DNA of 62,608 nucleotides, the filler included. It is 6 parts of 6 records of this genome, joined end to end, with 100 filler letters (N's around TTAATTAATTAA, not from the genome) between each part and the next. Parts side by side here need not be neighbours in the genome. Positions count along the whole stretch, not along the records: positions 45,429 to 57,431 come from SRR31147125_22716; 5 more parts are not named here. The stretch is one strand, 5' to 3'. Below the pieces are notes generated by a model. That model was not told where the DNA came from and did not search any database. It saw nothing but the letters and a program-made list of their open reading frames with translations. Position numbers and translations under genes: made by a program. Each line of letters opens with the position of its first letter. Positions within the stretch are counted from its first letter, which is position 1. Positions 1 through 62,608 of the stretch are shown in pieces.

Positions 1-11
1 GGGGAAAGCCC

Positions 12-992
12 ATGGCATTCCCATATCCGGATCTCAACATAATTAAAAATGAAGGGGCCAATATTGCATCTGCCTATTGGGGCTCAGATATATGGGACCC
101 ATCCATGTTTATAGATACTCGATTACGAGCTCTGGGATATCATGATATTGAAAAAGCACCATATAGTTCGTTAAAAAAACAAAAAAAGATTGAAATCATG
201 TCCACGTTTTCCAGCTTTGTTTTAACGTGTGATAATCTTTCTCATTTTTTTCCAAAAATTGTTCACGGGGATACACCCGTTGATTTGGAAAAATGGCCAT
301 ACAAAAAAAGGGATTTTGATAGAAAAAAATTAAAAGTCGCACATATGCCGTCAAACCGTTATAAAAAAAATTCCGATATTATTTTAGAGGTATTTGAAAA
401 ACTGGAATCAGAGGGTAGAATCGAACCGGTGTTGATCGAAAATATTCACCATAGTAAAGTGAGTCAGATTTTGAGTGATTGTGATGTTCTTGTTGAGCAA
501 ATGACATTCGATTTTGGCAAGTCCGCTGCAGAGGCTATGGCGCTTGGACTTCCGGTTATTATTCGCGGCGAACAACTTAAAGAAGGACATCGTGCCGCCG
601 CTCCAGTCATTTATATCAAAGACAAGTTTGAACTGGAGGAAAAATTAATCGAATTATGTTTAAACAGAGAGCTACTCTGCGATGTTAGCTTGCGAGGTAG
701 AGAATATGTTGAAAAACACCATAATAAAGAGATACTCGCTGGCGAACTTGCTAATTATATAACACAGGCTGCTAAAGGTGAAAATATAGATCATATTATA
801 ACAGAAAATCAAATAAGATATGATCGTTTTAAAAGCAAATATTTTGAACAAGCTTTACCTGTACTTTCAGAATTAAAGGATTATCCCCGATTATTAACAA
901 CATGTATTTCCGGAATTGATAATAACATGTCATTAGAAACATGCTATCGCTATCTGGCACCTATTTCAAATAAACTTAATTTTAAACCTTAA
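12..992 (+). CDS. Glycosyltransferase, GT-B/GT4-like (probably 5'-truncated at window start)
   Basis: KVAHMPSNRYKK, DVLVEQ...FGKSAAEAMALGLPVI (E-A-M-x-x-G-x-P-V donor-binding motif); frame is open to the contig edge. Confidence 0.75.
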   Translation: MAFPYPDLNIIKNEGANIASAYWGSDIWDPSMFIDTRLRALGYHDIEKAPYSSLKKQKKIEIMSTFSSFVLTCDNLSHFFPKIVHGDTPVDLEKWPYKKRDFDRKKLKVAHMPSNRYKKNSDIILEVFEKLESEGRIEPVLIENIHHSKVSQILSDCDVLVEQMTFDFGKSAAEAMALGLPVIIRGEQLKEGHRAAAPVIYIKDKFELEEKLIELCLNRELLCDVSLRGREYVEKHHNKEILAGELANYITQAAKGENIDHIITENQIRYDRFKSKYFEQALPVLSELKDYPRLLTTCISGIDNNMSLETCYRYLAPISNKLNFKP

Positions 993-1007
993 AAAAATGA
1001 GCGTATT

Positions 1008-1997
1008 ATGGATATAAATGGAAAATCGATTCTAGTAATAGGAGGCGCAGGATTTATTGGTTCTCATGTAGTTGACCAATTATTAAAAAAAGATGTCAAA
1101 CAGGTCACTATTTACGATAATTTTGCCAGAGGAACAAGAGATAACATCGAGAATGCACTAAAAGATCCACGTTGTCGGGTGTTTGAGGCAGGTGGAGATA
1201 TTTTACAAAATGATATTCTTCATTCGGCAATGAAAGATGCCGATGCGGTTATACATCTTGCTGCCCTGTGGTTATTACAGTGTTATGATTATCCAGTGAG
1301 TGCATTTGAGACCAATGTGCGTGGAACATTTAATGTATTGGAAGCATGCCGACATAACAATATTGAAAGATTGGTCTATTCTTCGTCGGCTTCTGTTTAT
1401 GGAAACGCACTGGAAATACCGATGACAGAAGATCACCCATTTAATAATCGTACTTTTTACGGAGCCACAAAAATCGCTGCTGAAGCTATGTGCCGTGCTT
1501 ACAATGAAAGATATGGATTAGATTATGTCGGTTTGCGTTATATGAATGTTTATGGCCCCAGGCAGGATTATAAAGGCACCTATATAGCCGTTATAATGAA
1601 GATTCTGGACGCCTTGGATGCGGGTGAACCACCCGTGCTATATGGGGATGGCTCCCAATCCTATGATTTTATCTATGTTGGTGATGTGGCAAAAGCAAAT
1701 ATCCATGCTCTTGAAGCAGATATATCTGATCAATTTTATAATGTTGGCATGGGAATCGGAACGTGCCTCAAGGAATTATGTGAAAAAATATTAGAACTGA
1801 CAAAATCGGAATTGCAGATTCAATACAAACCAGATGGTAAATCATTTGTCACACACCGAATTGGGTGTACTAAAAAGGCGGAAAAAGAGTTGGGTTTTAA
1901 GGCAGACGTAAATCTGGTAGAGGGTTTAAAAAAACTGATCGAATGGAGAAAGGATCATAAAAAGGTTTATGGAGACAAATGGAAATTATTCGTGTGA
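1008..1997 (+). CDS. NAD-dependent nucleotide-sugar epimerase/dehydratase (extended SDR)
   Basis: GGAGFIGSH Rossmann motif, SSASVYG, YGATK catalytic YxxxK, RYMNVYGP. Confidence 0.93.
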   Translation: MDINGKSILVIGGAGFIGSHVVDQLLKKDVKQVTIYDNFARGTRDNIENALKDPRCRVFEAGGDILQNDILHSAMKDADAVIHLAALWLLQCYDYPVSAFETNVRGTFNVLEACRHNNIERLVYSSSASVYGNALEIPMTEDHPFNNRTFYGATKIAAEAMCRAYNERYGLDYVGLRYMNVYGPRQDYKGTYIAVIMKILDALDAGEPPVLYGDGSQSYDFIYVGDVAKANIHALEADISDQFYNVGMGIGTCLKELCEKILELTKSELQIQYKPDGKSFVTHRIGCTKKAEKELGFKADVNLVEGLKKLIEWRKDHKKVYGDKWKLFV

Positions 1998-2001
1998 GAG
2001 T

Positions 2002-3165
2002 ATGCCCATTCCTATAGCAAAGACAGTCTTTACGGAAAACGAGTATGAAAATATTTTGAAACCTCTCAGATCAGGGTGGGTTGTTCAAGGTCCCTATGTA
2101 CAGGAATTTGAAGCCAAATGGTCCACATTTACGGGTGCAACATATTCACTTGCGACAACATCCTGTACCACGGCCCTGTATCTTTGCCTTGCAGCAGCAG
2201 ATCTTGAACCGGAGGATGAAGTTATTCTTCCTGCTTTTACCTGGATTGCCACAGCAAACGTCGTAGAATTATCAAAAGCTAAAGTTCGCTTCTGTGATAT
2301 TGATTTGAATACATTTAATGTTGATGTCAATCAGATCGAATCCCTTATAAATCCACACACAAAAGCCATTATACCAGTGCATTTATTTGGCCTTGCTACT
2401 GACATGAATCCTGTCATAAACATATCACAACAAAATGATTTATATGTTTTTGAAGACTCGGCGTGTGGATTTGGCGCAAAATATAACAATAAACATGTTG
2501 GCAATTTCGGTGATGCCGGCTGTTTTAGTTTTCATCCAAGGAAAGCTATAACGACCGGAGAAGGAGGGATGATAACGACAAATGATGCCGTTTTGTATGA
2601 AAAATTGCGAGCCCTCAGAGACCATGGTGCCACCGTATCCGATCTGCAACGCCATCTTGGTTCAAAGCCCTATCTTTTGCCGGAATTCCCTTACGCGGGA
2701 TTCAACTGTAGAATGACCGATATCCAGGCGGCTATTGGCTCCACACAAATGGATCGCGCTGAATTTATACATAATGAAAGAAAAAGAATTGCCTTAAAGT
2801 ATGATGATTTTTTAAAGCACATACCCTGGTTGCGAAAACCATTCACAAATCCACAATATGAACACGGATATCAATCTTATGTGTGCTTATTCGAACCAGA
2901 GCCGATAACAGACTCGAATGTTAAAGAAATAAACAAACTGCGTAATAATTTTATGGAATATTTACAAAATCATCAGATATCTACAAGACCCGGAACACAT
3001 GCCGTACATCTACTGGATTATTATGCAAAAAAATATGGTAGCAACATGGATTGTCCCAATGCGTTGATAGCTGACCATTGCAGTATAGCCTTACCATTAT
3101 TTCAGTCGTTAAGCGATAATGAATTCGATTATATAAAAAATATCATATTAAACTACAAATTCTAA
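2002..3165 (+). CDS. DegT/DnrJ/EryC1/StrS PLP-dependent sugar aminotransferase
   Basis: KAIIPVHLFG, EDSAC, FSFHPRKAITTGEGGM (PLP lysine); ATG at 2002 just after the upstream stop is preferred to 1969. Confidence 0.93.
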   Translation: MPIPIAKTVFTENEYENILKPLRSGWVVQGPYVQEFEAKWSTFTGATYSLATTSCTTALYLCLAAADLEPEDEVILPAFTWIATANVVELSKAKVRFCDIDLNTFNVDVNQIESLINPHTKAIIPVHLFGLATDMNPVINISQQNDLYVFEDSACGFGAKYNNKHVGNFGDAGCFSFHPRKAITTGEGGMITTNDAVLYEKLRALRDHGATVSDLQRHLGSKPYLLPEFPYAGFNCRMTDIQAAIGSTQMDRAEFIHNERKRIALKYDDFLKHIPWLRKPFTNPQYEHGYQSYVCLFEPEPITDSNVKEINKLRNNFMEYLQNHQISTRPGTHAVHLLDYYAKKYGSNMDCPNALIADHCSIALPLFQSLSDNEFDYIKNIILNYKF

Positions 3166-5045
3166 TGTGTGGAATAGCTGGAATATTTAATATTGATGGA
3201 AGACCTGTCTCCATCACAACACTAAAAGACATGACCGATGTCATCCGCCACCGAGGCCCTGATGGAGAAGGATTTTGGACAAATTCCTTTATAGGCCTGG
3301 GACATCGGCGCCTGGCTATTATTGATTTGTCTCCATTAGGACATCAGCCTATGCTGAACGAGAATGCTCGTTTGGTCATCAGTTATAATGGAGAGATCTA
3401 TAATTATAAAGATATTCGTACGGAACTGGAAAACAAGGGCTATGTTTTTTATTCAAAAACAGATACAGAAGTCGTATTAAAGTCCTATGAAGAGTGGGGC
3501 GAGGAATGTATCCATAAATTTAACGGCATGTTCGCATTCGCCATTTGGGATGGAAATTCGAATAAGCTCTTTCTGGCGCGCGACCGTTATGGGATTAAAC
3601 CTCTATATTATTGCTTTCAGAATAACAAGATTATTTTCGCGTCTGAGATAAAGGCCATTTTACAGCATCCGGATGTGAATGTTGACGTTTCTATTCCGGC
3701 ATTAAATGAATATTTTTCTTTTCAAAATATTTTATCGGATCTGACCCTTTTTCAGAATATAAAATTACTTCCTGCTGCTAATTATATAACTATCACCCTT
3801 GGTGATCCGAATACTTTTTCACAAAAAAAATATTGGGATTATGATTTTATTGATCAAGATCATTATAGCAGTCAGGATGAATACATAGAGGAGCTGGACA
3901 GACTCTTTGTTCAGGCTGTAAAAAGACAATTTGTAGCCGATGTAGAGATAGGCGCTTATCTCAGTGGTGGTATGGATTCGGGTTCAATCACATCCATCGC
4001 AGCCGACAAATTCCCGAATATTAAAAGTTTTACCGTTGGTTTTGACCTGTCATCTGCTTCCGGTCTTGAATTAGGATTTGACGAGAGAAAAAAAGCTGAA
4101 TTTCTGTCTAATCTCTATAAAACAGAACATTATGAAGTTGTTTTAAAAGCTGGTGATATGGAACGAGTTATGCCGGAACTAACCTGGCATTTGGAGGATC
4201 CAAGAGTAGGGCAATGTTATCCAAATTATTATATCTCCCGGTTGGCCAGCAAGTTTTTAAAAGTTGTTCTGTCCGGTGCCGGAGGAGATGAATTATTTGC
4301 CGGTTATCCATGGAGATATTACCGGGCTGTTGGTAATGGCGACCCAAATCATTATTCTGATAATTATTACAAATACTGGATGCGATTAATACCGGATAGT
4401 CTTAAAGGAGATTTTTATCAGTCCTCTATCTATCCGGAAATCTTAAATCACCAGACCAAAGATATTTTCAAAAATATTATTTCTAATGGAAAACCCAATC
4501 CTGCAACTCCTGAAGAAACGGTCAACAAGTCACTTTATTTTGAGAGCAAAACATTTCTTCACGGATTATTACAGGTTGAGGATAAATTAAGTATGGCACA
4601 GGGCCTGGAAACACGAGTTCCTTTTCTTGATAATGATCTGGTTGATTTTGCAATGAAAATCCCTGTTAAATACAAACTCCGGAACCTGAAAGATGTCGTG
4701 CGGCTTAATGAAAATGAACCTGGGCCAAAAGCTGAAAAATATTTCCGAAAGACGAACGACGGGAAAATTATTTTAAGGCATGTTTTATCAAAATATGTCC
4801 CGGATAATTATGCAAATGGTATTAAACAAGGCTTCTCTGCTCCTGACGCCAGCTGGTTCAAGGGAGAAAGTATTAACTATGTCCGGGGCTTGTTATTTGA
4901 TAAGAACGCACGGATTTATAATTTTATACAGCCCTCTTGTGCACAAAGATTGATGCAGGAGCACTTTTCAGGGCAAAAAAATCGTCGACTGCTCATCTGG
5001 TCCTTATTGAGTTTTGAATGGTGGTTGAAAACGTTTATCCCTTAA
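3165..5045 (+). CDS. asnB: Asparagine synthase (glutamine-hydrolysing)-like amidotransferase, probably a sugar amidotransferase
   Basis: N-terminal MCGIAG, HRGPDG, LSGGMDS, SGAGGDELFAGY, ETRVPFLD; located in a glycan cluster. Confidence 0.92.
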   Translation: MCGIAGIFNIDGRPVSITTLKDMTDVIRHRGPDGEGFWTNSFIGLGHRRLAIIDLSPLGHQPMLNENARLVISYNGEIYNYKDIRTELENKGYVFYSKTDTEVVLKSYEEWGEECIHKFNGMFAFAIWDGNSNKLFLARDRYGIKPLYYCFQNNKIIFASEIKAILQHPDVNVDVSIPALNEYFSFQNILSDLTLFQNIKLLPAANYITITLGDPNTFSQKKYWDYDFIDQDHYSSQDEYIEELDRLFVQAVKRQFVADVEIGAYLSGGMDSGSITSIAADKFPNIKSFTVGFDLSSASGLELGFDERKKAEFLSNLYKTEHYEVVLKAGDMERVMPELTWHLEDPRVGQCYPNYYISRLASKFLKVVLSGAGGDELFAGYPWRYYRAVGNGDPNHYSDNYYKYWMRLIPDSLKGDFYQSSIYPEILNHQTKDIFKNIISNGKPNPATPEETVNKSLYFESKTFLHGLLQVEDKLSMAQGLETRVPFLDNDLVDFAMKIPVKYKLRNLKDVVRLNENEPGPKAEKYFRKTNDGKIILRHVLSKYVPDNYANGIKQGFSAPDASWFKGESINYVRGLLFDKNARIYNFIQPSCAQRLMQEHFSGQKNRRLLIWSLLSFEWWLKTFIP

Positions 5046-5078
5046 TATGAAATTATAGTTAAATCTGGTGGAATTTTA

Positions 5079-5792
5079 ATGTTGCAGCAATTAGTCATAC
5101 TTGGCGCATCCGCATATCCTGAAATAGGAGAGATTATCCGGGATATTAATCAGGAATACGGTAAATATTATGTGGTAGGAATCCTTGATGACAATAAGGA
5201 GCTTCATGGTACTGAGATTGAAGGTGTTAAAGTCAAGGGACCACTATTAGAAGCTCTTAACTATTCTGACGATGTCCAATTTGTTTTGGGAATAGGTTCT
5301 TACAAGACTCGAATTATGCGATATCACATTTTAAAGAAACTGGGCCTGCCAGATTCCCGGTTTGTAACTCTGGTACACCCACGAGCAAAGATATTCTCAT
5401 CTGCAAAAGTGGGACCTGGTTGCATCATCCATGCCGGGGTTGTTGTTTTTAATGATGCCATTGTAGAGCCATTTGTTTTGATTTTAGCTAACACCATAAT
5501 TGGTGCCAGAAATCTGGTTGGCAGGGGAGCGCTTGTAACATCTCTTGTATCAACTACGACAGATGTAAAACTTGGTGCCTTTAGTTTCATCGGCACAACT
5601 AGCGCTATTGCAGAAAGAGTCGAAATCGGTCCGGGAGCTATGATTGCAATGGGGACCAAGGTTTATCAGGATATTCCTCCAGGCTCTGTTGTATTTGGCA
5701 ATCCACATCAATTTATAAATCGGATAGATGTGCCTGTTGAAATAATGACTGAGTGGAATCAATTGAAAATAGAATGTCAAAAAAACAGGTGA
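5079..5792 (+). CDS. NeuD/PglD/VioB-family sugar acyltransferase (hexapeptide repeat)
   Basis: N-terminal Rossmann-like VILGAS...GILDD, TLVHPRA, hexapeptide repeats, C-terminal VVFGNP. Confidence 0.85.
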   Translation: MLQQLVILGASAYPEIGEIIRDINQEYGKYYVVGILDDNKELHGTEIEGVKVKGPLLEALNYSDDVQFVLGIGSYKTRIMRYHILKKLGLPDSRFVTLVHPRAKIFSSAKVGPGCIIHAGVVVFNDAIVEPFVLILANTIIGARNLVGRGALVTSLVSTTTDVKLGAFSFIGTTSAIAERVEIGPGAMIAMGTKVYQDIPPGSVVFGNPHQFINRIDVPVEIMTEWNQLKIECQKNR

Positions 5793-5799
5793 TATAACA

Positions 5800-6513
5800 A
5801 TGATCGCATTTACATCAGATATGGATTGGGTTCCGGAAGAAGTACTTGCTGATACGCTTGGACTTTTCCAGGAATATAATATCAAATGCACTATATTCGC
5901 GACAAACGCCTCAAAAGAGCTGGAACAATGTAATCAGGACTTGTTTGAAATTGGCATTCACCCAAATTTTAATGGATTACTTTCCGGACAAGAGGGCAGT
6001 ATTCACTCCATAATCGAACCACTCATGAATTTATTTCCTGATTCCAAAGGCGTTCGTTCTCATTCGTTAACACAAAATAGCCATATTTTATCTGCATTTG
6101 TTGAGTACGGTTTGTTATACGATGTCAACCAGTTTAGACCCTATTCAAAAGGATTAGAACCTTTCCAATTATGGAATAATCTTGTTCGTATACCATTTAA
6201 TTGGGCCGATGATGCGCATTGCGGGTATAATATGCCTCACATTAATTCCGGCCTCGATATATCAGGTGATGAAATGAATGTTTTTCTTTTTCATCCAATT
6301 CATATATTTCTCAATACGGAATCGACAGAAAGATATGAAGCTGCAAAGAAATACTATCATGAACCTAAAAAACTTTTGGACTATCGTAACACAAAAACCA
6401 AGGGTACTCGGACTTTATTGATTGATCTGCTAGATTATAGTCGTGATAACAATATAAAAACTAAAAAAGCGAAGGACATTGTTTTAGAATGGAAAAAAGA
6501 GCCATTACAATAA
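5800..6513 (+). CDS. Polysaccharide deacetylase-like protein (WbmS-like)
   Basis: FTSDMDW, EIGIHPNF, GVRSHSL, FLFHPIHIFLN motifs. Confidence 0.78.
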   Translation: MIAFTSDMDWVPEEVLADTLGLFQEYNIKCTIFATNASKELEQCNQDLFEIGIHPNFNGLLSGQEGSIHSIIEPLMNLFPDSKGVRSHSLTQNSHILSAFVEYGLLYDVNQFRPYSKGLEPFQLWNNLVRIPFNWADDAHCGYNMPHINSGLDISGDEMNVFLFHPIHIFLNTESTERYEAAKKYYHEPKKLLDYRNTKTKGTRTLLIDLLDYSRDNNIKTKKAKDIVLEWKKEPLQ

Positions 6514-7430
6514 ACGAAATTTCCGACATTCTTGAAATATCCCATATCGGAAAAAATGGACTGATTCAAGGATTAAACTATGCTGACGCTGTATCCAAAT
6601 ATGACTCGATTATAACCTACTGCTCAAGTAAACATTACTTATCCAAAGCGTTAAAAAATGAAAAAGTGAAAGCTCTGATTACTACCCAAAAGCTTTTTGA
6701 TGAATGTAGTCATGAAGGATTAAAAAATATTGCCTGTTTCGTGACTAAAGATCCCAAATATGTTTTCTACTGTCTTTATGATTACTTGTTTAAAAATACA
6801 AACTTTTACAATGAATTTGATTTTACAAAAAAGATAGGTAAAAACTGTAATATTGACAACACAGCTTTTATTGAAGATGGTGTTGTTATTGGCAATAATG
6901 TGAACATCAGTCCTCATGTTTCTATATTAAGAGGAACTGTTATTAAAGATAACATTTATATTGGTTCCAATACAGTAATCGGCCATAGTGGTATGGAAGC
7001 CAAAAGTATAAACAATAGGCTCACTCATATTGAACATGCTGGTGGGGTAGTGATTGAAGATGATGTGCATATTGGTGCAAATAATGTCATTTGTAAAAGT
7101 GTCTATGAAGGCTATACTATAATTGATAAAGAAACTCAAATTGATAATATGGTTCACATTGCGCATAATTGTAAAATTGGTAAAAGAAACTTATTTGCAG
7201 CAGGTGTTATTACAGCTGGCAGTGTCAAAATAGGTAACGATTGTTTTATTGGAGTTGGCGCCAATATCTCCAATAACGTTGTTATCGGAAATAATGTGAA
7301 AGTGAATATAGGGGCTGTTGTCATCAGTAATGTGCCGGATTTTCAAACCGTCGCAGGTTTTTATGCGATGCCTAATAAGGCCTGGTTAAGCAAAATAATT
7401 ACTGAAAAGAGGGTATATCAAAAGATGTAA
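6489..7430 (+). CDS. LpxD-like acyl-ACP-dependent N-acyltransferase
   Basis: LpxD-type N-terminal domain, HAGGVVIEDDVHIGAN, TQIDNMVHIAHNCKIG (catalytic His motif). Confidence 0.82.
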   Translation: MEKRAITINEISDILEISHIGKNGLIQGLNYADAVSKYDSIITYCSSKHYLSKALKNEKVKALITTQKLFDECSHEGLKNIACFVTKDPKYVFYCLYDYLFKNTNFYNEFDFTKKIGKNCNIDNTAFIEDGVVIGNNVNISPHVSILRGTVIKDNIYIGSNTVIGHSGMEAKSINNRLTHIEHAGGVVIEDDVHIGANNVICKSVYEGYTIIDKETQIDNMVHIAHNCKIGKRNLFAAGVITAGSVKIGNDCFIGVGANISNNVVIGNNVKVNIGAVVISNVPDFQTVAGFYAMPNKAWLSKIITEKRVYQKM

Positions 7431-7449
7431 TAAAGTATCGAGGTGAAAA

Positions 7450-7746
7450 ATGGAAAAAATAAAAATACAGGATACGATTTATACAGCCATTGAAGATTTA
7501 AACAAGTTTTTACCTGATTCGAATCAATTAGACAAATCAAATGACACCATGCTCTATGGAGAAGAAGGAAAACTGGACTCACTTGGCCTGGTCAATTTTA
7601 TTGTGGCTGTTGAACAAAAGATAGAACAAAAATTTAATAAATCTGTGACACTTGCTGATGAAAAGGCCATGTCACAAAAAAATAGTCCCTTCAAATCCGT
7701 TTCAACGTTAATTGATTACGTATCTATCTTGCTACGGGAAAATTAA
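7450..7746 (+). CDS. Acyl carrier protein
   Basis: 98 aa, acidic, LDSLGLV phosphopantetheine-attachment motif. Confidence 0.85.
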   Translation: MEKIKIQDTIYTAIEDLNKFLPDSNQLDKSNDTMLYGEEGKLDSLGLVNFIVAVEQKIEQKFNKSVTLADEKAMSQKNSPFKSVSTLIDYVSILLREN

Positions 7747-7747
7747 A

Positions 7748-8449
7748 ATGGATAATAGTCAGGTTGTTTTAATCACCGGAACCAGAAAGGGGATAGGCAA
7801 ATATCTAGCGCATTATTATGTCGAACAAGGATATCAGGTGATAGGCTGTAGCCGTAGTCCTGTCGAATATAAATTAAAAAATTATCAGCATTATACGCTG
7901 GATGTCTCTGATGAGAAAACAGTAAAACAGATGTTTTTAGACATAAAAAATAATTATAAAAAATGCGAGATTTTGATAAATAACGCTGGAATTGCATCGA
8001 TGAATCACGTGCTATTAACGCCTTTGACGACGATACACAAGATTTTAAATACCAATGTTGTTGGAACGTTTCTTTTTTGTCGGGAAGCCGCAAAGATAAT
8101 GCAAATGAATCGTTACGGAAGGATCGTCAACTTTTCAACCGTGGCAACCCCATTAAAACTTGAGGGTGAAGCTATCTACGCTGCTTCAAAAGCAGCCATT
8201 CTCTCTCTTACCGAGATCCTGGCTAGAGAATTTGCACCTTTTGGCATCACTGTAAATTCGGTCGGGCCAACACCTGTTGAAACAGATTTAATCAGATCTG
8301 TACCTCAGGATAAACTGGATAATTTACTCTCTCGCCAGGCGATAAAACGGTTTGGTCAATTTGAAGACATTGCCAATGTGATTGACTTTTTTATAAGAAA
8401 AGAAAGTCATTTTGTGACCGGGCAGAATATCTATTTAGGGGGAGTGTAA
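7748..8449 (+). CDS. SDR ketoreductase, FabG-like
   Basis: ITGTRKGIG, LINNAG, YAASK; ATG at 7748 follows the ACP stop. Confidence 0.88.
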   Translation: MDNSQVVLITGTRKGIGKYLAHYYVEQGYQVIGCSRSPVEYKLKNYQHYTLDVSDEKTVKQMFLDIKNNYKKCEILINNAGIASMNHVLLTPLTTIHKILNTNVVGTFLFCREAAKIMQMNRYGRIVNFSTVATPLKLEGEAIYAASKAAILSLTEILAREFAPFGITVNSVGPTPVETDLIRSVPQDKLDNLLSRQAIKRFGQFEDIANVIDFFIRKESHFVTGQNIYLGGV

Positions 8450-9847
8450 ATGAATATAAACCTGCTTATGGCAAGGTTGAAAGATTTTGAAAATAATGAT
8501 GCCATCATATATAAAAACAAAACATATTTGTATAAAGATATTCTCGAATTGATCACTCTATGGACAAAGAGACTTGAAAATAACAATATCACTCAAGGTT
8601 CTGTCGTAGCAGTGTCAGGAGATTACTCACCAGAGTCCATATCTTTGATTATAGCGCTCATTCTTAACAAGAATATTATTGTGCCATTAAGCCCGGGCCT
8701 GGGAAAATCCGGTCACAACTACCTGGATATCGCCAATGTGCAGCATATTATAAAACCTTTTAGCCGAGGCTGTCATATTATCAGTAAAAACAACATCGCT
8801 CCTGGAAATGAGCTTTTAAAAAGCCTGGTAGATCAGCAGCGGCCTGGATTAGTTTTGTTTACGTCCGGGTCTTCAGGAAAGCCGAAAGCGGTTCTGCATG
8901 ATTTCGATAAACTTTTGTCAAAATATACAAATGCCAATAAAAATTATATGACGCTCTGTTTCCTGATGTTTGATCACATCGCAGGAATAGATACATATTT
9001 TTATTGTCTTTACAGTGGTGGTACAGCTGTTTTGCCAACAAGTCGAAAGCCTAAAGACATATGCTTACAAATCGAAAAATTCAAGGTGGAGGTGCTTCCA
9101 ACATCACCCACGTTTCTGAACCTGTTACTTATATCGGAAGCATATAAAAATTATGATTTGTCCTCCTTAAAAATTGTGACATTCGGGTCTGAGAAAATGG
9201 CGAAATCTTTGTTAGACCGATTGGAACATCTTTTTCCAAATACACGATTTGTACAAAAATATGGCACAACAGAACTCGGTTCACCTCCATCGAAGACGTT
9301 AAAAGGTGATTCCACCTGGATCAAAATGAACAGTGAACATTTTAAATTAAAAGTTTGTGACGGAATACTATATGTAAAAACAGATTCTGCCATGCTCGGA
9401 TATCTCAATGCACCGAGCCCGTATACAAAAGATGGGTGGTTCAATACCGGTGACGCTGTTGAAGTGAATGGTGAATATATAAAAATATTAGGCCGTAAAT
9501 CTGAAATTATAAATGTAGGTGGCGAAAAAGTTTATCCTGCAGAAGTGGAATCAATCATTCAGGAATTGGATTATGTTGAAGATGTTCTTGTTTTTGGAGA
9601 GAAAAATCCCATTACCGGCAATATTGTATGTGCGGATGTGAAACTTGTCTGTGAGGACAATAGTGACGATTATAGCGTTAAAATTAAAAACCACTGCAGA
9701 AATAAACTCATAAACTATGCCGTACCAGTAAAGATTTTTTTATCACAAAAGAAATTATATAATGACAGGTTTAAAAAAAGAGATTATCCAAAAAGTGATG
9801 AATATGTTATTTTTTTTAAAATTCTTATTAAAAATTTAAGGATGTAA
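8450..9847 (+). CDS. AMP-dependent acyl-CoA/acyl-ACP ligase (ANL family)
   Basis: FTSGSSGKPKAV P-loop, YGTTE, WFNTGD, GRKSEIINVGGEKVYPAEVE. Confidence 0.9.
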   Translation: MNINLLMARLKDFENNDAIIYKNKTYLYKDILELITLWTKRLENNNITQGSVVAVSGDYSPESISLIIALILNKNIIVPLSPGLGKSGHNYLDIANVQHIIKPFSRGCHIISKNNIAPGNELLKSLVDQQRPGLVLFTSGSSGKPKAVLHDFDKLLSKYTNANKNYMTLCFLMFDHIAGIDTYFYCLYSGGTAVLPTSRKPKDICLQIEKFKVEVLPTSPTFLNLLLISEAYKNYDLSSLKIVTFGSEKMAKSLLDRLEHLFPNTRFVQKYGTTELGSPPSKTLKGDSTWIKMNSEHFKLKVCDGILYVKTDSAMLGYLNAPSPYTKDGWFNTGDAVEVNGEYIKILGRKSEIINVGGEKVYPAEVESIIQELDYVEDVLVFGEKNPITGNIVCADVKLVCEDNSDDYSVKIKNHCRNKLINYAVPVKIFLSQKKLYNDRFKKRDYPKSDEYVIFFKILIKNLRM

Positions 9848-9890
9848 ATTTTTGTATGGTCCAGAAGGTAAAAATTAACTTGAGGTTGAT

Positions 9891-11620
9891 ATGAAAACAA
9901 AGAAAATGCAACCGACTCTTTCCCTTTGTATGATAGTTAAAAATGAAGAAAAGTTTTTACCACAATGTCTTGCAAGTGTCCAGGGTGCTGTGGATGAGAT
10001 TATCATTGTTGATACCGGTTCTACAGATAAAACAGTTGAAATAGCCAAAAGTTATGGTGCAAAAGTCTATTTTCATCCATGGGAGGAAGTTTTAGCAAGG
10101 CACGAAATTACAGTCTGCAATATGCAACATGTGATTGGATACTTGTGATCGATGCTGATGAGGAATTGGAAAGAAAAGATATTTCCTTATTAAGAAATGC
10201 AATACAGTCCAATAAATATCAAGTTATTTTTTGTGCGGTATACAGTGATGGTCCAAATGGATATTCAAAGCATTTTTCCCACAGAATATTTCGCCGTGGT
10301 AACGCACATTATGAAGGAATTGTTCATAACCAGCTTGTTCACCAGGGAACATGGGTGCATACGGATATTCGAATTTATCATTATGGGTATAACCTGTCAC
10401 CTGAGGAGATGAAAGCAAAATATAAAAGGACACAAAAGCTCCTGATAAAACAATTAGCTGATGATGAAACCAATCCTTTTGCGCATCAGAATTATATCCG
10501 TGTGCTTAGAGCCCAGGACCTTTATGAGGAAGCTGTGAAAGAAGGTTTTAATGCTTTGGAAATTTGTAAAAAAAGAATGAATGATTCTCAATATCAGATG
10601 ATCGCTGGGGATACATGTTTTTGTCTCATTGGAATTAACAGGGCCGGAGAAGCTGAAAAGCTTGTTCGAAAAGTGTTGCACAAATATCCTGAGAATTTGG
10701 ATATGCATTATGCTTTGGGTATTTCACTTTTGAAACAAAATCGTTACCTTGAGGCCATAGGTATGTTAAAAGATTTTATAGTACTGGCCAAAAAGATTAA
10801 AAGGAATCCACAACATACACGCGTATTAATTGATACTATAGATTATGAACATCGGGCGTGGGCAAATATTGCGGAATGTTATTTTGAGTTAAAAGAGTAT
10901 AAAGAAGCTCTTGATGCGATCGATAAGGCCCTATCATTTTCGTTTAAATTATCAGTTTATTATACAACCAAAGCACGCATTTTGTTAAAAACGAATAATG
11001 TTAAGGAAACTCAACATCTCTTAAAAGAATACGATAAAAAGGGGAAAGCAGATATTCCGTTCTACAAAAGATGGGCAGCTTTGTGTAACCTTTATCCGGA
11101 TTTGGGTAATCCTCTTGATGTACTCAACAAAGGTTTATTAAAGTTTCCAAAATCTGATGAGCTTTTGAATCTGATAGCAAATATTATTGTAAAGGTTAAT
11201 TTGGATGAAGCGGAACAAAAGTGGACGGCATTGCTAAAATTTAAACCGGATCATATTGGGGCTCATACCGGCCTGGCTATGATTTATGCCAAACAAAAGA
11301 AACCGAAAAATCTGGAACAGCATGCAAATATCATACTGGATAAAGTAAACGAAAAATCAATACTCAAACAGGTAGGTGGATATTGTGTATACGCCGGATG
11401 TCATGAAAAAGCTATTTCTTTATTCAGTAAATATTTAACGGTAATGCCTGATGATATGGATGTGTTATCGGATATCGCCACATGTTATGTGAAAATTGGA
11501 CAATATGATTCTGCTTTTCTTGGATACAAGCAGGTTTTGAAAAATGATCCGGGTAATCTCAAAGTTATTGGTAATTTAAAAGTTCTTCAGAATATATTAC
11601 AGCAGTCGAATCATGTTTAA
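9891..11620 (+). CDS. GT2 glycosyltransferase with C-terminal TPR repeats (flagellin glycosyltransferase type); one-base frameshift near 10081-10087
   Basis: [11 protein letters not shown]...VDTGSTD joins FSKARN...WILVIDADE...HYGY in the second frame; restoring one base gives [15 protein letters not shown]-like helices follow. Confidence 0.88.
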
Positions 11621-11666
11621 TTAAAACGATTATTGAAATAATTCAATAGATTGCTTTCTTTTTATT

Positions 11667-11712
11667 AGATGTCCATAAAAAATGTAACAGGATCTGTTTT
11701 TTATGGACATCT
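11667..11712. repeat. Perfect 16-bp inverted repeat with 14-nt spacer
   Basis: AGATGTCCATAAAAAA (11667-11682) and TTTTTTATGGACATCT (11697-11712). Confidence 0.9.
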
Positions 11713-11796
11713 TACTGTTCTTATAATTCCTGCCGATGAGATGATTTCTTTCCTTCAAGTTTATCAATAAAAAATAAATAATATTTAAAAATATAT

Positions 11797-11823
11797 TAAA
11801 GAATTTAAATCTGTTGTCGATAT
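11797..11823 (+). promoter_or_regulatory. Sigma28 (FliA/SigD) promoter of flagellin
   Basis: TAAA-N15-GTCGATAT versus consensus TAAA-N15-GCCGATAA, about 100 bp upstream of fliC. Confidence 0.85.
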
Positions 11824-11882
11824 AATTTAGTGAACGAGCGATAGAATTAAAAAAAAATAAACGCTCGGTAAATAATTAATAT

Positions 11883-11913
11883 GGCAAGGATGCCGGAAAA
11901 GACAACAAGGAGG
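11883..11913 (+). promoter_or_regulatory. CsrA-type binding sites in the flagellin leader
   Basis: GGCA-AGGA-TGCC hairpin with GGA in the loop (11883-11894) and a second ACAAGGAGG overlapping the Shine-Dalgarno. Confidence 0.72.
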
Positions 11914-11920
11914 AAACATC

Positions 11921-13153
11921 ATGGCAGTTGCAGATTTTAGTCGAATCAATTCAAACATCGGTGCATTGAATGCCTTAAATTCGTTGAACAAAATCAACAG
12001 TAAGCTAAGCATGCATCAGATGAGGCTGGCGACCGGTAAACGAATTAACTCAGCCGCTGACGATGCTGCTGGTTTTACGATTGCCGCCAACCTGGACAAA
12101 AAGACCCGTGGTTTAGGTACAGCACTTGATAACATTGGTTCTGCAAAAAATATGTTAACAACCGGTGAAGGTCATCTGACCAATGTGTTGGAAATTTTGA
12201 ATCAGATGAAATCAAAAGCCGCACAAGCTGCTAATGACACACTCGGACAGGATGAACGGGATGCCATCCTGCAAGAGTTGCAGGCATTTAATGATCAGAT
12301 TAACGCAGAGGCTGGTCAGGCCAAATGGTTTGATAAAAGCATTTTAACCGATAGCCTGAATTTTCAGATTGGCGTTGGTACCTCTGCAGCAAATGATGAA
12401 CTGAGTGTCGATATTGCAGGAGCTGCTGGTTTAGCTGGTGATTTTGACTCTTCAGGTTTGGATGTTGTTGCTTCAGCATCAGCGACTGGATCCGTCAGTC
12501 GGGACAGTACCGTAGCAAGTGCAGGCATCTCATTGACCACTTTATCAGCACAAGATGGCGGTGCAAGTAACTCTCTCCTGAATGAATTAGATTCCGGGCA
12601 TTATACGTTAGATGTTTCAGTAACGAGTGGTGCAACAATCACAGTCCAGTTACGAGATACTGACGGTGATCTCGTCTCCATCAATTCGGATGCTTCTGCC
12701 TCCACAACTTATGTTGGAACTTCTATGGTTACCACAGGTGATGGCAATTTAGCTGAAATCGATCTTGGAAATGGCATTGCAATAGATCTGGGCGCTATTA
12801 CCACAGCTACCGATCAGGCCATGTCTGTTCAATTTGATTACACAAAAGGTGGTAATGGTGTAGATACCATGGCTGAAGCTCAGGATTTTATGGACAAAAT
12901 TGATGTTGCGATCGCAAATGTTGAAGAGTCTCTCTCTTATATCGGATCTCAGTATAACAGGCTCTCGTTCCAGGAGGAATCTCTAACGGTTGCAAAGATT
13001 AATACGGAAGCCTCTTATAGCCGTATTATGAATGCTGATATGGCCTCTGAACAGCTGGAGGCGACCAAGTACCAGATATTGCAACAGACAGCCACTTCCA
13101 TGCTAGGACAAGCGAATGCTTCACCACAGGGTATTTTGAGCTTGTTCCGGTAG
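11921..13153 (+). CDS. fliC: Flagellin
   Basis: RINSNIGAL...RLATGKRINSAADDAAG N-terminus; SRIMNADMASE...QILQQTATSMLGQANASPQGILSLFR C-terminus; Ser/Thr-rich variable region. Confidence 0.97.
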   Translation: MAVADFSRINSNIGALNALNSLNKINSKLSMHQMRLATGKRINSAADDAAGFTIAANLDKKTRGLGTALDNIGSAKNMLTTGEGHLTNVLEILNQMKSKAAQAANDTLGQDERDAILQELQAFNDQINAEAGQAKWFDKSILTDSLNFQIGVGTSAANDELSVDIAGAAGLAGDFDSSGLDVVASASATGSVSRDSTVASAGISLTTLSAQDGGASNSLLNELDSGHYTLDVSVTSGATITVQLRDTDGDLVSINSDASASTTYVGTSMVTTGDGNLAEIDLGNGIAIDLGAITTATDQAMSVQFDYTKGGNGVDTMAEAQDFMDKIDVAIANVEESLSYIGSQYNRLSFQEESLTVAKINTEASYSRIMNADMASEQLEATKYQILQQTATSMLGQANASPQGILSLFR

Positions 13154-13171
13154 ACTTTATAACTCGTTTGT

Positions 13172-13203
13172 AGAGTGCGTCCCTAAAAGGGCGCACTCTT
13201 TTT
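13172..13203 (+). terminator. Rho-independent terminator after fliC
   Basis: AGAGTGCGTCC...GGGCGCACTCT stem followed by a T-run. Confidence 0.85.
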
Positions 13204-13222
13204 ATACTGATATCTTTAGGGA

Positions 13223-13567
13223 GTGGATATAATGGCTGAGTCAACATATTGCAAAGCAACGAGAGGCAAAATAGATCAATATAAAGTAAATGAAATAACA
13301 AGTTCTTCTCCTGGACAGCTTATTTTAATATTATACGACCAGGCCATCTTGGGATGTAAGAAGGTTGATGATCGTAAAGTATCAAAAGCAGTAGCGCAGC
13401 TTATTGATTCCTTAGATTTTTCATATGAAGTTTCCATTGGATTGTTTCGTCTCTATCAATATATCATGGCATCTGTAAAAGAAAAAAAGTTTGAAAATGC
13501 TCTTCCGTTGTTAACCGAGCTTCGTCAAACATGGGCACAAGCGTTGCACAAACAAATGGCTGCTTAG
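13223..13567 (+). CDS. fliS: Flagellin export chaperone FliS
   Basis: Y...EITSSSPGQLILILYDQAI, LIDSLD, LFRLYQY, LTELRQTW. Confidence 0.9.
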   Translation: MDIMAESTYCKATRGKIDQYKVNEITSSSPGQLILILYDQAILGCKKVDDRKVSKAVAQLIDSLDFSYEVSIGLFRLYQYIMASVKEKKFENALPLLTELRQTWAQALHKQMAA

Positions 13568-13589
13568 GTCTACCATTTAAGAGGTAATT

Positions 13590-15341
13590 ATGGCTACTAC
13601 ATCCGTCACAAGTTCATCAAATATCGAGACACTTGTGCAGCAATATATGGCAACTGAACGACAACCGTTAACACGTTTACAAACACAAAAATACGCAACC
13701 AACGCAAAGATTACCCATTTTAATACGTTAAAAGCGGATTTGGAGTCGTTAAGTTCTATTGCCGAAGATTTGTCTGATACAGATGGAGACTCTATCTTTA
13801 ATGCTGCTTCTGTAACTTCCAGTAATACGGATGCTGTCAGTGTAAGTGCAGATGAGGGAGCTGCTGTCGGAACTTATAGTTTGCGTGTAAAACAGCTTGC
13901 GACCTCTACGACCATGAAAAGCACAGCGAATTTGAATACAGCCGTTTCTGTAAAAAGTAATTCTCAGGTAGTCGCCGGTTTAGACGAATTGGATACAAGT
14001 GAAAGTTGGGAAGATGCGGGATTTGATACAGTTCCAACCGGTAACGTCACTTTTAACGGTGTTCAGTTTACACTGGGTGATTATGAGACTATTGATGATT
14101 TCTTAGATGCTGTAAATGACGATGCGGTAGCAAATGTGAATATCTATTATGATAAAGATTCAGATAAATTTATCATTGAAAATGACGGTATCGGTGGGAC
14201 ATTGATTCTTGCTGAATCTTCTGATGGATTTTTAACACAAATAAATGTAACAGCAGGCACATACAATACCAATACCAGTGGTGTACAGACAGATGTTTTG
14301 TTAAAGGATGCCAACTTTGATAATGAAATCGCCACTGGTACAACAGGAAGTTTTAAAATTAACGGGATTACTATTGATTGGGATGCTGACGCGGATACGT
14401 TGAATGAAATTATTTCGCGTATTAATGCTTCAGAAGCAAATGTAACCGTGTTTTATGACGAATCACTTGATAAAGTGATGATTACATCCAATGATACTGG
14501 AAGTGAGTCTATCCAGTTTGAAGATGTGGACGGATCTTTTTTAGGTGATAGTTTGAAATTAAGTGGTGTGGTTCAAAACATAGGCCAGGATGCAAAATTT
14601 ACTGTAAATAGTGCGGATTCAAGTGATGAAATAACGAAAACTTCGAATACATTTGAATTAAATGGACTCTCCATAACACTATCTGAGGTAACAGTCGAAA
14701 ATGATAATTATGCTGACTCAGGCACAGAAGCAGTCACAGTTACCTCAGTAAAAGATATTAATGCTATTCAAAATCAGGTTCAGTCTTTTTTAAATGGATT
14801 TAATGAGGCTCTATCTTTTATCAAAAATAAAACAAGTGTTGATCCAACAACTTATACTCGTGGAGCATTGGCTGGTGAGACAGTATACAGGAATTTAAGG
14901 TTTGATCTGATGAATATCTTTGTTGGTCAGGTTGACGGGTTGGATGATGGAGATGTAAAGACATTAGCCGAGGTAGGCATAACATTAGATGATGATCTAA
15001 AGGCAACCATATCAGATACTGATTTATTAACGGAACAGTTGAGTAGTGATCCAAATGCTTTTGAAGCGCTGTTTAATTCAACAAACGGAATTGCCACGAG
15101 AATGTTTGATCTCCTTGAACCATTTATTGAGGATGATGGGATCATTGAAAATAGACAGGAAAATATTGAAGACCATGTGGATTCCATAGATAAAAGCATT
15201 GAGAGAACAGAAGCTCGGTTAGCCAAGCGGGAGGAATATTACCGCCAGCAGTTACAATCCGTTCAAATTATGCTGAATCAAGTTGTACAACAGCAAAAAT
15301 TAATGAATAGTATCTTATCAAGTACCCAACAATTATTCTGA
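13590..15341 (+). CDS. fliD: Flagellar filament cap FliD
   Basis: LVQQYMATERQPL, GTYSLRVKQLAT, GQDAKFTVN, TLAEVGIT, ALFNSTNGIA, coiled-coil C-terminus; two internal TLxxxxxxIN-type repeats. Confidence 0.93.
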   Translation: MATTSVTSSSNIETLVQQYMATERQPLTRLQTQKYATNAKITHFNTLKADLESLSSIAEDLSDTDGDSIFNAASVTSSNTDAVSVSADEGAAVGTYSLRVKQLATSTTMKSTANLNTAVSVKSNSQVVAGLDELDTSESWEDAGFDTVPTGNVTFNGVQFTLGDYETIDDFLDAVNDDAVANVNIYYDKDSDKFIIENDGIGGTLILAESSDGFLTQINVTAGTYNTNTSGVQTDVLLKDANFDNEIATGTTGSFKINGITIDWDADADTLNEIISRINASEANVTVFYDESLDKVMITSNDTGSESIQFEDVDGSFLGDSLKLSGVVQNIGQDAKFTVNSADSSDEITKTSNTFELNGLSITLSEVTVENDNYADSGTEAVTVTSVKDINAIQNQVQSFLNGFNEALSFIKNKTSVDPTTYTRGALAGETVYRNLRFDLMNIFVGQVDGLDDGDVKTLAEVGITLDDDLKATISDTDLLTEQLSSDPNAFEALFNSTNGIATRMFDLLEPFIEDDGIIENRQENIEDHVDSIDKSIERTEARLAKREEYYRQQLQSVQIMLNQVVQQQKLMNSILSSTQQLF

Positions 15342-15383
15342 GATTAAGGGAATCTAGTATTGAAATTCCCTGGGAGTGTGAAA

Positions 15384-15750
15384 ATGATTGATGGAATTGA
15401 TGACAAAAAAGTATATAGTTTAGATCAAATGCAAAATATGACCAAGGTTGCTGAGGAAACAACGGAAAAAGTTGCTGATCAAACTAAAAATGAAAAAGAA
15501 AAAATCATCAGAAAGTATCCCTGTTACAGGTGAAATGCTGGACAAGGCTGTTGATTCTATGCAAAAAATATCGGATGTGTTTAATACACATCTCAAATTT
15601 GAGCAAGATGAATCAACAGAGAGAACCATTATTAAAGTTATTGATAGTGAAACAGAGGAAGTTGTCCGGCAAATTCCCGCTGAAATGATGCTTAAAGCAA
15701 TAACCAAAATCCAGGATTATCTGGGTATTTTAATTGATGAAAAAGCCTAA
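15384..15750 (+). CDS. flaG: FlaG protein; one extra A in the run at 15499-15504
   Basis: C-terminal LKFEQDE...IIKVIDSETEEVVRQIPAE...GILIDEKA; ATG at 15384 with a GGGAG RBS joins this frame if one A is removed. Confidence 0.88.
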
Positions 15751-15774
15751 ACCGTAATTGAAAAAAATCATTAT

Positions 15775-16211
15775 ATGGCTACAAAAACATTATATCAGGT
15801 ATTAATGGAGCAATATCTTTGTATGTGTGCATTCAATGCCTCAAATGAAGAAATATTGATAGCACTTGATACTGAATCAATTGATTTCTCGGAGATTAAC
15901 ATAAAAAGACAAAAGATTGAAAAAAATCTCCTTGAATGTGATAAAAAAAAACAAGAAATTGCTGCATATGTTAACCAGGATGATGATATAAACGGCAATG
16001 AAGAGATCAGAGAACTTTTAATAAAGATGAAAGCGGAAACAGAGAAATTTAATGCGTCGATACTTCTCATCCGCAAAAGCCTTTCAGAGAAAAAGATAAT
16101 CTTTCTCTAAAATTGGCGGAATTTAATAGCAACAAAAAGAAATTAAAGTTATATTCACAATCTGTAAAATACCTTGGTATTCCTTCAATTCTGAACAATA
16201 GAGGTCTTTAA
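15775..16211 (+). CDS. Flagellar chaperone-like helical protein (FlgN/FliT-like); frameshift in the A-run near 16090
   Basis: Coiled-coil ORF; adding one A extends it through DNLSLKLAEFNSNKKKLKLYSQ to a TAA overlapping the next ATG (TAATG at 16209-16213); position in the late flagellar operon. Confidence 0.55.
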
Positions 16212-16657
16212 TGAAAGTTACTGAAAATAACGAATATACTTACCATTTTCGTAACCAAAATAAAAAAATGTCAAATAAAGACGTGAAGGAAAATAGCTCG
16301 AAACGTACTGCTGGGCCATATCAGGACAAAGTCGAAATTTCTCATTTAGGAAAATCTTTATCAACAGCTGAGGATAAACCGACAAAACAAACCAATCAGT
16401 CTAGTGCTGATAATCCTCCCTACAAAATGAATCCCATTAATCATAAAGTATTAAACCAGTATAAAATATTTATAAAAGATGAAAGTACCTGCCAAAGTCT
16501 GGTACATGTAGAAAAATACACCAATTTAAATGGCCCACCCGATAACGAGCGTTTAGCTGAAATAAAAGCCAATGTAGAAAATGGTTATTACGACAAGGAT
16601 GAGATTCTAAATAATCTAGCAAAAATATTATCTGAAGAGCTTATTAATAAACTATAG
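16211..16657 (+). CDS. flgM: Anti-sigma28 factor FlgM-like
   Basis: QDKVEIS motif and C-terminal ERLAEIKANVENGYY...LAKIL. Confidence 0.72.
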   Translation: MKVTENNEYTYHFRNQNKKMSNKDVKENSSKRTAGPYQDKVEISHLGKSLSTAEDKPTKQTNQSSADNPPYKMNPINHKVLNQYKIFIKDESTCQSLVHVEKYTNLNGPPDNERLAEIKANVENGYYDKDEILNNLAKILSEELINKL

Positions 16658-16894
16658 TTACGAATTTTACTTAAAGTATTGATTTAAACGCAAGTAAGTT
16701 TATCTCTTTTTATGATTAGAAAATTTAGTCAAGGGCAAACCTTCTTTATAATCCTTCTTTATAAATAATAGTTTAAACAAAATGATATTATGTTATTGTC
16801 CGGCAGGATTTTTATCCCAAATTAAAACATTCATAGTTACTATAGTATCTACACATCAAAATAGTGGCAGGATAATATAATCTTACGCAAAAAA

Positions 16895-16994
16895 NNNNNN
16901 NNNNNNNNNNNNNNNNNNNNNNNNNNNNNNNNNNNNNNTTAATTAATTAANNNNNNNNNNNNNNNNNNNNNNNNNNNNNNNNNNNNNNNNNNNN
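16895..16994. other. Artificial contig linker
   Basis: N44-TTAATTAATTAA-N44. Confidence 0.99.
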
Positions 16995-17383
16995 TTTTTC
17001 AAGGAGCCGGTTCCCGTAGTAATGATGCTGCCCAGCGGGAGTTGTGCCATATGTCTGGCCAGTCTCGTCCGCAGGTCCACTTCGAGATGAAAGGCCCCAA
17101 GATGGGAAACCCCGAAGGCTAGCATCGAGAGTATGAATGCCGACGCTCCGACCAAGGCTACCGAGAGGAGGGTCTTCGACAACGTCCATTGGATCCCCAT
17201 CAGAATGAGTTCGGATTCACTCCCGTTCAGCAGGACGCCGACGAGGAGAGACAGGAGAAGCAGCGTTGAAATCGTCGCCAGAGCACCAAGCGCATTCATG
17301 ACCATCGCGCAGTAGATGTATGGATTGACCGGCTCGATAACACGCCATAGAACAGAATAACCTTCCGATTTTCTATCAACCAT
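16995..17383 (-). CDS. ABC transporter fused permease/ATPase, IrtA/YbtP-like (N-terminal part, truncated by contig end)
   Basis: TM helices followed by SHLGAFHLE..LR..LARHMAQLPLG...GTGSLK. Confidence 0.8.
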
Positions 17384-17403
17384 AAGTTCCTCCCATAGGA
17401 CAA

Positions 17404-17436
17404 TTAGGCCACACTATTAATTTTAGTTATCTCTAT
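17404..17436. promoter_or_regulatory. Tandem DtxR/TroR-like boxes
   Basis: TTAG-gccaca-CTAT (17404-17417) and TTAG-ttatct-CTAT (17423-17436), upstream of the IrtA-like transporter. Confidence 0.45.
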
Positions 17437-17518
17437 TTACTCGGGAGTAGAATGATCGTAAAATAGAATCCATGTCAATAATGCCTTTCCGAATACCACA
17501 CAATTTTCAGTATGCCTT

Positions 17519-18229
17519 ATGAATGAAATCATCCTGATGAATCTGGGAATGAGCAATTCCTATCTGATACGCGCCTCCGACGGATACCTTCTCGTCGACA
17601 CCGGATATCCGGGAGAATGGGAAAGGTTTCTTTGCCTCCTGGATGACAAGGGTGTCCGTCTCGAAGAGATTCAACATGTATTGCTGACCCACCATCATGA
17701 TGACCATGCCGGGTTCCTGAAGAGGTTCCTCGATCGGCGAGACGTTCCGGTAGTGATGCACAACAAGGCCCGCGGTCCTTTGAAACGGGGAGAGTCAGAT
17801 GAAACCGATGAAGAGGCCGTCACCAGGCGGATGAAATGGGTATTCGGCATATATATGCTCTTCCACAGCCATTTCACCTTCCCTCCGGTGGAAATCAGGG
17901 ATAAAGATATATTGATTGACAAAGACGAAAATCAACTCCTGAGGCATTGGGGAATCGCCGGTGAGATTGTCATGACACCGGGACATACCTACGACAGCAT
18001 ATCCATCGTACTGGATGATGGTCGGGCTGTTGTTGGAGACGCCGCCATGAATTTCATGCACTTCTGTGGGGCCGACTATCGCCCGATATTCCAGATGAAC
18101 AGGAAGGAAGTCTTTATCAGCTGGGAAAAACTCTTTCATCGCAATGTGACGCAAGTCTATTCGGGTCACGGGAAGCCATTCTCCGCTAAAAAGCTCCGTC
18201 GTTCTTCTCGAAGGCATAAACAGGAATAA
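17519..18229 (+). CDS. MBL-fold metallo-hydrolase
   Basis: LVDTG, LTHHHDDHAG, TPGHT, VGDA, YSGHG. Confidence 0.9.
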   Translation: MNEIILMNLGMSNSYLIRASDGYLLVDTGYPGEWERFLCLLDDKGVRLEEIQHVLLTHHHDDHAGFLKRFLDRRDVPVVMHNKARGPLKRGESDETDEEAVTRRMKWVFGIYMLFHSHFTFPPVEIRDKDILIDKDENQLLRHWGIAGEIVMTPGHTYDSISIVLDDGRAVVGDAAMNFMHFCGADYRPIFQMNRKEVFISWEKLFHRNVTQVYSGHGKPFSAKKLRRSSRRHKQE

Positions 18230-18305
18230 CCGGAAGAATAGCAGACTGCGGCTTTCTGCCCGTACACTGTACGGCTGAGTCCGCGGTGTGGCTCTATTCA
18301 GCCGG
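18230..18305. repeat. Long imperfect hairpin directly after the MBL stop codon
   Basis: CCGG/CCGG, GAATAG/CTATTC, ACTGCGG/CCGCGGT and CGTAC/GTACG paired segments. Confidence 0.7.
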
Positions 18306-18650
18306 ATTGAAAATGAAAGAACTCAATCAGGTCGGCGCGCTTTGTTGTTAACAATTCGTCTCACCAGGTTGACTACCAAGAGATAGATCGCCAGAACGAC
18401 AACCAGCAATACCGGAAGTACTTAAGCGAAGTACCCGTAGACCGGCAGGGCCCAATCCATCCAGTTAAGTATCAATATGGTCAGTGACTGCGCGAAAATC
18501 GAACTAGGGAGGAACATGGTTGGTGAGGGCCAGCGAATACTGAGTGAAGGCGTGTTGACAGAATACCGGTCCCGAAATGCATGATGGGACGATGCATGGC
18601 TGGAGACGTAATAACATGACCGGCAGATCCTGAATCCCGAGGAGCCTCTC

Positions 18651-19190
18651 ATGCCAGATATTCGGAAATCGCTAGTGTCGGCATTCGGTGTATTCCTGCT
18701 TGGAATGCTGCTAATCCTGAACTCTTGCAGCCTGGGAGATGCCGACTACTTCGTCTCCTTCACAGCGGAGGGAACTGCATACACACTCTCCGCCGGATTC
18801 GACGCCGATGTCATGGACTCCGGTGCCAACGGCTGCCTGCTGCAGGGTTCCAACCGGATCCGAATATCGGCCGCGGGCGACAATGTCACAACGACATCAG
18901 TCAGCAGCGAGGGTCCCATTATCTGGATATCCATCGACGGCACTGCTCCCGGAACCTACACAGACGGAGAGGCTGAAATCTACCTGTACACGGGGTCGGA
19001 AGACATCATTATTTCGGAACCGACTGAAACCATCACTGTCAATATCACCTATGTATCTGATGAAGTCGGCGGCGAGATCCGGGGTACTTTCAGTGCCGAG
19101 AGCAGTAGCGGCCAGATCATCACGAATGGAGCCTTTATCGTGGAGCGGGTTGCTGACGATTCTCTGACCGGGGCAGGCTATTTCAGCTGA
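18651..19190 (+). CDS. Hypothetical lipoprotein
   Basis: GAGGAG RBS, hydrophobic signal ending in lipobox LNSC, beta-rich acidic body. Confidence 0.7.
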   Translation: MPDIRKSLVSAFGVFLLGMLLILNSCSLGDADYFVSFTAEGTAYTLSAGFDADVMDSGANGCLLQGSNRIRISAAGDNVTTTSVSSEGPIIWISIDGTAPGTYTDGEAEIYLYTGSEDIIISEPTETITVNITYVSDEVGGEIRGTFSAESSSGQIITNGAFIVERVADDSLTGAGYFS

Positions 19191-19224
19191 CAGAACCGTC
19201 GCCTGACTATGTTATACTCCGGTA

Positions 19225-20339
19225 ATGGGCGCGATTACCCTCATTACCGCTCTGGGTGCTGTTCAGGGAGCGTTGCTGCTTCTCTTTATCATTTTCCGTG
19301 AACGCCATCCGCAGTCCACCCCGAACGCCCTCCTGCTTCTGGTTTTTTCCCTGCGTCTGGCGACAATACCTACCTGGAAAGCTTCTGTCCTGCTGGCTCA
19401 GCCCTGGATATTTCCCTTAACGGCTCCGCTGCCTTTCCTTTTCGGCTTCCTGCTCTGGTGGTACATCCGGGGACTTGTGTACGGCAATTCCGGGAAACCC
19501 CGCCTTCTGCTTCTTCATTTCCTGCCCTGGCTCGCGGAAACCTGTGCAGTGGCCGCTACCATCCTGATAGCCGACCCTGAAGAGTACAGAATTCTCATCG
19601 AGTCGATTTTCGCCGGGGATCCTCCACTGTGGCTGCCGATCCGCAATGCCGCCAAGGTGGTGACCAATGCCATTTACGTTGTACTGGCCGGACGTATCGC
19701 CTTCGGAAAATCTTCTGCCGGGCTTTCAACCGGTCGCCGAATCCGGGCCCGATCCCTCATACTGGTGCCGGCACTTGTCCTGGCCTTTTTCGCCTACGTG
19801 GCGATTTTCCCGGGAGCCACCGCCCGTCTTGCCGTTGGATCGGGTACACCATTCATCATTCTTGCAACAACTATGGCAATCCTCATCTACTCAATTTCCT
19901 TTCTGTTTCTGATAGCTCCCGAAGTATCAGGGAGACGGAAGTATCGGAGGAAAGGAAACCGCTCTGCCCGCCGGAGGAATGTGAACGGCTTGTCGGAAAA
20001 CTGGAGGAGCGCTTCGCCGAAGGTGCTTTTCTGGACCCGGGGCTGACCCTCAGAGATCTGGCTACGCAGTTGAAGGTAAATCCCAACCGGCTTTCCTTTG
20101 CAGTCAACCAGGTGGAAGGCATTCCGTTCAGGACCCTGTTGAACCGTTACCGCCTGGAGTATCTGATAGAACACCTGGACAGCAACGTGCGTAACGGCCG
20201 TTCCATCCTGGATCTGGCCTTTGATGCCGGCTTCCCATCGAAAAGCACATTCAACCGAGTCTTTAAAGAAGCCTGTCAAGTCTCTCCCACCGAATATCTG
20301 GCGGGCAGAACTGAAGAACTCACCGATTCCGAACACTGA
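19225..20339 (+). CDS. Membrane-anchored AraC-family regulator; frameshift near 19918-19935
   Basis: Multi-TM N-terminus in one frame; FLDPGLTLRDLA...LAFDAGFPSKSTFNRVFK HTH in the next frame. Confidence 0.85.
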
Positions 20340-20528
20340 TGGTCCGGATGTCTCCTTCGGCATCAACTTTCCAGTCACTTGCCGTAACGGCGATTCGGTT
20401 TCCATCAGGCGCCGCGGGTCGGTTCCCAATCGGTCCATCGCAATAAATTCACAAAGAGAAAATGCCGAGAACCAGGAATATGACGTGAGTCGGTGTCAAT
20501 CTGGTATTATCACATCAAGGATTATGAA

Positions 20529-20928
20529 ATGAGAAATGTGTTCGTGAATACCATCGTGTTTGTCAGCGATATCGAAAAATCGAAACATTTCTATATCGAT
20601 CTTCTTGGAATGAAAACCACCCGGGATTTTGAATCAATAGTCTTTTTTGAGAATGGTCTTGTATTGCATGTCGCCGACAGTATCTTGAAAACGGTCTATA
20701 AGAAATCGGTAAGCTCTGCAGAGAGACGTCAGGGTAGAAACAATCTATTGATTTATTTCGAGTCGGATAGGCTGCAGAATTTCTATGATGAGATTAAGGA
20801 TGAAGTCGAAGTCTTGCATGAAATAGAAGAGCAATCATGGGGACAGAAAGTGTTCAGGTTTCTAGATCCCGACAGTCATATCATAGGAATTTGGAGAACC
20901 GTTTCACAGCTCTGGATTCGACAAGTAG
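20529..20928 (+). CDS. VOC/glyoxalase family protein; one extra base near 20886
   Basis: FVSDIEKSKHFY, EQSWGQKVFRFLDPD; removing one base restores HIIEFGEP and a TAG at 20926-20928. Confidence 0.85.
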
Positions 20929-20995
20929 ATTTTGTCGCTATTGGCGGCTAATGTAGAGTGTTACCCATGACCTGAAGTCGGATCCCGGGGGTATA

Positions 20996-21319
20996 ATGGC
21001 ATCAGATGAAAGCTTTGTTGAATACGTAAAAAATCAAATTCAAATCGCAGGAACAGTTACTTCCAAAAAGATGTTTGGTGAATATGCTATCTACGTGAAT
21101 GGAAAGGTTGTCGCTCTAGTCTGCGAAAATCAAGTCTATGTTAAGCAAACTGAAACAGGCAGACGTTTTATCGATGAAGTAGTAGAAGCACCCGCATATC
21201 CAGGCGCAAAGAATAGCTTCTTGTTGGGGGACGAAATCGATGATAGCGAATGGTTCAGTGAGTTGATACAGCGAACAGAAAGAGAATTGCCATTTCCCAA
21301 GAAGAAAAGGAAAAGATAG
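20996..21319 (+). CDS. TfoX/Sxy N-terminal domain protein
   Basis: KKMFGEYAIY, ALVCENQVYVK, PAYPGAK, basic tail. Confidence 0.88.
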   Translation: MASDESFVEYVKNQIQIAGTVTSKKMFGEYAIYVNGKVVALVCENQVYVKQTETGRRFIDEVVEAPAYPGAKNSFLLGDEIDDSEWFSELIQRTERELPFPKKKRKR

Positions 21320-21372
21320 AAACAGGGTGCGACATATAACAGACACATTTTTTTATAGTCAATAACTTTTAG

Positions 21373-21546
21373 CCGGGGGCCATTATTGCTGAGGAGTCTG
21401 GGCATTCAGACGAATCGATCCGGTGAGATACTTGTTTCTTCGATGGCAATATCAAAAGTCTTGGTCACTTCATCGGCTGTCATCTGGTTGCACAATCTCC
21501 ATGTGATAATCTCACGCGAATAGTCATCCAGAATCGTCGATAGATA
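21373..21546 (-). mobile_element. IS3/IS481-type transposase (rve core) remnant
   Basis: Minus-strand translation YLSTILDDYSREIITWRLC...DRFV*MPRLLSNNGP, with an internal stop and the DNG aspartate changed to N. Confidence 0.8.
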
Positions 21547-21632
21547 GGTTTTCCTAATAGTAAAAGGTGGGTAATAGATCTGATGATCGATTTATAGGCC
21601 CGCAAGCAGTGGCATGCGGGTTGTCGTTGGGA

Positions 21633-22103
21633 TTAATTACCCCGACCTGGATACGGTAGGAAGGTCAGTCCGAAACCAATCAGAGCCGAGATATTGAGAT
21701 TGACTAATATCGCAACACGGTCTTCTCCCTCTAGGTCTGGATGCAATATCCCCCAAGCTGCAGTGGTTATGATAGAAGCCAGATATCCAGCTCGGGTTGT
21801 CCAAAGCAGCCTTCTGTGGAGGTCCGGATCGTGCACAAACAGATTGTTCGAAATCTGGAGAGCTGATGAAGATAGCAACAAGACATCTCCGATAACGAAG
21901 CAAAGTGCGAGCTCCGGATAGTTACCGTTACTCAGCCATATCGAGTCGTTAATCAACCTGTAAGTCGAGTAACCGAATACACCCAGGTCTGGTATAACCG
22001 CCCTTGCTGTTTCCCACGGCTGAGGCGGTAGGGCCTGAGAAAATAGAACACCTGTAAATCCGCACATGATCAAGATGGCGAAAATCGTAATTTTCCAGGT
22101 CAT
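21633..22103 (-). CDS. Hypothetical membrane protein
   Basis: 156 aa with signal peptide and several hydrophobic segments; GAGG RBS. Confidence 0.6.
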   Translation of the reverse strand: MTWKITIFAILIMCGFTGVLFSQALPPQPWETARAVIPDLGVFGYSTYRLINDSIWLSNGNYPELALCFVIGDVLLLSSSALQISNNLFVHDPDLHRRLLWTTRAGYLASIITTAAWGILHPDLEGEDRVAILVNLNISALIGFGLTFLPYPGRGN

Positions 22104-22426
22104 TTATTACCTCGGATTTGTCCACTTCCTGTGAATTTATCCCTGACTGGTGGCCACTTTATGGCAAGGATTCGCATTTTTAAGCAGTCGATTAATGATC
22201 AGCACCATACGGGACCGCACGTTTATCCCAATCGTATCATTCGTTTTTGTCCCAATGTAGTGCACGAAAAACAGAACTGCGAGATATAGTCAATCGGAGA
22301 ATCCATCTTCATGAAGTTCCATTTTCTCCCTGTGACGAAAAAACCAACCCTCTGATAATACATTGAGTGATAGGGTTTTATACTCGGAAGGACGCTGAAT
22401 GTTACGGGAACGCCCTCCCTGTGGAC

Positions 22427-22568
22427 TGACAATAAAGTATCATACTATTGCGACCTCTAGAGGCTTTGTACCGATGCTAGAACAGATGCAACTTTATGAA
22501 AGTATCATACTTTCACTCCTCACTGTCAGGACCAGCCTAATTTTATTGACAATAAAGTATCATACTAT
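22427..22568. repeat. Three copies of palindrome AGTAT-C-ATACT; the outer two lie in an exact 22-bp direct repeat
   Basis: TGACAATAAAGTATCATACTAT at 22427-22448 and 22547-22568; TGAAAGTAT-C-ATACTTTCA at 22497-22515. Confidence 0.9.
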
Positions 22569-22912
22569 CGAGATATATTGTTTCCCGGTAATGATTTAGG
22601 TTTATCGACATTACACTATTTAGCAGAAATACAACATGTCTCCAAAATATATCACTAATGTCTGTCGGAGAAACGAGATTTATTCACATGGAGCTACTCC
22701 AATAGTTTGAACACATTCTCTGCCACCTGCCCATTACCGGGTTTCAGTGCTATAAAGCAAAAGTTACTTGGGCTAAGAACTGGGACGGGCGTTTATGATA
22801 TCGTTAATGGAGAAATTACCAAGAGAGAGAGCAAAGGAATATCCTAAGCTTCACTAAGAGAAAAATTTTTGAACTGGAAACGCACCCCGCCCCGCCGTGG
22901 AATTCCTGACGA

Positions 22913-23737
22913 TTACTTCTGGATTGTAGACTTCTCACGGGTACCGGTGGGAGATTCTCCCCAGTACTTACGAAACTGACGGCTAAAATACAGTGCATCA
23001 GAATATCCGACGAGAGTAGCAATCTCATTGATCGATAATGTACTCTCGCGAATCAGGCGAAGGGCATTTCGCATACGGACACCAGCCAGGTAATTGTTGG
23101 GAGTCTGTCCTGTGAAGAGCTTGAAAGTCCGCTGTAGATGACCTTCGGAACAATAGACCTGATCCGCCATTTCCTTTATCGATATCGTCCTGTGATAGTT
23201 TTCATTCAGGTAGTCCAGCAGATTTTCCAGCGAATGCTCATGAAGCCGATCCTCATCGTTTTCACTTCTCTGAAATGCACCGAGAAACGCCAAAATCAAT
23301 CCATCCAGCTCCATACCGATCGGACCGTTCTGTTGTTGGGATCTTCTCCAGAGTTGTGTGAGAATATCTGTAACTGCATGGTCACGGACCTTGTGAAGAC
23401 GGAGCTCCAACGAGTCCAGAGCAACGCCTTGCAGACCAATCCAGATACAGTCAAGCACACGTTTGGACCGTTCCATATGCCGATATCCGGGAGGAATGAG
23501 GAAAACGGTGCCATCCGAAATTTCATAAACACTTTCACCTTCCATAATTCCCGAACCGACGACGGTGCACGAGACTTCCCAATGATCATGGACAGTCAGT
23601 TCACTTTCGTTGGCAACGACCCTATACCGTTCGATATAGTTGGGGGTAAGAAAATCGGACCTTAGACCTTTGCAATGGTCACTCCAGAGTTCGTCTGGAA
23701 GTATATGGACATACTCATTCGTGGAATCACCACTCAT
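22913..23737 (-). CDS. AraC-family transcriptional regulator
   Basis: Cupin HDHWE; C-terminal SINEIATLVGYSDALYFSRQFRKYWGESP. Confidence 0.93.
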   Translation of the reverse strand: MSGDSTNEYVHILPDELWSDHCKGLRSDFLTPNYIERYRVVANESELTVHDHWEVSCTVVGSGIMEGESVYEISDGTVFLIPPGYRHMERSKRVLDCIWIGLQGVALDSLELRLHKVRDHAVTDILTQLWRRSQQQNGPIGMELDGLILAFLGAFQRSENDEDRLHEHSLENLLDYLNENYHRTISIKEMADQVYCSEGHLQRTFKLFTGQTPNNYLAGVRMRNALRLIRESTLSINEIATLVGYSDALYFSRQFRKYWGESPTGTREKSTIQK

Positions 23738-23784
23738 GTATCAATCTCCGCAAAATCGTGTGGGGACCCGCCTGGATTTCGAGA

Positions 23785-24954
23785 CTAGAAATCCAGGGCA
23801 TCGCTCAACAACCGCCCAAGGTCAGTCGAAGGATCAACTTCCACAACTTCCCTAAGGAATCTTTCTGAATCATCGCATAGTTTCAGAACTTGTGCATCTT
23901 GGGGATCTGAACAGCCGTCAGGGCCGGGCGGCAGAAAGTGACAAGCTGCAGTAAAGACCTGTAGCACTTGAGTGACATCCAGACCGTGCTTGTGAACCAG
24001 AACAAGAGCGCCGACCACTCGATCCTGTCTGTGAAGCTTCCTTCTGAGGTCATGACCAACCCGATATATCGTATCGCCCAGAGACCGATTTCGAAAACGG
24101 GAAACCAGATCCTCGATATGCTCAAGAATATCATCGATCCGGAACACATTCGGGTATTCCCGTAAAAGTGCGGCACCTGCGGTTGTCATGGCAGCCACGA
24201 CAGTCGACTCGACTGCCGGATCATCCAGAATCTCCCAGAGATATTGAGCCTCTGGATGAGCTTGATAACCAAGGTATGCGGCGGCGGCATGACCGAAGTT
24301 ATGTATATAGAGTTTTCGATCCACCCAAGCTTCAATGGGCCGGACTGTTTTCAAATGACGAAGATTCGGGTCCCGTCCTCGGAAACCATCGGCATCGGCG
24401 ATCAGTGTGTTGTAACTTTCGCCCCAGACCAACAGAGGATCTGATTCTGCCACTTCCCGGGGCATAAGAGGAACCATTTTGCCGATACTGGTTTCAACAA
24501 TGCCGATATCGGGAAGTCTGGAACCTTTCTCTGACTCTTCCTCGAAAATTTTTTCTGCCAGACTTTTGGCATTCTTCAGATTCTCAGCTAGAATGATCGT
24601 CAATAGTTCTGAACGGGTGCCGATGGCGGATGCTACACTTTTGAGTACTCCCGGAAGAACAGCTGCGCCAACACATGTAACGCAGTAATCAGCGTTGAGG
24701 AGTTCCCGTTCCAATGCCATACGGTCCCGGGAGTCTATACCCCTGACCGGCTGGACCGAATGTTCGATGTCTCCGAAATCACTCTTGTTGACGACTACAT
24801 AACTGGAACGATTTTTCAAAGCGCTTAGAATCGGTTCAGATATATCGGCAAAAACAACTTCATACCCGCCTTCAGAGAAAACCGGGGCTATAAAGGAACG
24901 CCCGATATTGCCGGCCCCGAATATTAGTACCTTCCCCGCTGCTTGTCGAGTCAT
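23785..24954 (-). CDS. mtlD: Mannitol-1-phosphate 5-dehydrogenase family
   Basis: FGAGNIGRSFI, RKLYIHNFGHAAAAY, RFRNRSLGDTIYRVG. Confidence 0.85.
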   Translation of the reverse strand: MTRQAAGKVLIFGAGNIGRSFIAPVFSEGGYEVVFADISEPILSALKNRSSYVVVNKSDFGDIEHSVQPVRGIDSRDRMALERELLNADYCVTCVGAAVLPGVLKSVASAIGTRSELLTIILAENLKNAKSLAEKIFEEESEKGSRLPDIGIVETSIGKMVPLMPREVAESDPLLVWGESYNTLIADADGFRGRDPNLRHLKTVRPIEAWVDRKLYIHNFGHAAAAYLGYQAHPEAQYLWEILDDPAVESTVVAAMTTAGAALLREYPNVFRIDDILEHIEDLVSRFRNRSLGDTIYRVGHDLRRKLHRQDRVVGALVLVHKHGLDVTQVLQVFTAACHFLPPGPDGCSDPQDAQVLKLCDDSERFLREVVEVDPSTDLGRLLSDALDF

Positions 24955-25637
24955 TTGACAGTATTTTGAAGCTTTGGATAATCACTCACAAGATAACGCC
25001 AGGGCGCTTCATCTTCCTCTATCTCCGGGAACCGCCCTATGTCCTCATAGAACCTGTTGTCGGAGTTATCGTCATTCACTTTACTGACTTCTCCGGCCAG
25101 TACCCGTCCATGATCTTTCTCACCATAGAATCGATGGTACATGCCGGGGAGCAACGTTATGCTCTCGCCTGGAGAGAGACTGAATGGCGTTCCGGCTTCG
25201 ACAGTTCTGGGTAGGCCATCACACATAACAGACACCGGTGTTTCGAGACGGTCCTCATCCGGACCTGAGTTCCATAACTCAAGTACCAGATTGCCGCCGC
25301 CTCTGTTTATAATGTCTTCTGCCTTGTCCCAGTGGAAATGGATGGGAGTTTCCTGGCCTTCATCGACAATCATGATTTTTTCTGCATACGTCTTGGCAGG
25401 CTCGTTGGAGTTTCCGTTTCGGATAGTGAACAGCATCAACCCTCTAGACGCGTAATCATCAGAACCGAAATCGGTCAGGTCCCAGCCTAGTCCACCCGAA
25501 AACAGAGTGGTCAGCGGCATTTCTGAGCCTTTCCAGTCTTCTGGCGACCAGTCAGCCCAGGGCGGCAGAGCAAAGTTCATCTGTTCAAAGAATGCCCGAG
25601 CTTCTTTGAGAAGCATGTTTATCTCACTACGTTTCAT
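24951..25637 (-). CDS. D-lyxose/D-mannose ketol-isomerase (cupin)
   Basis: MKRSEIN, LGWDLTDFG, YAEKIM, PIHFHWDKAEDIINRGGG, GEVSKVNDDNSDNRF. Confidence 0.9.
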   Translation of the reverse strand: MKRSEINMLLKEARAFFEQMNFALPPWADWSPEDWKGSEMPLTTLFSGGLGWDLTDFGSDDYASRGLMLFTIRNGNSNEPAKTYAEKIMIVDEGQETPIHFHWDKAEDIINRGGGNLVLELWNSGPDEDRLETPVSVMCDGLPRTVEAGTPFSLSPGESITLLPGMYHRFYGEKDHGRVLAGEVSKVNDDNSDNRFYEDIGRFPEIEEDEAPWRYLVSDYPKLQNTVK

Positions 25638-25653
25638 CTGTATTCCTTTTTTG

Positions 25654-26709
25654 TCAGACAGCCCAGTTAGGGCTTATCGCTTTGCCTGTTTCAGCTGAGA
25701 CAGTGATGCTGTCGATCAAGAGATCCACGTCATATCCGGTTTCCGGTCCCTGATCGCCTTGTTTTCCCTGGGAAATCCAGGAATGGAACTGTTGAATAGC
25801 CAGGTTGAACGGCGAGTCTTTGGAGAAGCTGATAGATGTTTCTGATGCTGCACTCTCGTCATAGTGCACAAGAATTGAAGACTTTCCGTCGACGTTGTCC
25901 CATTCAGAACTGAGAAGTTTCAGACTTCCTCGAGAACCTTGAATCAAGAAGCCTTCGTCCCAACCATCTTTCAGGAATCCGGATGTTGAATATGGATGGG
26001 CCAACGCCTCGAAATGTACTGAGAAGTCGCGGAACTGAAACAACGCGGAAGCCTGCAGATCAAGATCCAAATAGTGAGGTTGATGGACTGAAGCAAATAC
26101 TTTTTCAGGACGTCCGAAGAAGCAACCCACCAGATCCAGGATATGACTTCCTCCACAGACCAGAATACCCCCGCCATAGGCGCGACGAACTGGACTGATA
26201 CCATCAGCTCCAATAGCAAAGAATTCATCAGAGGCTTCACCTTCCCAGTGATTTCCCCAAGGTTGGCGGGTGAAGAAATCAGCCTTCATTACGGTTCCGA
26301 TGTCAGGCAGAAGTTCCAGAGCTTTGGACACTGCCGGGATAAACCGTTTCATATAGGACGTATAGAGGGGTACTCCGTATCCCCGGGCAGCCCGGACAAT
26401 CTCAGCCGAATCAGTTGGATTCTCAGAAAGGGTCTTCTCGCAAATTACTGCCTTTCCATTTTCTAAGGCATCCAGGCATATCTTTTTGTGCAGTTTTGAG
26501 AACAGAGTGACGTGTACAGCCTGAATCTCCGGATGACGGGTTACCTCTTTCCAGTTTCCGGTCGTGGCACAATCGAAACGACGAGCAGGAGCACTCATGG
26601 CGTCGTCATCGATATCGCAGACCATCAGGACTTTGCTGCCGGCTGATTCTATTCCATCAAAATGAAATCTGCTGATATTTCCGCAACCAATTACACCTGT
26701 ATTTATCAT
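25654..26709 (-). CDS. Gfo/Idh/MocA oxidoreductase
   Basis: GVIGCGNI, VICEKTL, GGGIL...SHILD. Confidence 0.88.
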   Translation of the reverse strand: MINTGVIGCGNISRFHFDGIESAGSKVLMVCDIDDDAMSAPARRFDCATTGNWKEVTRHPEIQAVHVTLFSKLHKKICLDALENGKAVICEKTLSENPTDSAEIVRAARGYGVPLYTSYMKRFIPAVSKALELLPDIGTVMKADFFTRQPWGNHWEGEASDEFFAIGADGISPVRRAYGGGILVCGGSHILDLVGCFFGRPEKVFASVHQPHYLDLDLQASALFQFRDFSVHFEALAHPYSTSGFLKDGWDEGFLIQGSRGSLKLLSSEWDNVDGKSSILVHYDESAASETSISFSKDSPFNLAIQQFHSWISQGKQGDQGPETGYDVDLLIDSITVSAETGKAISPNWAV

Positions 26710-27713
26710 AGATTTCGCCCCTCTGGTACGATTACGACTTTTAAGGCTTCCATATCATCCCGAGCCGTTACCAGAGCATCCTGAATGCTATCAAGAGAAT
26801 ACTGATGACTGATGAATTTCTCTCCCGGGATGATGCCCCGAGAGAGGTATTTCATTGCCATTGGGCCGTAGAGAGCCGGTGAGGCGAAAGAGGCCCGAAG
26901 CTGCAGTTTCTTGAAATGGAAATCGTTGGCATCAAAACGGCAGAACGCGGCATCTCCATGCCCGATACCGATAAATGAAACAATCGCCCCCTTACAGGCA
27001 ACCTGGAACGCAGCACTCAATGTGGGCGGCGGAGCCGTAACGAGAACCCGATCGATGTCTCCATCGAAATCGTATTTGCTGAGACTCTCTTTCTCAGCGT
27101 CCACGAAACCATCGATACCGAAAGACGTCGCCAGATCATACCGCGCTGTCCTGGAACGAAAATCAGACACATAAACAGCATCGGGGTTTCTGTCCTTAAC
27201 CAGCTTTGTGGCCATAAGACCGATAGGCCCCTGACCGATGATAAGAACCCGGTTCTCGGTCCCTATGTCGGCCAGACGGACCAGATCAATGGCAACCCCC
27301 AGGGGTTCCTGAAGTGATGCCACCTCCGGACTGATTCCAGAATAGGGAATTGCACTGACAGCCGGAGCTATCATCTGTTCTGAGAACCCGAACTCATCCA
27401 GGTAGAAAAAACTTTGAATATCTTCGCAGAGCTCCTGCTGTGTATTCCGGCAAGGTCCGCATCTGCCACAAGGAGTAGCGGAATCCAGAACAACCTTCTG
27501 ACCGACTTTCAGATAATCTACACCGGGACCCAATTCGGTGATGACTCCGGCGATTTCATGGCCGAAAGGCTCGTAGTCAGACTCTTCGCCGTGTATATCG
27601 GTTCCACAAATTCCACAAGCCTCAATATCCAGCCGGATCTCTCCGGCATTGAGAATACGAGTTGTTTTTTCACGGACCTCGACAGAACTGCCCTTCTTGT
27701 ATGCTGCCTTCAT
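26706..27713 (-). CDS. Zinc-dependent (sugar) alcohol dehydrogenase
   Basis: CGICGTD, GHE, CGRCGPC..C structural zinc site, GQGPIG. Confidence 0.9.
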   Translation of the reverse strand: MKAAYKKGSSVEVREKTTRILNAGEIRLDIEACGICGTDIHGEESDYEPFGHEIAGVITELGPGVDYLKVGQKVVLDSATPCGRCGPCRNTQQELCEDIQSFFYLDEFGFSEQMIAPAVSAIPYSGISPEVASLQEPLGVAIDLVRLADIGTENRVLIIGQGPIGLMATKLVKDRNPDAVYVSDFRSRTARYDLATSFGIDGFVDAEKESLSKYDFDGDIDRVLVTAPPPTLSAAFQVACKGAIVSFIGIGHGDAAFCRFDANDFHFKKLQLRASFASPALYGPMAMKYLSRGIIPGEKFISHQYSLDSIQDALVTARDDMEALKVVIVPEGRNL

Positions 27714-27717
27714 TGCG

Positions 27718-29922
27718 CTACCTCTTGATGTCTTTGATCTGAAACTCAAATGTCTGGATTCTGTGATGGTCCACCCCGATGCTTACTGCATCCGGACTAT
27801 CGAGATCCACCTCGTCACCTGCTTCCTCGTTCAACGAAACCTTCCGGAAGAACTCAAGATTATTGCCAAATCGGAATGTGGTTTTCTGGCTCTCATTCGT
27901 AGGATTGAAGACCCGAAGAATGTATGAATCCCGTTCTTCAGTTTTCTTGAGCGCGGAATAAACAACATTGGGGTTTTCCCATCCCACAAGGCTGGAACAG
28001 ACCGGTTGTGTCCCTTTACCTACCGGAGAGAACTGAACTGCCTGCAATGGATTCCTTAGAACTTCGGCTTTCCGGAACAACGCAGCATCCTTCCAGTTTC
28101 CTGAATGAGGATGGAGATTGTATTCATAGGTCTGTAGTCCGGGACTCTGTCCACCATTCTGTTCGGGATATGAGCTGCCGACTCTATACTCTGTACATAT
28201 GGTGTTCCTTACAGCCCGAAACAAGGTCAGGGCAACGGTTCCACGATGATTCGCCAGAACTTCATACTCACTCAGGCAGTTGTGGATTATCGCGAAACCA
28301 CTGTCTTTATGACTGACGTCAACAAACTCCTGCATCGGCAAAGTCTGCATTTCCGGTTCAACAGGAGTTTCGCTTGCCGAATCTGCGGTACGGAAGGCAA
28401 CAGGTCGTCGATCAACTGTAAAATGTCCTGCTGCGTCTGAGAACTCAGCGAGAATCCCCGTATCAAACAGAACCCGGAGCCGGTGATCTTCGGCAGTATT
28501 CTCGACGGTCGTTGAGACTCTTAAGAAATCTTCATCACGCCGTAATGTGTAGCGACAGACTATCGTGACGTCCTTATGTTCTTTGACTCTTCGACTGTAG
28601 CCGGAGATACCTCGATCCGGCTTGTCTGCCCGGGCTGGGACTATGATTGTCGTACGAGCAACAATGGTAGCCGAGAGACTGCTGTTATCCTCCACCTGGA
28701 TTTCCGCAGCAGAGCCGAGACTGTTGATGATCTCATTGCTGTATGGGGGGTAATGGACCCAGTAGTCACCCACATCGCCGGAGTCTTCAAAGTAGTTGAG
28801 ACTATCGAAAACCTGCCCGCTGGTTTTGTCAGTCATCTTCACGGAACCGTTACCATTGACTTCAACAAGAAGCCTTGAGTTTTCCAGTGTTCGTGGGTCT
28901 GCGGCTATCGAGGGGGACTCGACGTGTCTCATACTCGCCCAGAATTCCTGTTCCCGGTCAAATCGCTCAGTAGGCAGAACCTGGTACACATCGTATCCGA
29001 CACCCGGCACTTGATTGGTAGCCAGAGTCACTTGATACCGATCGACTTTAAAAGGCCAGGGGCGGCAATTGAAATCATGAACAGCCACAGTCATCTCACG
29101 TCGGGAGCGGATAGCTTTGTCCAGGCGGGTACCATTGGAGTCCAGGATATCAAAATCCCAGGCCGCCCACTCTCGGGGCAGATCCAGGGTTATCTCCAGA
29201 ATATCGGAATGAGAATTCGGAGATGTATTGAATACAGCCAGAAGTAAGGCATCGGAGGGGAATCCGGAGGTGTCCAGACAGGAGAGAATCTGCCGGTAGC
29301 CGTCATCAGTTACCGCCCGGTTGATCTCATCCGCCTGGTTGAGGCGGTAACGTGTATCTTCAGCAGTCTTGTCCTGGGTCACTCCGTTTATGGAATCGTG
29401 GGCATGACTCTGAAGCAGGAACTCCTTAGATTTTTCGAGCATCGAACGATGATAGGAACCTCCCAAGACTTCGGCCACAACGGCGATGACTTCAGCACGG
29501 CCGAACAAAGCCTGCTGAACTCTCTTGTTCAAAGTCTTCAAGTACGAACGGGTAGCCAGAGCATTCCCGGAAACTGAACTGGCTGGACCGTCTCGCAACT
29601 CCCCTTTCACTACGGCGAGTTCATCGGGTTTGATGTGTTCTTTCAGGATCTGGGCATACTCTTCCAGGCTGCTGATTCTGAATTGCCTTTCCGGTTCCAG
29701 CTCATTAGCTAATCGGAGCATTTCCGAAAGCTTAGGTTGTGGTGTGGAAAAGTCGGACCCGTTCATCATGAGCCTGTGGTCTGAGACCGTGGTCTCATCC
29801 ATAGCCGCCCATGCAGTATCCATGCCTTCTTGAATCCATTCCGGATGAATGAATCCTTTGTCGGACATGGAGAAATGGTCAGAGTCCGACAGTTTATTGT
29901 CCGCGCTGTGGTACGATGCACC
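27718..29922 (-). CDS. GH38 alpha-mannosidase (MngB-like), 5'-truncated
   Basis: LMMNGSDF, GELR, LLQSHAHDSING, N.AEDHRLRVLF, ALTLFRAV, ALKKTEE..YILRVFNP. Confidence 0.88.
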   Translation of the reverse strand, partial: GASYHSADNKLSDSDHFSMSDKGFIHPEWIQEGMDTAWAAMDETTVSDHRLMMNGSDFSTPQPKLSEMLRLANELEPERQFRISSLEEYAQILKEHIKPDELAVVKGELRDGPASSVSGNALATRSYLKTLNKRVQQALFGRAEVIAVVAEVLGGSYHRSMLEKSKEFLLQSHAHDSINGVTQDKTAEDTRYRLNQADEINRAVTDDGYRQILSCLDTSGFPSDALLLAVFNTSPNSHSDILEITLDLPREWAAWDFDILDSNGTRLDKAIRSRREMTVAVHDFNCRPWPFKVDRYQVTLATNQVPGVGYDVYQVLPTERFDREQEFWASMRHVESPSIAADPRTLENSRLLVEVNGNGSVKMTDKTSGQVFDSLNYFEDSGDVGDYWVHYPPYSNEIINSLGSAAEIQVEDNSSLSATIVARTTIIVPARADKPDRGISGYSRRVKEHKDVTIVCRYTLRRDEDFLRVSTTVENTAEDHRLRVLFDTGILAEFSDAAGHFTVDRRPVAFRTADSASETPVEPEMQTLPMQEFVDVSHKDSGFAIIHNCLSEYEVLANHRGTVALTLFRAVRNTICTEYRVGSSYPEQNGGQSPGLQTYEYNLHPHSGNWKDAALFRKAEVLRNPLQAVQFSPVGKGTQPVCSSLVGWENPNVVYSALKKTEERDSYILRVFNPTNESQKTTFRFGNNLEFFRKVSLNEEAGDEVDLDSPDAVSIGVDHHRIQTFEFQIKDIKR

Positions 29923-30022
29923 NNNNNNNNNNNNNNNNNNNNNNNNNNNNNNNNNNNNNNNNNNNNTTAATTAATTAANNNNNNNNNNNNNNNNNNNNNN
30001 NNNNNNNNNNNNNNNNNNNNNN
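29923..30022. other. Artificial contig linker
   Basis: N44-TTAATTAATTAA-N44. Confidence 0.99.
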
Positions 30023-30024
30023 AA

Positions 30025-30627
30025 AAGCGTCAAATTTCCACAATATTTTTTGATGTTGGTGGTGTACTTTTAACAGATTTTATTGAAGCTAAAGTGATGG
30101 ACCTGGCAAAGAAATATAGGGTTGATTCGAATGTGCTATTAAAAGCGAAACAAAAATATCGTCCTCTTGCGGATGAAGGGCGGATAAGCGATCCTGAATT
30201 TTGGCAACAGATGCTCAAAATTGTTAATGTTACTGCAGTAGAAAATGACTGGAATCTTGATGCATACATGGAAGAGATAGACGGAGGAATAGAAATCGCG
30301 AGAAAATTGAAACAGAACGGTTATCGAATTGCCATTCTTTCAAATGATTCAAAACAGATGTCAGAACAAAGAAGAAAAAAATATGGATTTGATGATCTCT
30401 TTCATGAAATAATCATTTCTTGCATGTTTGGTGTTATTAAACCTGATCCAAAGATTTTTGAACTCGCTTTAAATGAGCTAAATGTCCTTCCTCAGCAATG
30501 TGTTTTCATAGATGATCGGAAGGACAATATAAAAACTAGTCAACAAATTGGAATACAATCGGTTTTGTTTGAAAATTCACAACAGGTAATTAATGAATTG
30601 AAAAATATCGGGTTGGAATTACAGTAA
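30025..30627 (+). CDS. HAD-family phosphatase (5'-truncated)
   Basis: FFDVGGV upstream of the track start, LSN, KPDPKIF, VFIDDRKDN. Confidence 0.9.
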   Translation, partial: KRQISTIFFDVGGVLLTDFIEAKVMDLAKKYRVDSNVLLKAKQKYRPLADEGRISDPEFWQQMLKIVNVTAVENDWNLDAYMEEIDGGIEIARKLKQNGYRIAILSNDSKQMSEQRRKKYGFDDLFHEIIISCMFGVIKPDPKIFELALNELNVLPQQCVFIDDRKDNIKTSQQIGIQSVLFENSQQVINELKNIGLELQ

Positions 30628-30669
30628 TCCCAACCAATTATTTTTCTTTCGCAAACTTGGGAGTCTCTC

Positions 30670-31461
30670 ATGAAATATGCTCTTTGTCTTGAAATGCTGT
30701 ATACAGAACATTCTTTTATTGATCGATTACAATTGGCCCAAAATGATGGAATATCGATTTTCGAGTTCTGGGATTGGCGTAACAAAGACCTGGACCTTTT
30801 GCAGAAAAAAATGAATGAACTGGAGATGTCTGTCTGTAATATCAGCGGAAATCGAAATTTTGGAATGATTGATCCAAATGAACGTACTCAATTTATTGAG
30901 GAAGTTACAGAGACGGCTGCAGTAGCCAAAAGGCTTGGCTGTCCGACATTAATGCTCCTTGTTCAGAGTTTAGAAGAAGATGGAGGTGGTAGAGTACCTT
31001 CAGTGGAACTCTCGGGTCAGGAAATAGAAGATAATATTATTGCCTGCGGACAAGAAATGGGTATACTTGCAGACAAGTTTGATCTTGATATCGTCATTGA
31101 ACCATTAAATACTGTGTTGGATCATCCTCGTTATGAACTTTATTCTTCAAGTATGGCCTTTCGAATTATTAATGCTATAAATCATCCCCGGTTTAAAGTA
31201 CTCTATGATATTTATCATATGGCGATGCAGAATGAGAATATCATGAGTGATATCGAAAATAATCTTGAGGCTATTGGTCATTTTCATGTGGCAGATAAAC
31301 CGGGGCGTAATGAACCGGGTACAGGCGATATAAATTATCCACAAATCAGGTCGTTATTAAAAAAACTGAATTATCAGGGAATTATCGGATTTGAGCTTAT
31401 GCCCAAAAATGACGATACTGAACGAGCGATAAAAAGTATTTCTGAGACATTTTTTGACTAG
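30670..31461 (+). CDS. Hydroxypyruvate isomerase-like TIM-barrel sugar isomerase
   Basis: FEFWDW, IEPLN, LYDIYHM, HFHVADKPGRNEPGTGDINY. Confidence 0.88.
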   Translation: MKYALCLEMLYTEHSFIDRLQLAQNDGISIFEFWDWRNKDLDLLQKKMNELEMSVCNISGNRNFGMIDPNERTQFIEEVTETAAVAKRLGCPTLMLLVQSLEEDGGGRVPSVELSGQEIEDNIIACGQEMGILADKFDLDIVIEPLNTVLDHPRYELYSSSMAFRIINAINHPRFKVLYDIYHMAMQNENIMSDIENNLEAIGHFHVADKPGRNEPGTGDINYPQIRSLLKKLNYQGIIGFELMPKNDDTERAIKSISETFFD

Positions 31462-31566
31462 AATACGAGTGAGAATCGATGTGAACTAATTGTAATACTT
31501 GACTTTTGTGCTTTTTATAATGAGGCTAGTCCAACTGACAAGTGTATAAGAAATGGAGAATTAAAA

Positions 31567-33061
31567 TTGAATAATATTACCAGTGACATGTACGCTCATT
31601 TTATTAATGGAGAATCGATACATGACTCAAATTTTTGTATTCCTCATAACAACCCCTCTTCTGGTGAACTTTTAGCAAATGTTCCTAACGCAAACCCAGA
31701 TGTCGTTAACAAGGCAGTACAGTCTGCCAAAAAAGCCTTTGTTAAATGGGCCGCTACTCCTATTGTTAAAAGATCGCAGGTATTCTATCGATATAAAATG
31801 CTTATCGAATCGCATTTTGATGAGATTGCTAAACTAATGAGCCTTGAGCATGGTAAAGTTATAAATGAAGCAAAAGGCTCCCTTAAGCGAGGTCTTGAAG
31901 TTGTTGAACTCGCATGTGGTATGCCAGCTATTTATAAAGGTGAAACGCTCAGAAATGTCGGTGGTGGAGTGGACTATGAAACCCATAGGTTCCCTTTGGG
32001 AGTTTGCGTCGGTATTACTCCGTTTAATTTTCCGGCCATGATTCCGCTATGGATGTTCCCCGTAGCCATAATGGCGGGGAATACCTTTATACTAAAACCC
32101 TCCCCACAAGCCCCTCTTACTTCCCGGAAATTAGTTGAACTGGCATCACAGGCTGGTCTTCCTGATGGTGTACTAAATCTGGTTCATGGTGGCAAAGAGG
32201 TTGTTGATAATTTACTCGTTCATCCTGATGTTGAGGCAATTTCCTTTGTTGGTTCAACGCCTGTGGCAAAACACATTTACCAAACAGGAACGAATGCATG
32301 CAAAAGGGTTCAGGCAGCAGGTGGTGCGAAAAACTATGCATTGGTCATGTTAGATACTCCAATTGAAAATACAGTTCATTCATTGATTTCGTCGGTGTTT
32401 GGCTCTGCTGGCGAACGTTGTATGGCGACCAGTATAGTGATTGGGATGGATGATGCCATTGACCGAATTTTGCCATTTCTTATCGAGTCTGCTCAAAATA
32501 TGAGATTGGGAAGAACTGATGGAGATGATTTGCCTGATTTAGGGCCGGTTATAAGCAAGCAGCATAAAGAGCGTATAGAACGCTATATCCAGACAGGAAT
32601 AAATGAGGGTGCGAAACTCGTGCTTGATGGAAGAAATCCAAAGGTAGATACGGCGCCTGATGGATTTTTTGTAGCTCCAACCATTTTTGATCACGTCGAA
32701 CCAGATATGACAATTGCAAAGGAAGAGATTTTTGGTCCTGTTTTGAGTATGATAAGGGTCAATAATATGGAAGAAGCGATTAACCTCATAAATAAAAGTC
32801 CGTACGGCAATGCTGCTGTAGCGTATACAAATAATGGCAATGTGGCCAGAGAAATCCAGGATCGGGCTGAATGTGGTATGATTGGAATCAACGTTGGAGT
32901 TCCTGCTCCAATGGGCCAGTTTCCATTTTCTGGTTGGAAGAATTCGTTTTTTGGAGATTTACATGTTCAAAGCGGAGAAGGTATAGATTTTTATACAAAA
33001 AAAGAAAGTTATCATGAAAAGGTGGTTTGATTCGGACGAGTTGAACGCAATCGTGTTCTAG
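31567..33061 (+). CDS. iolA: CoA-acylating (methyl)malonate-semialdehyde dehydrogenase; extra A near 32997-33003
   Basis: GITPFNFPAMIPLWMFP, SFVGSTP, GSAGERCMA, EEIFGPV, GWKNSFFGD; removing one A restores FYTKKKVIMKRWF ending at 33061. Confidence 0.9.
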
Positions 33062-33684
33062 CGGAAAATTTAAAACATTTTAATTATAGATATTTATAAT
33101 TAAAGCGTATTTGTAATTGGAAACAACAAGTGCCGTTTACATCAGTTCCAAAAACAACATATATGGTTGTAAAACAGGCAATGGTGCAGGACAAAGGCCA
33201 CAGTGATTTAGGTTTTATGCAGGCCATTAAAGATGTCACATGTAAACTCGCAAAGCTTATAAAGCAATTTTGTTTCGCGGATGTTGTGCTTTTATTGTGA
33301 AGCCTAATTTAGAATCTAATGGTATTATGCCACTGTCTCATTAGTTTTGTTGTAAACTATTTAATGTGGCCGATCTGCAGCATATTACGAATCATTTATT
33401 TATCCAGGAGAATTTATTGTTTTAAATATAATGCCGAAGAATAAGATTTATATTTTTAAGCCTTTGAAATATAATATTAATCTCTGCAGATGAAAAAAGT
33501 TGCTTGTCTTTAATTCAGTGAATTGGGAAATAAATGAGAATATCTATATCTGATTTATTTGAAAAAGCTTTTGGCTACTATGCTATTGTCGCATTTAACA
33601 TATTAACAATTGAAAAGAGGCCTGGACTGTTTAAGGGTGCCCATTAATGAGCATATAATACACAATAGTGTGATATTACATTAA

Positions 33685-33921
33685 ATTCATCCAATTCCTT
33701 TGATTGCCACAACCGTGATTGGATTTGACTTGTTAAAACCAGCAAGTCAATTTTTAAAAATATATAATACTGTTGGTTCCGAGGTCGCAAATCTGCTCGA
33801 AAATATAGTGGTCAGTGGACATTATCAAATATCGTTTAATTTAAAATCACTTTCAAACGGAATTTATTATTATAGATTGTTTTCAAATGATTTTTCCATA
33901 ACAAAAGAAATGATTTTTTAA
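33685..33921 (+). pseudogene. Orphan T9SS type-A-like C-terminal sorting domain remnant
   Basis: IHPIPLIATTVIGFDL...LKIYNTVGSEVANL...GHYQISF...LSNGIYYYRL resembles the NYPNPFNPxTxI...LxSGIYxYxL tail; no cargo domain upstream. Confidence 0.65.
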
Positions 33922-33981
33922 AAATAATGATTTACGATCAATCCATTTTTACGAACTTTTTTTTAAACATAAGGTGCGAAC

Positions 33982-35751
33982 ATGGCAATTATTGATTACG
34001 TTATAGTGACGATATATCTGATCGGAATGGTGACAATTGGATTATGGATGAAAAACAAGGCTGCTCAAGGAATTGATTCCTATTTTCTTGAAATAAGTCT
34101 CTCCCCTGGTGGGCATTGGGTGCCTCAGGTATGTCCTCCAATCTGGATATCAGCGGAACCATGATTATTGTGGCCCTCGTTTACGCGCTTGGTGCAAAAG
34201 GATTCTATATAGAACTTCGGGGTGGCGTGGTTTTGATGATGGCTTTTTTAATGGTTTTTATGGGGAAATGGTACAGGCGCGCCAATGTCATGACATTAGC
34301 TGAATGGATGTCTTTTCGATTTGGTGACGGTAAAGAGGGAAAACTGGCGCGACTGGTAACGGCAATTACAGCGATTATTTTTACCATTGCCATGGTAACA
34401 TATTTTGCAATTGGTGGCGGAAAGTTTTTGGATAAATTTTTGGGAATCCCAAGTATGTGGGGATTACCATCGGAATTTTTAGCTGCGACTATTCTTATTG
34501 CTTTAGCTATGATATATACAGTCGCATCAGGATTATATGGTGTGGTGTGGACGGATGTATTTCAGGGTATTTTAATCTTTTTCGCCGTTATATACATTTC
34601 TGTCAAGGCTTTTAGTATCCAATTACCAGAATCATTTTTCATTTCTCTGCCGATGAAGGATGGCGGATTTCAAAGTTTTCCTACAAGTCTGTCCGAATGG
34701 AGTAGTATCTTGCCAGGTTGGTCTTTAAATATTGATTCCAATAGTACTTATTCCATGTACAACCTTTTTGGGATTGCCATATTCTTTTACATGTTAAAGG
34801 TCATATACGAGGGATGTGGGGGTGCCAACAATTATATGGCTCAACGATATTTTGCAGCCAAGGATGATCGGGAAGCAGGTATGCTGTCTATTTTTTGGAC
34901 CGGTCTTTTATCATTTCGCTGGATCTTTGTAGCAGCCCTGGCGGTCTGGGGCATATCTTTGGGTACTCAAATACAGGATCCAGAGATGGTACTGCCAACA
35001 GTTGTTTCAACTCTGCCGACAGGGATCAAAGGATTTCTTGTTGCCGGTTTTATGGCAGCTGCCATGTCAACGTTTGACTCTACTGTGAATGCCGGCGCCG
35101 CTTATTGGGTAAAGGATATATATAGTGAGTATATTAATCCAAATGCCTCTGAGAAAAAATTAATGCTGCAGAGTTATATGTCGTCAATTTTGATTGTTGT
35201 TATTGGTTTGGCATTAATGCTGGTTGTGAAAAATATAAATGAAGTGTGGGGATGGATTACAATGAGTATTAGTGCCGGTATGCTCTTTCCGTTTCTTGTT
35301 CGATGGTATTGGTGGCGAGTCAATGGCTATGGTTATATGGTCGGATTAGCGTTTGGAACAATTGCCGCAATCGTATGGAAAGTAGTGACCCCCGCTTCAA
35401 TCGCAGATTATTACTCTTTTCTGTTTGCTTCCAGTATTTCTTTGATTGGTCTGATTGTCGGTACATTGTTGACAAAACCAACGGATGATAAGGTGCTGGA
35501 AAATTTTTATAAAGTGACTCGCCCCTTTGGATTCTGGAAAAAATACAAGGAACGTTTAAACACGGATCAAATTCAAAGTATTGATGCAGAAAACCGCCAG
35601 GATATTCGGTCTCTGTTTTTGGCGATTCCATGGCAAATAACCCTTTTTCTGTTTATGATGAGTATTATACTTAAAGATTGGTTGCAAACTTTTGTGTTGG
35701 CTGTGATTGTAATTTTATTAAGTATCGGACTTTATTATAACTGGTATAAAA
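33982..35751 (+). CDS. Sodium:solute symporter (SSS); frameshift near 34090, 3'-truncated
   Basis: IDYVIV..YL, restored YFLGNKSLPWWALGASGM, GVVWTD, AQRYFAAK, AAAMSTFDSTVN. Confidence 0.9.
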
Positions 35752-35851
35752 NNNNNNNNNNNNNNNNNNNNNNNNNNNNNNNNNNNNNNNNNNNNTTAAT
35801 TAATTAANNNNNNNNNNNNNNNNNNNNNNNNNNNNNNNNNNNNNNNNNNNN
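35752..35851. other. Artificial contig linker
   Basis: N44-TTAATTAATTAA-N44. Confidence 0.99.
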
Positions 35852-37108
35852 TGCATCTTCACTAAATATAACCTGTGTTAAACTAATTCCTGCTGACAAT
35901 GTTTGTTCTGCTGGTGTAATTACACTTTCTGCTCTATCTTCATCAATTACTAATGCTGTAGCATTAGCAGTTAAATCAGGTTTGTAGTTTGTTTTTGCTT
36001 TTTTTATTTTTATTTCAGATGTTTCTACTTCTTCTCTAAGTGAAGCTAGCATCGGATTATTATCTAATGCTGACTTAATTATTTCTTCCAAATTTAATGC
36101 CAGTGGAGAATCTACTTCTGGTTCAAAATTTATTAATTTTGATTCTGCTATTACATCCCAACTTGGCCATATGCCTGTTTGCTCAACTGCTTGCATATTT
36201 ATTGCTAACTCAGGTTTAGCTGATGTGATAAATACCGGTAAATCCTCAACCTTATCTCCATCCATTAGTTGAGATAAGTTTACTGCCATAGCTCTTATTC
36301 TCTTACTTGCTTCCTTTTCATAACTATGACCAGCTAAGATTCCGTATTTCATTTTTTCTATTCCAAACATTGAATAACTTGGAATCTTATTTTTATTTAT
36401 AAAATCAAATAGAAAAGTTAATTCACTAATACTTAATTTTTTAATCGGTGCTATAACTACAGCTTCAGATGTTTTAATCTTTTCTTTTACTTCTGCTAAA
36501 TTATTTGTATCAACTTGAACTAGTTCATATTCCATTTCAATTTCATTAGCTTTTAAATAATTTCCAAATATTTTGTCTAAATCAGGAATAATCTCGAGAA
36601 TCTCTTTTCCAATTAAAATTGTTAACTTATTAAAAGTTTTTATTTTTTTAAAATTCTCAAGTTCAGCTTTTATATTAAGGTTTGAAACTATATAATTTAA
36701 ATTTTTAATTCCCGAGAATTTTTTATTATCGAGATTTAATTTTGCATTATTTATTATAAATGGAGCGAATAGTGGTTTATTTATATTTTTCTTCTCCATG
36801 GCTATATATGAAGATAATATACCTCCTGCAACCACTACATTTACTTCATCATCATTTAGTAACATGTCCATTTTGTTTGAAATATCTGTTTTGTTAAAAC
36901 TATCAACCATTTGTTTCTCTTTTGGAAATAAAATTTCGTATTTACTTCCCATTAAATTAACAATCTCAGTTTTAATAGTTTGTTCAATTAATGTGTTTTC
37001 TCTTGTAACTCCGTCATACACAACCCCTATTACTATTTTTTCTTTTTCCATAGAAAAAGTCGTAATAGAAGTCAGTAATAACATCATTAACATCGCAACT
37101 CTCTTCAT
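35852..37108 (-). CDS. TolC-family outer-membrane efflux protein with N-terminal ABC substrate-binding-like domain (3'-truncated)
   Basis: Signal peptide; DGDKVEDLPV...LAINMQAVEQTGI (ABC_sub_bind-like), then LNLEEIIKSALDNNPML...AKTNYKPDL (OEP start). Confidence 0.75.
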
Positions 37109-37152
37109 GTTTTTCTTTCCTCCCTCTCGTAGATAAAAAATTTCACCTTATA

Positions 37153-37172
37153 TACATTCAAGCGTGTATGTA
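37153..37172. promoter_or_regulatory. AcrR/TetR-type operator upstream of the TolC fusion
   Basis: TACATTCA-AGCG-TGTATGTA. Confidence 0.75.
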
Positions 37173-37192
37173 AAATTGCACGCATAAATTAC

Positions 37193-37804
37193 TTATGCTT
37201 TTATAAACTTTACTAAGTTCTCAACTATTATTTTATTATCAAACTCTACATCCAAATATTTTGTTGGAGATAAAGTGATGCTTTCATAGCCAAATATCCA
37301 ACTTATTATAGAAATCATTAAAAATTCTGTTGGCATATCATTTCTAATTTCTCCATTCTTTTGTCCTTTTTCAATAAGATCTCTTAATTTACATGAGATA
37401 ACTTTTTTAAACTCTCCAAATAATTCATTTATTTCCTTTGTGTCGTCTGTTAAAGATATTTTTAACTCAATAACCTTTCGGAATTTCAGGGTTTCGGGAT
37501 TATTAAGAACTTTAACTACATAAGAATTAAGTACTATTTTGATTATTTCTAAAGAACTTCCCTTGCTCTCTTCCACCTCTCTATATACATCATTTAGAAA
37601 CTGGCCAAAATATTTATCCATTAATTCTTTTAAAATATCAAACTTATTTTCGAAATGCCAATAGATTGCTCCACGTGTAACCCCAGCCTTTTTAGCTATG
37701 TTACTTAATGTTGCTGTCGAATAACTTTTCTCTTCAAAAACATCTAAAGCCGCACTTATAATATCTTGTTTGGTTTGTTCGGCTTCCTCCTTTGTTCTTC
37801 TCAT
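37193..37804 (-). CDS. TetR/AcrR-family regulator
   Basis: MRRTKEEAEQTK, IAKKAGVTRGAIYWHFENK. Confidence 0.95.
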   Translation of the reverse strand: MRRTKEEAEQTKQDIISAALDVFEEKSYSTATLSNIAKKAGVTRGAIYWHFENKFDILKELMDKYFGQFLNDVYREVEESKGSSLEIIKIVLNSYVVKVLNNPETLKFRKVIELKISLTDDTKEINELFGEFKKVISCKLRDLIEKGQKNGEIRNDMPTEFLMISIISWIFGYESITLSPTKYLDVEFDNKIIVENLVKFIKA

Positions 37805-37822
37805 ATTACCCCCTTTTATTTA

Positions 37823-37892
37823 TTCATACATGATTGTATGTTATTTTCACACTTATACTAACACAGCCGAATGTAAGTGTCAACAGTGTATG
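37823..37892. promoter_or_regulatory. AcrR/TetR-type autoregulatory operators
   Basis: TTCATACA-TGAT-TGTATGTT (37823-37842), weaker TACTAACA-CAGC-CGAATGTA (37856-37875), plus a TGTATGTT half site. Confidence 0.7.
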
Positions 37893-37937
37893 TTTATTTT
37901 TTCAGCTTAAAAAAATCTAATAAAATAAGTATATAAA

Positions 37938-37970
37938 AACAGATGAACTTTTAATTAAAAATTCATCTGT
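37938..37970 (-). terminator. Stem-loop after the FAD oxidoreductase
   Basis: ACAGATGAA...TTCATCTGT inverted repeat, followed by TTTT on the minus strand. Confidence 0.65.
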
Positions 37971-37981
37971 GTATGTATAAG

Positions 37982-39550
37982 CTATTCTATTATTTCTGAA
38001 AAGATATTATCTACTACTTTTAAACCATCAATTGCTGCTGAAACTATCCCACCAGCATATCCAGCGCCCTCTCCAATTGGATAAAGGTTAAATATATTTA
38101 ATGACCTTCCTTCTTTGTCTCTGGTTATTCTAACAGGTGCAGATGTTCTCGTTTCTGGAGCAATTAGATTAGCTCTTTCAGATATAAAGTATTTATTTTT
38201 ACTCCAGTAATTTAGAGCTTTCTGCATATTTCTATTTACTACTTCAGGAAATAGTTCATTCAAATTATGAGATTGCAACCTCATACCGTAACTAGATTCT
38301 ATCTCTCTATTAGTCTTCTGATTTTTCATATAGTCAAAAACTGGTTGATATAGTGCACCGTAATTACCAATAGTAGCATAAGTCTGTTTTTCCAGTTTTT
38401 CTTGAAATTTAAGTCCTGCAAATAGTTCAGTTCCATAATCCGACTCTTTAACTGCAACAACTAATGCTGAGTTAGAGAACTTTCCATCTCTACCACTATA
38501 ACTCATTCCGTTAACTAAACTTATCCCTGTATCAGATGTAGCATTAACTATCTCTCCACCTGGACACATACAGAATGAAAAGACTCCTCTATTTTCACTT
38601 CTATTATTATACGCATAATTATAAGTCGCTGCTCCCAAATTTGGATGTCCAGCTAACTTTCCATACTGCATCTTGTCTATATCTATTCTTGGATTTTCTA
38701 TTCTGGCACCAACAGCAAAATCCTTATTTTCCATAAACACGCCATGTTTATGCAACGTATAATATGTATCTCTTGCACTATGGCCTATTCCAAGAATTAA
38801 ATGTTCTACTTTAATTTTTTCACTCCCATTTATTTCTATCTCAGATATCCGATTATTTTTTACTTTTATATCAGTTAGTTGAGAGTTAAAATAAAATTTC
38901 CCACCTGCACTTTTGATTTTTTCACGCATATTTTTAACAACTATTTTGAGTATATCTGTTCCAACATGCGGTTTGTAGTGATAAAGTATTTCATCTTGAG
39001 CACCATTCTCAACAAGCTCAGTAAACACCTTATTCATATAACCGCTTCTTACTCTAGTTGTTAGTTTGCCGTCAGAGTAAGTTCCTGCTCCGCCTTCACC
39101 AAACTGTATGTTAGAGTTTCTATTAAGTTCATCATGTTGATAAAACATATCAACTGATTTATCTCTTCTATCTACATCTTCTCCTCTTTCAAAGACAAGA
39201 GGCTCATACCCATACTCTACTAATCTTAGAGCAGCAAACAAACCTGCAGGTCCTGTTCCAATAACTGTAATTTTTCCTTTAAGTTCTTTACTTTTTCTTT
39301 GAGGCTCAACTTTAACATTTGCCTCTCTACAATTCTTTATTCTAGTTATATCTAGCTGTTTTTTTAACTCTATAGAAAGATTATAGATAAATTTTATGTC
39401 ATTTCTTTTTCTACTATCAATCGATCTTTTAATATACTCAATTTTTACTATATTTTCTTTCTTAATTCCTGTTCTCTCTAGATTCTTCAAGATTGCTCTA
39501 TCTTGGTTTTGTTCAACAGGGATTGTTATATTACTTATCTCTATTTTCAT
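37982..39550 (-). CDS. NAD(P)/FAD-dependent oxidoreductase (conserved, uncharacterised)
   Basis: VIGTGPAGL, QFGEGGAGTYSDGKL, FCMCPGG, PETRTSAP, GEGAGYAGGIVSAAIDG. Confidence 0.9.
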   Translation of the reverse strand: MKIEISNITIPVEQNQDRAILKNLERTGIKKENIVKIEYIKRSIDSRKRNDIKFIYNLSIELKKQLDITRIKNCREANVKVEPQRKSKELKGKITVIGTGPAGLFAALRLVEYGYEPLVFERGEDVDRRDKSVDMFYQHDELNRNSNIQFGEGGAGTYSDGKLTTRVRSGYMNKVFTELVENGAQDEILYHYKPHVGTDILKIVVKNMREKIKSAGGKFYFNSQLTDIKVKNNRISEIEINGSEKIKVEHLILGIGHSARDTYYTLHKHGVFMENKDFAVGARIENPRIDIDKMQYGKLAGHPNLGAATYNYAYNNRSENRGVFSFCMCPGGEIVNATSDTGISLVNGMSYSGRDGKFSNSALVVAVKESDYGTELFAGLKFQEKLEKQTYATIGNYGALYQPVFDYMKNQKTNREIESSYGMRLQSHNLNELFPEVVNRNMQKALNYWSKNKYFISERANLIAPETRTSAPVRITRDKEGRSLNIFNLYPIGEGAGYAGGIVSAAIDGLKVVDNIFSEIIE

Positions 39551-39563
39551 ATTTCATTTCCTT

Positions 39564-41115
39564 TTACAACAGTTCTTGTTCCCAATACCGTTCTATTTTA
39601 TTCTGTCTAATTTTACTATACTCTTTAATCTGTTTCTTAACTAGTTTTGATATATATTCTATTTTCTCTTTATCCTCAGGATAATATATGGGAGTTTCTA
39701 GCAGAGGCATTGCGTATAGCTCAAGTATATCTCCCTTCATTTTTCCGTTATGTTGAAACCATTTATAGAAAAATTTAGAGTTCAAATAGCCTAATATGTA
39801 ATATAAGTCAGCAGAAGCATCAATTGCTGTCATATAGTAGATATCGGCACTCCCATAAAATTCGCCTTTATCAAAGGCAAAATCATTATATCTATTTCTC
39901 TGTCTACCAACTATTTTAGGTTTTCTAAAAATATCTTCTGTGCGTGGCCACTGAAGTTCCCACCAATTTATCAACCCTTTTTGGACTTCTCTCCTATTTG
40001 CAAGTTTTTTTCCAAGGAGTTAAATGTTTAATTAATTCCTCACAAGTTTTTTTACTCTTATCAAGGTAAAGTACCCAATATCTATTCTCCTTATTCACTT
40101 TATAATTTAATACATCTGTATTTTTATAAAAAGGTTTAAGATATTTTTTTAATGTTTCGTCATATTCTTTTAAAACAAATGCTTTATCACAACCACTTAC
40201 TATCCCTTGATTAATTTTTAATAAATCCTTTAACAAGTGCGTTCGTCTATTATATATTTTATCCAATACTAATTGCGTTTCTTCATCTGCAAGCAATATC
40301 TTGTTATTATGGTTATATAATTTCTTCTCTTCTAAATAATGGCAATTACCTTCACTATCTATAATCTCAACTCTATTATGTTCTCTGTTTTTCACTAAAC
40401 TAAACACTATATTATGTTGCCCTATGGCTTCTTTAAATACTGACTTATTATAGTCATTGATAAAATAAAAAGAGGTTTCCTCTTTTATTTTTGCTCTCAA
40501 TTTATTTGCATAATCAGCTTTTAACCAATAGTTAGTAGTGATATATGTAATAATCCCATCTTTCTTTAGACAATCAATTCCCTTTTCTATAAAGAAATAA
40601 AGATAATCCATTCTTCCTTCATAGTATTTTTTCCCAAAATTTGTTTCTTTAATCTTTGAAAAAATCTCTTTATTGTTTTTCTCTCCTAAATATGGTGGAT
40701 TTCCAATTAGTATATCATATCTATTCTCTATTTTACATAATAGAGAATTTTTCGAATAAAGCTTTATTTTTTTATTATTTAACTTATATCTGTCAAATAT
40801 AAGTTGTGCTCGAAGTTCAAACTCAGCTAAAGCTTTTTTATCAATATCAAAACCTTCTATCCATTCTTCATTGTAATCATAGTATCCATTATATATTTTA
40901 TGCAATTTTATCAAACTCTCAATTGCATCAACTAATAGATTTCCTGTTCCGCATGATATATCCGCAATTTTGAGTTCATTTAATGCCTTAGATTTGTCTA
41001 TTTTATTCCGAAAGTAATACCTCAAACTTACTGCAAACATATTTCTAGATATATATTTCGGAGTATAAACTTTGTAATTAGTAGTCGTTTTTCTAAGTTC
41101 TTTAATTAAAGACAT
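39564..41115 (-). CDS. N6-adenine DNA methyltransferase (gamma class, Eco57I/TaqI-like); frameshift in the T7 run at 40005-40011
   Basis: VYTP, DISCGTGNLL (motif I), IGNPPY (motif IV), YFFIEKG; second part LANRRE..WWELQWPR...YILGYLNSK (TaqI-like target-recognition domain). Confidence 0.88.
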
Positions 41116-42563
41116 CCACTCCACCTCTCTTAAGTTGATATGCCCAAATCCCTATATAAATTCCTGCAAACATAAGTAATTTTAATATCGAATTTTCAAA
41201 TACAAAACTCAATAAAAGTGAAAGAACAGCGCTAAGAGTTATTAAAAATAGAAACTTAAACACTTTTGCATAATCTAACTTCATATATTTTTTATTAAAA
41301 TATATTGATAATAAAGTAAAGTTTAAGGCAGATGCAATCGCAGTAGATATTGCTAATCCAATGTGTTGGTAATATTTGATTAAAATATAGTTTAAAACTA
41401 TATTAGTTAATATTGAACTAATTGAAAAAATAACAGGTAGTTTAGTATTCTTCATACTATAAAAAGCCCTACTCATAAGGTGAATAGCTGTATAGAAATA
41501 TAGGCCGATTGAGTAAAATAATAAGCACTCTGCCGTAATTTTAACTGCTTCTGCACTATATTTTCCATACCCTAATACAATTCCTATTACATCTTTAGAG
41601 TATATAATTAATACTAACATACTTGGAATTATAAAAAATCCCAGTATCTTAAGTCCACTTTCTATTTTATTTTTGAACTCTTTATTATCTCCATTCTCAA
41701 TTGATTGAGAAAGATAAGGGTATATAATAGTAGAAAGAGAGATTCCAAATACACCTAGTGGTAATTGATATATTCTTGTTGCATTTTCAAGCGCTGAAAC
41801 ACCACCACTTGGCAGGAAAGACGCAAAATATACATCTGCCATTGAGTTTATTTGTCTAGCAAATATTCCAGCTAACATTGGAATTATCATAATAAAGATT
41901 CTCTTTAGTGATTCATCTTTTAAGTCTATCTCTAACCTAAATGATTTAACTGATTTCCAAAATGAAGGTATTACAATTAAAAACTGCAATAAACCTCCTA
42001 TTACAACACCAAAAGCCAAGGCATGTACTCCATATGTTCTTCCAAATAATAATGCTCCTAATATAATGGATATATTAAAAAAAGTGAAGTACTTGCTGGA
42101 ATAGCAAATTTCTTAAAATTGTTTAACATTGCACATATCATGCCAGATAAACCAATGAACAATATATACACTGCCATAATTTTCAGCAATATTCCAGCTA
42201 AAGCTTGTGTTTTTGTATCATAACCTCTGGCAGCAAAGCTCATAATTTGACTTGAAAACAGAAAGCCAAAACCAAAAACTAATATTAAAAACAGAAATAA
42301 TAAGTTTAATATGGAAAAAATAAGTTTTTTTCCAGCTTCTCCCCCTCTTTTTTTACTTTTTCATTATAGATTGGGATAAATACAGTTCCTAATGCTCCCT
42401 CGCCTAAAAGTTGCCTAAAAAGATTTGCAATTTTGAACGCAGAAAAATAAGCGTCTGTTAAATAAGACGCTCCAAACAAATATCCAATTATTGTTACTCT
42501 GGCTAACCCCAATACTCTACTTAGCATTGTTATAGCCATCACGATAATACCACTTTTAAACAT
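41102..42563 (-). CDS. murJ: Lipid II flippase MurJ (several frameshifts)
   Basis: SRVLGLAR, DAYFSAFKIANLFRQLLGEGAL, RIYQLPLGVFG, RAFYSMKNTKLP; split into three ORFs. Confidence 0.92.
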
Positions 42564-43252
42564 TAGGCTACCTCATTTATATGTATAATATGTTCTGTAT
42601 CATCAATATTAATGTCTCCATTTCTATAAAGCTCCAAAACTCCCAAAAACAGATAAACCAAGTGTAGTTTGCTTTTTGCAGTTTCAAATATCTTTTTAAC
42701 ACAATACTTTTTATATTTACTAATAGTCTCCTTTAAATCCTTTATTTCATCTTCTAGGGAGTATTGCTCATCAATAACTATTTCTAACTCCTCAATAGTT
42801 TTTGAATCTAATACTTTATAATAAGTTTGAAAAATTTTCTCAAGAGTCAATTTACTCAAATCTATCTCTTTTGTTTCTTCATAATGTTTCTCAATTCCAC
42901 TTCTTTCATAAGCAATATTATGCTCTTTTTCAAGCACGCTAACTTTTTGGCTAAGCATTTTATATCTATGATATTTTACAAGCCTTTGCTCTAACTCTTC
43001 CTCTTTTTCTTCTCCCTCTTCTTTGTTAAGAACAGCCAGAGCTTTTATTTCTAGTAATTCAGTTGCCATTGTCAAAAACTCGACTTTTAAATTTACATCT
43101 GCTTGCTGTAGGCTATTTATTAAATTTAAATAACTTTCAATAAGTTCCATCATATTTATTTTACTTATCTCAAGCTTATCTTTTTCAACTAAATGAAGAA
43201 GGAGCTCTAAAGGCCCCTCAAAGTTTTCTATTTTAACTGTTAACTCCGTCAT
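42563..43252 (-). CDS. scpA: Segregation/condensation protein A
   Basis: FEGPLELLLHL, EFLTMATELLEIKA, FLGVLEL. Confidence 0.92.
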   Translation of the reverse strand: MTELTVKIENFEGPLELLLHLVEKDKLEISKINMMELIESYLNLINSLQQADVNLKVEFLTMATELLEIKALAVLNKEEGEEKEEELEQRLVKYHRYKMLSQKVSVLEKEHNIAYERSGIEKHYEETKEIDLSKLTLEKIFQTYYKVLDSKTIEELEIVIDEQYSLEDEIKDLKETISKYKKYCVKKIFETAKSKLHLVYLFLGVLELYRNGDINIDDTEHIIHINEVA

Positions 43253-44183
43253 CTTTGCTCCTTAAGTGATTTTTCCACACTATTACATCATTCTCTATTG
43301 TTGCTTTTAACTCTTCCATTGAGTCAAATTTTCTCTCTTCACGAGTAAATTTCTTTACTTTTACCAAAAGTTCTTTTCCATATATCTCTCTATCAAAATC
43401 AAGAATATGTACCTCCACACTGTACTCACCTGGTTTAAGTGTTGGATTATTTCCAATATTCATAACTCCATCGTGAGTTATAGATTCACCCTGGATTACT
43501 ACCTCTACACCGTATATTCCTAGTGGCGGATATATTTTATTATATATTTTTAAGTTCGCAGTTGGAAAGCCCATCTTTCTTCCATATTTTTTCCCATGGA
43601 CTACTTCTCCAATAATAATAAATGGATAACCTAAAAACTCCTCAGCCTTTTCCATTTTACCATCTTCAACAAGACCTCTAATAAGAGTACTACTCACTAT
43701 TTCATCTTTTATTTTAACTGGATTAACTACATGAACATCCATTCCTAATTTTTTACCCATACTAACTAGTAAATCTGGCTTTCCTAGTCTTCCTTTACCA
43801 AATGTATAGTTAAAACCTACAAATACATGTTTAGCTTTTAATTTCCCCTCAATTATCTCAATCACAAACTCTTCTGATGAGAGGTTCCTAAACTCTTTAG
43901 TAAAATGAACCGTTAAATGAACATCCACTCCTAAATTTTTTAGAAGGTGTGTTTTCTCTTTTTCATTATTTAAAAGTATAGTTTTATCCAATTTTCCAAA
44001 GACACTTCTTGGATGTTTGCTAAAAGTCATAACAACTGAAGTTCCGTTTATCTCTTTAGCTTTTTTAACAGCTCCTTTTATTAGAGCTTTGTGTCCTTTA
44101 TGTATTCCATCAAATGTTCCTAACGCCAAACAAACGTTAGGGTAATTCTTAGTTAAGTTTTCTAGTCCAATAATTACTTCCAT
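43233..44183 (-). CDS. ribF: Bifunctional riboflavin kinase/FAD synthetase
   Basis: LGTFDGIHKGH, VSSTLIR, GRKMGFPTAN, EVHILDF. Confidence 0.96.
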   Translation of the reverse strand: MEVIIGLENLTKNYPNVCLALGTFDGIHKGHKALIKGAVKKAKEINGTSVVMTFSKHPRSVFGKLDKTILLNNEKEKTHLLKNLGVDVHLTVHFTKEFRNLSSEEFVIEIIEGKLKAKHVFVGFNYTFGKGRLGKPDLLVSMGKKLGMDVHVVNPVKIKDEIVSSTLIRGLVEDGKMEKAEEFLGYPFIIIGEVVHGKKYGRKMGFPTANLKIYNKIYPPLGIYGVEVVIQGESITHDGVMNIGNNPTLKPGEYSVEVHILDFDREIYGKELLVKVKKFTREERKFDSMEELKATIENDVIVWKNHLRSKDDGVNS

Positions 44184-44229
44184 ACCCATTCTCCTCACTA
44201 AGGATTATTTTACAACTCTATTCTAAATT

Positions 44230-45164
44230 TTAGTCATCAAAATCTTCATCTTTTAATTCGGCATATAACTTTTCAAGTCTTCTAAATCTATTTCTTATCC
44301 CGGATTTTGATATTCCTGCAATTTCAGCTACTTCTGTTAAGCTGCTTTCAGAATTTTCAAGTCTAATTTTTGCAGCCTCCTGCAATACCTCAGTTAAATT
44401 CTCTAAACCATATTCTTCGTCAATGAACTCAATCATTTTAATCTGCTTTTGCGCAGTATTTAGTGTTTTAGTTTCATTGGCTACTTCCCAGTTCATTTCC
44501 CGAATAGTCCTATTCTTTAAGTCCTTCATCATTGTAACTTCTTCATATTCAAAAAACAATCTCATAGCACCAATTAATACTAGTATATCCATTATATCCT
44601 CTGAATTTCTTAAATATACTAAATTTTTATTTCTTTTATGAGTTATAAATACTCTTTTCTCTCTTTTTTAAGTACATCATAAAGATCTTTTGCTGCTGAT
44701 TCACAATCAATAAAAAAATCTAGTGCATATTCTTTTTGTGGCTCTTTAATATAACCAGTTGCGAGAAATATTCCTCTGATATAACCTGCTATATCTGCAT
44801 CTCTTAATTCCTCTTCACTAGTAATCTCTACTGCCTCAGCATTTATATGATTATAGGCATTCTCTTCTAATCTTTTTATATACTCCTTAAAACCTTTTTG
44901 AAGAGGTATAAGCACTGTATAAACTCTATGCTCTCCGAAGTTTTTACTTATTGAATATTTGGTTGATATCTGCAAATCAGTATCTTCTGATAAAGTTTGA
45001 TAAAACCTTTTTGCCAGTGCCATATTTTCTAATTTAAGCTCTATTTTATTATCATAAATTGCATTTTTTGATTTAAGAATTGCGTAAATTTCAAGTTCTT
45101 TATCAAAATCTTCAGAAGGATGATTTAGAAGTATCTCCTCCTTAACGCGATTAGTATACGACAT
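44230..45164 (-). CDS. whiA: DNA-binding protein WhiA; frameshift near 44655
   Basis: MSYTNRVKEE, YIRGIFLATGYIKEP, NWEVANETKT, ISKSGIRNRFRRL. Confidence 0.9.
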
Positions 45165-45180
45165 TGTAACCTCCGCTATA

Positions 45181-45328
45181 TTATTTTGCTTCACTCCAGT
45201 TTTTTCCAGTAGCAGCATTTACTTCTAGTTTGACATTTTTAAGTTCTATTGTATCTTCCATTACTTTTTTGATAAATTCAGAATATTCTTCCACTTTATC
45301 ATCTTTAACTTCAAATATAAGTTCATCA
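45181..45328 (-). CDS. polA: DNA polymerase I C-terminus (5'-truncated; absent from the ORF track)
   Basis: DELIFEV...VMEDTIEL..VKLEVNAATGKNWSEAK*. Confidence 0.88.
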
Positions 45329-45428
45329 NNNNNNNNNNNNNNNNNNNNNNNNNNNNNNNNNNNNNNNNNNNNTTAATTAATTAANNNNNNNNNNNNNNNN
45401 NNNNNNNNNNNNNNNNNNNNNNNNNNNN
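45329..45428. other. Artificial contig linker
   Basis: N44-TTAATTAATTAA-N44. Confidence 0.99.
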
Positions 45429-45429
45429 C

Positions 45430-45669
45430 GAAAACAACGACAAATTCGCCATTCAGCGCGAATTGCCGAAGGTTGAAGACAACGATCTGCTGATCATCCA
45501 CGATACCGGCGCCCACGGCCACGCGATGGGATTTACCTACAACGGCAAGCTGCGGCCCCAGGAACTACTGCTCAGAGCTGATGGGACAGTCGAGCTGATC
45601 CGCCGGGCCGAATCATACGCGGATTATTTCGCCACCCTCGATTTTGAAGCAAGTGTCTACCGACCGTAG
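45430..45669 (+). CDS. lysA: Diaminopimelate decarboxylase C-terminus (5'-truncated)
   Basis: ENNDKFA, IHDTGAHGHAMGFTYNG, LIRRAES. Confidence 0.88.
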   Translation, partial: ENNDKFAIQRELPKVEDNDLLIIHDTGAHGHAMGFTYNGKLRPQELLLRADGTVELIRRAESYADYFATLDFEASVYRP

Positions 45670-45691
45670 AAATCGGTAATGCAGGCGGGGG

Positions 45692-46177
45692 TTATTCTAC
45701 CTCCGCCTTCTCTTTGGCCAGCTCTTCCGGGCCCATGGTCCAGAACGGCTTTCCATCGCTCGTCAGGCGCACCTTGAATGCGTAGTCGTTGTCCTTGCGG
45801 ATCTTGGCGGCCATGAAAATGGAATCATCACCGATATCCGCCCACACGCCCTTGACCTTCACCCAGTCACCCCGGCGCAAACCGGTTTCCCGTCCGGTTG
45901 CATACGATTCCGGGCATACGTGAACCACCACCTTGTCGCCGCTCCCCTCGTCGAGAATAAAGGCGGTTCCCGGGGCCATCCCCTTTATCGGTTCAACCGT
46001 AATGAACTTCATGATATCCCCGGTAATCGCATCACGCTCCTTCGGATCGTACAGGTCATTGTATTCCGAGTCGATTTCCCAACCGGTCACATCTCCGGCA
46101 GCCAGGGATTGAATCGGCACCAGCAGCAGAGCGGTGATCAGGGTACACACGGACAGTGCGCTGAAATATCTTTTCAT
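45692..46177 (-). CDS. Secreted small OB-fold-like protein
   Basis: Signal peptide; YDPK, VVHVCP, GDWVKVKG, MAAKI, DGKPFW pattern. Confidence 0.65.
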   Translation of the reverse strand: MKRYFSALSVCTLITALLLVPIQSLAAGDVTGWEIDSEYNDLYDPKERDAITGDIMKFITVEPIKGMAPGTAFILDEGSGDKVVVHVCPESYATGRETGLRRGDWVKVKGVWADIGDDSIFMAAKIRKDNDYAFKVRLTSDGKPFWTMGPEELAKEKAEVE

Positions 46178-46226
46178 GTTTCTCTCCATTATATCGTCAT
46201 TAATCAGGTCATGCCGAAACTGGATA

Positions 46227-46922
46227 TCAGTCTGCCAGCATGGCAGCCACCGCTTGCTCGGCATGAATCGCAGTCGTGTCGTAAAGTGGGATATCGCAAT
46301 CCTCTTGATCCAGCAGCAGTGCTATTTCCGTACAGCCGAGGATAATCGCCTCTGCCCCCTGCTCCTGCAACGAACCCACAACGCGACGATAAGCATCCCG
46401 CGACTCCGGTTCAATCCTGCCGAGACAGAGCTCCTTGAAAATCACCTCATCGACCATACGGCGATCCGGCCCGGACGGAATCAGGACCTCCATGGAGAAG
46501 CGATCCTCGAGGATGGAGCTGTAGAAGTTCTCCTCCATCGTAAATCTGGTGCCGAGCAGTCCGACCTTCCCGATTCCGTCAGCGGCAACGCGGCGACCGG
46601 TCGCATCGGCTATGTGAATCAGCGGTATCGAGATGGAACCGGCCACCTGGTCCGCCACCTTGTGCAGCGTGTTGGTACAGATCAGCATTAGCTCAGCACC
46701 CGCATGCTCGAGCCTCGCGGCCGCGCCACCGAGCACTCGCGCGGCCTCGTCCCACTGCCCCGCGCTCATCAGTGACTCAATCTCCGCGAAATCGACACTG
46801 TACATCAGGATTTTCGCGGAATGGAGGCCGCCACGCCGCTGCCGGACGCTTTCATTGAGCAGCCGGTAATACGTGCTCGTCGATTCCCAGCTCATGCCGC
46901 CGAGCAACCCTGCTGTTTTCAT
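46227..46922 (-). CDS. Aspartate/glutamate racemase family (YgeA/RacX-like)
   Basis: GLLGGMSWEST, ICTNTLH, LLGTRFTM, ILGCTEI. Confidence 0.94.
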   Translation of the reverse strand: MKTAGLLGGMSWESTSTYYRLLNESVRQRRGGLHSAKILMYSVDFAEIESLMSAGQWDEAARVLGGAAARLEHAGAELMLICTNTLHKVADQVAGSISIPLIHIADATGRRVAADGIGKVGLLGTRFTMEENFYSSILEDRFSMEVLIPSGPDRRMVDEVIFKELCLGRIEPESRDAYRRVVGSLQEQGAEAIILGCTEIALLLDQEDCDIPLYDTTAIHAEQAVAAMLAD

Positions 46923-46925
46923 CGG

Positions 46926-48077
<1,152 letters not shown>

Positions 48078-48213
48078 TCAATAGCAGATGAGTGCATAAA
48101 TCTCAAGCGCTTTACCGGTTCCCGCTCTGCATTGCAGTGCAAGTTCCCGACCGATCCATTATAGTGTGCTCGAATAACAGTAGACAGTAACAACAAAAAC
48201 ACCAGGAATATCC

Positions 48214-49551
48214 ATGTCGGTTTTAGCTGAAAACAGCGTCTATACCTCACTCAACCAGCAGGGACCGCTTGCCGCCCCCGATTCCGTGTCGGTAGAACGG
48301 TTGTGTTGTCGGCGGACCAGGGACTGGGTCACAGAGCTCAGGCAGAGCGAGTTAACTGTCACTAAATACCGGGCGGTACGAAGGCAGATTTTTGAATTTC
48401 TCAATATCACCAGTTTTCAGGACATCCCGCGCCTCCTGAGTGACGGGCCGGCCCGGGTAGACTGCAGCAGGCGCGCCTGCAGGCTTCTCGGGAACATGTT
48501 CGGAATCAGCGGCACCGAAGAGGAGATCCGCTATCGCGTGAACGAGTATTCCCGCACGGCGGACAGCGTCATCCGCTCGCTGCAGTCCAAGCTGTTCGCG
48601 CCGTACGCATCGCACGTGGCAATGACCAACGAGGTCGAGATAACAACCGACCCCGTGGATCTGCTGTTGATGGTGTTCGACAACCGCTATCATAAAAAAG
48701 CCCGCTTCGAAGCCCACCGCAAACTGTCGCTGATGAGCCTCGCGGGCAGTATCGACCAGCGGGAACGGGAAACCGGATCAGAAGATAAATTCGCGCAATT
48801 TCTCACTTTCCTCAACGACTACGTGTGGAGCGGCGACCAGAAAATCGGCGAACACGACATCGTCTATCTGCTCTCCCGGCACACCGGAGCTGATTTCTCA
48901 TGCTCCGATGTGTCCGTTATCAGAAAAGAGGACGTTCCGGATATTACGATGAAGCAGGGGCTCAAACTCACCCTGCTGAAGCGGCGGCGCTTCAAGGTCG
49001 GCAGACGGGAGCTGCCGATTTACGTGTCGATCCGCAAAAAGCCGCCCGAGGCGAAAGTGCTGAAACTGCTCCGCAAGAATGAGAAGAACCCGGCAGTCGC
49101 GGTCGATGACGAACTCGGCCTGATGGCGGTGCTCGACAGCGCCGCCGACGTGAAGATCTTCCAGAATCACCTCACCCAGAGCGCGAGCAACGCGGACTCG
49201 TTCATGATCCTTGAGGACATTTCCGACACCCTCACCAGTACCCTGCACAAGGCAACCTCCACCGGGTCGAGCACACAGACACCGATGCTCAAGTTCTTCG
49301 CACGGTTAGGCGGCATGCGGGTAGAGTTTATAATCCACACCAACCGCTCATGGCTGAACTACATGTACCAGCGGGACGTGGCACATGACGAATACGAGGT
49401 AAAACGGATTTTCGACTCGGGCGTCGCCGAACTGCTCTTCCCCTCCTCCATCTACTACCTGGACCACCAGTCGGTGCGCAACAACATGATCCGGTTGTTC
49501 AGGAAACAGATAGAGGAAGCCTGGAAATGGATGGAAAACGGAGCCGGGTGA
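48214..49551 (+). CDS. Hypothetical protein with divergent RelA/SpoT-like nucleotidyltransferase domain
   Basis: RKKPPEAKVLKLLRK, DDELGL, VEFIIHT, AHDEYEVKR in the order of RelA/SpoT synthetase motifs. Confidence 0.6.
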   Translation: MSVLAENSVYTSLNQQGPLAAPDSVSVERLCCRRTRDWVTELRQSELTVTKYRAVRRQIFEFLNITSFQDIPRLLSDGPARVDCSRRACRLLGNMFGISGTEEEIRYRVNEYSRTADSVIRSLQSKLFAPYASHVAMTNEVEITTDPVDLLLMVFDNRYHKKARFEAHRKLSLMSLAGSIDQRERETGSEDKFAQFLTFLNDYVWSGDQKIGEHDIVYLLSRHTGADFSCSDVSVIRKEDVPDITMKQGLKLTLLKRRRFKVGRRELPIYVSIRKKPPEAKVLKLLRKNEKNPAVAVDDELGLMAVLDSAADVKIFQNHLTQSASNADSFMILEDISDTLTSTLHKATSTGSSTQTPMLKFFARLGGMRVEFIIHTNRSWLNYMYQRDVAHDEYEVKRIFDSGVAELLFPSSIYYLDHQSVRNNMIRLFRKQIEEAWKWMENGAG

Positions 49552-49573
49552 CAGATTGAATTTTCCACCAAGA

Positions 49574-49625
49574 CCAGGGGACTGAATTTTTTCGCGTCCT
49601 GTGCGAAAATCATTCTGTCCCCGGG
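49574..49625. terminator. Long hairpin between convergent genes
   Basis: GGGGAC..GAAT.TTTTCGC / GCGAAAA..ATTC.GTCCCC. Confidence 0.6.
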
Positions 49626-49778
49626 AATGCTGGATGCCGCTGAAAAATGACCGCACCTGAACCATCCAGGTCGCGGGGGGTGCTGTCGAACAGCCCCTTG
49701 TTGAAATTATCGTGGGAATGATGGTGACAATGGATGAGTCCCGGTATCAGCAGACAATACCGTTTGTAATCACTATTT

Positions 49779-51002
49779 TCATACGATCACTGCCAGCAGA
49801 ATTTCAGCAGCCCTCGCAATATCCCCTGCATCAGAGAACTCCTCCGGGCAGTGACTCAACCCTTTGCGGCTTGGAACGAACAGCATTGCAGTAGGCGCGA
49901 CATTCGCCATGATTTTTGCGTCATGGCCGGCCCAACTGAAGACGGGAGTGACACCCTCTGCCCCGGTAGTCACAGTATGAAGCGTAGCAAGTGCAGTTTC
50001 ATCGAAATGTTTGACAGGAGTGAAGGCCTCCGGATCGATGGAGATGTGGAGACCGTTTTTCTCGGCAACGCCCCTGGCTTTCCTTCTGATCATCTCAAGA
50101 GCTGATACGACAGTATCGTTGTCATCTCCGCGCAACTCGATGACCACAGCCGCTTTTCCTGGAATCACATTATGCTGGTTCGGGTGAATATCAATTTTTC
50201 CGCAGGTTGCCACAAGCTTATCGGCCAGCTCACTACCAAGTCTTCGGGTTTCCAGCACAAGCTCCGCCATCGCCACCGAGGCATCAAAACGGTCCGCCAT
50301 TCTGGTAGTACCAGCATGATTGCTTTGTCCCGAAAAGACGATGCGATTGCGCATAATACCGACCACCCCCTGCACAATTCCGACGTTGTGGCCGGATTGT
50401 TCAAGCGTCATTCCCTGTTCGACATGTACTTCGTAGAAAGCGGCATAGTGTCCAACGGCCCAGCCATGATCCTCGCCGTAGCCAGATTTTTCAAAGGGAA
50501 GCGAGCCTGCAAGTTCAGCAAGGGTCTTGCCCCCGGTAATTGAGACCAGTGCATTCAACTGCTCAAGGGACGTGTTTCCGGTCATGTATTCACTCCCCAG
50601 GCAGCCTTTACCAAAAACCCCGCCCTCCTCTTCTGCAAAGGCGATTATCTCGACAGGGCTTATAGGGGGCGTCCGTGACTCCTGTAAACACTCGATCAGT
50701 TCGAGCCCGACAACGATTCCCATTGCGCCATCGAAGGCACCCCCATCGGCAACAGTATCGATGTGTGAACCGATGCCAATCGGAGACAGTTCCGAGCCCA
50801 GCGGATCATAACGACCGATGAGATTGCCGAAACCGTCGATGCGGATGACCATACCCAGTTCGACCATCGCTTCTATCAGATAGCCAATGGCATCATTGAA
50901 CGCGGGGGTATAGGTTCTGCGTGTGCATTGCCCCTCAACACCGGTAAAAGCTGCAAGCTGCTGTATCCGTGTTCTGATCCTGTCTGGGCTAGGTGTTTTC
51001 AT
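49779..51002 (-). CDS. N-carbamoyl-amino acid/allantoate amidohydrolase (M20 family)
   Basis: GSHIDTV..GGAFDG, EEEG, EVHVEQG, GQSNHAGTT, AGHDA, GLSHCPEE. Confidence 0.92.
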   Translation of the reverse strand: MKTPSPDRIRTRIQQLAAFTGVEGQCTRRTYTPAFNDAIGYLIEAMVELGMVIRIDGFGNLIGRYDPLGSELSPIGIGSHIDTVADGGAFDGAMGIVVGLELIECLQESRTPPISPVEIIAFAEEEGGVFGKGCLGSEYMTGNTSLEQLNALVSITGGKTLAELAGSLPFEKSGYGEDHGWAVGHYAAFYEVHVEQGMTLEQSGHNVGIVQGVVGIMRNRIVFSGQSNHAGTTRMADRFDASVAMAELVLETRRLGSELADKLVATCGKIDIHPNQHNVIPGKAAVVIELRGDDNDTVVSALEMIRRKARGVAEKNGLHISIDPEAFTPVKHFDETALATLHTVTTGAEGVTPVFSWAGHDAKIMANVAPTAMLFVPSRKGLSHCPEEFSDAGDIARAAEILLAVIV

Positions 51003-51037
51003 AATGTATAAACCTGAAATATTGAATTAATATCCGA

Positions 51038-51200
51038 TTACACTGCACCGCCATTAACAGGCGCCACAAAGCTTCCGAAACCTGATTTTACCGCTAACCT
51101 GCCATCATCGTAGACCGTCTCCCCCCGTACCAGGGTTGCGGCAGATGGAACCGGCAATCTCCATACCATGATACGGACTCGACCCCGCCAAAGAATGCTA
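51038..51200 (-). pseudogene. C-terminal remnant of a cyclic amidohydrolase (hydantoinase/allantoinase/dihydroorotase-like)
   Basis: HSLAGSSPYHGMEIAG [frameshift] ATLVRGETVYDDG...GFGSFV..*. Confidence 0.75.
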
Positions 51201-51209
51201 CATTTCTTC

Positions 51210-51442
51210 CATGCAGTGGCAGAATCCTTCTTTCATATGCTGAAGACATAGCTCCTTTATCACAATAAGTTTCTGATCCGACAGGAAGTCGAGCAAGAGT
51301 TATTCAGCTCTATTGAAGTCTACCACAATCGCAGGCAAAGACATCCAACCAACGGCAGCAAATCCCCTGTCTCATATGGGGTAGAGTGGAGAAAATGCAA
51401 AATGTTGTTTAACCGACTATTCAACTAAATGGGAGAAGACCA
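51210..51442 (+). mobile_element. IS3-family remnant: transposase C-terminus plus right end
   Basis: AVAESFFHMLKT*LLYH...IEVYHNRRQRH...SP, followed by IR-like ...CAACTAAATGGGAGAAGACCA. Confidence 0.82.
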
Positions 51443-51543
51443 GCTCAGTCACAATAACAACGAGAACAGGAGCGAATCGAAAATCATTCTCGGCTGTCAG
51501 GTCCTGGCATCTGCGGCGCAAACCGCGCTCTCGTGGTTCGGGA

Positions 51544-52667
51544 TCAGGCCCTGACTGTATCGTTGAGCGTCAGGATCGAAACCAGGAAATCCACTCCCAG
51601 CTCAAGCTCTGCCAGCGGGATCGATTCAGCGGCAGAATGAGGGTCTTCTATACCAAGCCCGAGCGCGACACAGTCAAGCCCTTTACCATTGAACACGTTG
51701 GCATCGAGACCTCCCCCGAAGCCCACATGACGGGTTCGATATTGAGGGAATCGGCCGCTTTTTTAGCGCGCAGCACAGCGGGGTGATCTTCCGGGATATT
51801 GAAGGACCTGAACGCATAATTTTTCGAGAACTCGAGCTTAGCACCGAATTCCCCGGCCGCTTTTTGAAATGACTCAATCACTTTGTCGACTTCCTGCTCG
51901 AGCTTTTCATCCTCACCGCTTCGCACCTCGACATTTACCTCCGCCCGATCCGCCACGATGTTTCGCAGCTCACCACCCTTTATCATGCCGAAATTGGAAG
52001 TCGTTTCTTCGTCTATCCGGCCCGATTTCACTCCGGCGATTGCCGTCGCAGCGGTGACAATGGCATTGATCCCAGCTTCCGGTTCGATACCGGCATGCGC
52101 AGCTTTGCCATGTAAGGTGAAATCAAGGTCGATCTTTGCAGGAGCCTTATTGATGATCGTGCCGACCGGCCCATCTCCATCGAGAATGTACCCGTACGCT
52201 GCGTTGAGATCGGCCTTCAGGTGCGTAGCCCCGAACAGCCCCGGTTCCTCCTGGACCGTGAATACTACTTCGATGGCGCCATGCTCCCGTTTCTCTGCAA
52301 GAATTCGTTCAATAGCCGTTATGATAACCGCGATTCCGGCCTTGTCGTCTGCGCCCAGCACCGTTTCACCATTGCTGTAGATTACGCCGTCGCGCACTTC
52401 AGGAACCATATCTTCAGTCGGACCGACGGTATCCATGTGTGAACATAACATCACAATAGGCGCTGACGGGTCGGTACCGTTGAAACGGGCAATCAGGTTA
52501 CCCGTATCGCTGCCGGTCAGATGAGCAGAATCATCCCGGGTGACATCGCCCCCCATGTCCCTGAGCCGTGTTTCAAGCAGGTTGGCAAGGCTCCCCTCCC
52601 TGCCGATATAGCTGTCCATTGAGGCAAGAGTTACAAACAGTTCCTGTACCGGGCTCGCATTACTCAT
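51544..52667 (-). CDS. Peptidase T-like M20 metallopeptidase; frameshift in the C-run at 51713-51717
   Basis: SHMDTV, LGADDKAG, VQEE.GL.GA, AAHAGIEPEAG; restored SGGGLDAN...H..E. Confidence 0.9.
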
Positions 52668-52700
52668 CGATTTTCAATCCTGATAGTATTTTAAAGTGGC

Positions 52701-53699
52701 TCATGGGGTCTCAACAGCATGGCAGGCAACCAGTTCATCACCAAATGAGACCCGCTTCGGCAGTTCTTTTTTACACACGTCCGACGCATATGGGCAGCGA
52801 GGATGAAACACGCAGCCGGATGGCGGGTTCATCGGGTTCGGAACCTCTCCGGCCATTGGCAAACGTTCCCGGTTGCTCATAGAAAGGTCGGGCAGGGTTT
52901 CAAGCAGCAGTTTCGTATACGGATGCCGGGGGGCTTGAAAAATGGTTATCGCGTCGGCAAGTTCACAGAGATGCCCCAAATACATGACGCCAACCCTGGT
53001 GGCGATGTGATGAACGACGGCCAGGTCATGGGTAATCAGCATATATGACAACCCCATCTTATTCTGGAGACGTTTCATGAGATTGAGAATCTGGGCCTGC
53101 ACGGACACATCAAGTGCCGATGTCGGTTCATCGCACACAACAAATTCGGGCCTTGTAGCGAGTGCCCGGGCAATTGCTATGCGCTGCCGCTGCCCTCCAG
53201 AGAACTCATGGGGATAATTGTACGCATCATTTTCACCGAGACCAACCTGCTTGAGCAGGGTGAACACCCGTTCCTGGATTTCCCTGCTGGTTTTCATGGT
53301 CCCGAACGATTTGATCGGTTCAGCGACAATGCTCATCACCCGCCAGCGGGGATTGAGACTGGCAAACGGATCCTGAAAGATCATCTGGGTTCGTCTGCGA
53401 TACTCATTAATGTCTGGTCGGGAAGACAACTGGGCAATGTCAACTCCGTCGAATTCAATGACCCCTGTGGTCGGCTTTTCAAGACCGACGAGCATCCGGG
53501 CAACCGTCGTTTTACCACAACCCGACTCACCTACGAGCGCAAACGTTTCACCCTGCCTGATATCGAAATCAATTCCCTGGACCGCCTTGACATACATGCG
53601 TTTCTTTCGCTCGATAATCCGGTTGAGCAGGGGTGGGGATACGTCAAAATGCCTGGTCAGATTTCTCGCTTTGATCAACGGAAGGTTACTCATTTTCAC
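52701..53699 (-). CDS. Peptide ABC transporter ATPase (DppF/OppF)
   Basis: GESGCGKT, FSGGQRQR, DEPTSALD, GCVFHPRCP. Confidence 0.95.
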   Translation of the reverse strand: MKMSNLPLIKARNLTRHFDVSPPLLNRIIERKKRMYVKAVQGIDFDIRQGETFALVGESGCGKTTVARMLVGLEKPTTGVIEFDGVDIAQLSSRPDINEYRRRTQMIFQDPFASLNPRWRVMSIVAEPIKSFGTMKTSREIQERVFTLLKQVGLGENDAYNYPHEFSGGQRQRIAIARALATRPEFVVCDEPTSALDVSVQAQILNLMKRLQNKMGLSYMLITHDLAVVHHIATRVGVMYLGHLCELADAITIFQAPRHPYTKLLLETLPDLSMSNRERLPMAGEVPNPMNPPSGCVFHPRCPYASDVCKKELPKRVSFGDELVACHAVETP

Positions 53700-54669
53700 C
53701 CTCCTTCATAGACACCAGCCAACAGGCAGCCTGGGATCGCCCGCTCTTGATCAGATACGGCCGCTCGATGCAGCATTTTTCCATTGCATGGGGACATCTC
53801 GGATGAAACGAGCACCCGTCGGGTATCTCATTTAACCGGGGCATCGCACCGTCTATCTGGGTAAGCCACTCGACCTCATGATCAAGCGACGGTATGGAAG
53901 CCATAAGACCGACTGTGTACGGGTGGTGGGGACGCCTGATGACATCCTCGACCGGTCCGATCTCGATAATTCGGCCGGCGTACATGACCGCAACCCTGTC
54001 CGCTGTTTCAGCGATAACCCCCATGTCATGGGTTATCAGCATGACAGCTGTCTGATGCTCGCGGCATAACCTTTTCAACAGTCCGATGATCTGTGCCTGA
54101 ATGGACACATCAAGGGCCGTTGTCGGCTCATCGGCAATGACGAGCCGTGGGTTCGCGCAGAGAGCCAGCGCAATGACCACCCGCTGTCTCATTCCGCCTG
54201 AAAACTGATGAGGATAGTGATCAATCCGCTCCCCGGCGGCCGGCAAACCGACCTCCTTAAGGAGATCAATAGCCTGCTTTTTCGCCTCTTCCCTGCTCAT
54301 AGGCTGGTGAGTCGTAATTGTTTCGACCAGTTGTCGACCAATTGTGTATAACGGATTAAGACTGGTCAACGGATCCTGGAATATCGCCCCGATTCGTTTG
54401 CCCCTTATTCGCCGCAGTTCCTCGTAGCTAAGGTTGTCGATACGCTCTCCCTCGAGTTCTATGGTGCCCTGCCCCACATAAAGCGGGGGCTCAAGTAGTC
54501 CGGTAATTGCTGCCCCGGTTAGAGATTTACCGGCTCCTGATTCACCGACGACGCCTAACACTTCCCCAGATCCGATGGAAATGTTCAGATCGTCAACAGC
54601 GGTAAGCAGCCCTTTCCGAGTGGGAAGCATGACCTTGAGGCCCTGCACATTAAGCAATTGTTCTGTCAT
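53686..54669 (-). CDS. Peptide ABC transporter ATPase (DppD/OppD)
   Basis: GESGAGKS, FSGGMRQR, DEPTTALD. Confidence 0.95.
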   Translation of the reverse strand: MTEQLLNVQGLKVMLPTRKGLLTAVDDLNISIGSGEVLGVVGESGAGKSLTGAAITGLLEPPLYVGQGTIELEGERIDNLSYEELRRIRGKRIGAIFQDPLTSLNPLYTIGRQLVETITTHQPMSREEAKKQAIDLLKEVGLPAAGERIDHYPHQFSGGMRQRVVIALALCANPRLVIADEPTTALDVSIQAQIIGLLKRLCREHQTAVMLITHDMGVIAETADRVAVMYAGRIIEIGPVEDVIRRPHHPYTVGLMASIPSLDHEVEWLTQIDGAMPRLNEIPDGCSFHPRCPHAMEKCCIERPYLIKSGRSQAACWLVSMKEGENE

Positions 54670-55592
54670 TAGCGCAATTTCGGATTGAACGCATCGCGCA
54701 TCCAATCCCCTAAAAGATTTACAGCGAGCACCAGCGTTGCAAGCGCAACACCAGGAAATACGGTTATCCACCACTCACCGGAAAACAGGTAATCGTTACC
54801 GATCCGTATCATTGTCCCCAGAGACGGCTCCGTCGGCGGAATACCGACCCCCAGAAACGACAATGTAGCCTCGAGAATAATTGCCAATGCAAGATTGATG
54901 GTCGTGATAACAAGAACCGGCCCCATGACGTTGGGCAGCACATGAAATGTCATAATTGCAGCCGGGTGCCTGCCCGCCACATGTGCGGCTTCCACATATG
55001 CCTTCTCCAGTTCGACGACAGTTGAAGCACGGACGGTTCGAGCATACTGCGGCCAGAATGAAACACCGATGGAGAAAATAACAACGTAGATCGCCATCGC
55101 CTCAGCTTCATAGACGTTCATGACGCCACGACTGATACCATCTACCATCAACGCCACGAGAATGGCCGGAAACGTAAGCTGAACCTCTGCAATTCTCATT
55201 ATCAGCGTATCTATCCTGCCACCGGAAAAGCCGCTGATGAGCCCAAGTGCCGTTCCGAGGATGCCCGAAAAGACGACGGCGGCAAATCCCACCCCCAGCG
55301 ACAGACGCGACCCCCAGATTATGGTGGACAGGATGCCTCTGCCCTGGTCGTCGGTGCCCAGCAGGAATCTCGAATCACCACCTTCCAACCATGCCGGGGG
55401 GTAAAACGCATCCATCAGTGACAGGCTGGTCAGATCATAAGAATCATGCGGCGCAATCCACGGAGCCAATAATGTCGCACCAATATAAGTAACAGTTACG
55501 ATTGCCGCGACAACCGTTACCGGGGACCGGATAAAGCTATAAAAAATATCAGAATCCGTGATCCGATAATATTGTTTAATTATGTAAGTCAA
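54669..55592 (-). CDS. Peptide ABC transporter permease (DppC/OppC); start uncertain
   Basis: LGTDDQGR, YVEAA EAA loop, LSFLGVG, GDWMRDAFNP. Confidence 0.92.
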   Translation of the reverse strand: MTYIIKQYYRITDSDIFYSFIRSPVTVVAAIVTVTYIGATLLAPWIAPHDSYDLTSLSLMDAFYPPAWLEGGDSRFLLGTDDQGRGILSTIIWGSRLSLGVGFAAVVFSGILGTALGLISGFSGGRIDTLIMRIAEVQLTFPAILVALMVDGISRGVMNVYEAEAMAIYVVIFSIGVSFWPQYARTVRASTVVELEKAYVEAAHVAGRHPAAIMTFHVLPNVMGPVLVITTINLALAIILEATLSFLGVGIPPTEPSLGTMIRIGNDYLFSGEWWITVFPGVALATLVLAVNLLGDWMRDAFNPKLR

Positions 55593-55650
55593 CGTATCAA
55601 GCCCTCGACAACTTTGTTCGTAAATCCTCTCTGCCCCGGTCTGCCGAAAA

Positions 55651-56631
55651 TTATGTCGCCAGATTTCCTTCCGTACGGAGGCGCGGGTCAACAACATAGT
55701 AGAGAAAATCGACGATGAGATTGATGACAACGAAAATCAGCGCTACCAGTACCAGATATGCGCCCATCACCGGCAAATCGACTCGCTGTACCGCCTGCAG
55801 AAACAGATACCCCATTCCCGGCCATTGAAACACCGTCTCAGTGATAATCGAATATGCAATGATTTGACCAAGTTGAAGTCCGGTAACGGTGATGACCGGA
55901 ACCAGAGTATTTTTCAGTGCATGGCCGAAATTGACCGTCCTGTTGGTCAGACCGCGCGCACGGGCGAACTTGATGTAGTCAGTTCTCAGAACCTCGAGCA
56001 TCTCGGAACGCACCAGGCGCATAATCAGGGTCATCTGGAACAATCCCAGTGTAATGGCCGGCAGGATCAACGAAAGCAGACCGCTTACGCTGAGAAAACC
56101 GGTGGACCAGAAACCGATGTGCCTGATCTCCCCTCTGCCCATTGACGGCAGCCAGCCAAGAATAACCGCAAACAGGTATATAAGCAGAATACCGACGAGA
56201 AACGGCGGCAGTGATATGCCAACGAGCGACACCGACTGAAAGACTTTGCTTAAAAAACCATCCTTGTGAAGGCCTGAATAAACCCCCATGAAAACGCCAA
56301 CAACCAATGCAAAGAGACCGGACACGAAGCTCAGCTCAAGGGTTGCCGGAGCCCGTTCGGCAATCAGGTCAATCACCGGGCGACGCTGCTCGTAGGAAAG
56401 ACCGAAATCTCCCATTGACGCATTCTTCACAAACCGCCCGAACTGGATAATTACAGGGTCGTTCAACCCCAGTGTTTCACGTAATTGCTCCCGCTCTTCA
56501 AAGGTGGTATCCCTACCGACCATGCTGACGACAGGATCACCGATATAGCGAAACAACACGAATGAGAGCAGCGCAACCATCAACATTACTACGATGGACT
56601 GCAGCAGTCTTCTGATAAAAAAAGCTATCAT
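55651..56631 (-). CDS. Peptide ABC transporter permease (DppB/OppB)
   Basis: GDFGLS, PATLEL, DYIKFARARGL, ETVFQWPGMG. Confidence 0.95.
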   Translation of the reverse strand: MIAFFIRRLLQSIVVMLMVALLSFVLFRYIGDPVVSMVGRDTTFEEREQLRETLGLNDPVIIQFGRFVKNASMGDFGLSYEQRRPVIDLIAERAPATLELSFVSGLFALVVGVFMGVYSGLHKDGFLSKVFQSVSLVGISLPPFLVGILLIYLFAVILGWLPSMGRGEIRHIGFWSTGFLSVSGLLSLILPAITLGLFQMTLIMRLVRSEMLEVLRTDYIKFARARGLTNRTVNFGHALKNTLVPVITVTGLQLGQIIAYSIITETVFQWPGMGYLFLQAVQRVDLPVMGAYLVLVALIFVVINLIVDFLYYVVDPRLRTEGNLAT

Positions 56632-56648
56632 CTGGCTGTGTTCTCCGG

Positions 56649-56678
56649 CCGGGGGGATCCGGATTGGATTCCCCCGGC
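56649..56678. terminator. Intercistronic GC-rich stem-loop after the substrate-binding protein gene
   Basis: GCCGGGGGGATCC / GGATTCCCCCGGC. Confidence 0.7.
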
Positions 56679-56701
56679 ATCAGAATAGAGGTGGCTGATA
56701 C

Positions 56702-57430
56702 TTATTTCTTGACGACCCAGCGCAGGCTGAGTGTATTGTCAGCTGATTGATGGAGCTCGACTTCATCGCTGGTACCCCAGCTCAAAGCCTGCTGATGCAG
56801 TGGGATGTGGCCAACATCTTCTTTATGGATGGTCATCATTTTATCGATGATTGCTTGACGCTTGGCAGGATCAATTTCAGATGTCATATCGACAAGAAGC
56901 TTGTCAATTTCCGGGTTTGAGTAGTTACCACAGTTCCAGTTACCCTGGCCCGGCAACGGATTATCGACAGTCTGGCTGTTGGTCATGACGTTGCTGTAGT
57001 ACGTGTTGTGCACGTCAAAGCTCATCGGTGCCCAGCCCAGCAAGTAAAAACTTGTATCCATCGACGCGATTTTAGCAAAATGCTTCGATCTCGTCTGAGC
57101 GTTCAGTTTACACTCGATGCCGACCTTGGTAAGCATCGCCGCAACAGCCTGGGAAATCGCTTCGTCATTTACGTAGCGATCGTTGGGGGTATCGAGAACG
57201 ATGGAAAAGCCGTCGGGATAACCCGCCTCAGCAAGCAGTTTTTTAGATGCTTCCGGATCGTACGGAAAACGCTCGTTGAGTTCCTCATTGAAGCCGTTGA
57301 TATTCGACCCGATCATCAAAGCCGTCGGCCAACTGGCGCCGCGCATGATCTTCTTCTTGATTGCCTCCATGTCGATCGCCTGATACATCGCCTTCCGAAC
57401 ACGTACATCCTGGAGCGGGTTTTTCCCCTT
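56702..57430 (-). CDS. Peptide ABC transporter substrate-binding protein (family 5), 5'-truncated
   Basis: NPLQDVRVRKAMYQAID, YDPEASKKLLAEAGYPDGF, PNDRYVND. Confidence 0.93.
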   Translation of the reverse strand, partial: KGKNPLQDVRVRKAMYQAIDMEAIKKKIMRGASWPTALMIGSNINGFNEELNERFPYDPEASKKLLAEAGYPDGFSIVLDTPNDRYVNDEAISQAVAAMLTKVGIECKLNAQTRSKHFAKIASMDTSFYLLGWAPMSFDVHNTYYSNVMTNSQTVDNPLPGQGNWNCGNYSNPEIDKLLVDMTSEIDPAKRQAIIDKMMTIHKEDVGHIPLHQQALSWGTSDEVELHQSADNTLSLRWVVKK

Positions 57431-57431
57431 T

Positions 57432-57531
57432 NNNNNNNNNNNNNNNNNNNNNNNNNNNNNNNNNNNNNNNNNNNNTTAATTAATTAANNNNNNNNNNNNN
57501 NNNNNNNNNNNNNNNNNNNNNNNNNNNNNNN
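57432..57531. other. Artificial contig linker
   Basis: N44-TTAATTAATTAA-N44. Confidence 0.99.
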
Positions 57532-59537
57532 ATAAAAGTCAAATCCTTCGATTTATTAATTTCAATAGATTTTTCTGGCTCATTAGCCGGTTTTTCAATT
57601 TTATCAATCTTTTTCTCTTCCTTGTATGCTGAATAGCCATTTACCTTAAAGTAGCCCACAATCCTTTTTAAATCATCTGCAAGCTCTTTCATGTTTTCAG
57701 AATTTAAAGCCAGTTCTTCACTCGAAGTAGCATTTCTCTGGCTAACTAAATTAAGTTGCTGTATAGATTGATTTATTTGTTCAGTGCCACTTGCTTGTTC
57801 CTGACTGGCACTATTAATTTCCTGTACTAACATGGCAGTCTTTTCTACTTCAGGTAGAATTTCATCTAATTTTTCCCCAGCTGTTCTAGACATCTTTAAG
57901 CTATCAACAGTTAAAGAAACTATTTCCTCGGCAGCAATTTTACTTTTTTCTGCTAATTTCCTGACCTCCGCTGCAACAACAGCAAATCCTTTTCCATATT
58001 CTCCAGCCCTGGCAGCCTCCACAGCCGCATTTAATGCCAGGATATTTGTTTGAAATGCAATATCGTTAATAACATTTATTTTATCAGATATTTGTTGGTT
58101 TCCTAAAAATGCACTTTTAGCATTATCAGTTATATTAATAATACCCTTTTTCGCATCCAATGCAATTTTCTCGGTCTGTTCAGAATTATCGCTGTTCTGG
58201 GAAACAACTCCCACAAATTCTTCCATTGTTGATGATATTTCTTCTATGGATGAAGCTTGTTCGCTTGCCCCCTCGCTTAACTGCTGCGATGATACACTTA
58301 CCTGGTTGCTGCCACTCACAATTTTCTCCGAATTTTCCCTAATGGATAAAACAATTTCTTTTAATTTATGCACCATTTCTTTCATTGACTGACCTGTTTG
58401 ACCCAACTCATCTTTACCATCAATATCAACAGAAACATTAAGGTTACCATCGGCAATTTCTTTTGACAGGCCAGCAACCTTAACCACGCCATCAATTACA
58501 GGTTTAAGCAATAAAGTAATTCCAGCAAATGTTATTACCAAGCTAACAGTTACACCAATAACAACAAGCATTAACAACCTTTTTAGACTGGCGTACATTT
58601 CATCTTCGTAGAGTGAAACACATATATAGCTTTCATAGGGTTCAAAATATTTAAAGAACTGTTGTTTCCATTTCCCATCACTGGTTTCAGGCCATAAATA
58701 CCGCGAATTGTACTCATTCTCTTTTGAATTGATAATTTGCTGAAAAAAATTAGCATCACTAACATTTTCTCCTTCCATAGTTGGATGGATGACGAACTCC
58801 CCAGATTTATTAACGATAAACGGATAACCTGATTTGAAATAGGTCTGACTGGAAAAAGCATCTTTCAAAAATGCATGATCGCTTTCTTTTACGCCAACAT
58901 ATAAAATCCCCTGTACTTTACCATCCATATAAACAGGCTCATATGCTGTTAAATACCAGTCGTTAACAACAAATGCACGGCCATAAAACGTTTCTCCTCT
59001 TTCGACCGTTTTAATTACCTCGGAACTATTTGGGATAAATGTACCCGTTGCCCTTTCCCCATCAAGCTTCATAACATTGGTAGATATTCTTAAATACCCA
59101 TCTTTAATCTTTTGAAAAATCGTTGCTGTCTCAACCGATTTTGACTTTATAAGATCCACAATTTCAGCATCCTTATAAATCGGTTTTTCATTAAGCAGCC
59201 ATTCATCAATAACATAATTATTTGTCTTCTTTGAAATTTGATTAGTTCCGGCAACGTTAATTTTATTTCCAGAAGTTGTTAAGTTTCCGGTAGAATAAAA
59301 AATACTATGCGCCAAACTCAAACTAATATTAACCATGTTTTGCCTGTACTTAACATGGTTATCAATTAATAGATGCAAATCTTCGAGATGAGTAAGCATA
59401 CGTTGATCTGTTTCATCAATAATTGTTTTTTTCTGTTCTTTGTAAATGGTTATTCCCAGACCAATGAAAACAGCAGATACCAATATTGCCATAACAACAT
59501 TGATCCTTGTTCTGATATTAATGTCGTTCAATTTCAT
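57532..59537 (-). CDS. Methyl-accepting chemotaxis protein with Cache sensor and HAMP (3'-truncated)
   Basis: [14 protein letters not shown]...GERATGT, YYG-type [49 protein letters not shown]. Confidence 0.95.
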
Positions 59538-59798
59538 AATTATGTGTTTATTATGTTAATTATAAATATATAATGTCTATCACTACCGATTAGACGTTTA
59601 ATCCATAATGTCTTCTTGATTGGGATAAAGGGTTGCTACAAAATAAACTGGGCTCTATTTACACAATAAATTGTTAATCAATAAATAATAAGGGAATTTG
59701 ATTATCGCTTAGTAATATTAGAACGCAAGTTTAATCTTATTATAAATATATAAAAAATTTGTGAAAGCAAAAATTTGAGATAAAATGCGACAAAAAAA

Positions 59799-60512
59799 TT
59801 ACAATCCCAAGAATAGAATAGCCGCCGCACTAAGGGATATAGCAGCCCCTGCAATGGCATGTGAATACTTCTCGAGAACATTCGTCTTAAATAAATTAAT
59901 CCCTTTAATAAGAAAAATTGTTGAAGCAATCATTGTTGCTATTGTGGCAATAGAAAAAATAAGGCTTACCAGTATAATACCCCCAGTAGAAAGTTTGGCT
60001 GCCGGATACATAAGTATCGGGATTAACGCTTCACATGGACCTAGAACAAATATTACGAACAATATCCATGGGGTTAATGTGGCACCTTTTTCATATTTAT
60101 GGAAATGATCGTGATTGCTTTCGTGCGTGTGAACATGTTCGTGAACAGTTCCATTATCGTGTGCATGCTTATGAGTATGCGGACGTTTCATGTAAATTCT
60201 CCACAGTCCCCAGACCAAATAACCGAGTCCAAAAACGAATAATGCCCATGCTGCAATATTCCCCCTAAAAGATTCCACGTTTTCCAGCTTACTTACACCT
60301 ACGCCCATTGCAATACCAAAGACACCAATTACAATGGAACTTAGCACATGTCCTAAACCACAAACAAATGTCATCCATATTGTTCTCCAGATACTCCAAT
60401 TCCTTGCTTTAGCCATAACTACAAAGGGTAGGTAGTGATCGGGGCCAAATATAGTATGCACAAATCCTACTGAAGCCGCTGTAAAACATAAAATCAATAA
60501 TGTATTTTCCAT
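59799..60512 (-). CDS. His-rich nickel/cobalt transporter (NiCoT/RcnA/UreH-like)
   Basis: VHTIFGPDHY, GLGHVLSS, HTHKHAHDNGTVHEHVHTH loop, LGPCEALIP. Confidence 0.8.
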   Translation of the reverse strand: MENTLLILCFTAASVGFVHTIFGPDHYLPFVVMAKARNWSIWRTIWMTFVCGLGHVLSSIVIGVFGIAMGVGVSKLENVESFRGNIAAWALFVFGLGYLVWGLWRIYMKRPHTHKHAHDNGTVHEHVHTHESNHDHFHKYEKGATLTPWILFVIFVLGPCEALIPILMYPAAKLSTGGIILVSLIFSIATIATMIASTIFLIKGINLFKTNVLEKYSHAIAGAAISLSAAAILFLGL

Positions 60513-60580
60513 AATACCAAGTTTAGTTAGTTTAGAAGCAGTAGTCCGCACATTTAATTCATGACAAAAACTACTAAATC

Positions 60581-61447
60581 TTAGAAATTCTTATATTCAA
60601 ATTGCACAGAAGATACCAACCTTCCCTGCCTATCGTGTTCTGTAATCCCTCTTTCAAGCCCTGCCCGTGTATAAACATTCGTTAAACGCTGCAAAACTAC
60701 CCGGGAAGGTGAATATTTTGTTTTCTCCGTATTGTTGCCGTTTACATCATATTTATAATTAAACTGATATGCAAGATTTCCTGTTGAAGAAAAAAAGTCT
60801 TCCCTATCAATTTCTCCTTTATCATTGTAAACAACATCAACCCTAAAAAATAATTTATTGCCTTGTTTAAAGACTTCTCTCTTAACAATGTCCCCTGTTT
60901 CCAAATCAGAATAATAATATACTCTTTTTGCAATTGGTTTATTGTTTGCTGAATACTCTGTTTCTGTTATTGTATTTAATTCTGAATTTGTTTCATACTC
61001 TGAACGTGAAACAAACGTATTACCAGCTTCAAAAAATGTTTCTTGAGAAAGAAATCCAGAGCTATTATAACTATAAATTGTCTTTTCGAGCACATTGCCA
61101 ATGTCTGAGTATAAAGTTAATTCAGATAAATTACCCCTGGAATCGTAGTTATATCGATAAATGGCTTCTACCTGGGTGTTATTTTTATAATACGCCCACT
61201 CCATAATCCTACCTTCTTTGTCGAAAGAGATAACTTCTGTGCGTTTTTTATTCATGGTCATAGCCTCGCCCATAAGTGAGTTTTCAAGTTTAATCTTTTG
61301 CCAGATATTATTTAATTTAACCTTATTTCTTTGTGCCTCTATTTTTATTTTATCAGCCCCACATTTGGGAACCTCTATCTGTGAGTAGCCAATAATAGAA
61401 TGCAACAGAATTCCAATTACGAACAAAAGATTCTTGAAAGACATCAT
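60581..61447 (-). CDS. Secreted protein with YD/RHS-like repeats
   Basis: Signal peptide; repeats FDKEG, YDSRG, YNSSG, YNDKG, YDVNG, YTRAG, mostly about 24 aa apart. Confidence 0.65.
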   Translation of the reverse strand: MMSFKNLLFVIGILLHSIIGYSQIEVPKCGADKIKIEAQRNKVKLNNIWQKIKLENSLMGEAMTMNKKRTEVISFDKEGRIMEWAYYKNNTQVEAIYRYNYDSRGNLSELTLYSDIGNVLEKTIYSYNSSGFLSQETFFEAGNTFVSRSEYETNSELNTITETEYSANNKPIAKRVYYYSDLETGDIVKREVFKQGNKLFFRVDVVYNDKGEIDREDFFSSTGNLAYQFNYKYDVNGNNTEKTKYSPSRVVLQRLTNVYTRAGLERGITEHDRQGRLVSSVQFEYKNF

Positions 61448-61458
61448 AATATTATAAA

Positions 61459-62607
61459 TTAGTTTAATATAAAGATATGATGCCTATCCCAATCATGCCA
61501 ATATTTTAATGCAAGTTTTCTTACATATGCCCAATATTTTTCTGAACCCAAACCAAATGTTTTAACTCCATAGCCGATATCTTTTTTAATTTGAGCCCAA
61601 TATTCAGGTTTCAACTCTGCATACACCTCTTGGTTCTTAAAACTAAAGGTAGCGGCTGGTTTGGGACTTATATTTTCTTCTACTTCAATTAATCCGTGAC
61701 CGATTGTTCCTCCAGTGCTTACCTGGAGCCCATCGTTAAGGCAACTGAAAGGAGGGGTTTTTCCTGCATAGGAATTTATGTGAACATCATCTACACCTAT
61801 CCGAAAATATTCCCTAATCCTAATACCCATTTTTGCTCCTATAACTGCATAAATTCCAAGATGACCATGAAGCTCATTTGTTATGGCACATGCACGCCAC
61901 TCTGAATAACCATGTTCCTGCATGGAAGAATCCATTATTTTTTGCACGTCTTCTGCAAATAAGTTTTTATTCTGCGGGAAATCTACAAAAACTTTATTTT
62001 CTTTTGAATAATCCTGCTCTAACGATTTACTAAAAAGTAACGAAATATCGTCAAAAGAATCATTCAATTTATACCTATTCGCATTTTTATTTATTATATG
62101 TTCTTTGGTAAAGTATGAATTATCTTTTAAGTAAATTGGAAGTAGTTCTTTTTCCAATAATAACTGTTTGCCATTATTTTCAAAGTTCTTTTGCATCCAG
62201 ACTAAATAAGGATTATATGGATTATTAATTTCGAAATTTTTTAATAAAACCTGGCCGTGCAATAAATCAAGCGGAATACTTTTTTTTGCTAAATTCTCAA
62301 GGTTATCTTTCTCAACTGATTTTAACTTAGCTTCATTTTTACAGACAACAACCTTCGAAAGCTTTACTGCATCTTCATTAAATTCTGTTAAATATGCAAT
62401 GTTTTTCAAACCATTTAATCCGAGATAGGTTATTGAATCAGGCTCATTTTCGAAAATTGCTTTAAAAACATTCGCTGCCTTTTCTTTACTTGACAAATCA
62501 TACACTGGAATTCCTTCATGAAAAAATCCCTTCAACAATTCAAAAATTGCTGTTTTACTTTCATTATCATTTACCAGTACAGCTAATACTTCAATTTCGT
62601 TATTCGC
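61459..62607 (-). CDS. FmdE-domain protein with N-terminal nucleoside-hydrolase-like region (5'-truncated)
   Basis: ELHGHLGIYAVIGAKMG and SCLNDGLQVSTGGTIGHG (FmdE H-x-H...C); N-terminal EIEVLAV..IPV..ITYLGLNGLKNIA resembles a degenerate nucleoside hydrolase. Confidence 0.7.
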   Translation of the reverse strand, partial: ANNEIEVLAVLVNDNESKTAIFELLKGFFHEGIPVYDLSSKEKAANVFKAIFENEPDSITYLGLNGLKNIAYLTEFNEDAVKLSKVVVCKNEAKLKSVEKDNLENLAKKSIPLDLLHGQVLLKNFEINNPYNPYLVWMQKNFENNGKQLLLEKELLPIYLKDNSYFTKEHIINKNANRYKLNDSFDDISLLFSKSLEQDYSKENKVFVDFPQNKNLFAEDVQKIMDSSMQEHGYSEWRACAITNELHGHLGIYAVIGAKMGIRIREYFRIGVDDVHINSYAGKTPPFSCLNDGLQVSTGGTIGHGLIEVEENISPKPAATFSFKNQEVYAELKPEYWAQIKKDIGYGVKTFGLGSEKYWAYVRKLALKYWHDWDRHHIFILN

Positions 62608-62608
62608 T

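Follow-up and report, generated by a model that had tools for sequence, protein, structure and literature searches.

RSH enzymes, of the RelA/SpoT superfamily, are central starvation-signalling enzymes of bacteria, and censuses of them rest on HMMs. In their synthetase domains a G-loop, GYxSxH, stacks the guanine of GDP or GTP, and in the bifunctional Rel an HD domain is the hydrolase part that degrades the product. The described systems closest to the protein considered here are the small alarmone synthetases (SAS) RelP and RelQ; the long bifunctional enzymes Rel, SpoT, and RshD; the toxSAS enzymes CapRel, FaRel2, and Tas1, of which the first two add pyrophosphate to tRNA at its 3'-CCA end; and the uncharacterised families TIGR04552 and TIGR04562, found in Myxococcota, Syntrophia, and Bdellovibrio. 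On TIGR04552 a literature search found bare mentions, with no description.

To these may be added a family that goes undetected by Pfam and NCBIfam, yet occurs in roughly three of every four genomes sampled from one sulfur-cycling order. The published RSH census seems not to include it, judging by the entry for Desulfofustis glycolicus, assumed to carry the gene, which gives RshD and Rel only (Jimmy et al. 2020, Dataset S1). A literature search found no description of a RelA-SpoT family tied to the nitrogenase of Desulfobulbales-type bacteria, and, among the papers listed, nothing relevant on an alarmone synthetase together with nif. I think it fairly probable that the member studied here is a soluble two-domain enzyme from an unclassified, deeply diverged RSH branch, combining a family-specific helical N-terminus with a pyrophosphokinase core that may act on a non-canonical acceptor. 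If active, it would be a new branch of the RSH superfamily with a new acceptor site. Because the gene adjoins PII, AmtB, NifA-like, and nifHDK genes in relatives, it would also, for most of the order, connect nucleotide signalling with nitrogen-fixation control in a way that can be tested.

The gene (P0001) lies within a window of 62,608 nucleotides, the whole stretch of DNA that was analysed, in these surroundings:

46926..48032, minus strand: Fe-ADH family gene, divergently transcribed, upstream of the RSH-like gene (PF00465, 85 bits)
48033..48213, no strand: divergent intergenic region of 181 nt between the Fe-ADH and RSH-like genes; presumed promoters
48214..49551, plus strand: gene for the divergent RSH-like protein, 445 aa, ATG start (ORF, translation)
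49564..49634, no strand: hairpin between the convergent RSH-like and M20 genes (minimum free energy -31.4 kcal/mol, z -3.27)
49779-51002, minus strand: M20 amidohydrolase gene, convergent, downstream of the RSH-like gene (ORF and domain)

The 445-aa ORF claimed in the preliminary description is present, with AGGA 8-11 nt 5' of its ATG. A consensus scan found no sigma-70-like site within the intergenic region, the sole match (47931-47960) falling inside the Fe-ADH gene. Also as claimed, no antitoxin-like gene adjoins it: the upstream gene is divergent, the downstream gene convergent, and the ORFs of the window include no small co-directional one beside it. The upstream neighbour had been named kdnB. 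A divergent gene of the Fe-ADH family it is, but kdnB is no more than a putative name for it: there is no equivalog-level NCBIfam match and no KdnB-named model among the 12 matches. The mosaic GC of the window was considered as a sign of horizontal transfer or chimera and rejected; it is only apparent, because the window consists of separate contigs joined by N spacers.

Within the protein, conservation was counted over 58 aligned homologues, whose identity to it is 23-83%. Its features, all on the plus strand, are:

48310..48825: family-specific, all-helical N-terminal domain, residues ~33-204 (model secondary structure, conservation)
48856..49536: RSH-synthetase-like (Pol-beta-type) catalytic domain, residues ~215-441 (Foldseek, VIA-align)
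49033..49077: motif 1, R274-x-K276...K284-x-x-R287-K288 (conservation, register with RSH structures)
49105..49119: motif 2, D298-D299-x-x-G302, here D298-D-E-L-G-L (D299 in 58/58, G302 in 56/58)
49264..49293: family-specific loop plus strand, G351-S-S...K360, where GYxSxH would stand (conservation, hhalign)
49324..49341: motif 4, E371-F-I-I-H-T376, counterpart of ExQxRT (E371 in 58/58, T376 in 53/58)
49384..49407: motif 5, H391-x-E393-Y394...R398, counterpart of the RSH H..Y(K) (conservation)

The motifs stand where they had been placed beforehand: R274-K-K-PPEAKVLKLLRK begins at 49033, motif 2 at 49105, V370-E-F-I-I-H-T at 49321, and A390-H-D-E-Y at 49381. Their order, RxK...KxxRK, DxxG, E....T, H..Y, is that of RelP and RelQ; agreement with the order in RelA/SpoT synthetase domains had been claimed. 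Four residues (K276, K284, D299, and E371) are invariant in all 58 homologues, and others nearly so; the same four are kept in all 18 sequences of a set that includes fused and extended forms. The motifs are thus not a matter of chance. Conservation of the Asp and Glu had been set beforehand as a test, and both D299 and E371 are without exception in the two sets.

The residues that bind donor ATP and Mg2+ in RelP, RelQ, and Rel are conserved: R274, K276, K284, R287/K288, D299, and E371. Motif 1 would correspond to the motif with which RSH synthetases bind the phosphate/adenine of the donor ATP. It lines up without shift on the RxKxxxSxxxKxxR of both 2be3 and 6fgk, and its positions are kept in 56 (R274), 58 (K276), 58 (K284), 54 (R287), and 50 (K288) of the homologues. 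The Ser of RxKxxxSxxxKxxRK is more often A (22/58) than S (18/58). Motif 2 aligns to the DxxG of the same two structures and of the canonical RSH proteins from host genomes, and D299 is the predicted Mg2+-binding Asp. The R of the canonical DxxGxR is mostly lost (M304 in the window protein; M in 34/58, R in 7/58). In motif 4, E371 is the predicted catalytic Glu; the Q of ExQxRT is replaced by I in 34/58 (I373 here) and kept as Q in 9/58, and its R by H in 36/58 (H375 here). Motif 5 aligns to SHxxYKxR of TIGR04552 and is kept in 51 (H391), 50 (E393), 50 (Y394, with F in 8 more), and 58 (R398) homologues.

The predicted fold points the same way as the motifs. The AF2 model of the 445-aa protein is a confident one (pLDDT 90.7, pTM 0.89), and a Foldseek search of the PDB gave 15 matches at E<=1e-3, the best being 6fgx (E 2.7e-4, probability 1.00). 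All of the 30 matches listed are RSH synthetases (RelP, RelQ, SpoT, CapRel, Rel) save CoaE at rank 39. VIA-align, run over 48,161 chains and independent of Foldseek, returned RSH proteins in all of its best nine rows (Z 9.3 to 7.3), led by 6fgk (Z 9.3), 6ewz (9.2), and 6yxa (9.0), which span model residues 174-433. Since Z 7-8 is common for models with no true match, the best Z of 9.3 should be read as modestly higher than background; generic Pol-beta nucleotidyltransferases lie at about Z 5. By group, RelP and RelQ (6ewz, 6fgx, 6fgk, 5ded, 2be3) have the same catalytic-core fold at Z 9.3-8.2 and Foldseek probability 1.00, the long enzymes share the synthetase core at Z 9.0 (6yxa) and 8.2 (7qps), and toxSAS enzymes match at Z 7.3 (7ztb) and 5.9 (6ox6).

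Comparisons of sequence are fainter. A profile of the 58 homologues found as its two best PDB sequences the RelQ-type 2be3 (E 0.035) and RelP 6fgk (E 0.074), and hhalign against 11 canonical RSH domains from host genomes gave E 3.5e-4 across the three core motifs. An atlas lookup by way of the homologue P0006 led to a RelA_SpoT cluster (score 0.92). The window protein by itself produced no PF04607 match at E<=10 in a Pfam scan, only DUF5660 at E 0.14; nothing at E<=10 in NCBIfam, TIGR04552 included; and only GSTs (E 0.3-1.6) in a phmmer search of the PDB. Among 61 divergent relatives, PF04607 matches 10 at E<=0.01, in the same region and with a best score of 24.4 bits; none of the 61 reaches its gathering threshold of 27 bits. 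Taken together, fold and motifs support the assignment made in the preliminary description, that the protein is a divergent member of the RSH synthetase superfamily with a Pol-beta-like fold. Such a fold, too, had been named beforehand as a test, and the predicted structure passes it.

A resemblance to TIGR04552 had also been suggested, and it is weakly supported. Against a profile of 24 TIGR04552 sequences the family aligns over 224 collinear columns (query 118-405 / 66-336), the N-terminal helices included, at E 3.2e-4; the probability is 39%, profile-profile probabilities against canonical RSH and TIGR04552 being 37-39%. The alignment weakens to E 0.03 with a single TIGR04552 sequence and 0.015 with four near-identical ones. 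In the divergent relatives, TIGR04552 or TIGR04562 matches 14/61 at E<=0.01 (best 28.4 bits), and no family member among the 61 reaches their cut-offs (125 / 140 bits). TIGR04552 and TIGR04562 are themselves RSH-like and undetected by default; against canonical RSH they give probability 85% and E 5.8e-6, and many of their members carry PF04607. TIGR04552, like the present family, is without GYxSxH. It differs in its shorter proteins (~350 aa), in having EFQIVD and D-x-x-R-F-R where the window family has E-x-I-x-H-T and D-x-x-G, and in its taxa: a match occurs in 2/201 genomes of the phylum sample, only one of them a true member. The collinearity hints, weakly, at kinship.

What sets the protein apart from RelP and RelQ, besides its being undetected by PF04607 and its loss of GYxSxH and of the Q and R of ExQxRT, is some 200 extra N-terminal residues, which make up a helical domain unlike any known fold. 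This domain contains DPVDLLL (residues 146-152) and IDQRE (180-184); PVDLLL and RFEAxRKLxLM are conserved, with L150, E166, A167, R169, and K170 at >=90%. Folded alone it reached pLDDT 86.2, and searches with that model gave as their best VIA-align hit RbcX (Z 6.8) and as their best Foldseek match one at E 1.6. The possibility that it is a degenerate HD domain is unsupported, the HD protein 2paq appearing only at rank 18 with VIA Z 4.2. As had been claimed, no HD hydrolase domain is detectable, and at most a deep remnant of one may persist: none was found by the structure search with the N-terminal domain, and Pfam gives no HD, HD_4, TGS, ACT, or RIS domain in the window protein. RelP and RelQ share the lack of HD, TGS, and ACT, while the long RSH enzymes differ in having HD_4, TGS, ACT, and RIS, the N-terminal domain here not being recognisably HD.

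The question of the acceptor turns on the G-loop. The absence of GY(Q/R)SxH had been claimed in the preliminary description, and in the 58 homologues the aligned positions have no conserved Tyr or His. Residues 349-361 read STGSSTQTPMLKF, and hhalign, against both canonical RSH and TIGR04552, sets G351-S-S...M-x-K360-F-F opposite the GYxSxH strand. The replacement is itself conserved (G351 in 45, S352 in 45, S353 in 46, and K360 in 52 of 58), and model pLDDT drops to 72-83 there. This loop is the presumed acceptor site.

It may be that the loop means little, that it is drift in an ordinary small alarmone synthetase which turns GTP/GDP or ATP/ADP into (p)ppGpp or (p)ppApp. RSH enzymes accept G or A nucleotides, the nearest structures are the (p)ppGpp-making RelP and RelQ, the donor-side residues are all kept, and the VIA fold matches include Tas1 as well as 8vx3, an exported SAS from Streptomyces. 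But G351-S-S and K360 are conserved, which speaks for selection of another binding mode. The family-specific N-terminal domain is also conserved, and each host genome already has 2-5 PF04607 proteins. An ordinary synthetase is therefore unlikely, though it deserves to be taken seriously.

Gene neighbourhoods offer clues to function of two kinds, depending on how far one looks. In the window's clade the family gene is adjoined only by the divergent Fe-ADH gene, found in 17/18 close loci. Order-wide it is found in only 6/30 loci, and so the idea of Fe-ADH as a family-wide functional partner was rejected. Nothing in the 18 close loci corresponds to the window genes 3' of the RSH-like gene (M20 amidohydrolases, a Dpp/Opp transporter), apart from generic 27-37% ABC matches in 3/18. 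The 30 order-wide loci are different: a class-I GATase lies upstream in 14, while a small membrane protein, of 126-131 aa, is present in 9 and a NifV-like gene in 13. Full loci of relatives run glnK-amtB, GATase, family gene, (TM), nifV-like, nifA-like, nifH-nifI1-nifI2-nifDK. Where the family gene and nifH share a contig (34 pairs), their distance is at most 10 kb in 18 pairs and at most 25 kb in 26, an association inflated by shared ancestry and incomplete genomes; 44/201 genomes have the family without nifH.

The window has none of the GATase, small-TM, and NifV-like genes, and in 17 close loci none was seen at a distance of up to 8 kb. Five genomes of the clade gave merely 32-35% matches to a GATase query, in 3/5, and no match to a small-TM query. 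The nitrogen context belongs to more distant relatives only, not to the window's locus, and as judged from the sequences of these loci, the gene in the window's clade is alone, its nif and GATase context lost.

Relatives have PII genes in their context, and elsewhere among bacteria a Pol-beta-fold enzyme, GlnD, modifies PII proteins. Might this protein, too, be an NMP transferase of the wider Pol-beta superfamily, in the style of MenT, GlnD/GlnE, or a CD-NTase, that adenylylates or uridylylates some protein, RNA, or small molecule, a nitrogen regulator perhaps? Its core also matches MenT1 (Z 6.6), TdT (6.2), TENT5 (5.9), and CdnE (5.2). I consider this improbable, as RSH entries clearly outrank generic Pol-beta proteins in VIA-align, the RSH-typical RxK...KxxRK is conserved, and sequence-level matches are to RSH only.

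For the family as a whole, a search at E<=1e-3 gave 1283 homologues, and clustering at 50% identity gave 240 clusters. In its home order the family is nearly core: the gene was found in 155/201 sampled Desulfobulbales-type genomes, in most of them once, at 56-98% identity across the order. A canonical long RSH is present besides in every one of the five host genomes examined. Such facts bear on whether the protein could be a toxSAS-like effector, halting growth by pyrophosphorylating the tRNA 3'-CCA end or some other macromolecule. CapRel (7ztb, Foldseek E 9e-4) is indeed among the fold matches, toxSAS enzymes likewise diverge in the acceptor region, and with them the family may share an acceptor other than a guanine nucleotide. 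But toxSAS genes come with what is missing here: no antitoxin or immunity gene adjoins, there is no defence-island context, and PADLOC has no match for the window protein. A near-core, mostly single-copy gene of high identity and conserved synteny shows the pattern of vertical inheritance, not that of a mobile toxin-antitoxin system. An effector of this kind is quite improbable, and for the same reasons, together with the canonical RSH present besides, a housekeeping or regulatory role seems more likely than that of a toxin.

A catalytically dead pseudo-enzyme, serving as a nucleotide-binding sensor or scaffold, would explain the loss of the Q/R of ExQxRT, the R of DxxGxR, and the G-loop, and inactive domains do occur in the superfamily (the RelA HD domain is one instance; PMC3153485), but it is very improbable, an invariant Mg-binding Asp and catalytic Glu in 58 sequences down to 23% identity being unexpected once catalysis is lost.

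I return then to a pyrophosphokinase with a non-canonical acceptor. The protein would bind ATP-Mg and pass the beta,gamma-pyrophosphate on to an acceptor that resembles a nucleotide, at one of its hydroxyls, so that a nucleotide messenger with a 3'-pyrophosphate results. Since a conserved loop, GSS...K360, stands in for the guanine-stacking GYxSxH, binding of the acceptor probably differs from that of GDP/GTP, and the acceptor may be other than a guanine nucleotide. With the Q/R of ExQxRT, the R of DxxGxR, and the G-loop not kept, pyrophosphoryl transfer itself I can only infer. The product would act as a regulatory signal, tied, if relatives are a guide, to nitrogen status in most of the order.

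Fused forms fit this idea. A C-terminal NUDIX domain scores above the Pfam cut-off in 9/61 divergent relatives, and a PRTase-like stretch (NF006613) occurs in 5/61, its best E of 2e-10 being below cut-off. Such fusions are rare (with P0205 as query, only 4 proteins were found), and they would suit a small nucleotide product degradable by a NUDIX hydrolase, recalling the synthetase-plus-hydrolase logic of the long RSH enzymes. One may go further and suppose that the product is an undescribed pyrophosphorylated nucleotide, other than one made from GDP/GTP, that reports glutamine/nitrogen status in Desulfobulbales; that the enzyme works with a dedicated GATase-like partner and the small membrane protein beside glnK-amtB and nifH-nifI1-nifI2-nifDK in most of the order; that the fused NUDIX degrades the product in rare relatives; and that in the lineage of the window the enzyme was retained but uncoupled from nif. 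So detailed a scheme I offer tentatively, and it is doubtful as a whole.

Downstream of the gene, the hairpin at 49564..49634 is likely a terminator common to the RSH-like and M20 genes. None of 200 shuffles was equally stable, and Rfam gave nothing at E<=1 across 47900-49900, hairpin included. At its core lies a short repeat of the dispersed kind: contigs from four runs share 49570-49623 or break there. Among the 8 runs listed none is of RNA, which speaks neither for nor against expression. As for the gene itself, three sequencing runs, with 6-11% of sampled words present, contain pieces of it that are 90-95% alike.

The reading frame at 48214-49551 on the forward strand is present as first described. 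It begins with ATG, with AGGA 8-11 nt 5' of the start, and encodes 445 amino acids. Every motif that the preliminary description picked out can be found in the translation where it was said to be.

Motifs in the translation of 48214-49551 (forward strand)
49033, R274-K-K-PPEAKVLKLLRK
49105, D298-D-E-L-G-L
49321, V370-E-F-I-I-H-T
49381, A390-H-D-E-Y
residues 349-361, STGSSTQTPMLKF
residues 146-152, DPVDLLL
residues 180-184, IDQRE

Direct searches with the protein find nothing in Pfam except DUF5660 at E 0.14, no NCBIfam match at E<=10, and nothing relevant amongst PDB sequences. There is no shortage of homologues: 1283 at E<=1e-3 in a 90%-clustered protein collection, the best 120 of which are 66-98% identical to the target and, where named, are each a 'hypothetical protein' of Desulfofustis or Desulfobulbaceae MAGs. 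A library clustered at 50% yields 240 clusters at E<=1e-3, of which 106 reach E<=1e-30. When 61 divergent full-length relatives were scanned against family models, 14 matched TIGR04552/TIGR04562 (best 28.4 bits, cut-offs 125/140) and 10 matched PF04607 RelA_SpoT (best 24.4 bits, cut-off 27), all below threshold and all on one common stretch of the protein. A profile made from 58 homologues (23-83% identical to the target) has as its top two PDB sequences the small alarmone synthetases 2be3 (E 0.035) and 6fgk (E 0.074), with which it is in register over RxKxxxSxxxKxxR...DxxG. Aligned by hhalign with 11 canonical RelA/SpoT homologue (RSH) domains from the host genomes, the same profile gives E 3.5e-4 and a probability of 37%, over three core motifs.

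The predicted structure points the same way. An AlphaFold2 model that took the 58-homologue alignment as input (pLDDT 90.7, pTM 0.89) consists of helices at 33-204, a beta/alpha core at 215-376, and C-terminal helices to 441. Foldseek finds 15 PDB matches at E<=1e-3, and among the 30 matches listed all are RSH synthetases (RelP, RelQ, SpoT, CapRel, Rel) save CoaE, at rank 39. VIA-align, which works independently of Foldseek and was run on all 48,161 representatives, puts RSH proteins in each of its top nine places (6fgk, Z 9.3; 6ewz, 9.2; 6yxa, 9.0; 7qps, 8.2; 5dec, 8.2; 8acu, 7.8; 5l3p, 7.5; 8vx3, 7.4; 7ztb, 7.3), followed by generic Pol-beta nucleotidyltransferases at about Z 5; values of 7-8 are common for models that have no true match, so 9.3 alone is modest. 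The assignment of the fold, which is as had been claimed, is convincing because both aligners agree with the sequence profiles and with the conservation of motifs.

Six residues are invariant in the 58 homologues: K276, K284, D299, E371, R398, and P410, amongst them the Asp and the Glu singled out beforehand. Others are nearly so: R274 (56/58), R287 (54), K288 (50), G302 (56), T376 (53), H391 (51), E393 (50), and Y394 (50, with F in another 8). K276, K284, D299, and E371 do not vary in a second set either, 18 sequences with fused and N-terminally extended forms among them. The position of the Arg in DxxGxR is M304 in the target (R in 7/58 only), and those of Q and R in ExQxRT are I373 and H375. 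The GYxSxH G-loop is absent, as had been noted, and the whole loop is replaced by one that is conserved in its own right (G351, 45/58; S352, 45; S353, 46; K360, 52).

The best reading of the target is that it is an active RSH-type enzyme, a prediction favoured by the fold and by the fully conserved set of donor/Mg residues. Against it, no curated model reaches its threshold, profile-profile probabilities for the family lie below 40%, and several canonical residues have been lost. I propose that such an enzyme would differ from canonical RSH proteins in its acceptor or its mode of regulation, because the acceptor loop is replaced yet conserved and there is a conserved extra domain. The N-terminal domain folded alone (pLDDT 86.2) matches no known fold, with a best Foldseek E of 1.6 and a best VIA-align Z of 6.8 (RbcX), far under the level that is meaningful for helical bundles. 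No HD domain is detectable in it, in keeping with the earlier claim (the sole HD-family row is 2paq, Z 4.2, rank 18); it may harbor a deep HD remnant.

The protein had been likened to TIGR04552. A weak, collinear similarity is seen; the family is not a member, none of the 61 relatives scanned reaching the cut-off. The alignment of a 24-sequence TIGR04552 profile with canonical RSH proteins (hhalign probability 85%, E 5.8e-6), together with a precomputed PF04607 match on many TIGR04552 proteins, indicates that TIGR04552, annotated as uncharacterised, is by sequence comparison itself RSH-like, with the variants EFQIVD and D-x-x-R-F-R in its catalytic motifs. A true member (locus L067, outside the window; 256 bits) itself matches PF04607 below threshold. 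It is one of only two TIGR04552 matches in 201 genomes sampled from the phylum, and the second (L068) had to be rejected, being a canonical long RSH with HD_4, RelA_SpoT, TGS, and ACT, whose synthetase domain the model cross-matches. Against the target family the TIGR04552 profile gives a probability of 39% and E 3.2e-4, collinear through 224 columns (query 118-405 against 66-336) with the N-terminal helices included. The family may be a distant sister of TIGR04552. In the literature searched, TIGR04552 turns up as a bare mention only, and neither the combination of alarmone synthetase with nif nor that of RelA-SpoT with Desulfobulb and nitrogenase leads to an account of the target family.

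That the target is a toxin is argued against by its wide vertical conservation, single copy per genome, lack of an adjacent antitoxin (as stated at the outset), and lack of a PADLOC match.

The family gene occurs in 155/201 genomes sampled from the order of the window's clade (E<=1e-10), mostly as a single copy. Five genomes of that clade each also have a canonical long RSH and one to four further PF04607 matches. Dataset S1 of Jimmy et al. 2020 (PMC7229694) lists RshD and Rel only for Desulfofustis glycolicus and PbcSpo2, RshD, and Rel for Desulfotalea psychrophila. So far as these entries go, they suggest that the census missed the target family, provided the listed strains carry the gene. 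One genome of the clade, G001, has a second copy (locus L033, G001:C1:5674000-5690000, at 6023-9231; 452 aa, 54% identical), divergent from a 351-aa PF04607 SAS-like gene. Next in line are genes for a DUF3124 protein, a GAF-ANTAR regulator, and a protein with a glutamate-synthase domain; upstream lie genes for CuyA, a transporter like DctA, and a GntR regulator.

In 18 loci from the window's clade (family protein 55-83% identical), the divergent Fe-ADH gene is found in 17, the racemase gene in 15, and beside it the gene of a 190-aa protein in 13; no window gene 3' of the target is found in any.

45692-46264, reverse strand, 190-aa protein with a hydrophobic N-terminal stretch; no match in Pfam, NCBIfam, or PADLOC

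Fe-ADH appears in only 6 of 30 loci drawn from across the order, all with a family protein at least 66% identical to the target, and its adjacency is read as lineage synteny rather than partnership. The preliminary description was right that this neighbor is divergent, and the name kdnB that it used finds no backing: none of its 12 NCBIfam matches is a KdnB-named model and none is at equivalog level, the best being SarD (112 bits, cut-off 700).

More distant relatives keep different company. Of the 30 order-wide loci, 14 carry, just upstream and on the same strand, a gene for a glutamine amidotransferase of class I (GATase), 13 have a NifV-like homocitrate synthase (TIGR02660, 342-367 bits, under the cut-off of 462.9), and nine have a gene for a predicted membrane protein, without PADLOC match, that starts right at the stop of the family gene or overlaps it.

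Membrane protein of 126-131 aa in nif-linked relatives
L041, 2807-3187
L054, 2792-3187
7 other loci

One full locus reads glnK, amtB, GATase, family gene, (membrane protein), nifV-like, nifA-like, nifH-nifI1-nifI2-nifD-nifK; another reads GATase, family gene, then nifH-nifI1-nifI2-nifDK. Across the same 201 genomes of the order, the family gene and nifH occur together in 111, the family gene without nifH in 44, nifH without the family gene in 15, and neither in 31. Shared ancestry and incomplete genomes inflate the Fisher odds ratio of 5.2, and the co-occurrence is suggestive only. Where the two share a contig, 18/34 pairs lie within 10 kb and 26/34 within 25 kb.

Nine of the 61 divergent relatives, 576-742 aa long, end in a NUDIX domain that scores above the Pfam cut-off.

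NUDIX-fused family proteins
P0190, P0194, P0200, P0205, P0218, P0227, P0230, P0248, P0267

Most of these have a PRTase-like stretch ahead of NUDIX; such a stretch (NF006613) is seen in 5/61 relatives, its best E of 2e-10 falling under the cut-off. Fused forms are rare, with P0205 as query finding only 4 proteins. By analogy, they are possibly a synthetase-plus-hydrolase architecture with NUDIX in the place of HD. The NUDIX and PRTase fusions and the nif/PII/Amt/GATase context point to a product that, in these relatives, would be a small nucleotide acting as a regulatory signal and linked to nitrogen status. The window's lineage lacks that context. Of five clade genomes, all have the family gene and three have nifH above cut-off; a GATase query finds 32-35% matches only, in three, and the small membrane protein query finds nothing. 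The window's clade has lost the nif/GATase context.

Gene neighborhoods cannot be read across the window's five spacers, because they join separate contigs.

Spacers, each N44 + TTAATTAATTAA + N44
16895-16994
29923-30022
35752-35851
45329-45428
57432-57531

Sharp switches in GC coincide with them (contigs of 27-39% and 45-57%), and the DNA comes from at least two organisms. The target's contig comprises 12,003 nt (45429-57431); the remaining window is unrelated low-GC DNA. In sequencing run X1, which contains 0.96 of the words sampled and is probably the source, one contig matches 45429-49583 exactly and a second spans 50243-57431 and extends further. A strong hairpin follows the target gene; its core, 49570-49623, is found again in several further contigs from four runs, and assemblies break at it.

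49564-49634, hairpin in the gap between the target gene and the M20 gene convergent with it (-31.4 kcal/mol, z -3.27); no Rfam match
56702-57388, reverse strand, SBP_bac_5 solute-binding gene, beginning at profile position 225 of 368

The hairpin is a dispersed, REP-like repeat or else a terminator that the two genes share. The SBP_bac_5 gene is incomplete owing to the contig end at 57431, not biology; the X1 contig continues about 2.4 kb past that end. On a low-GC contig, WhiA is seemingly split into two reading frames (44230-45218, reverse strand), which may be a frameshift or sequencing error.

44643-45218, reverse strand, LAGLIDADG_WhiA (N-terminal part)
44230-44592, reverse strand, HTH_WhiA
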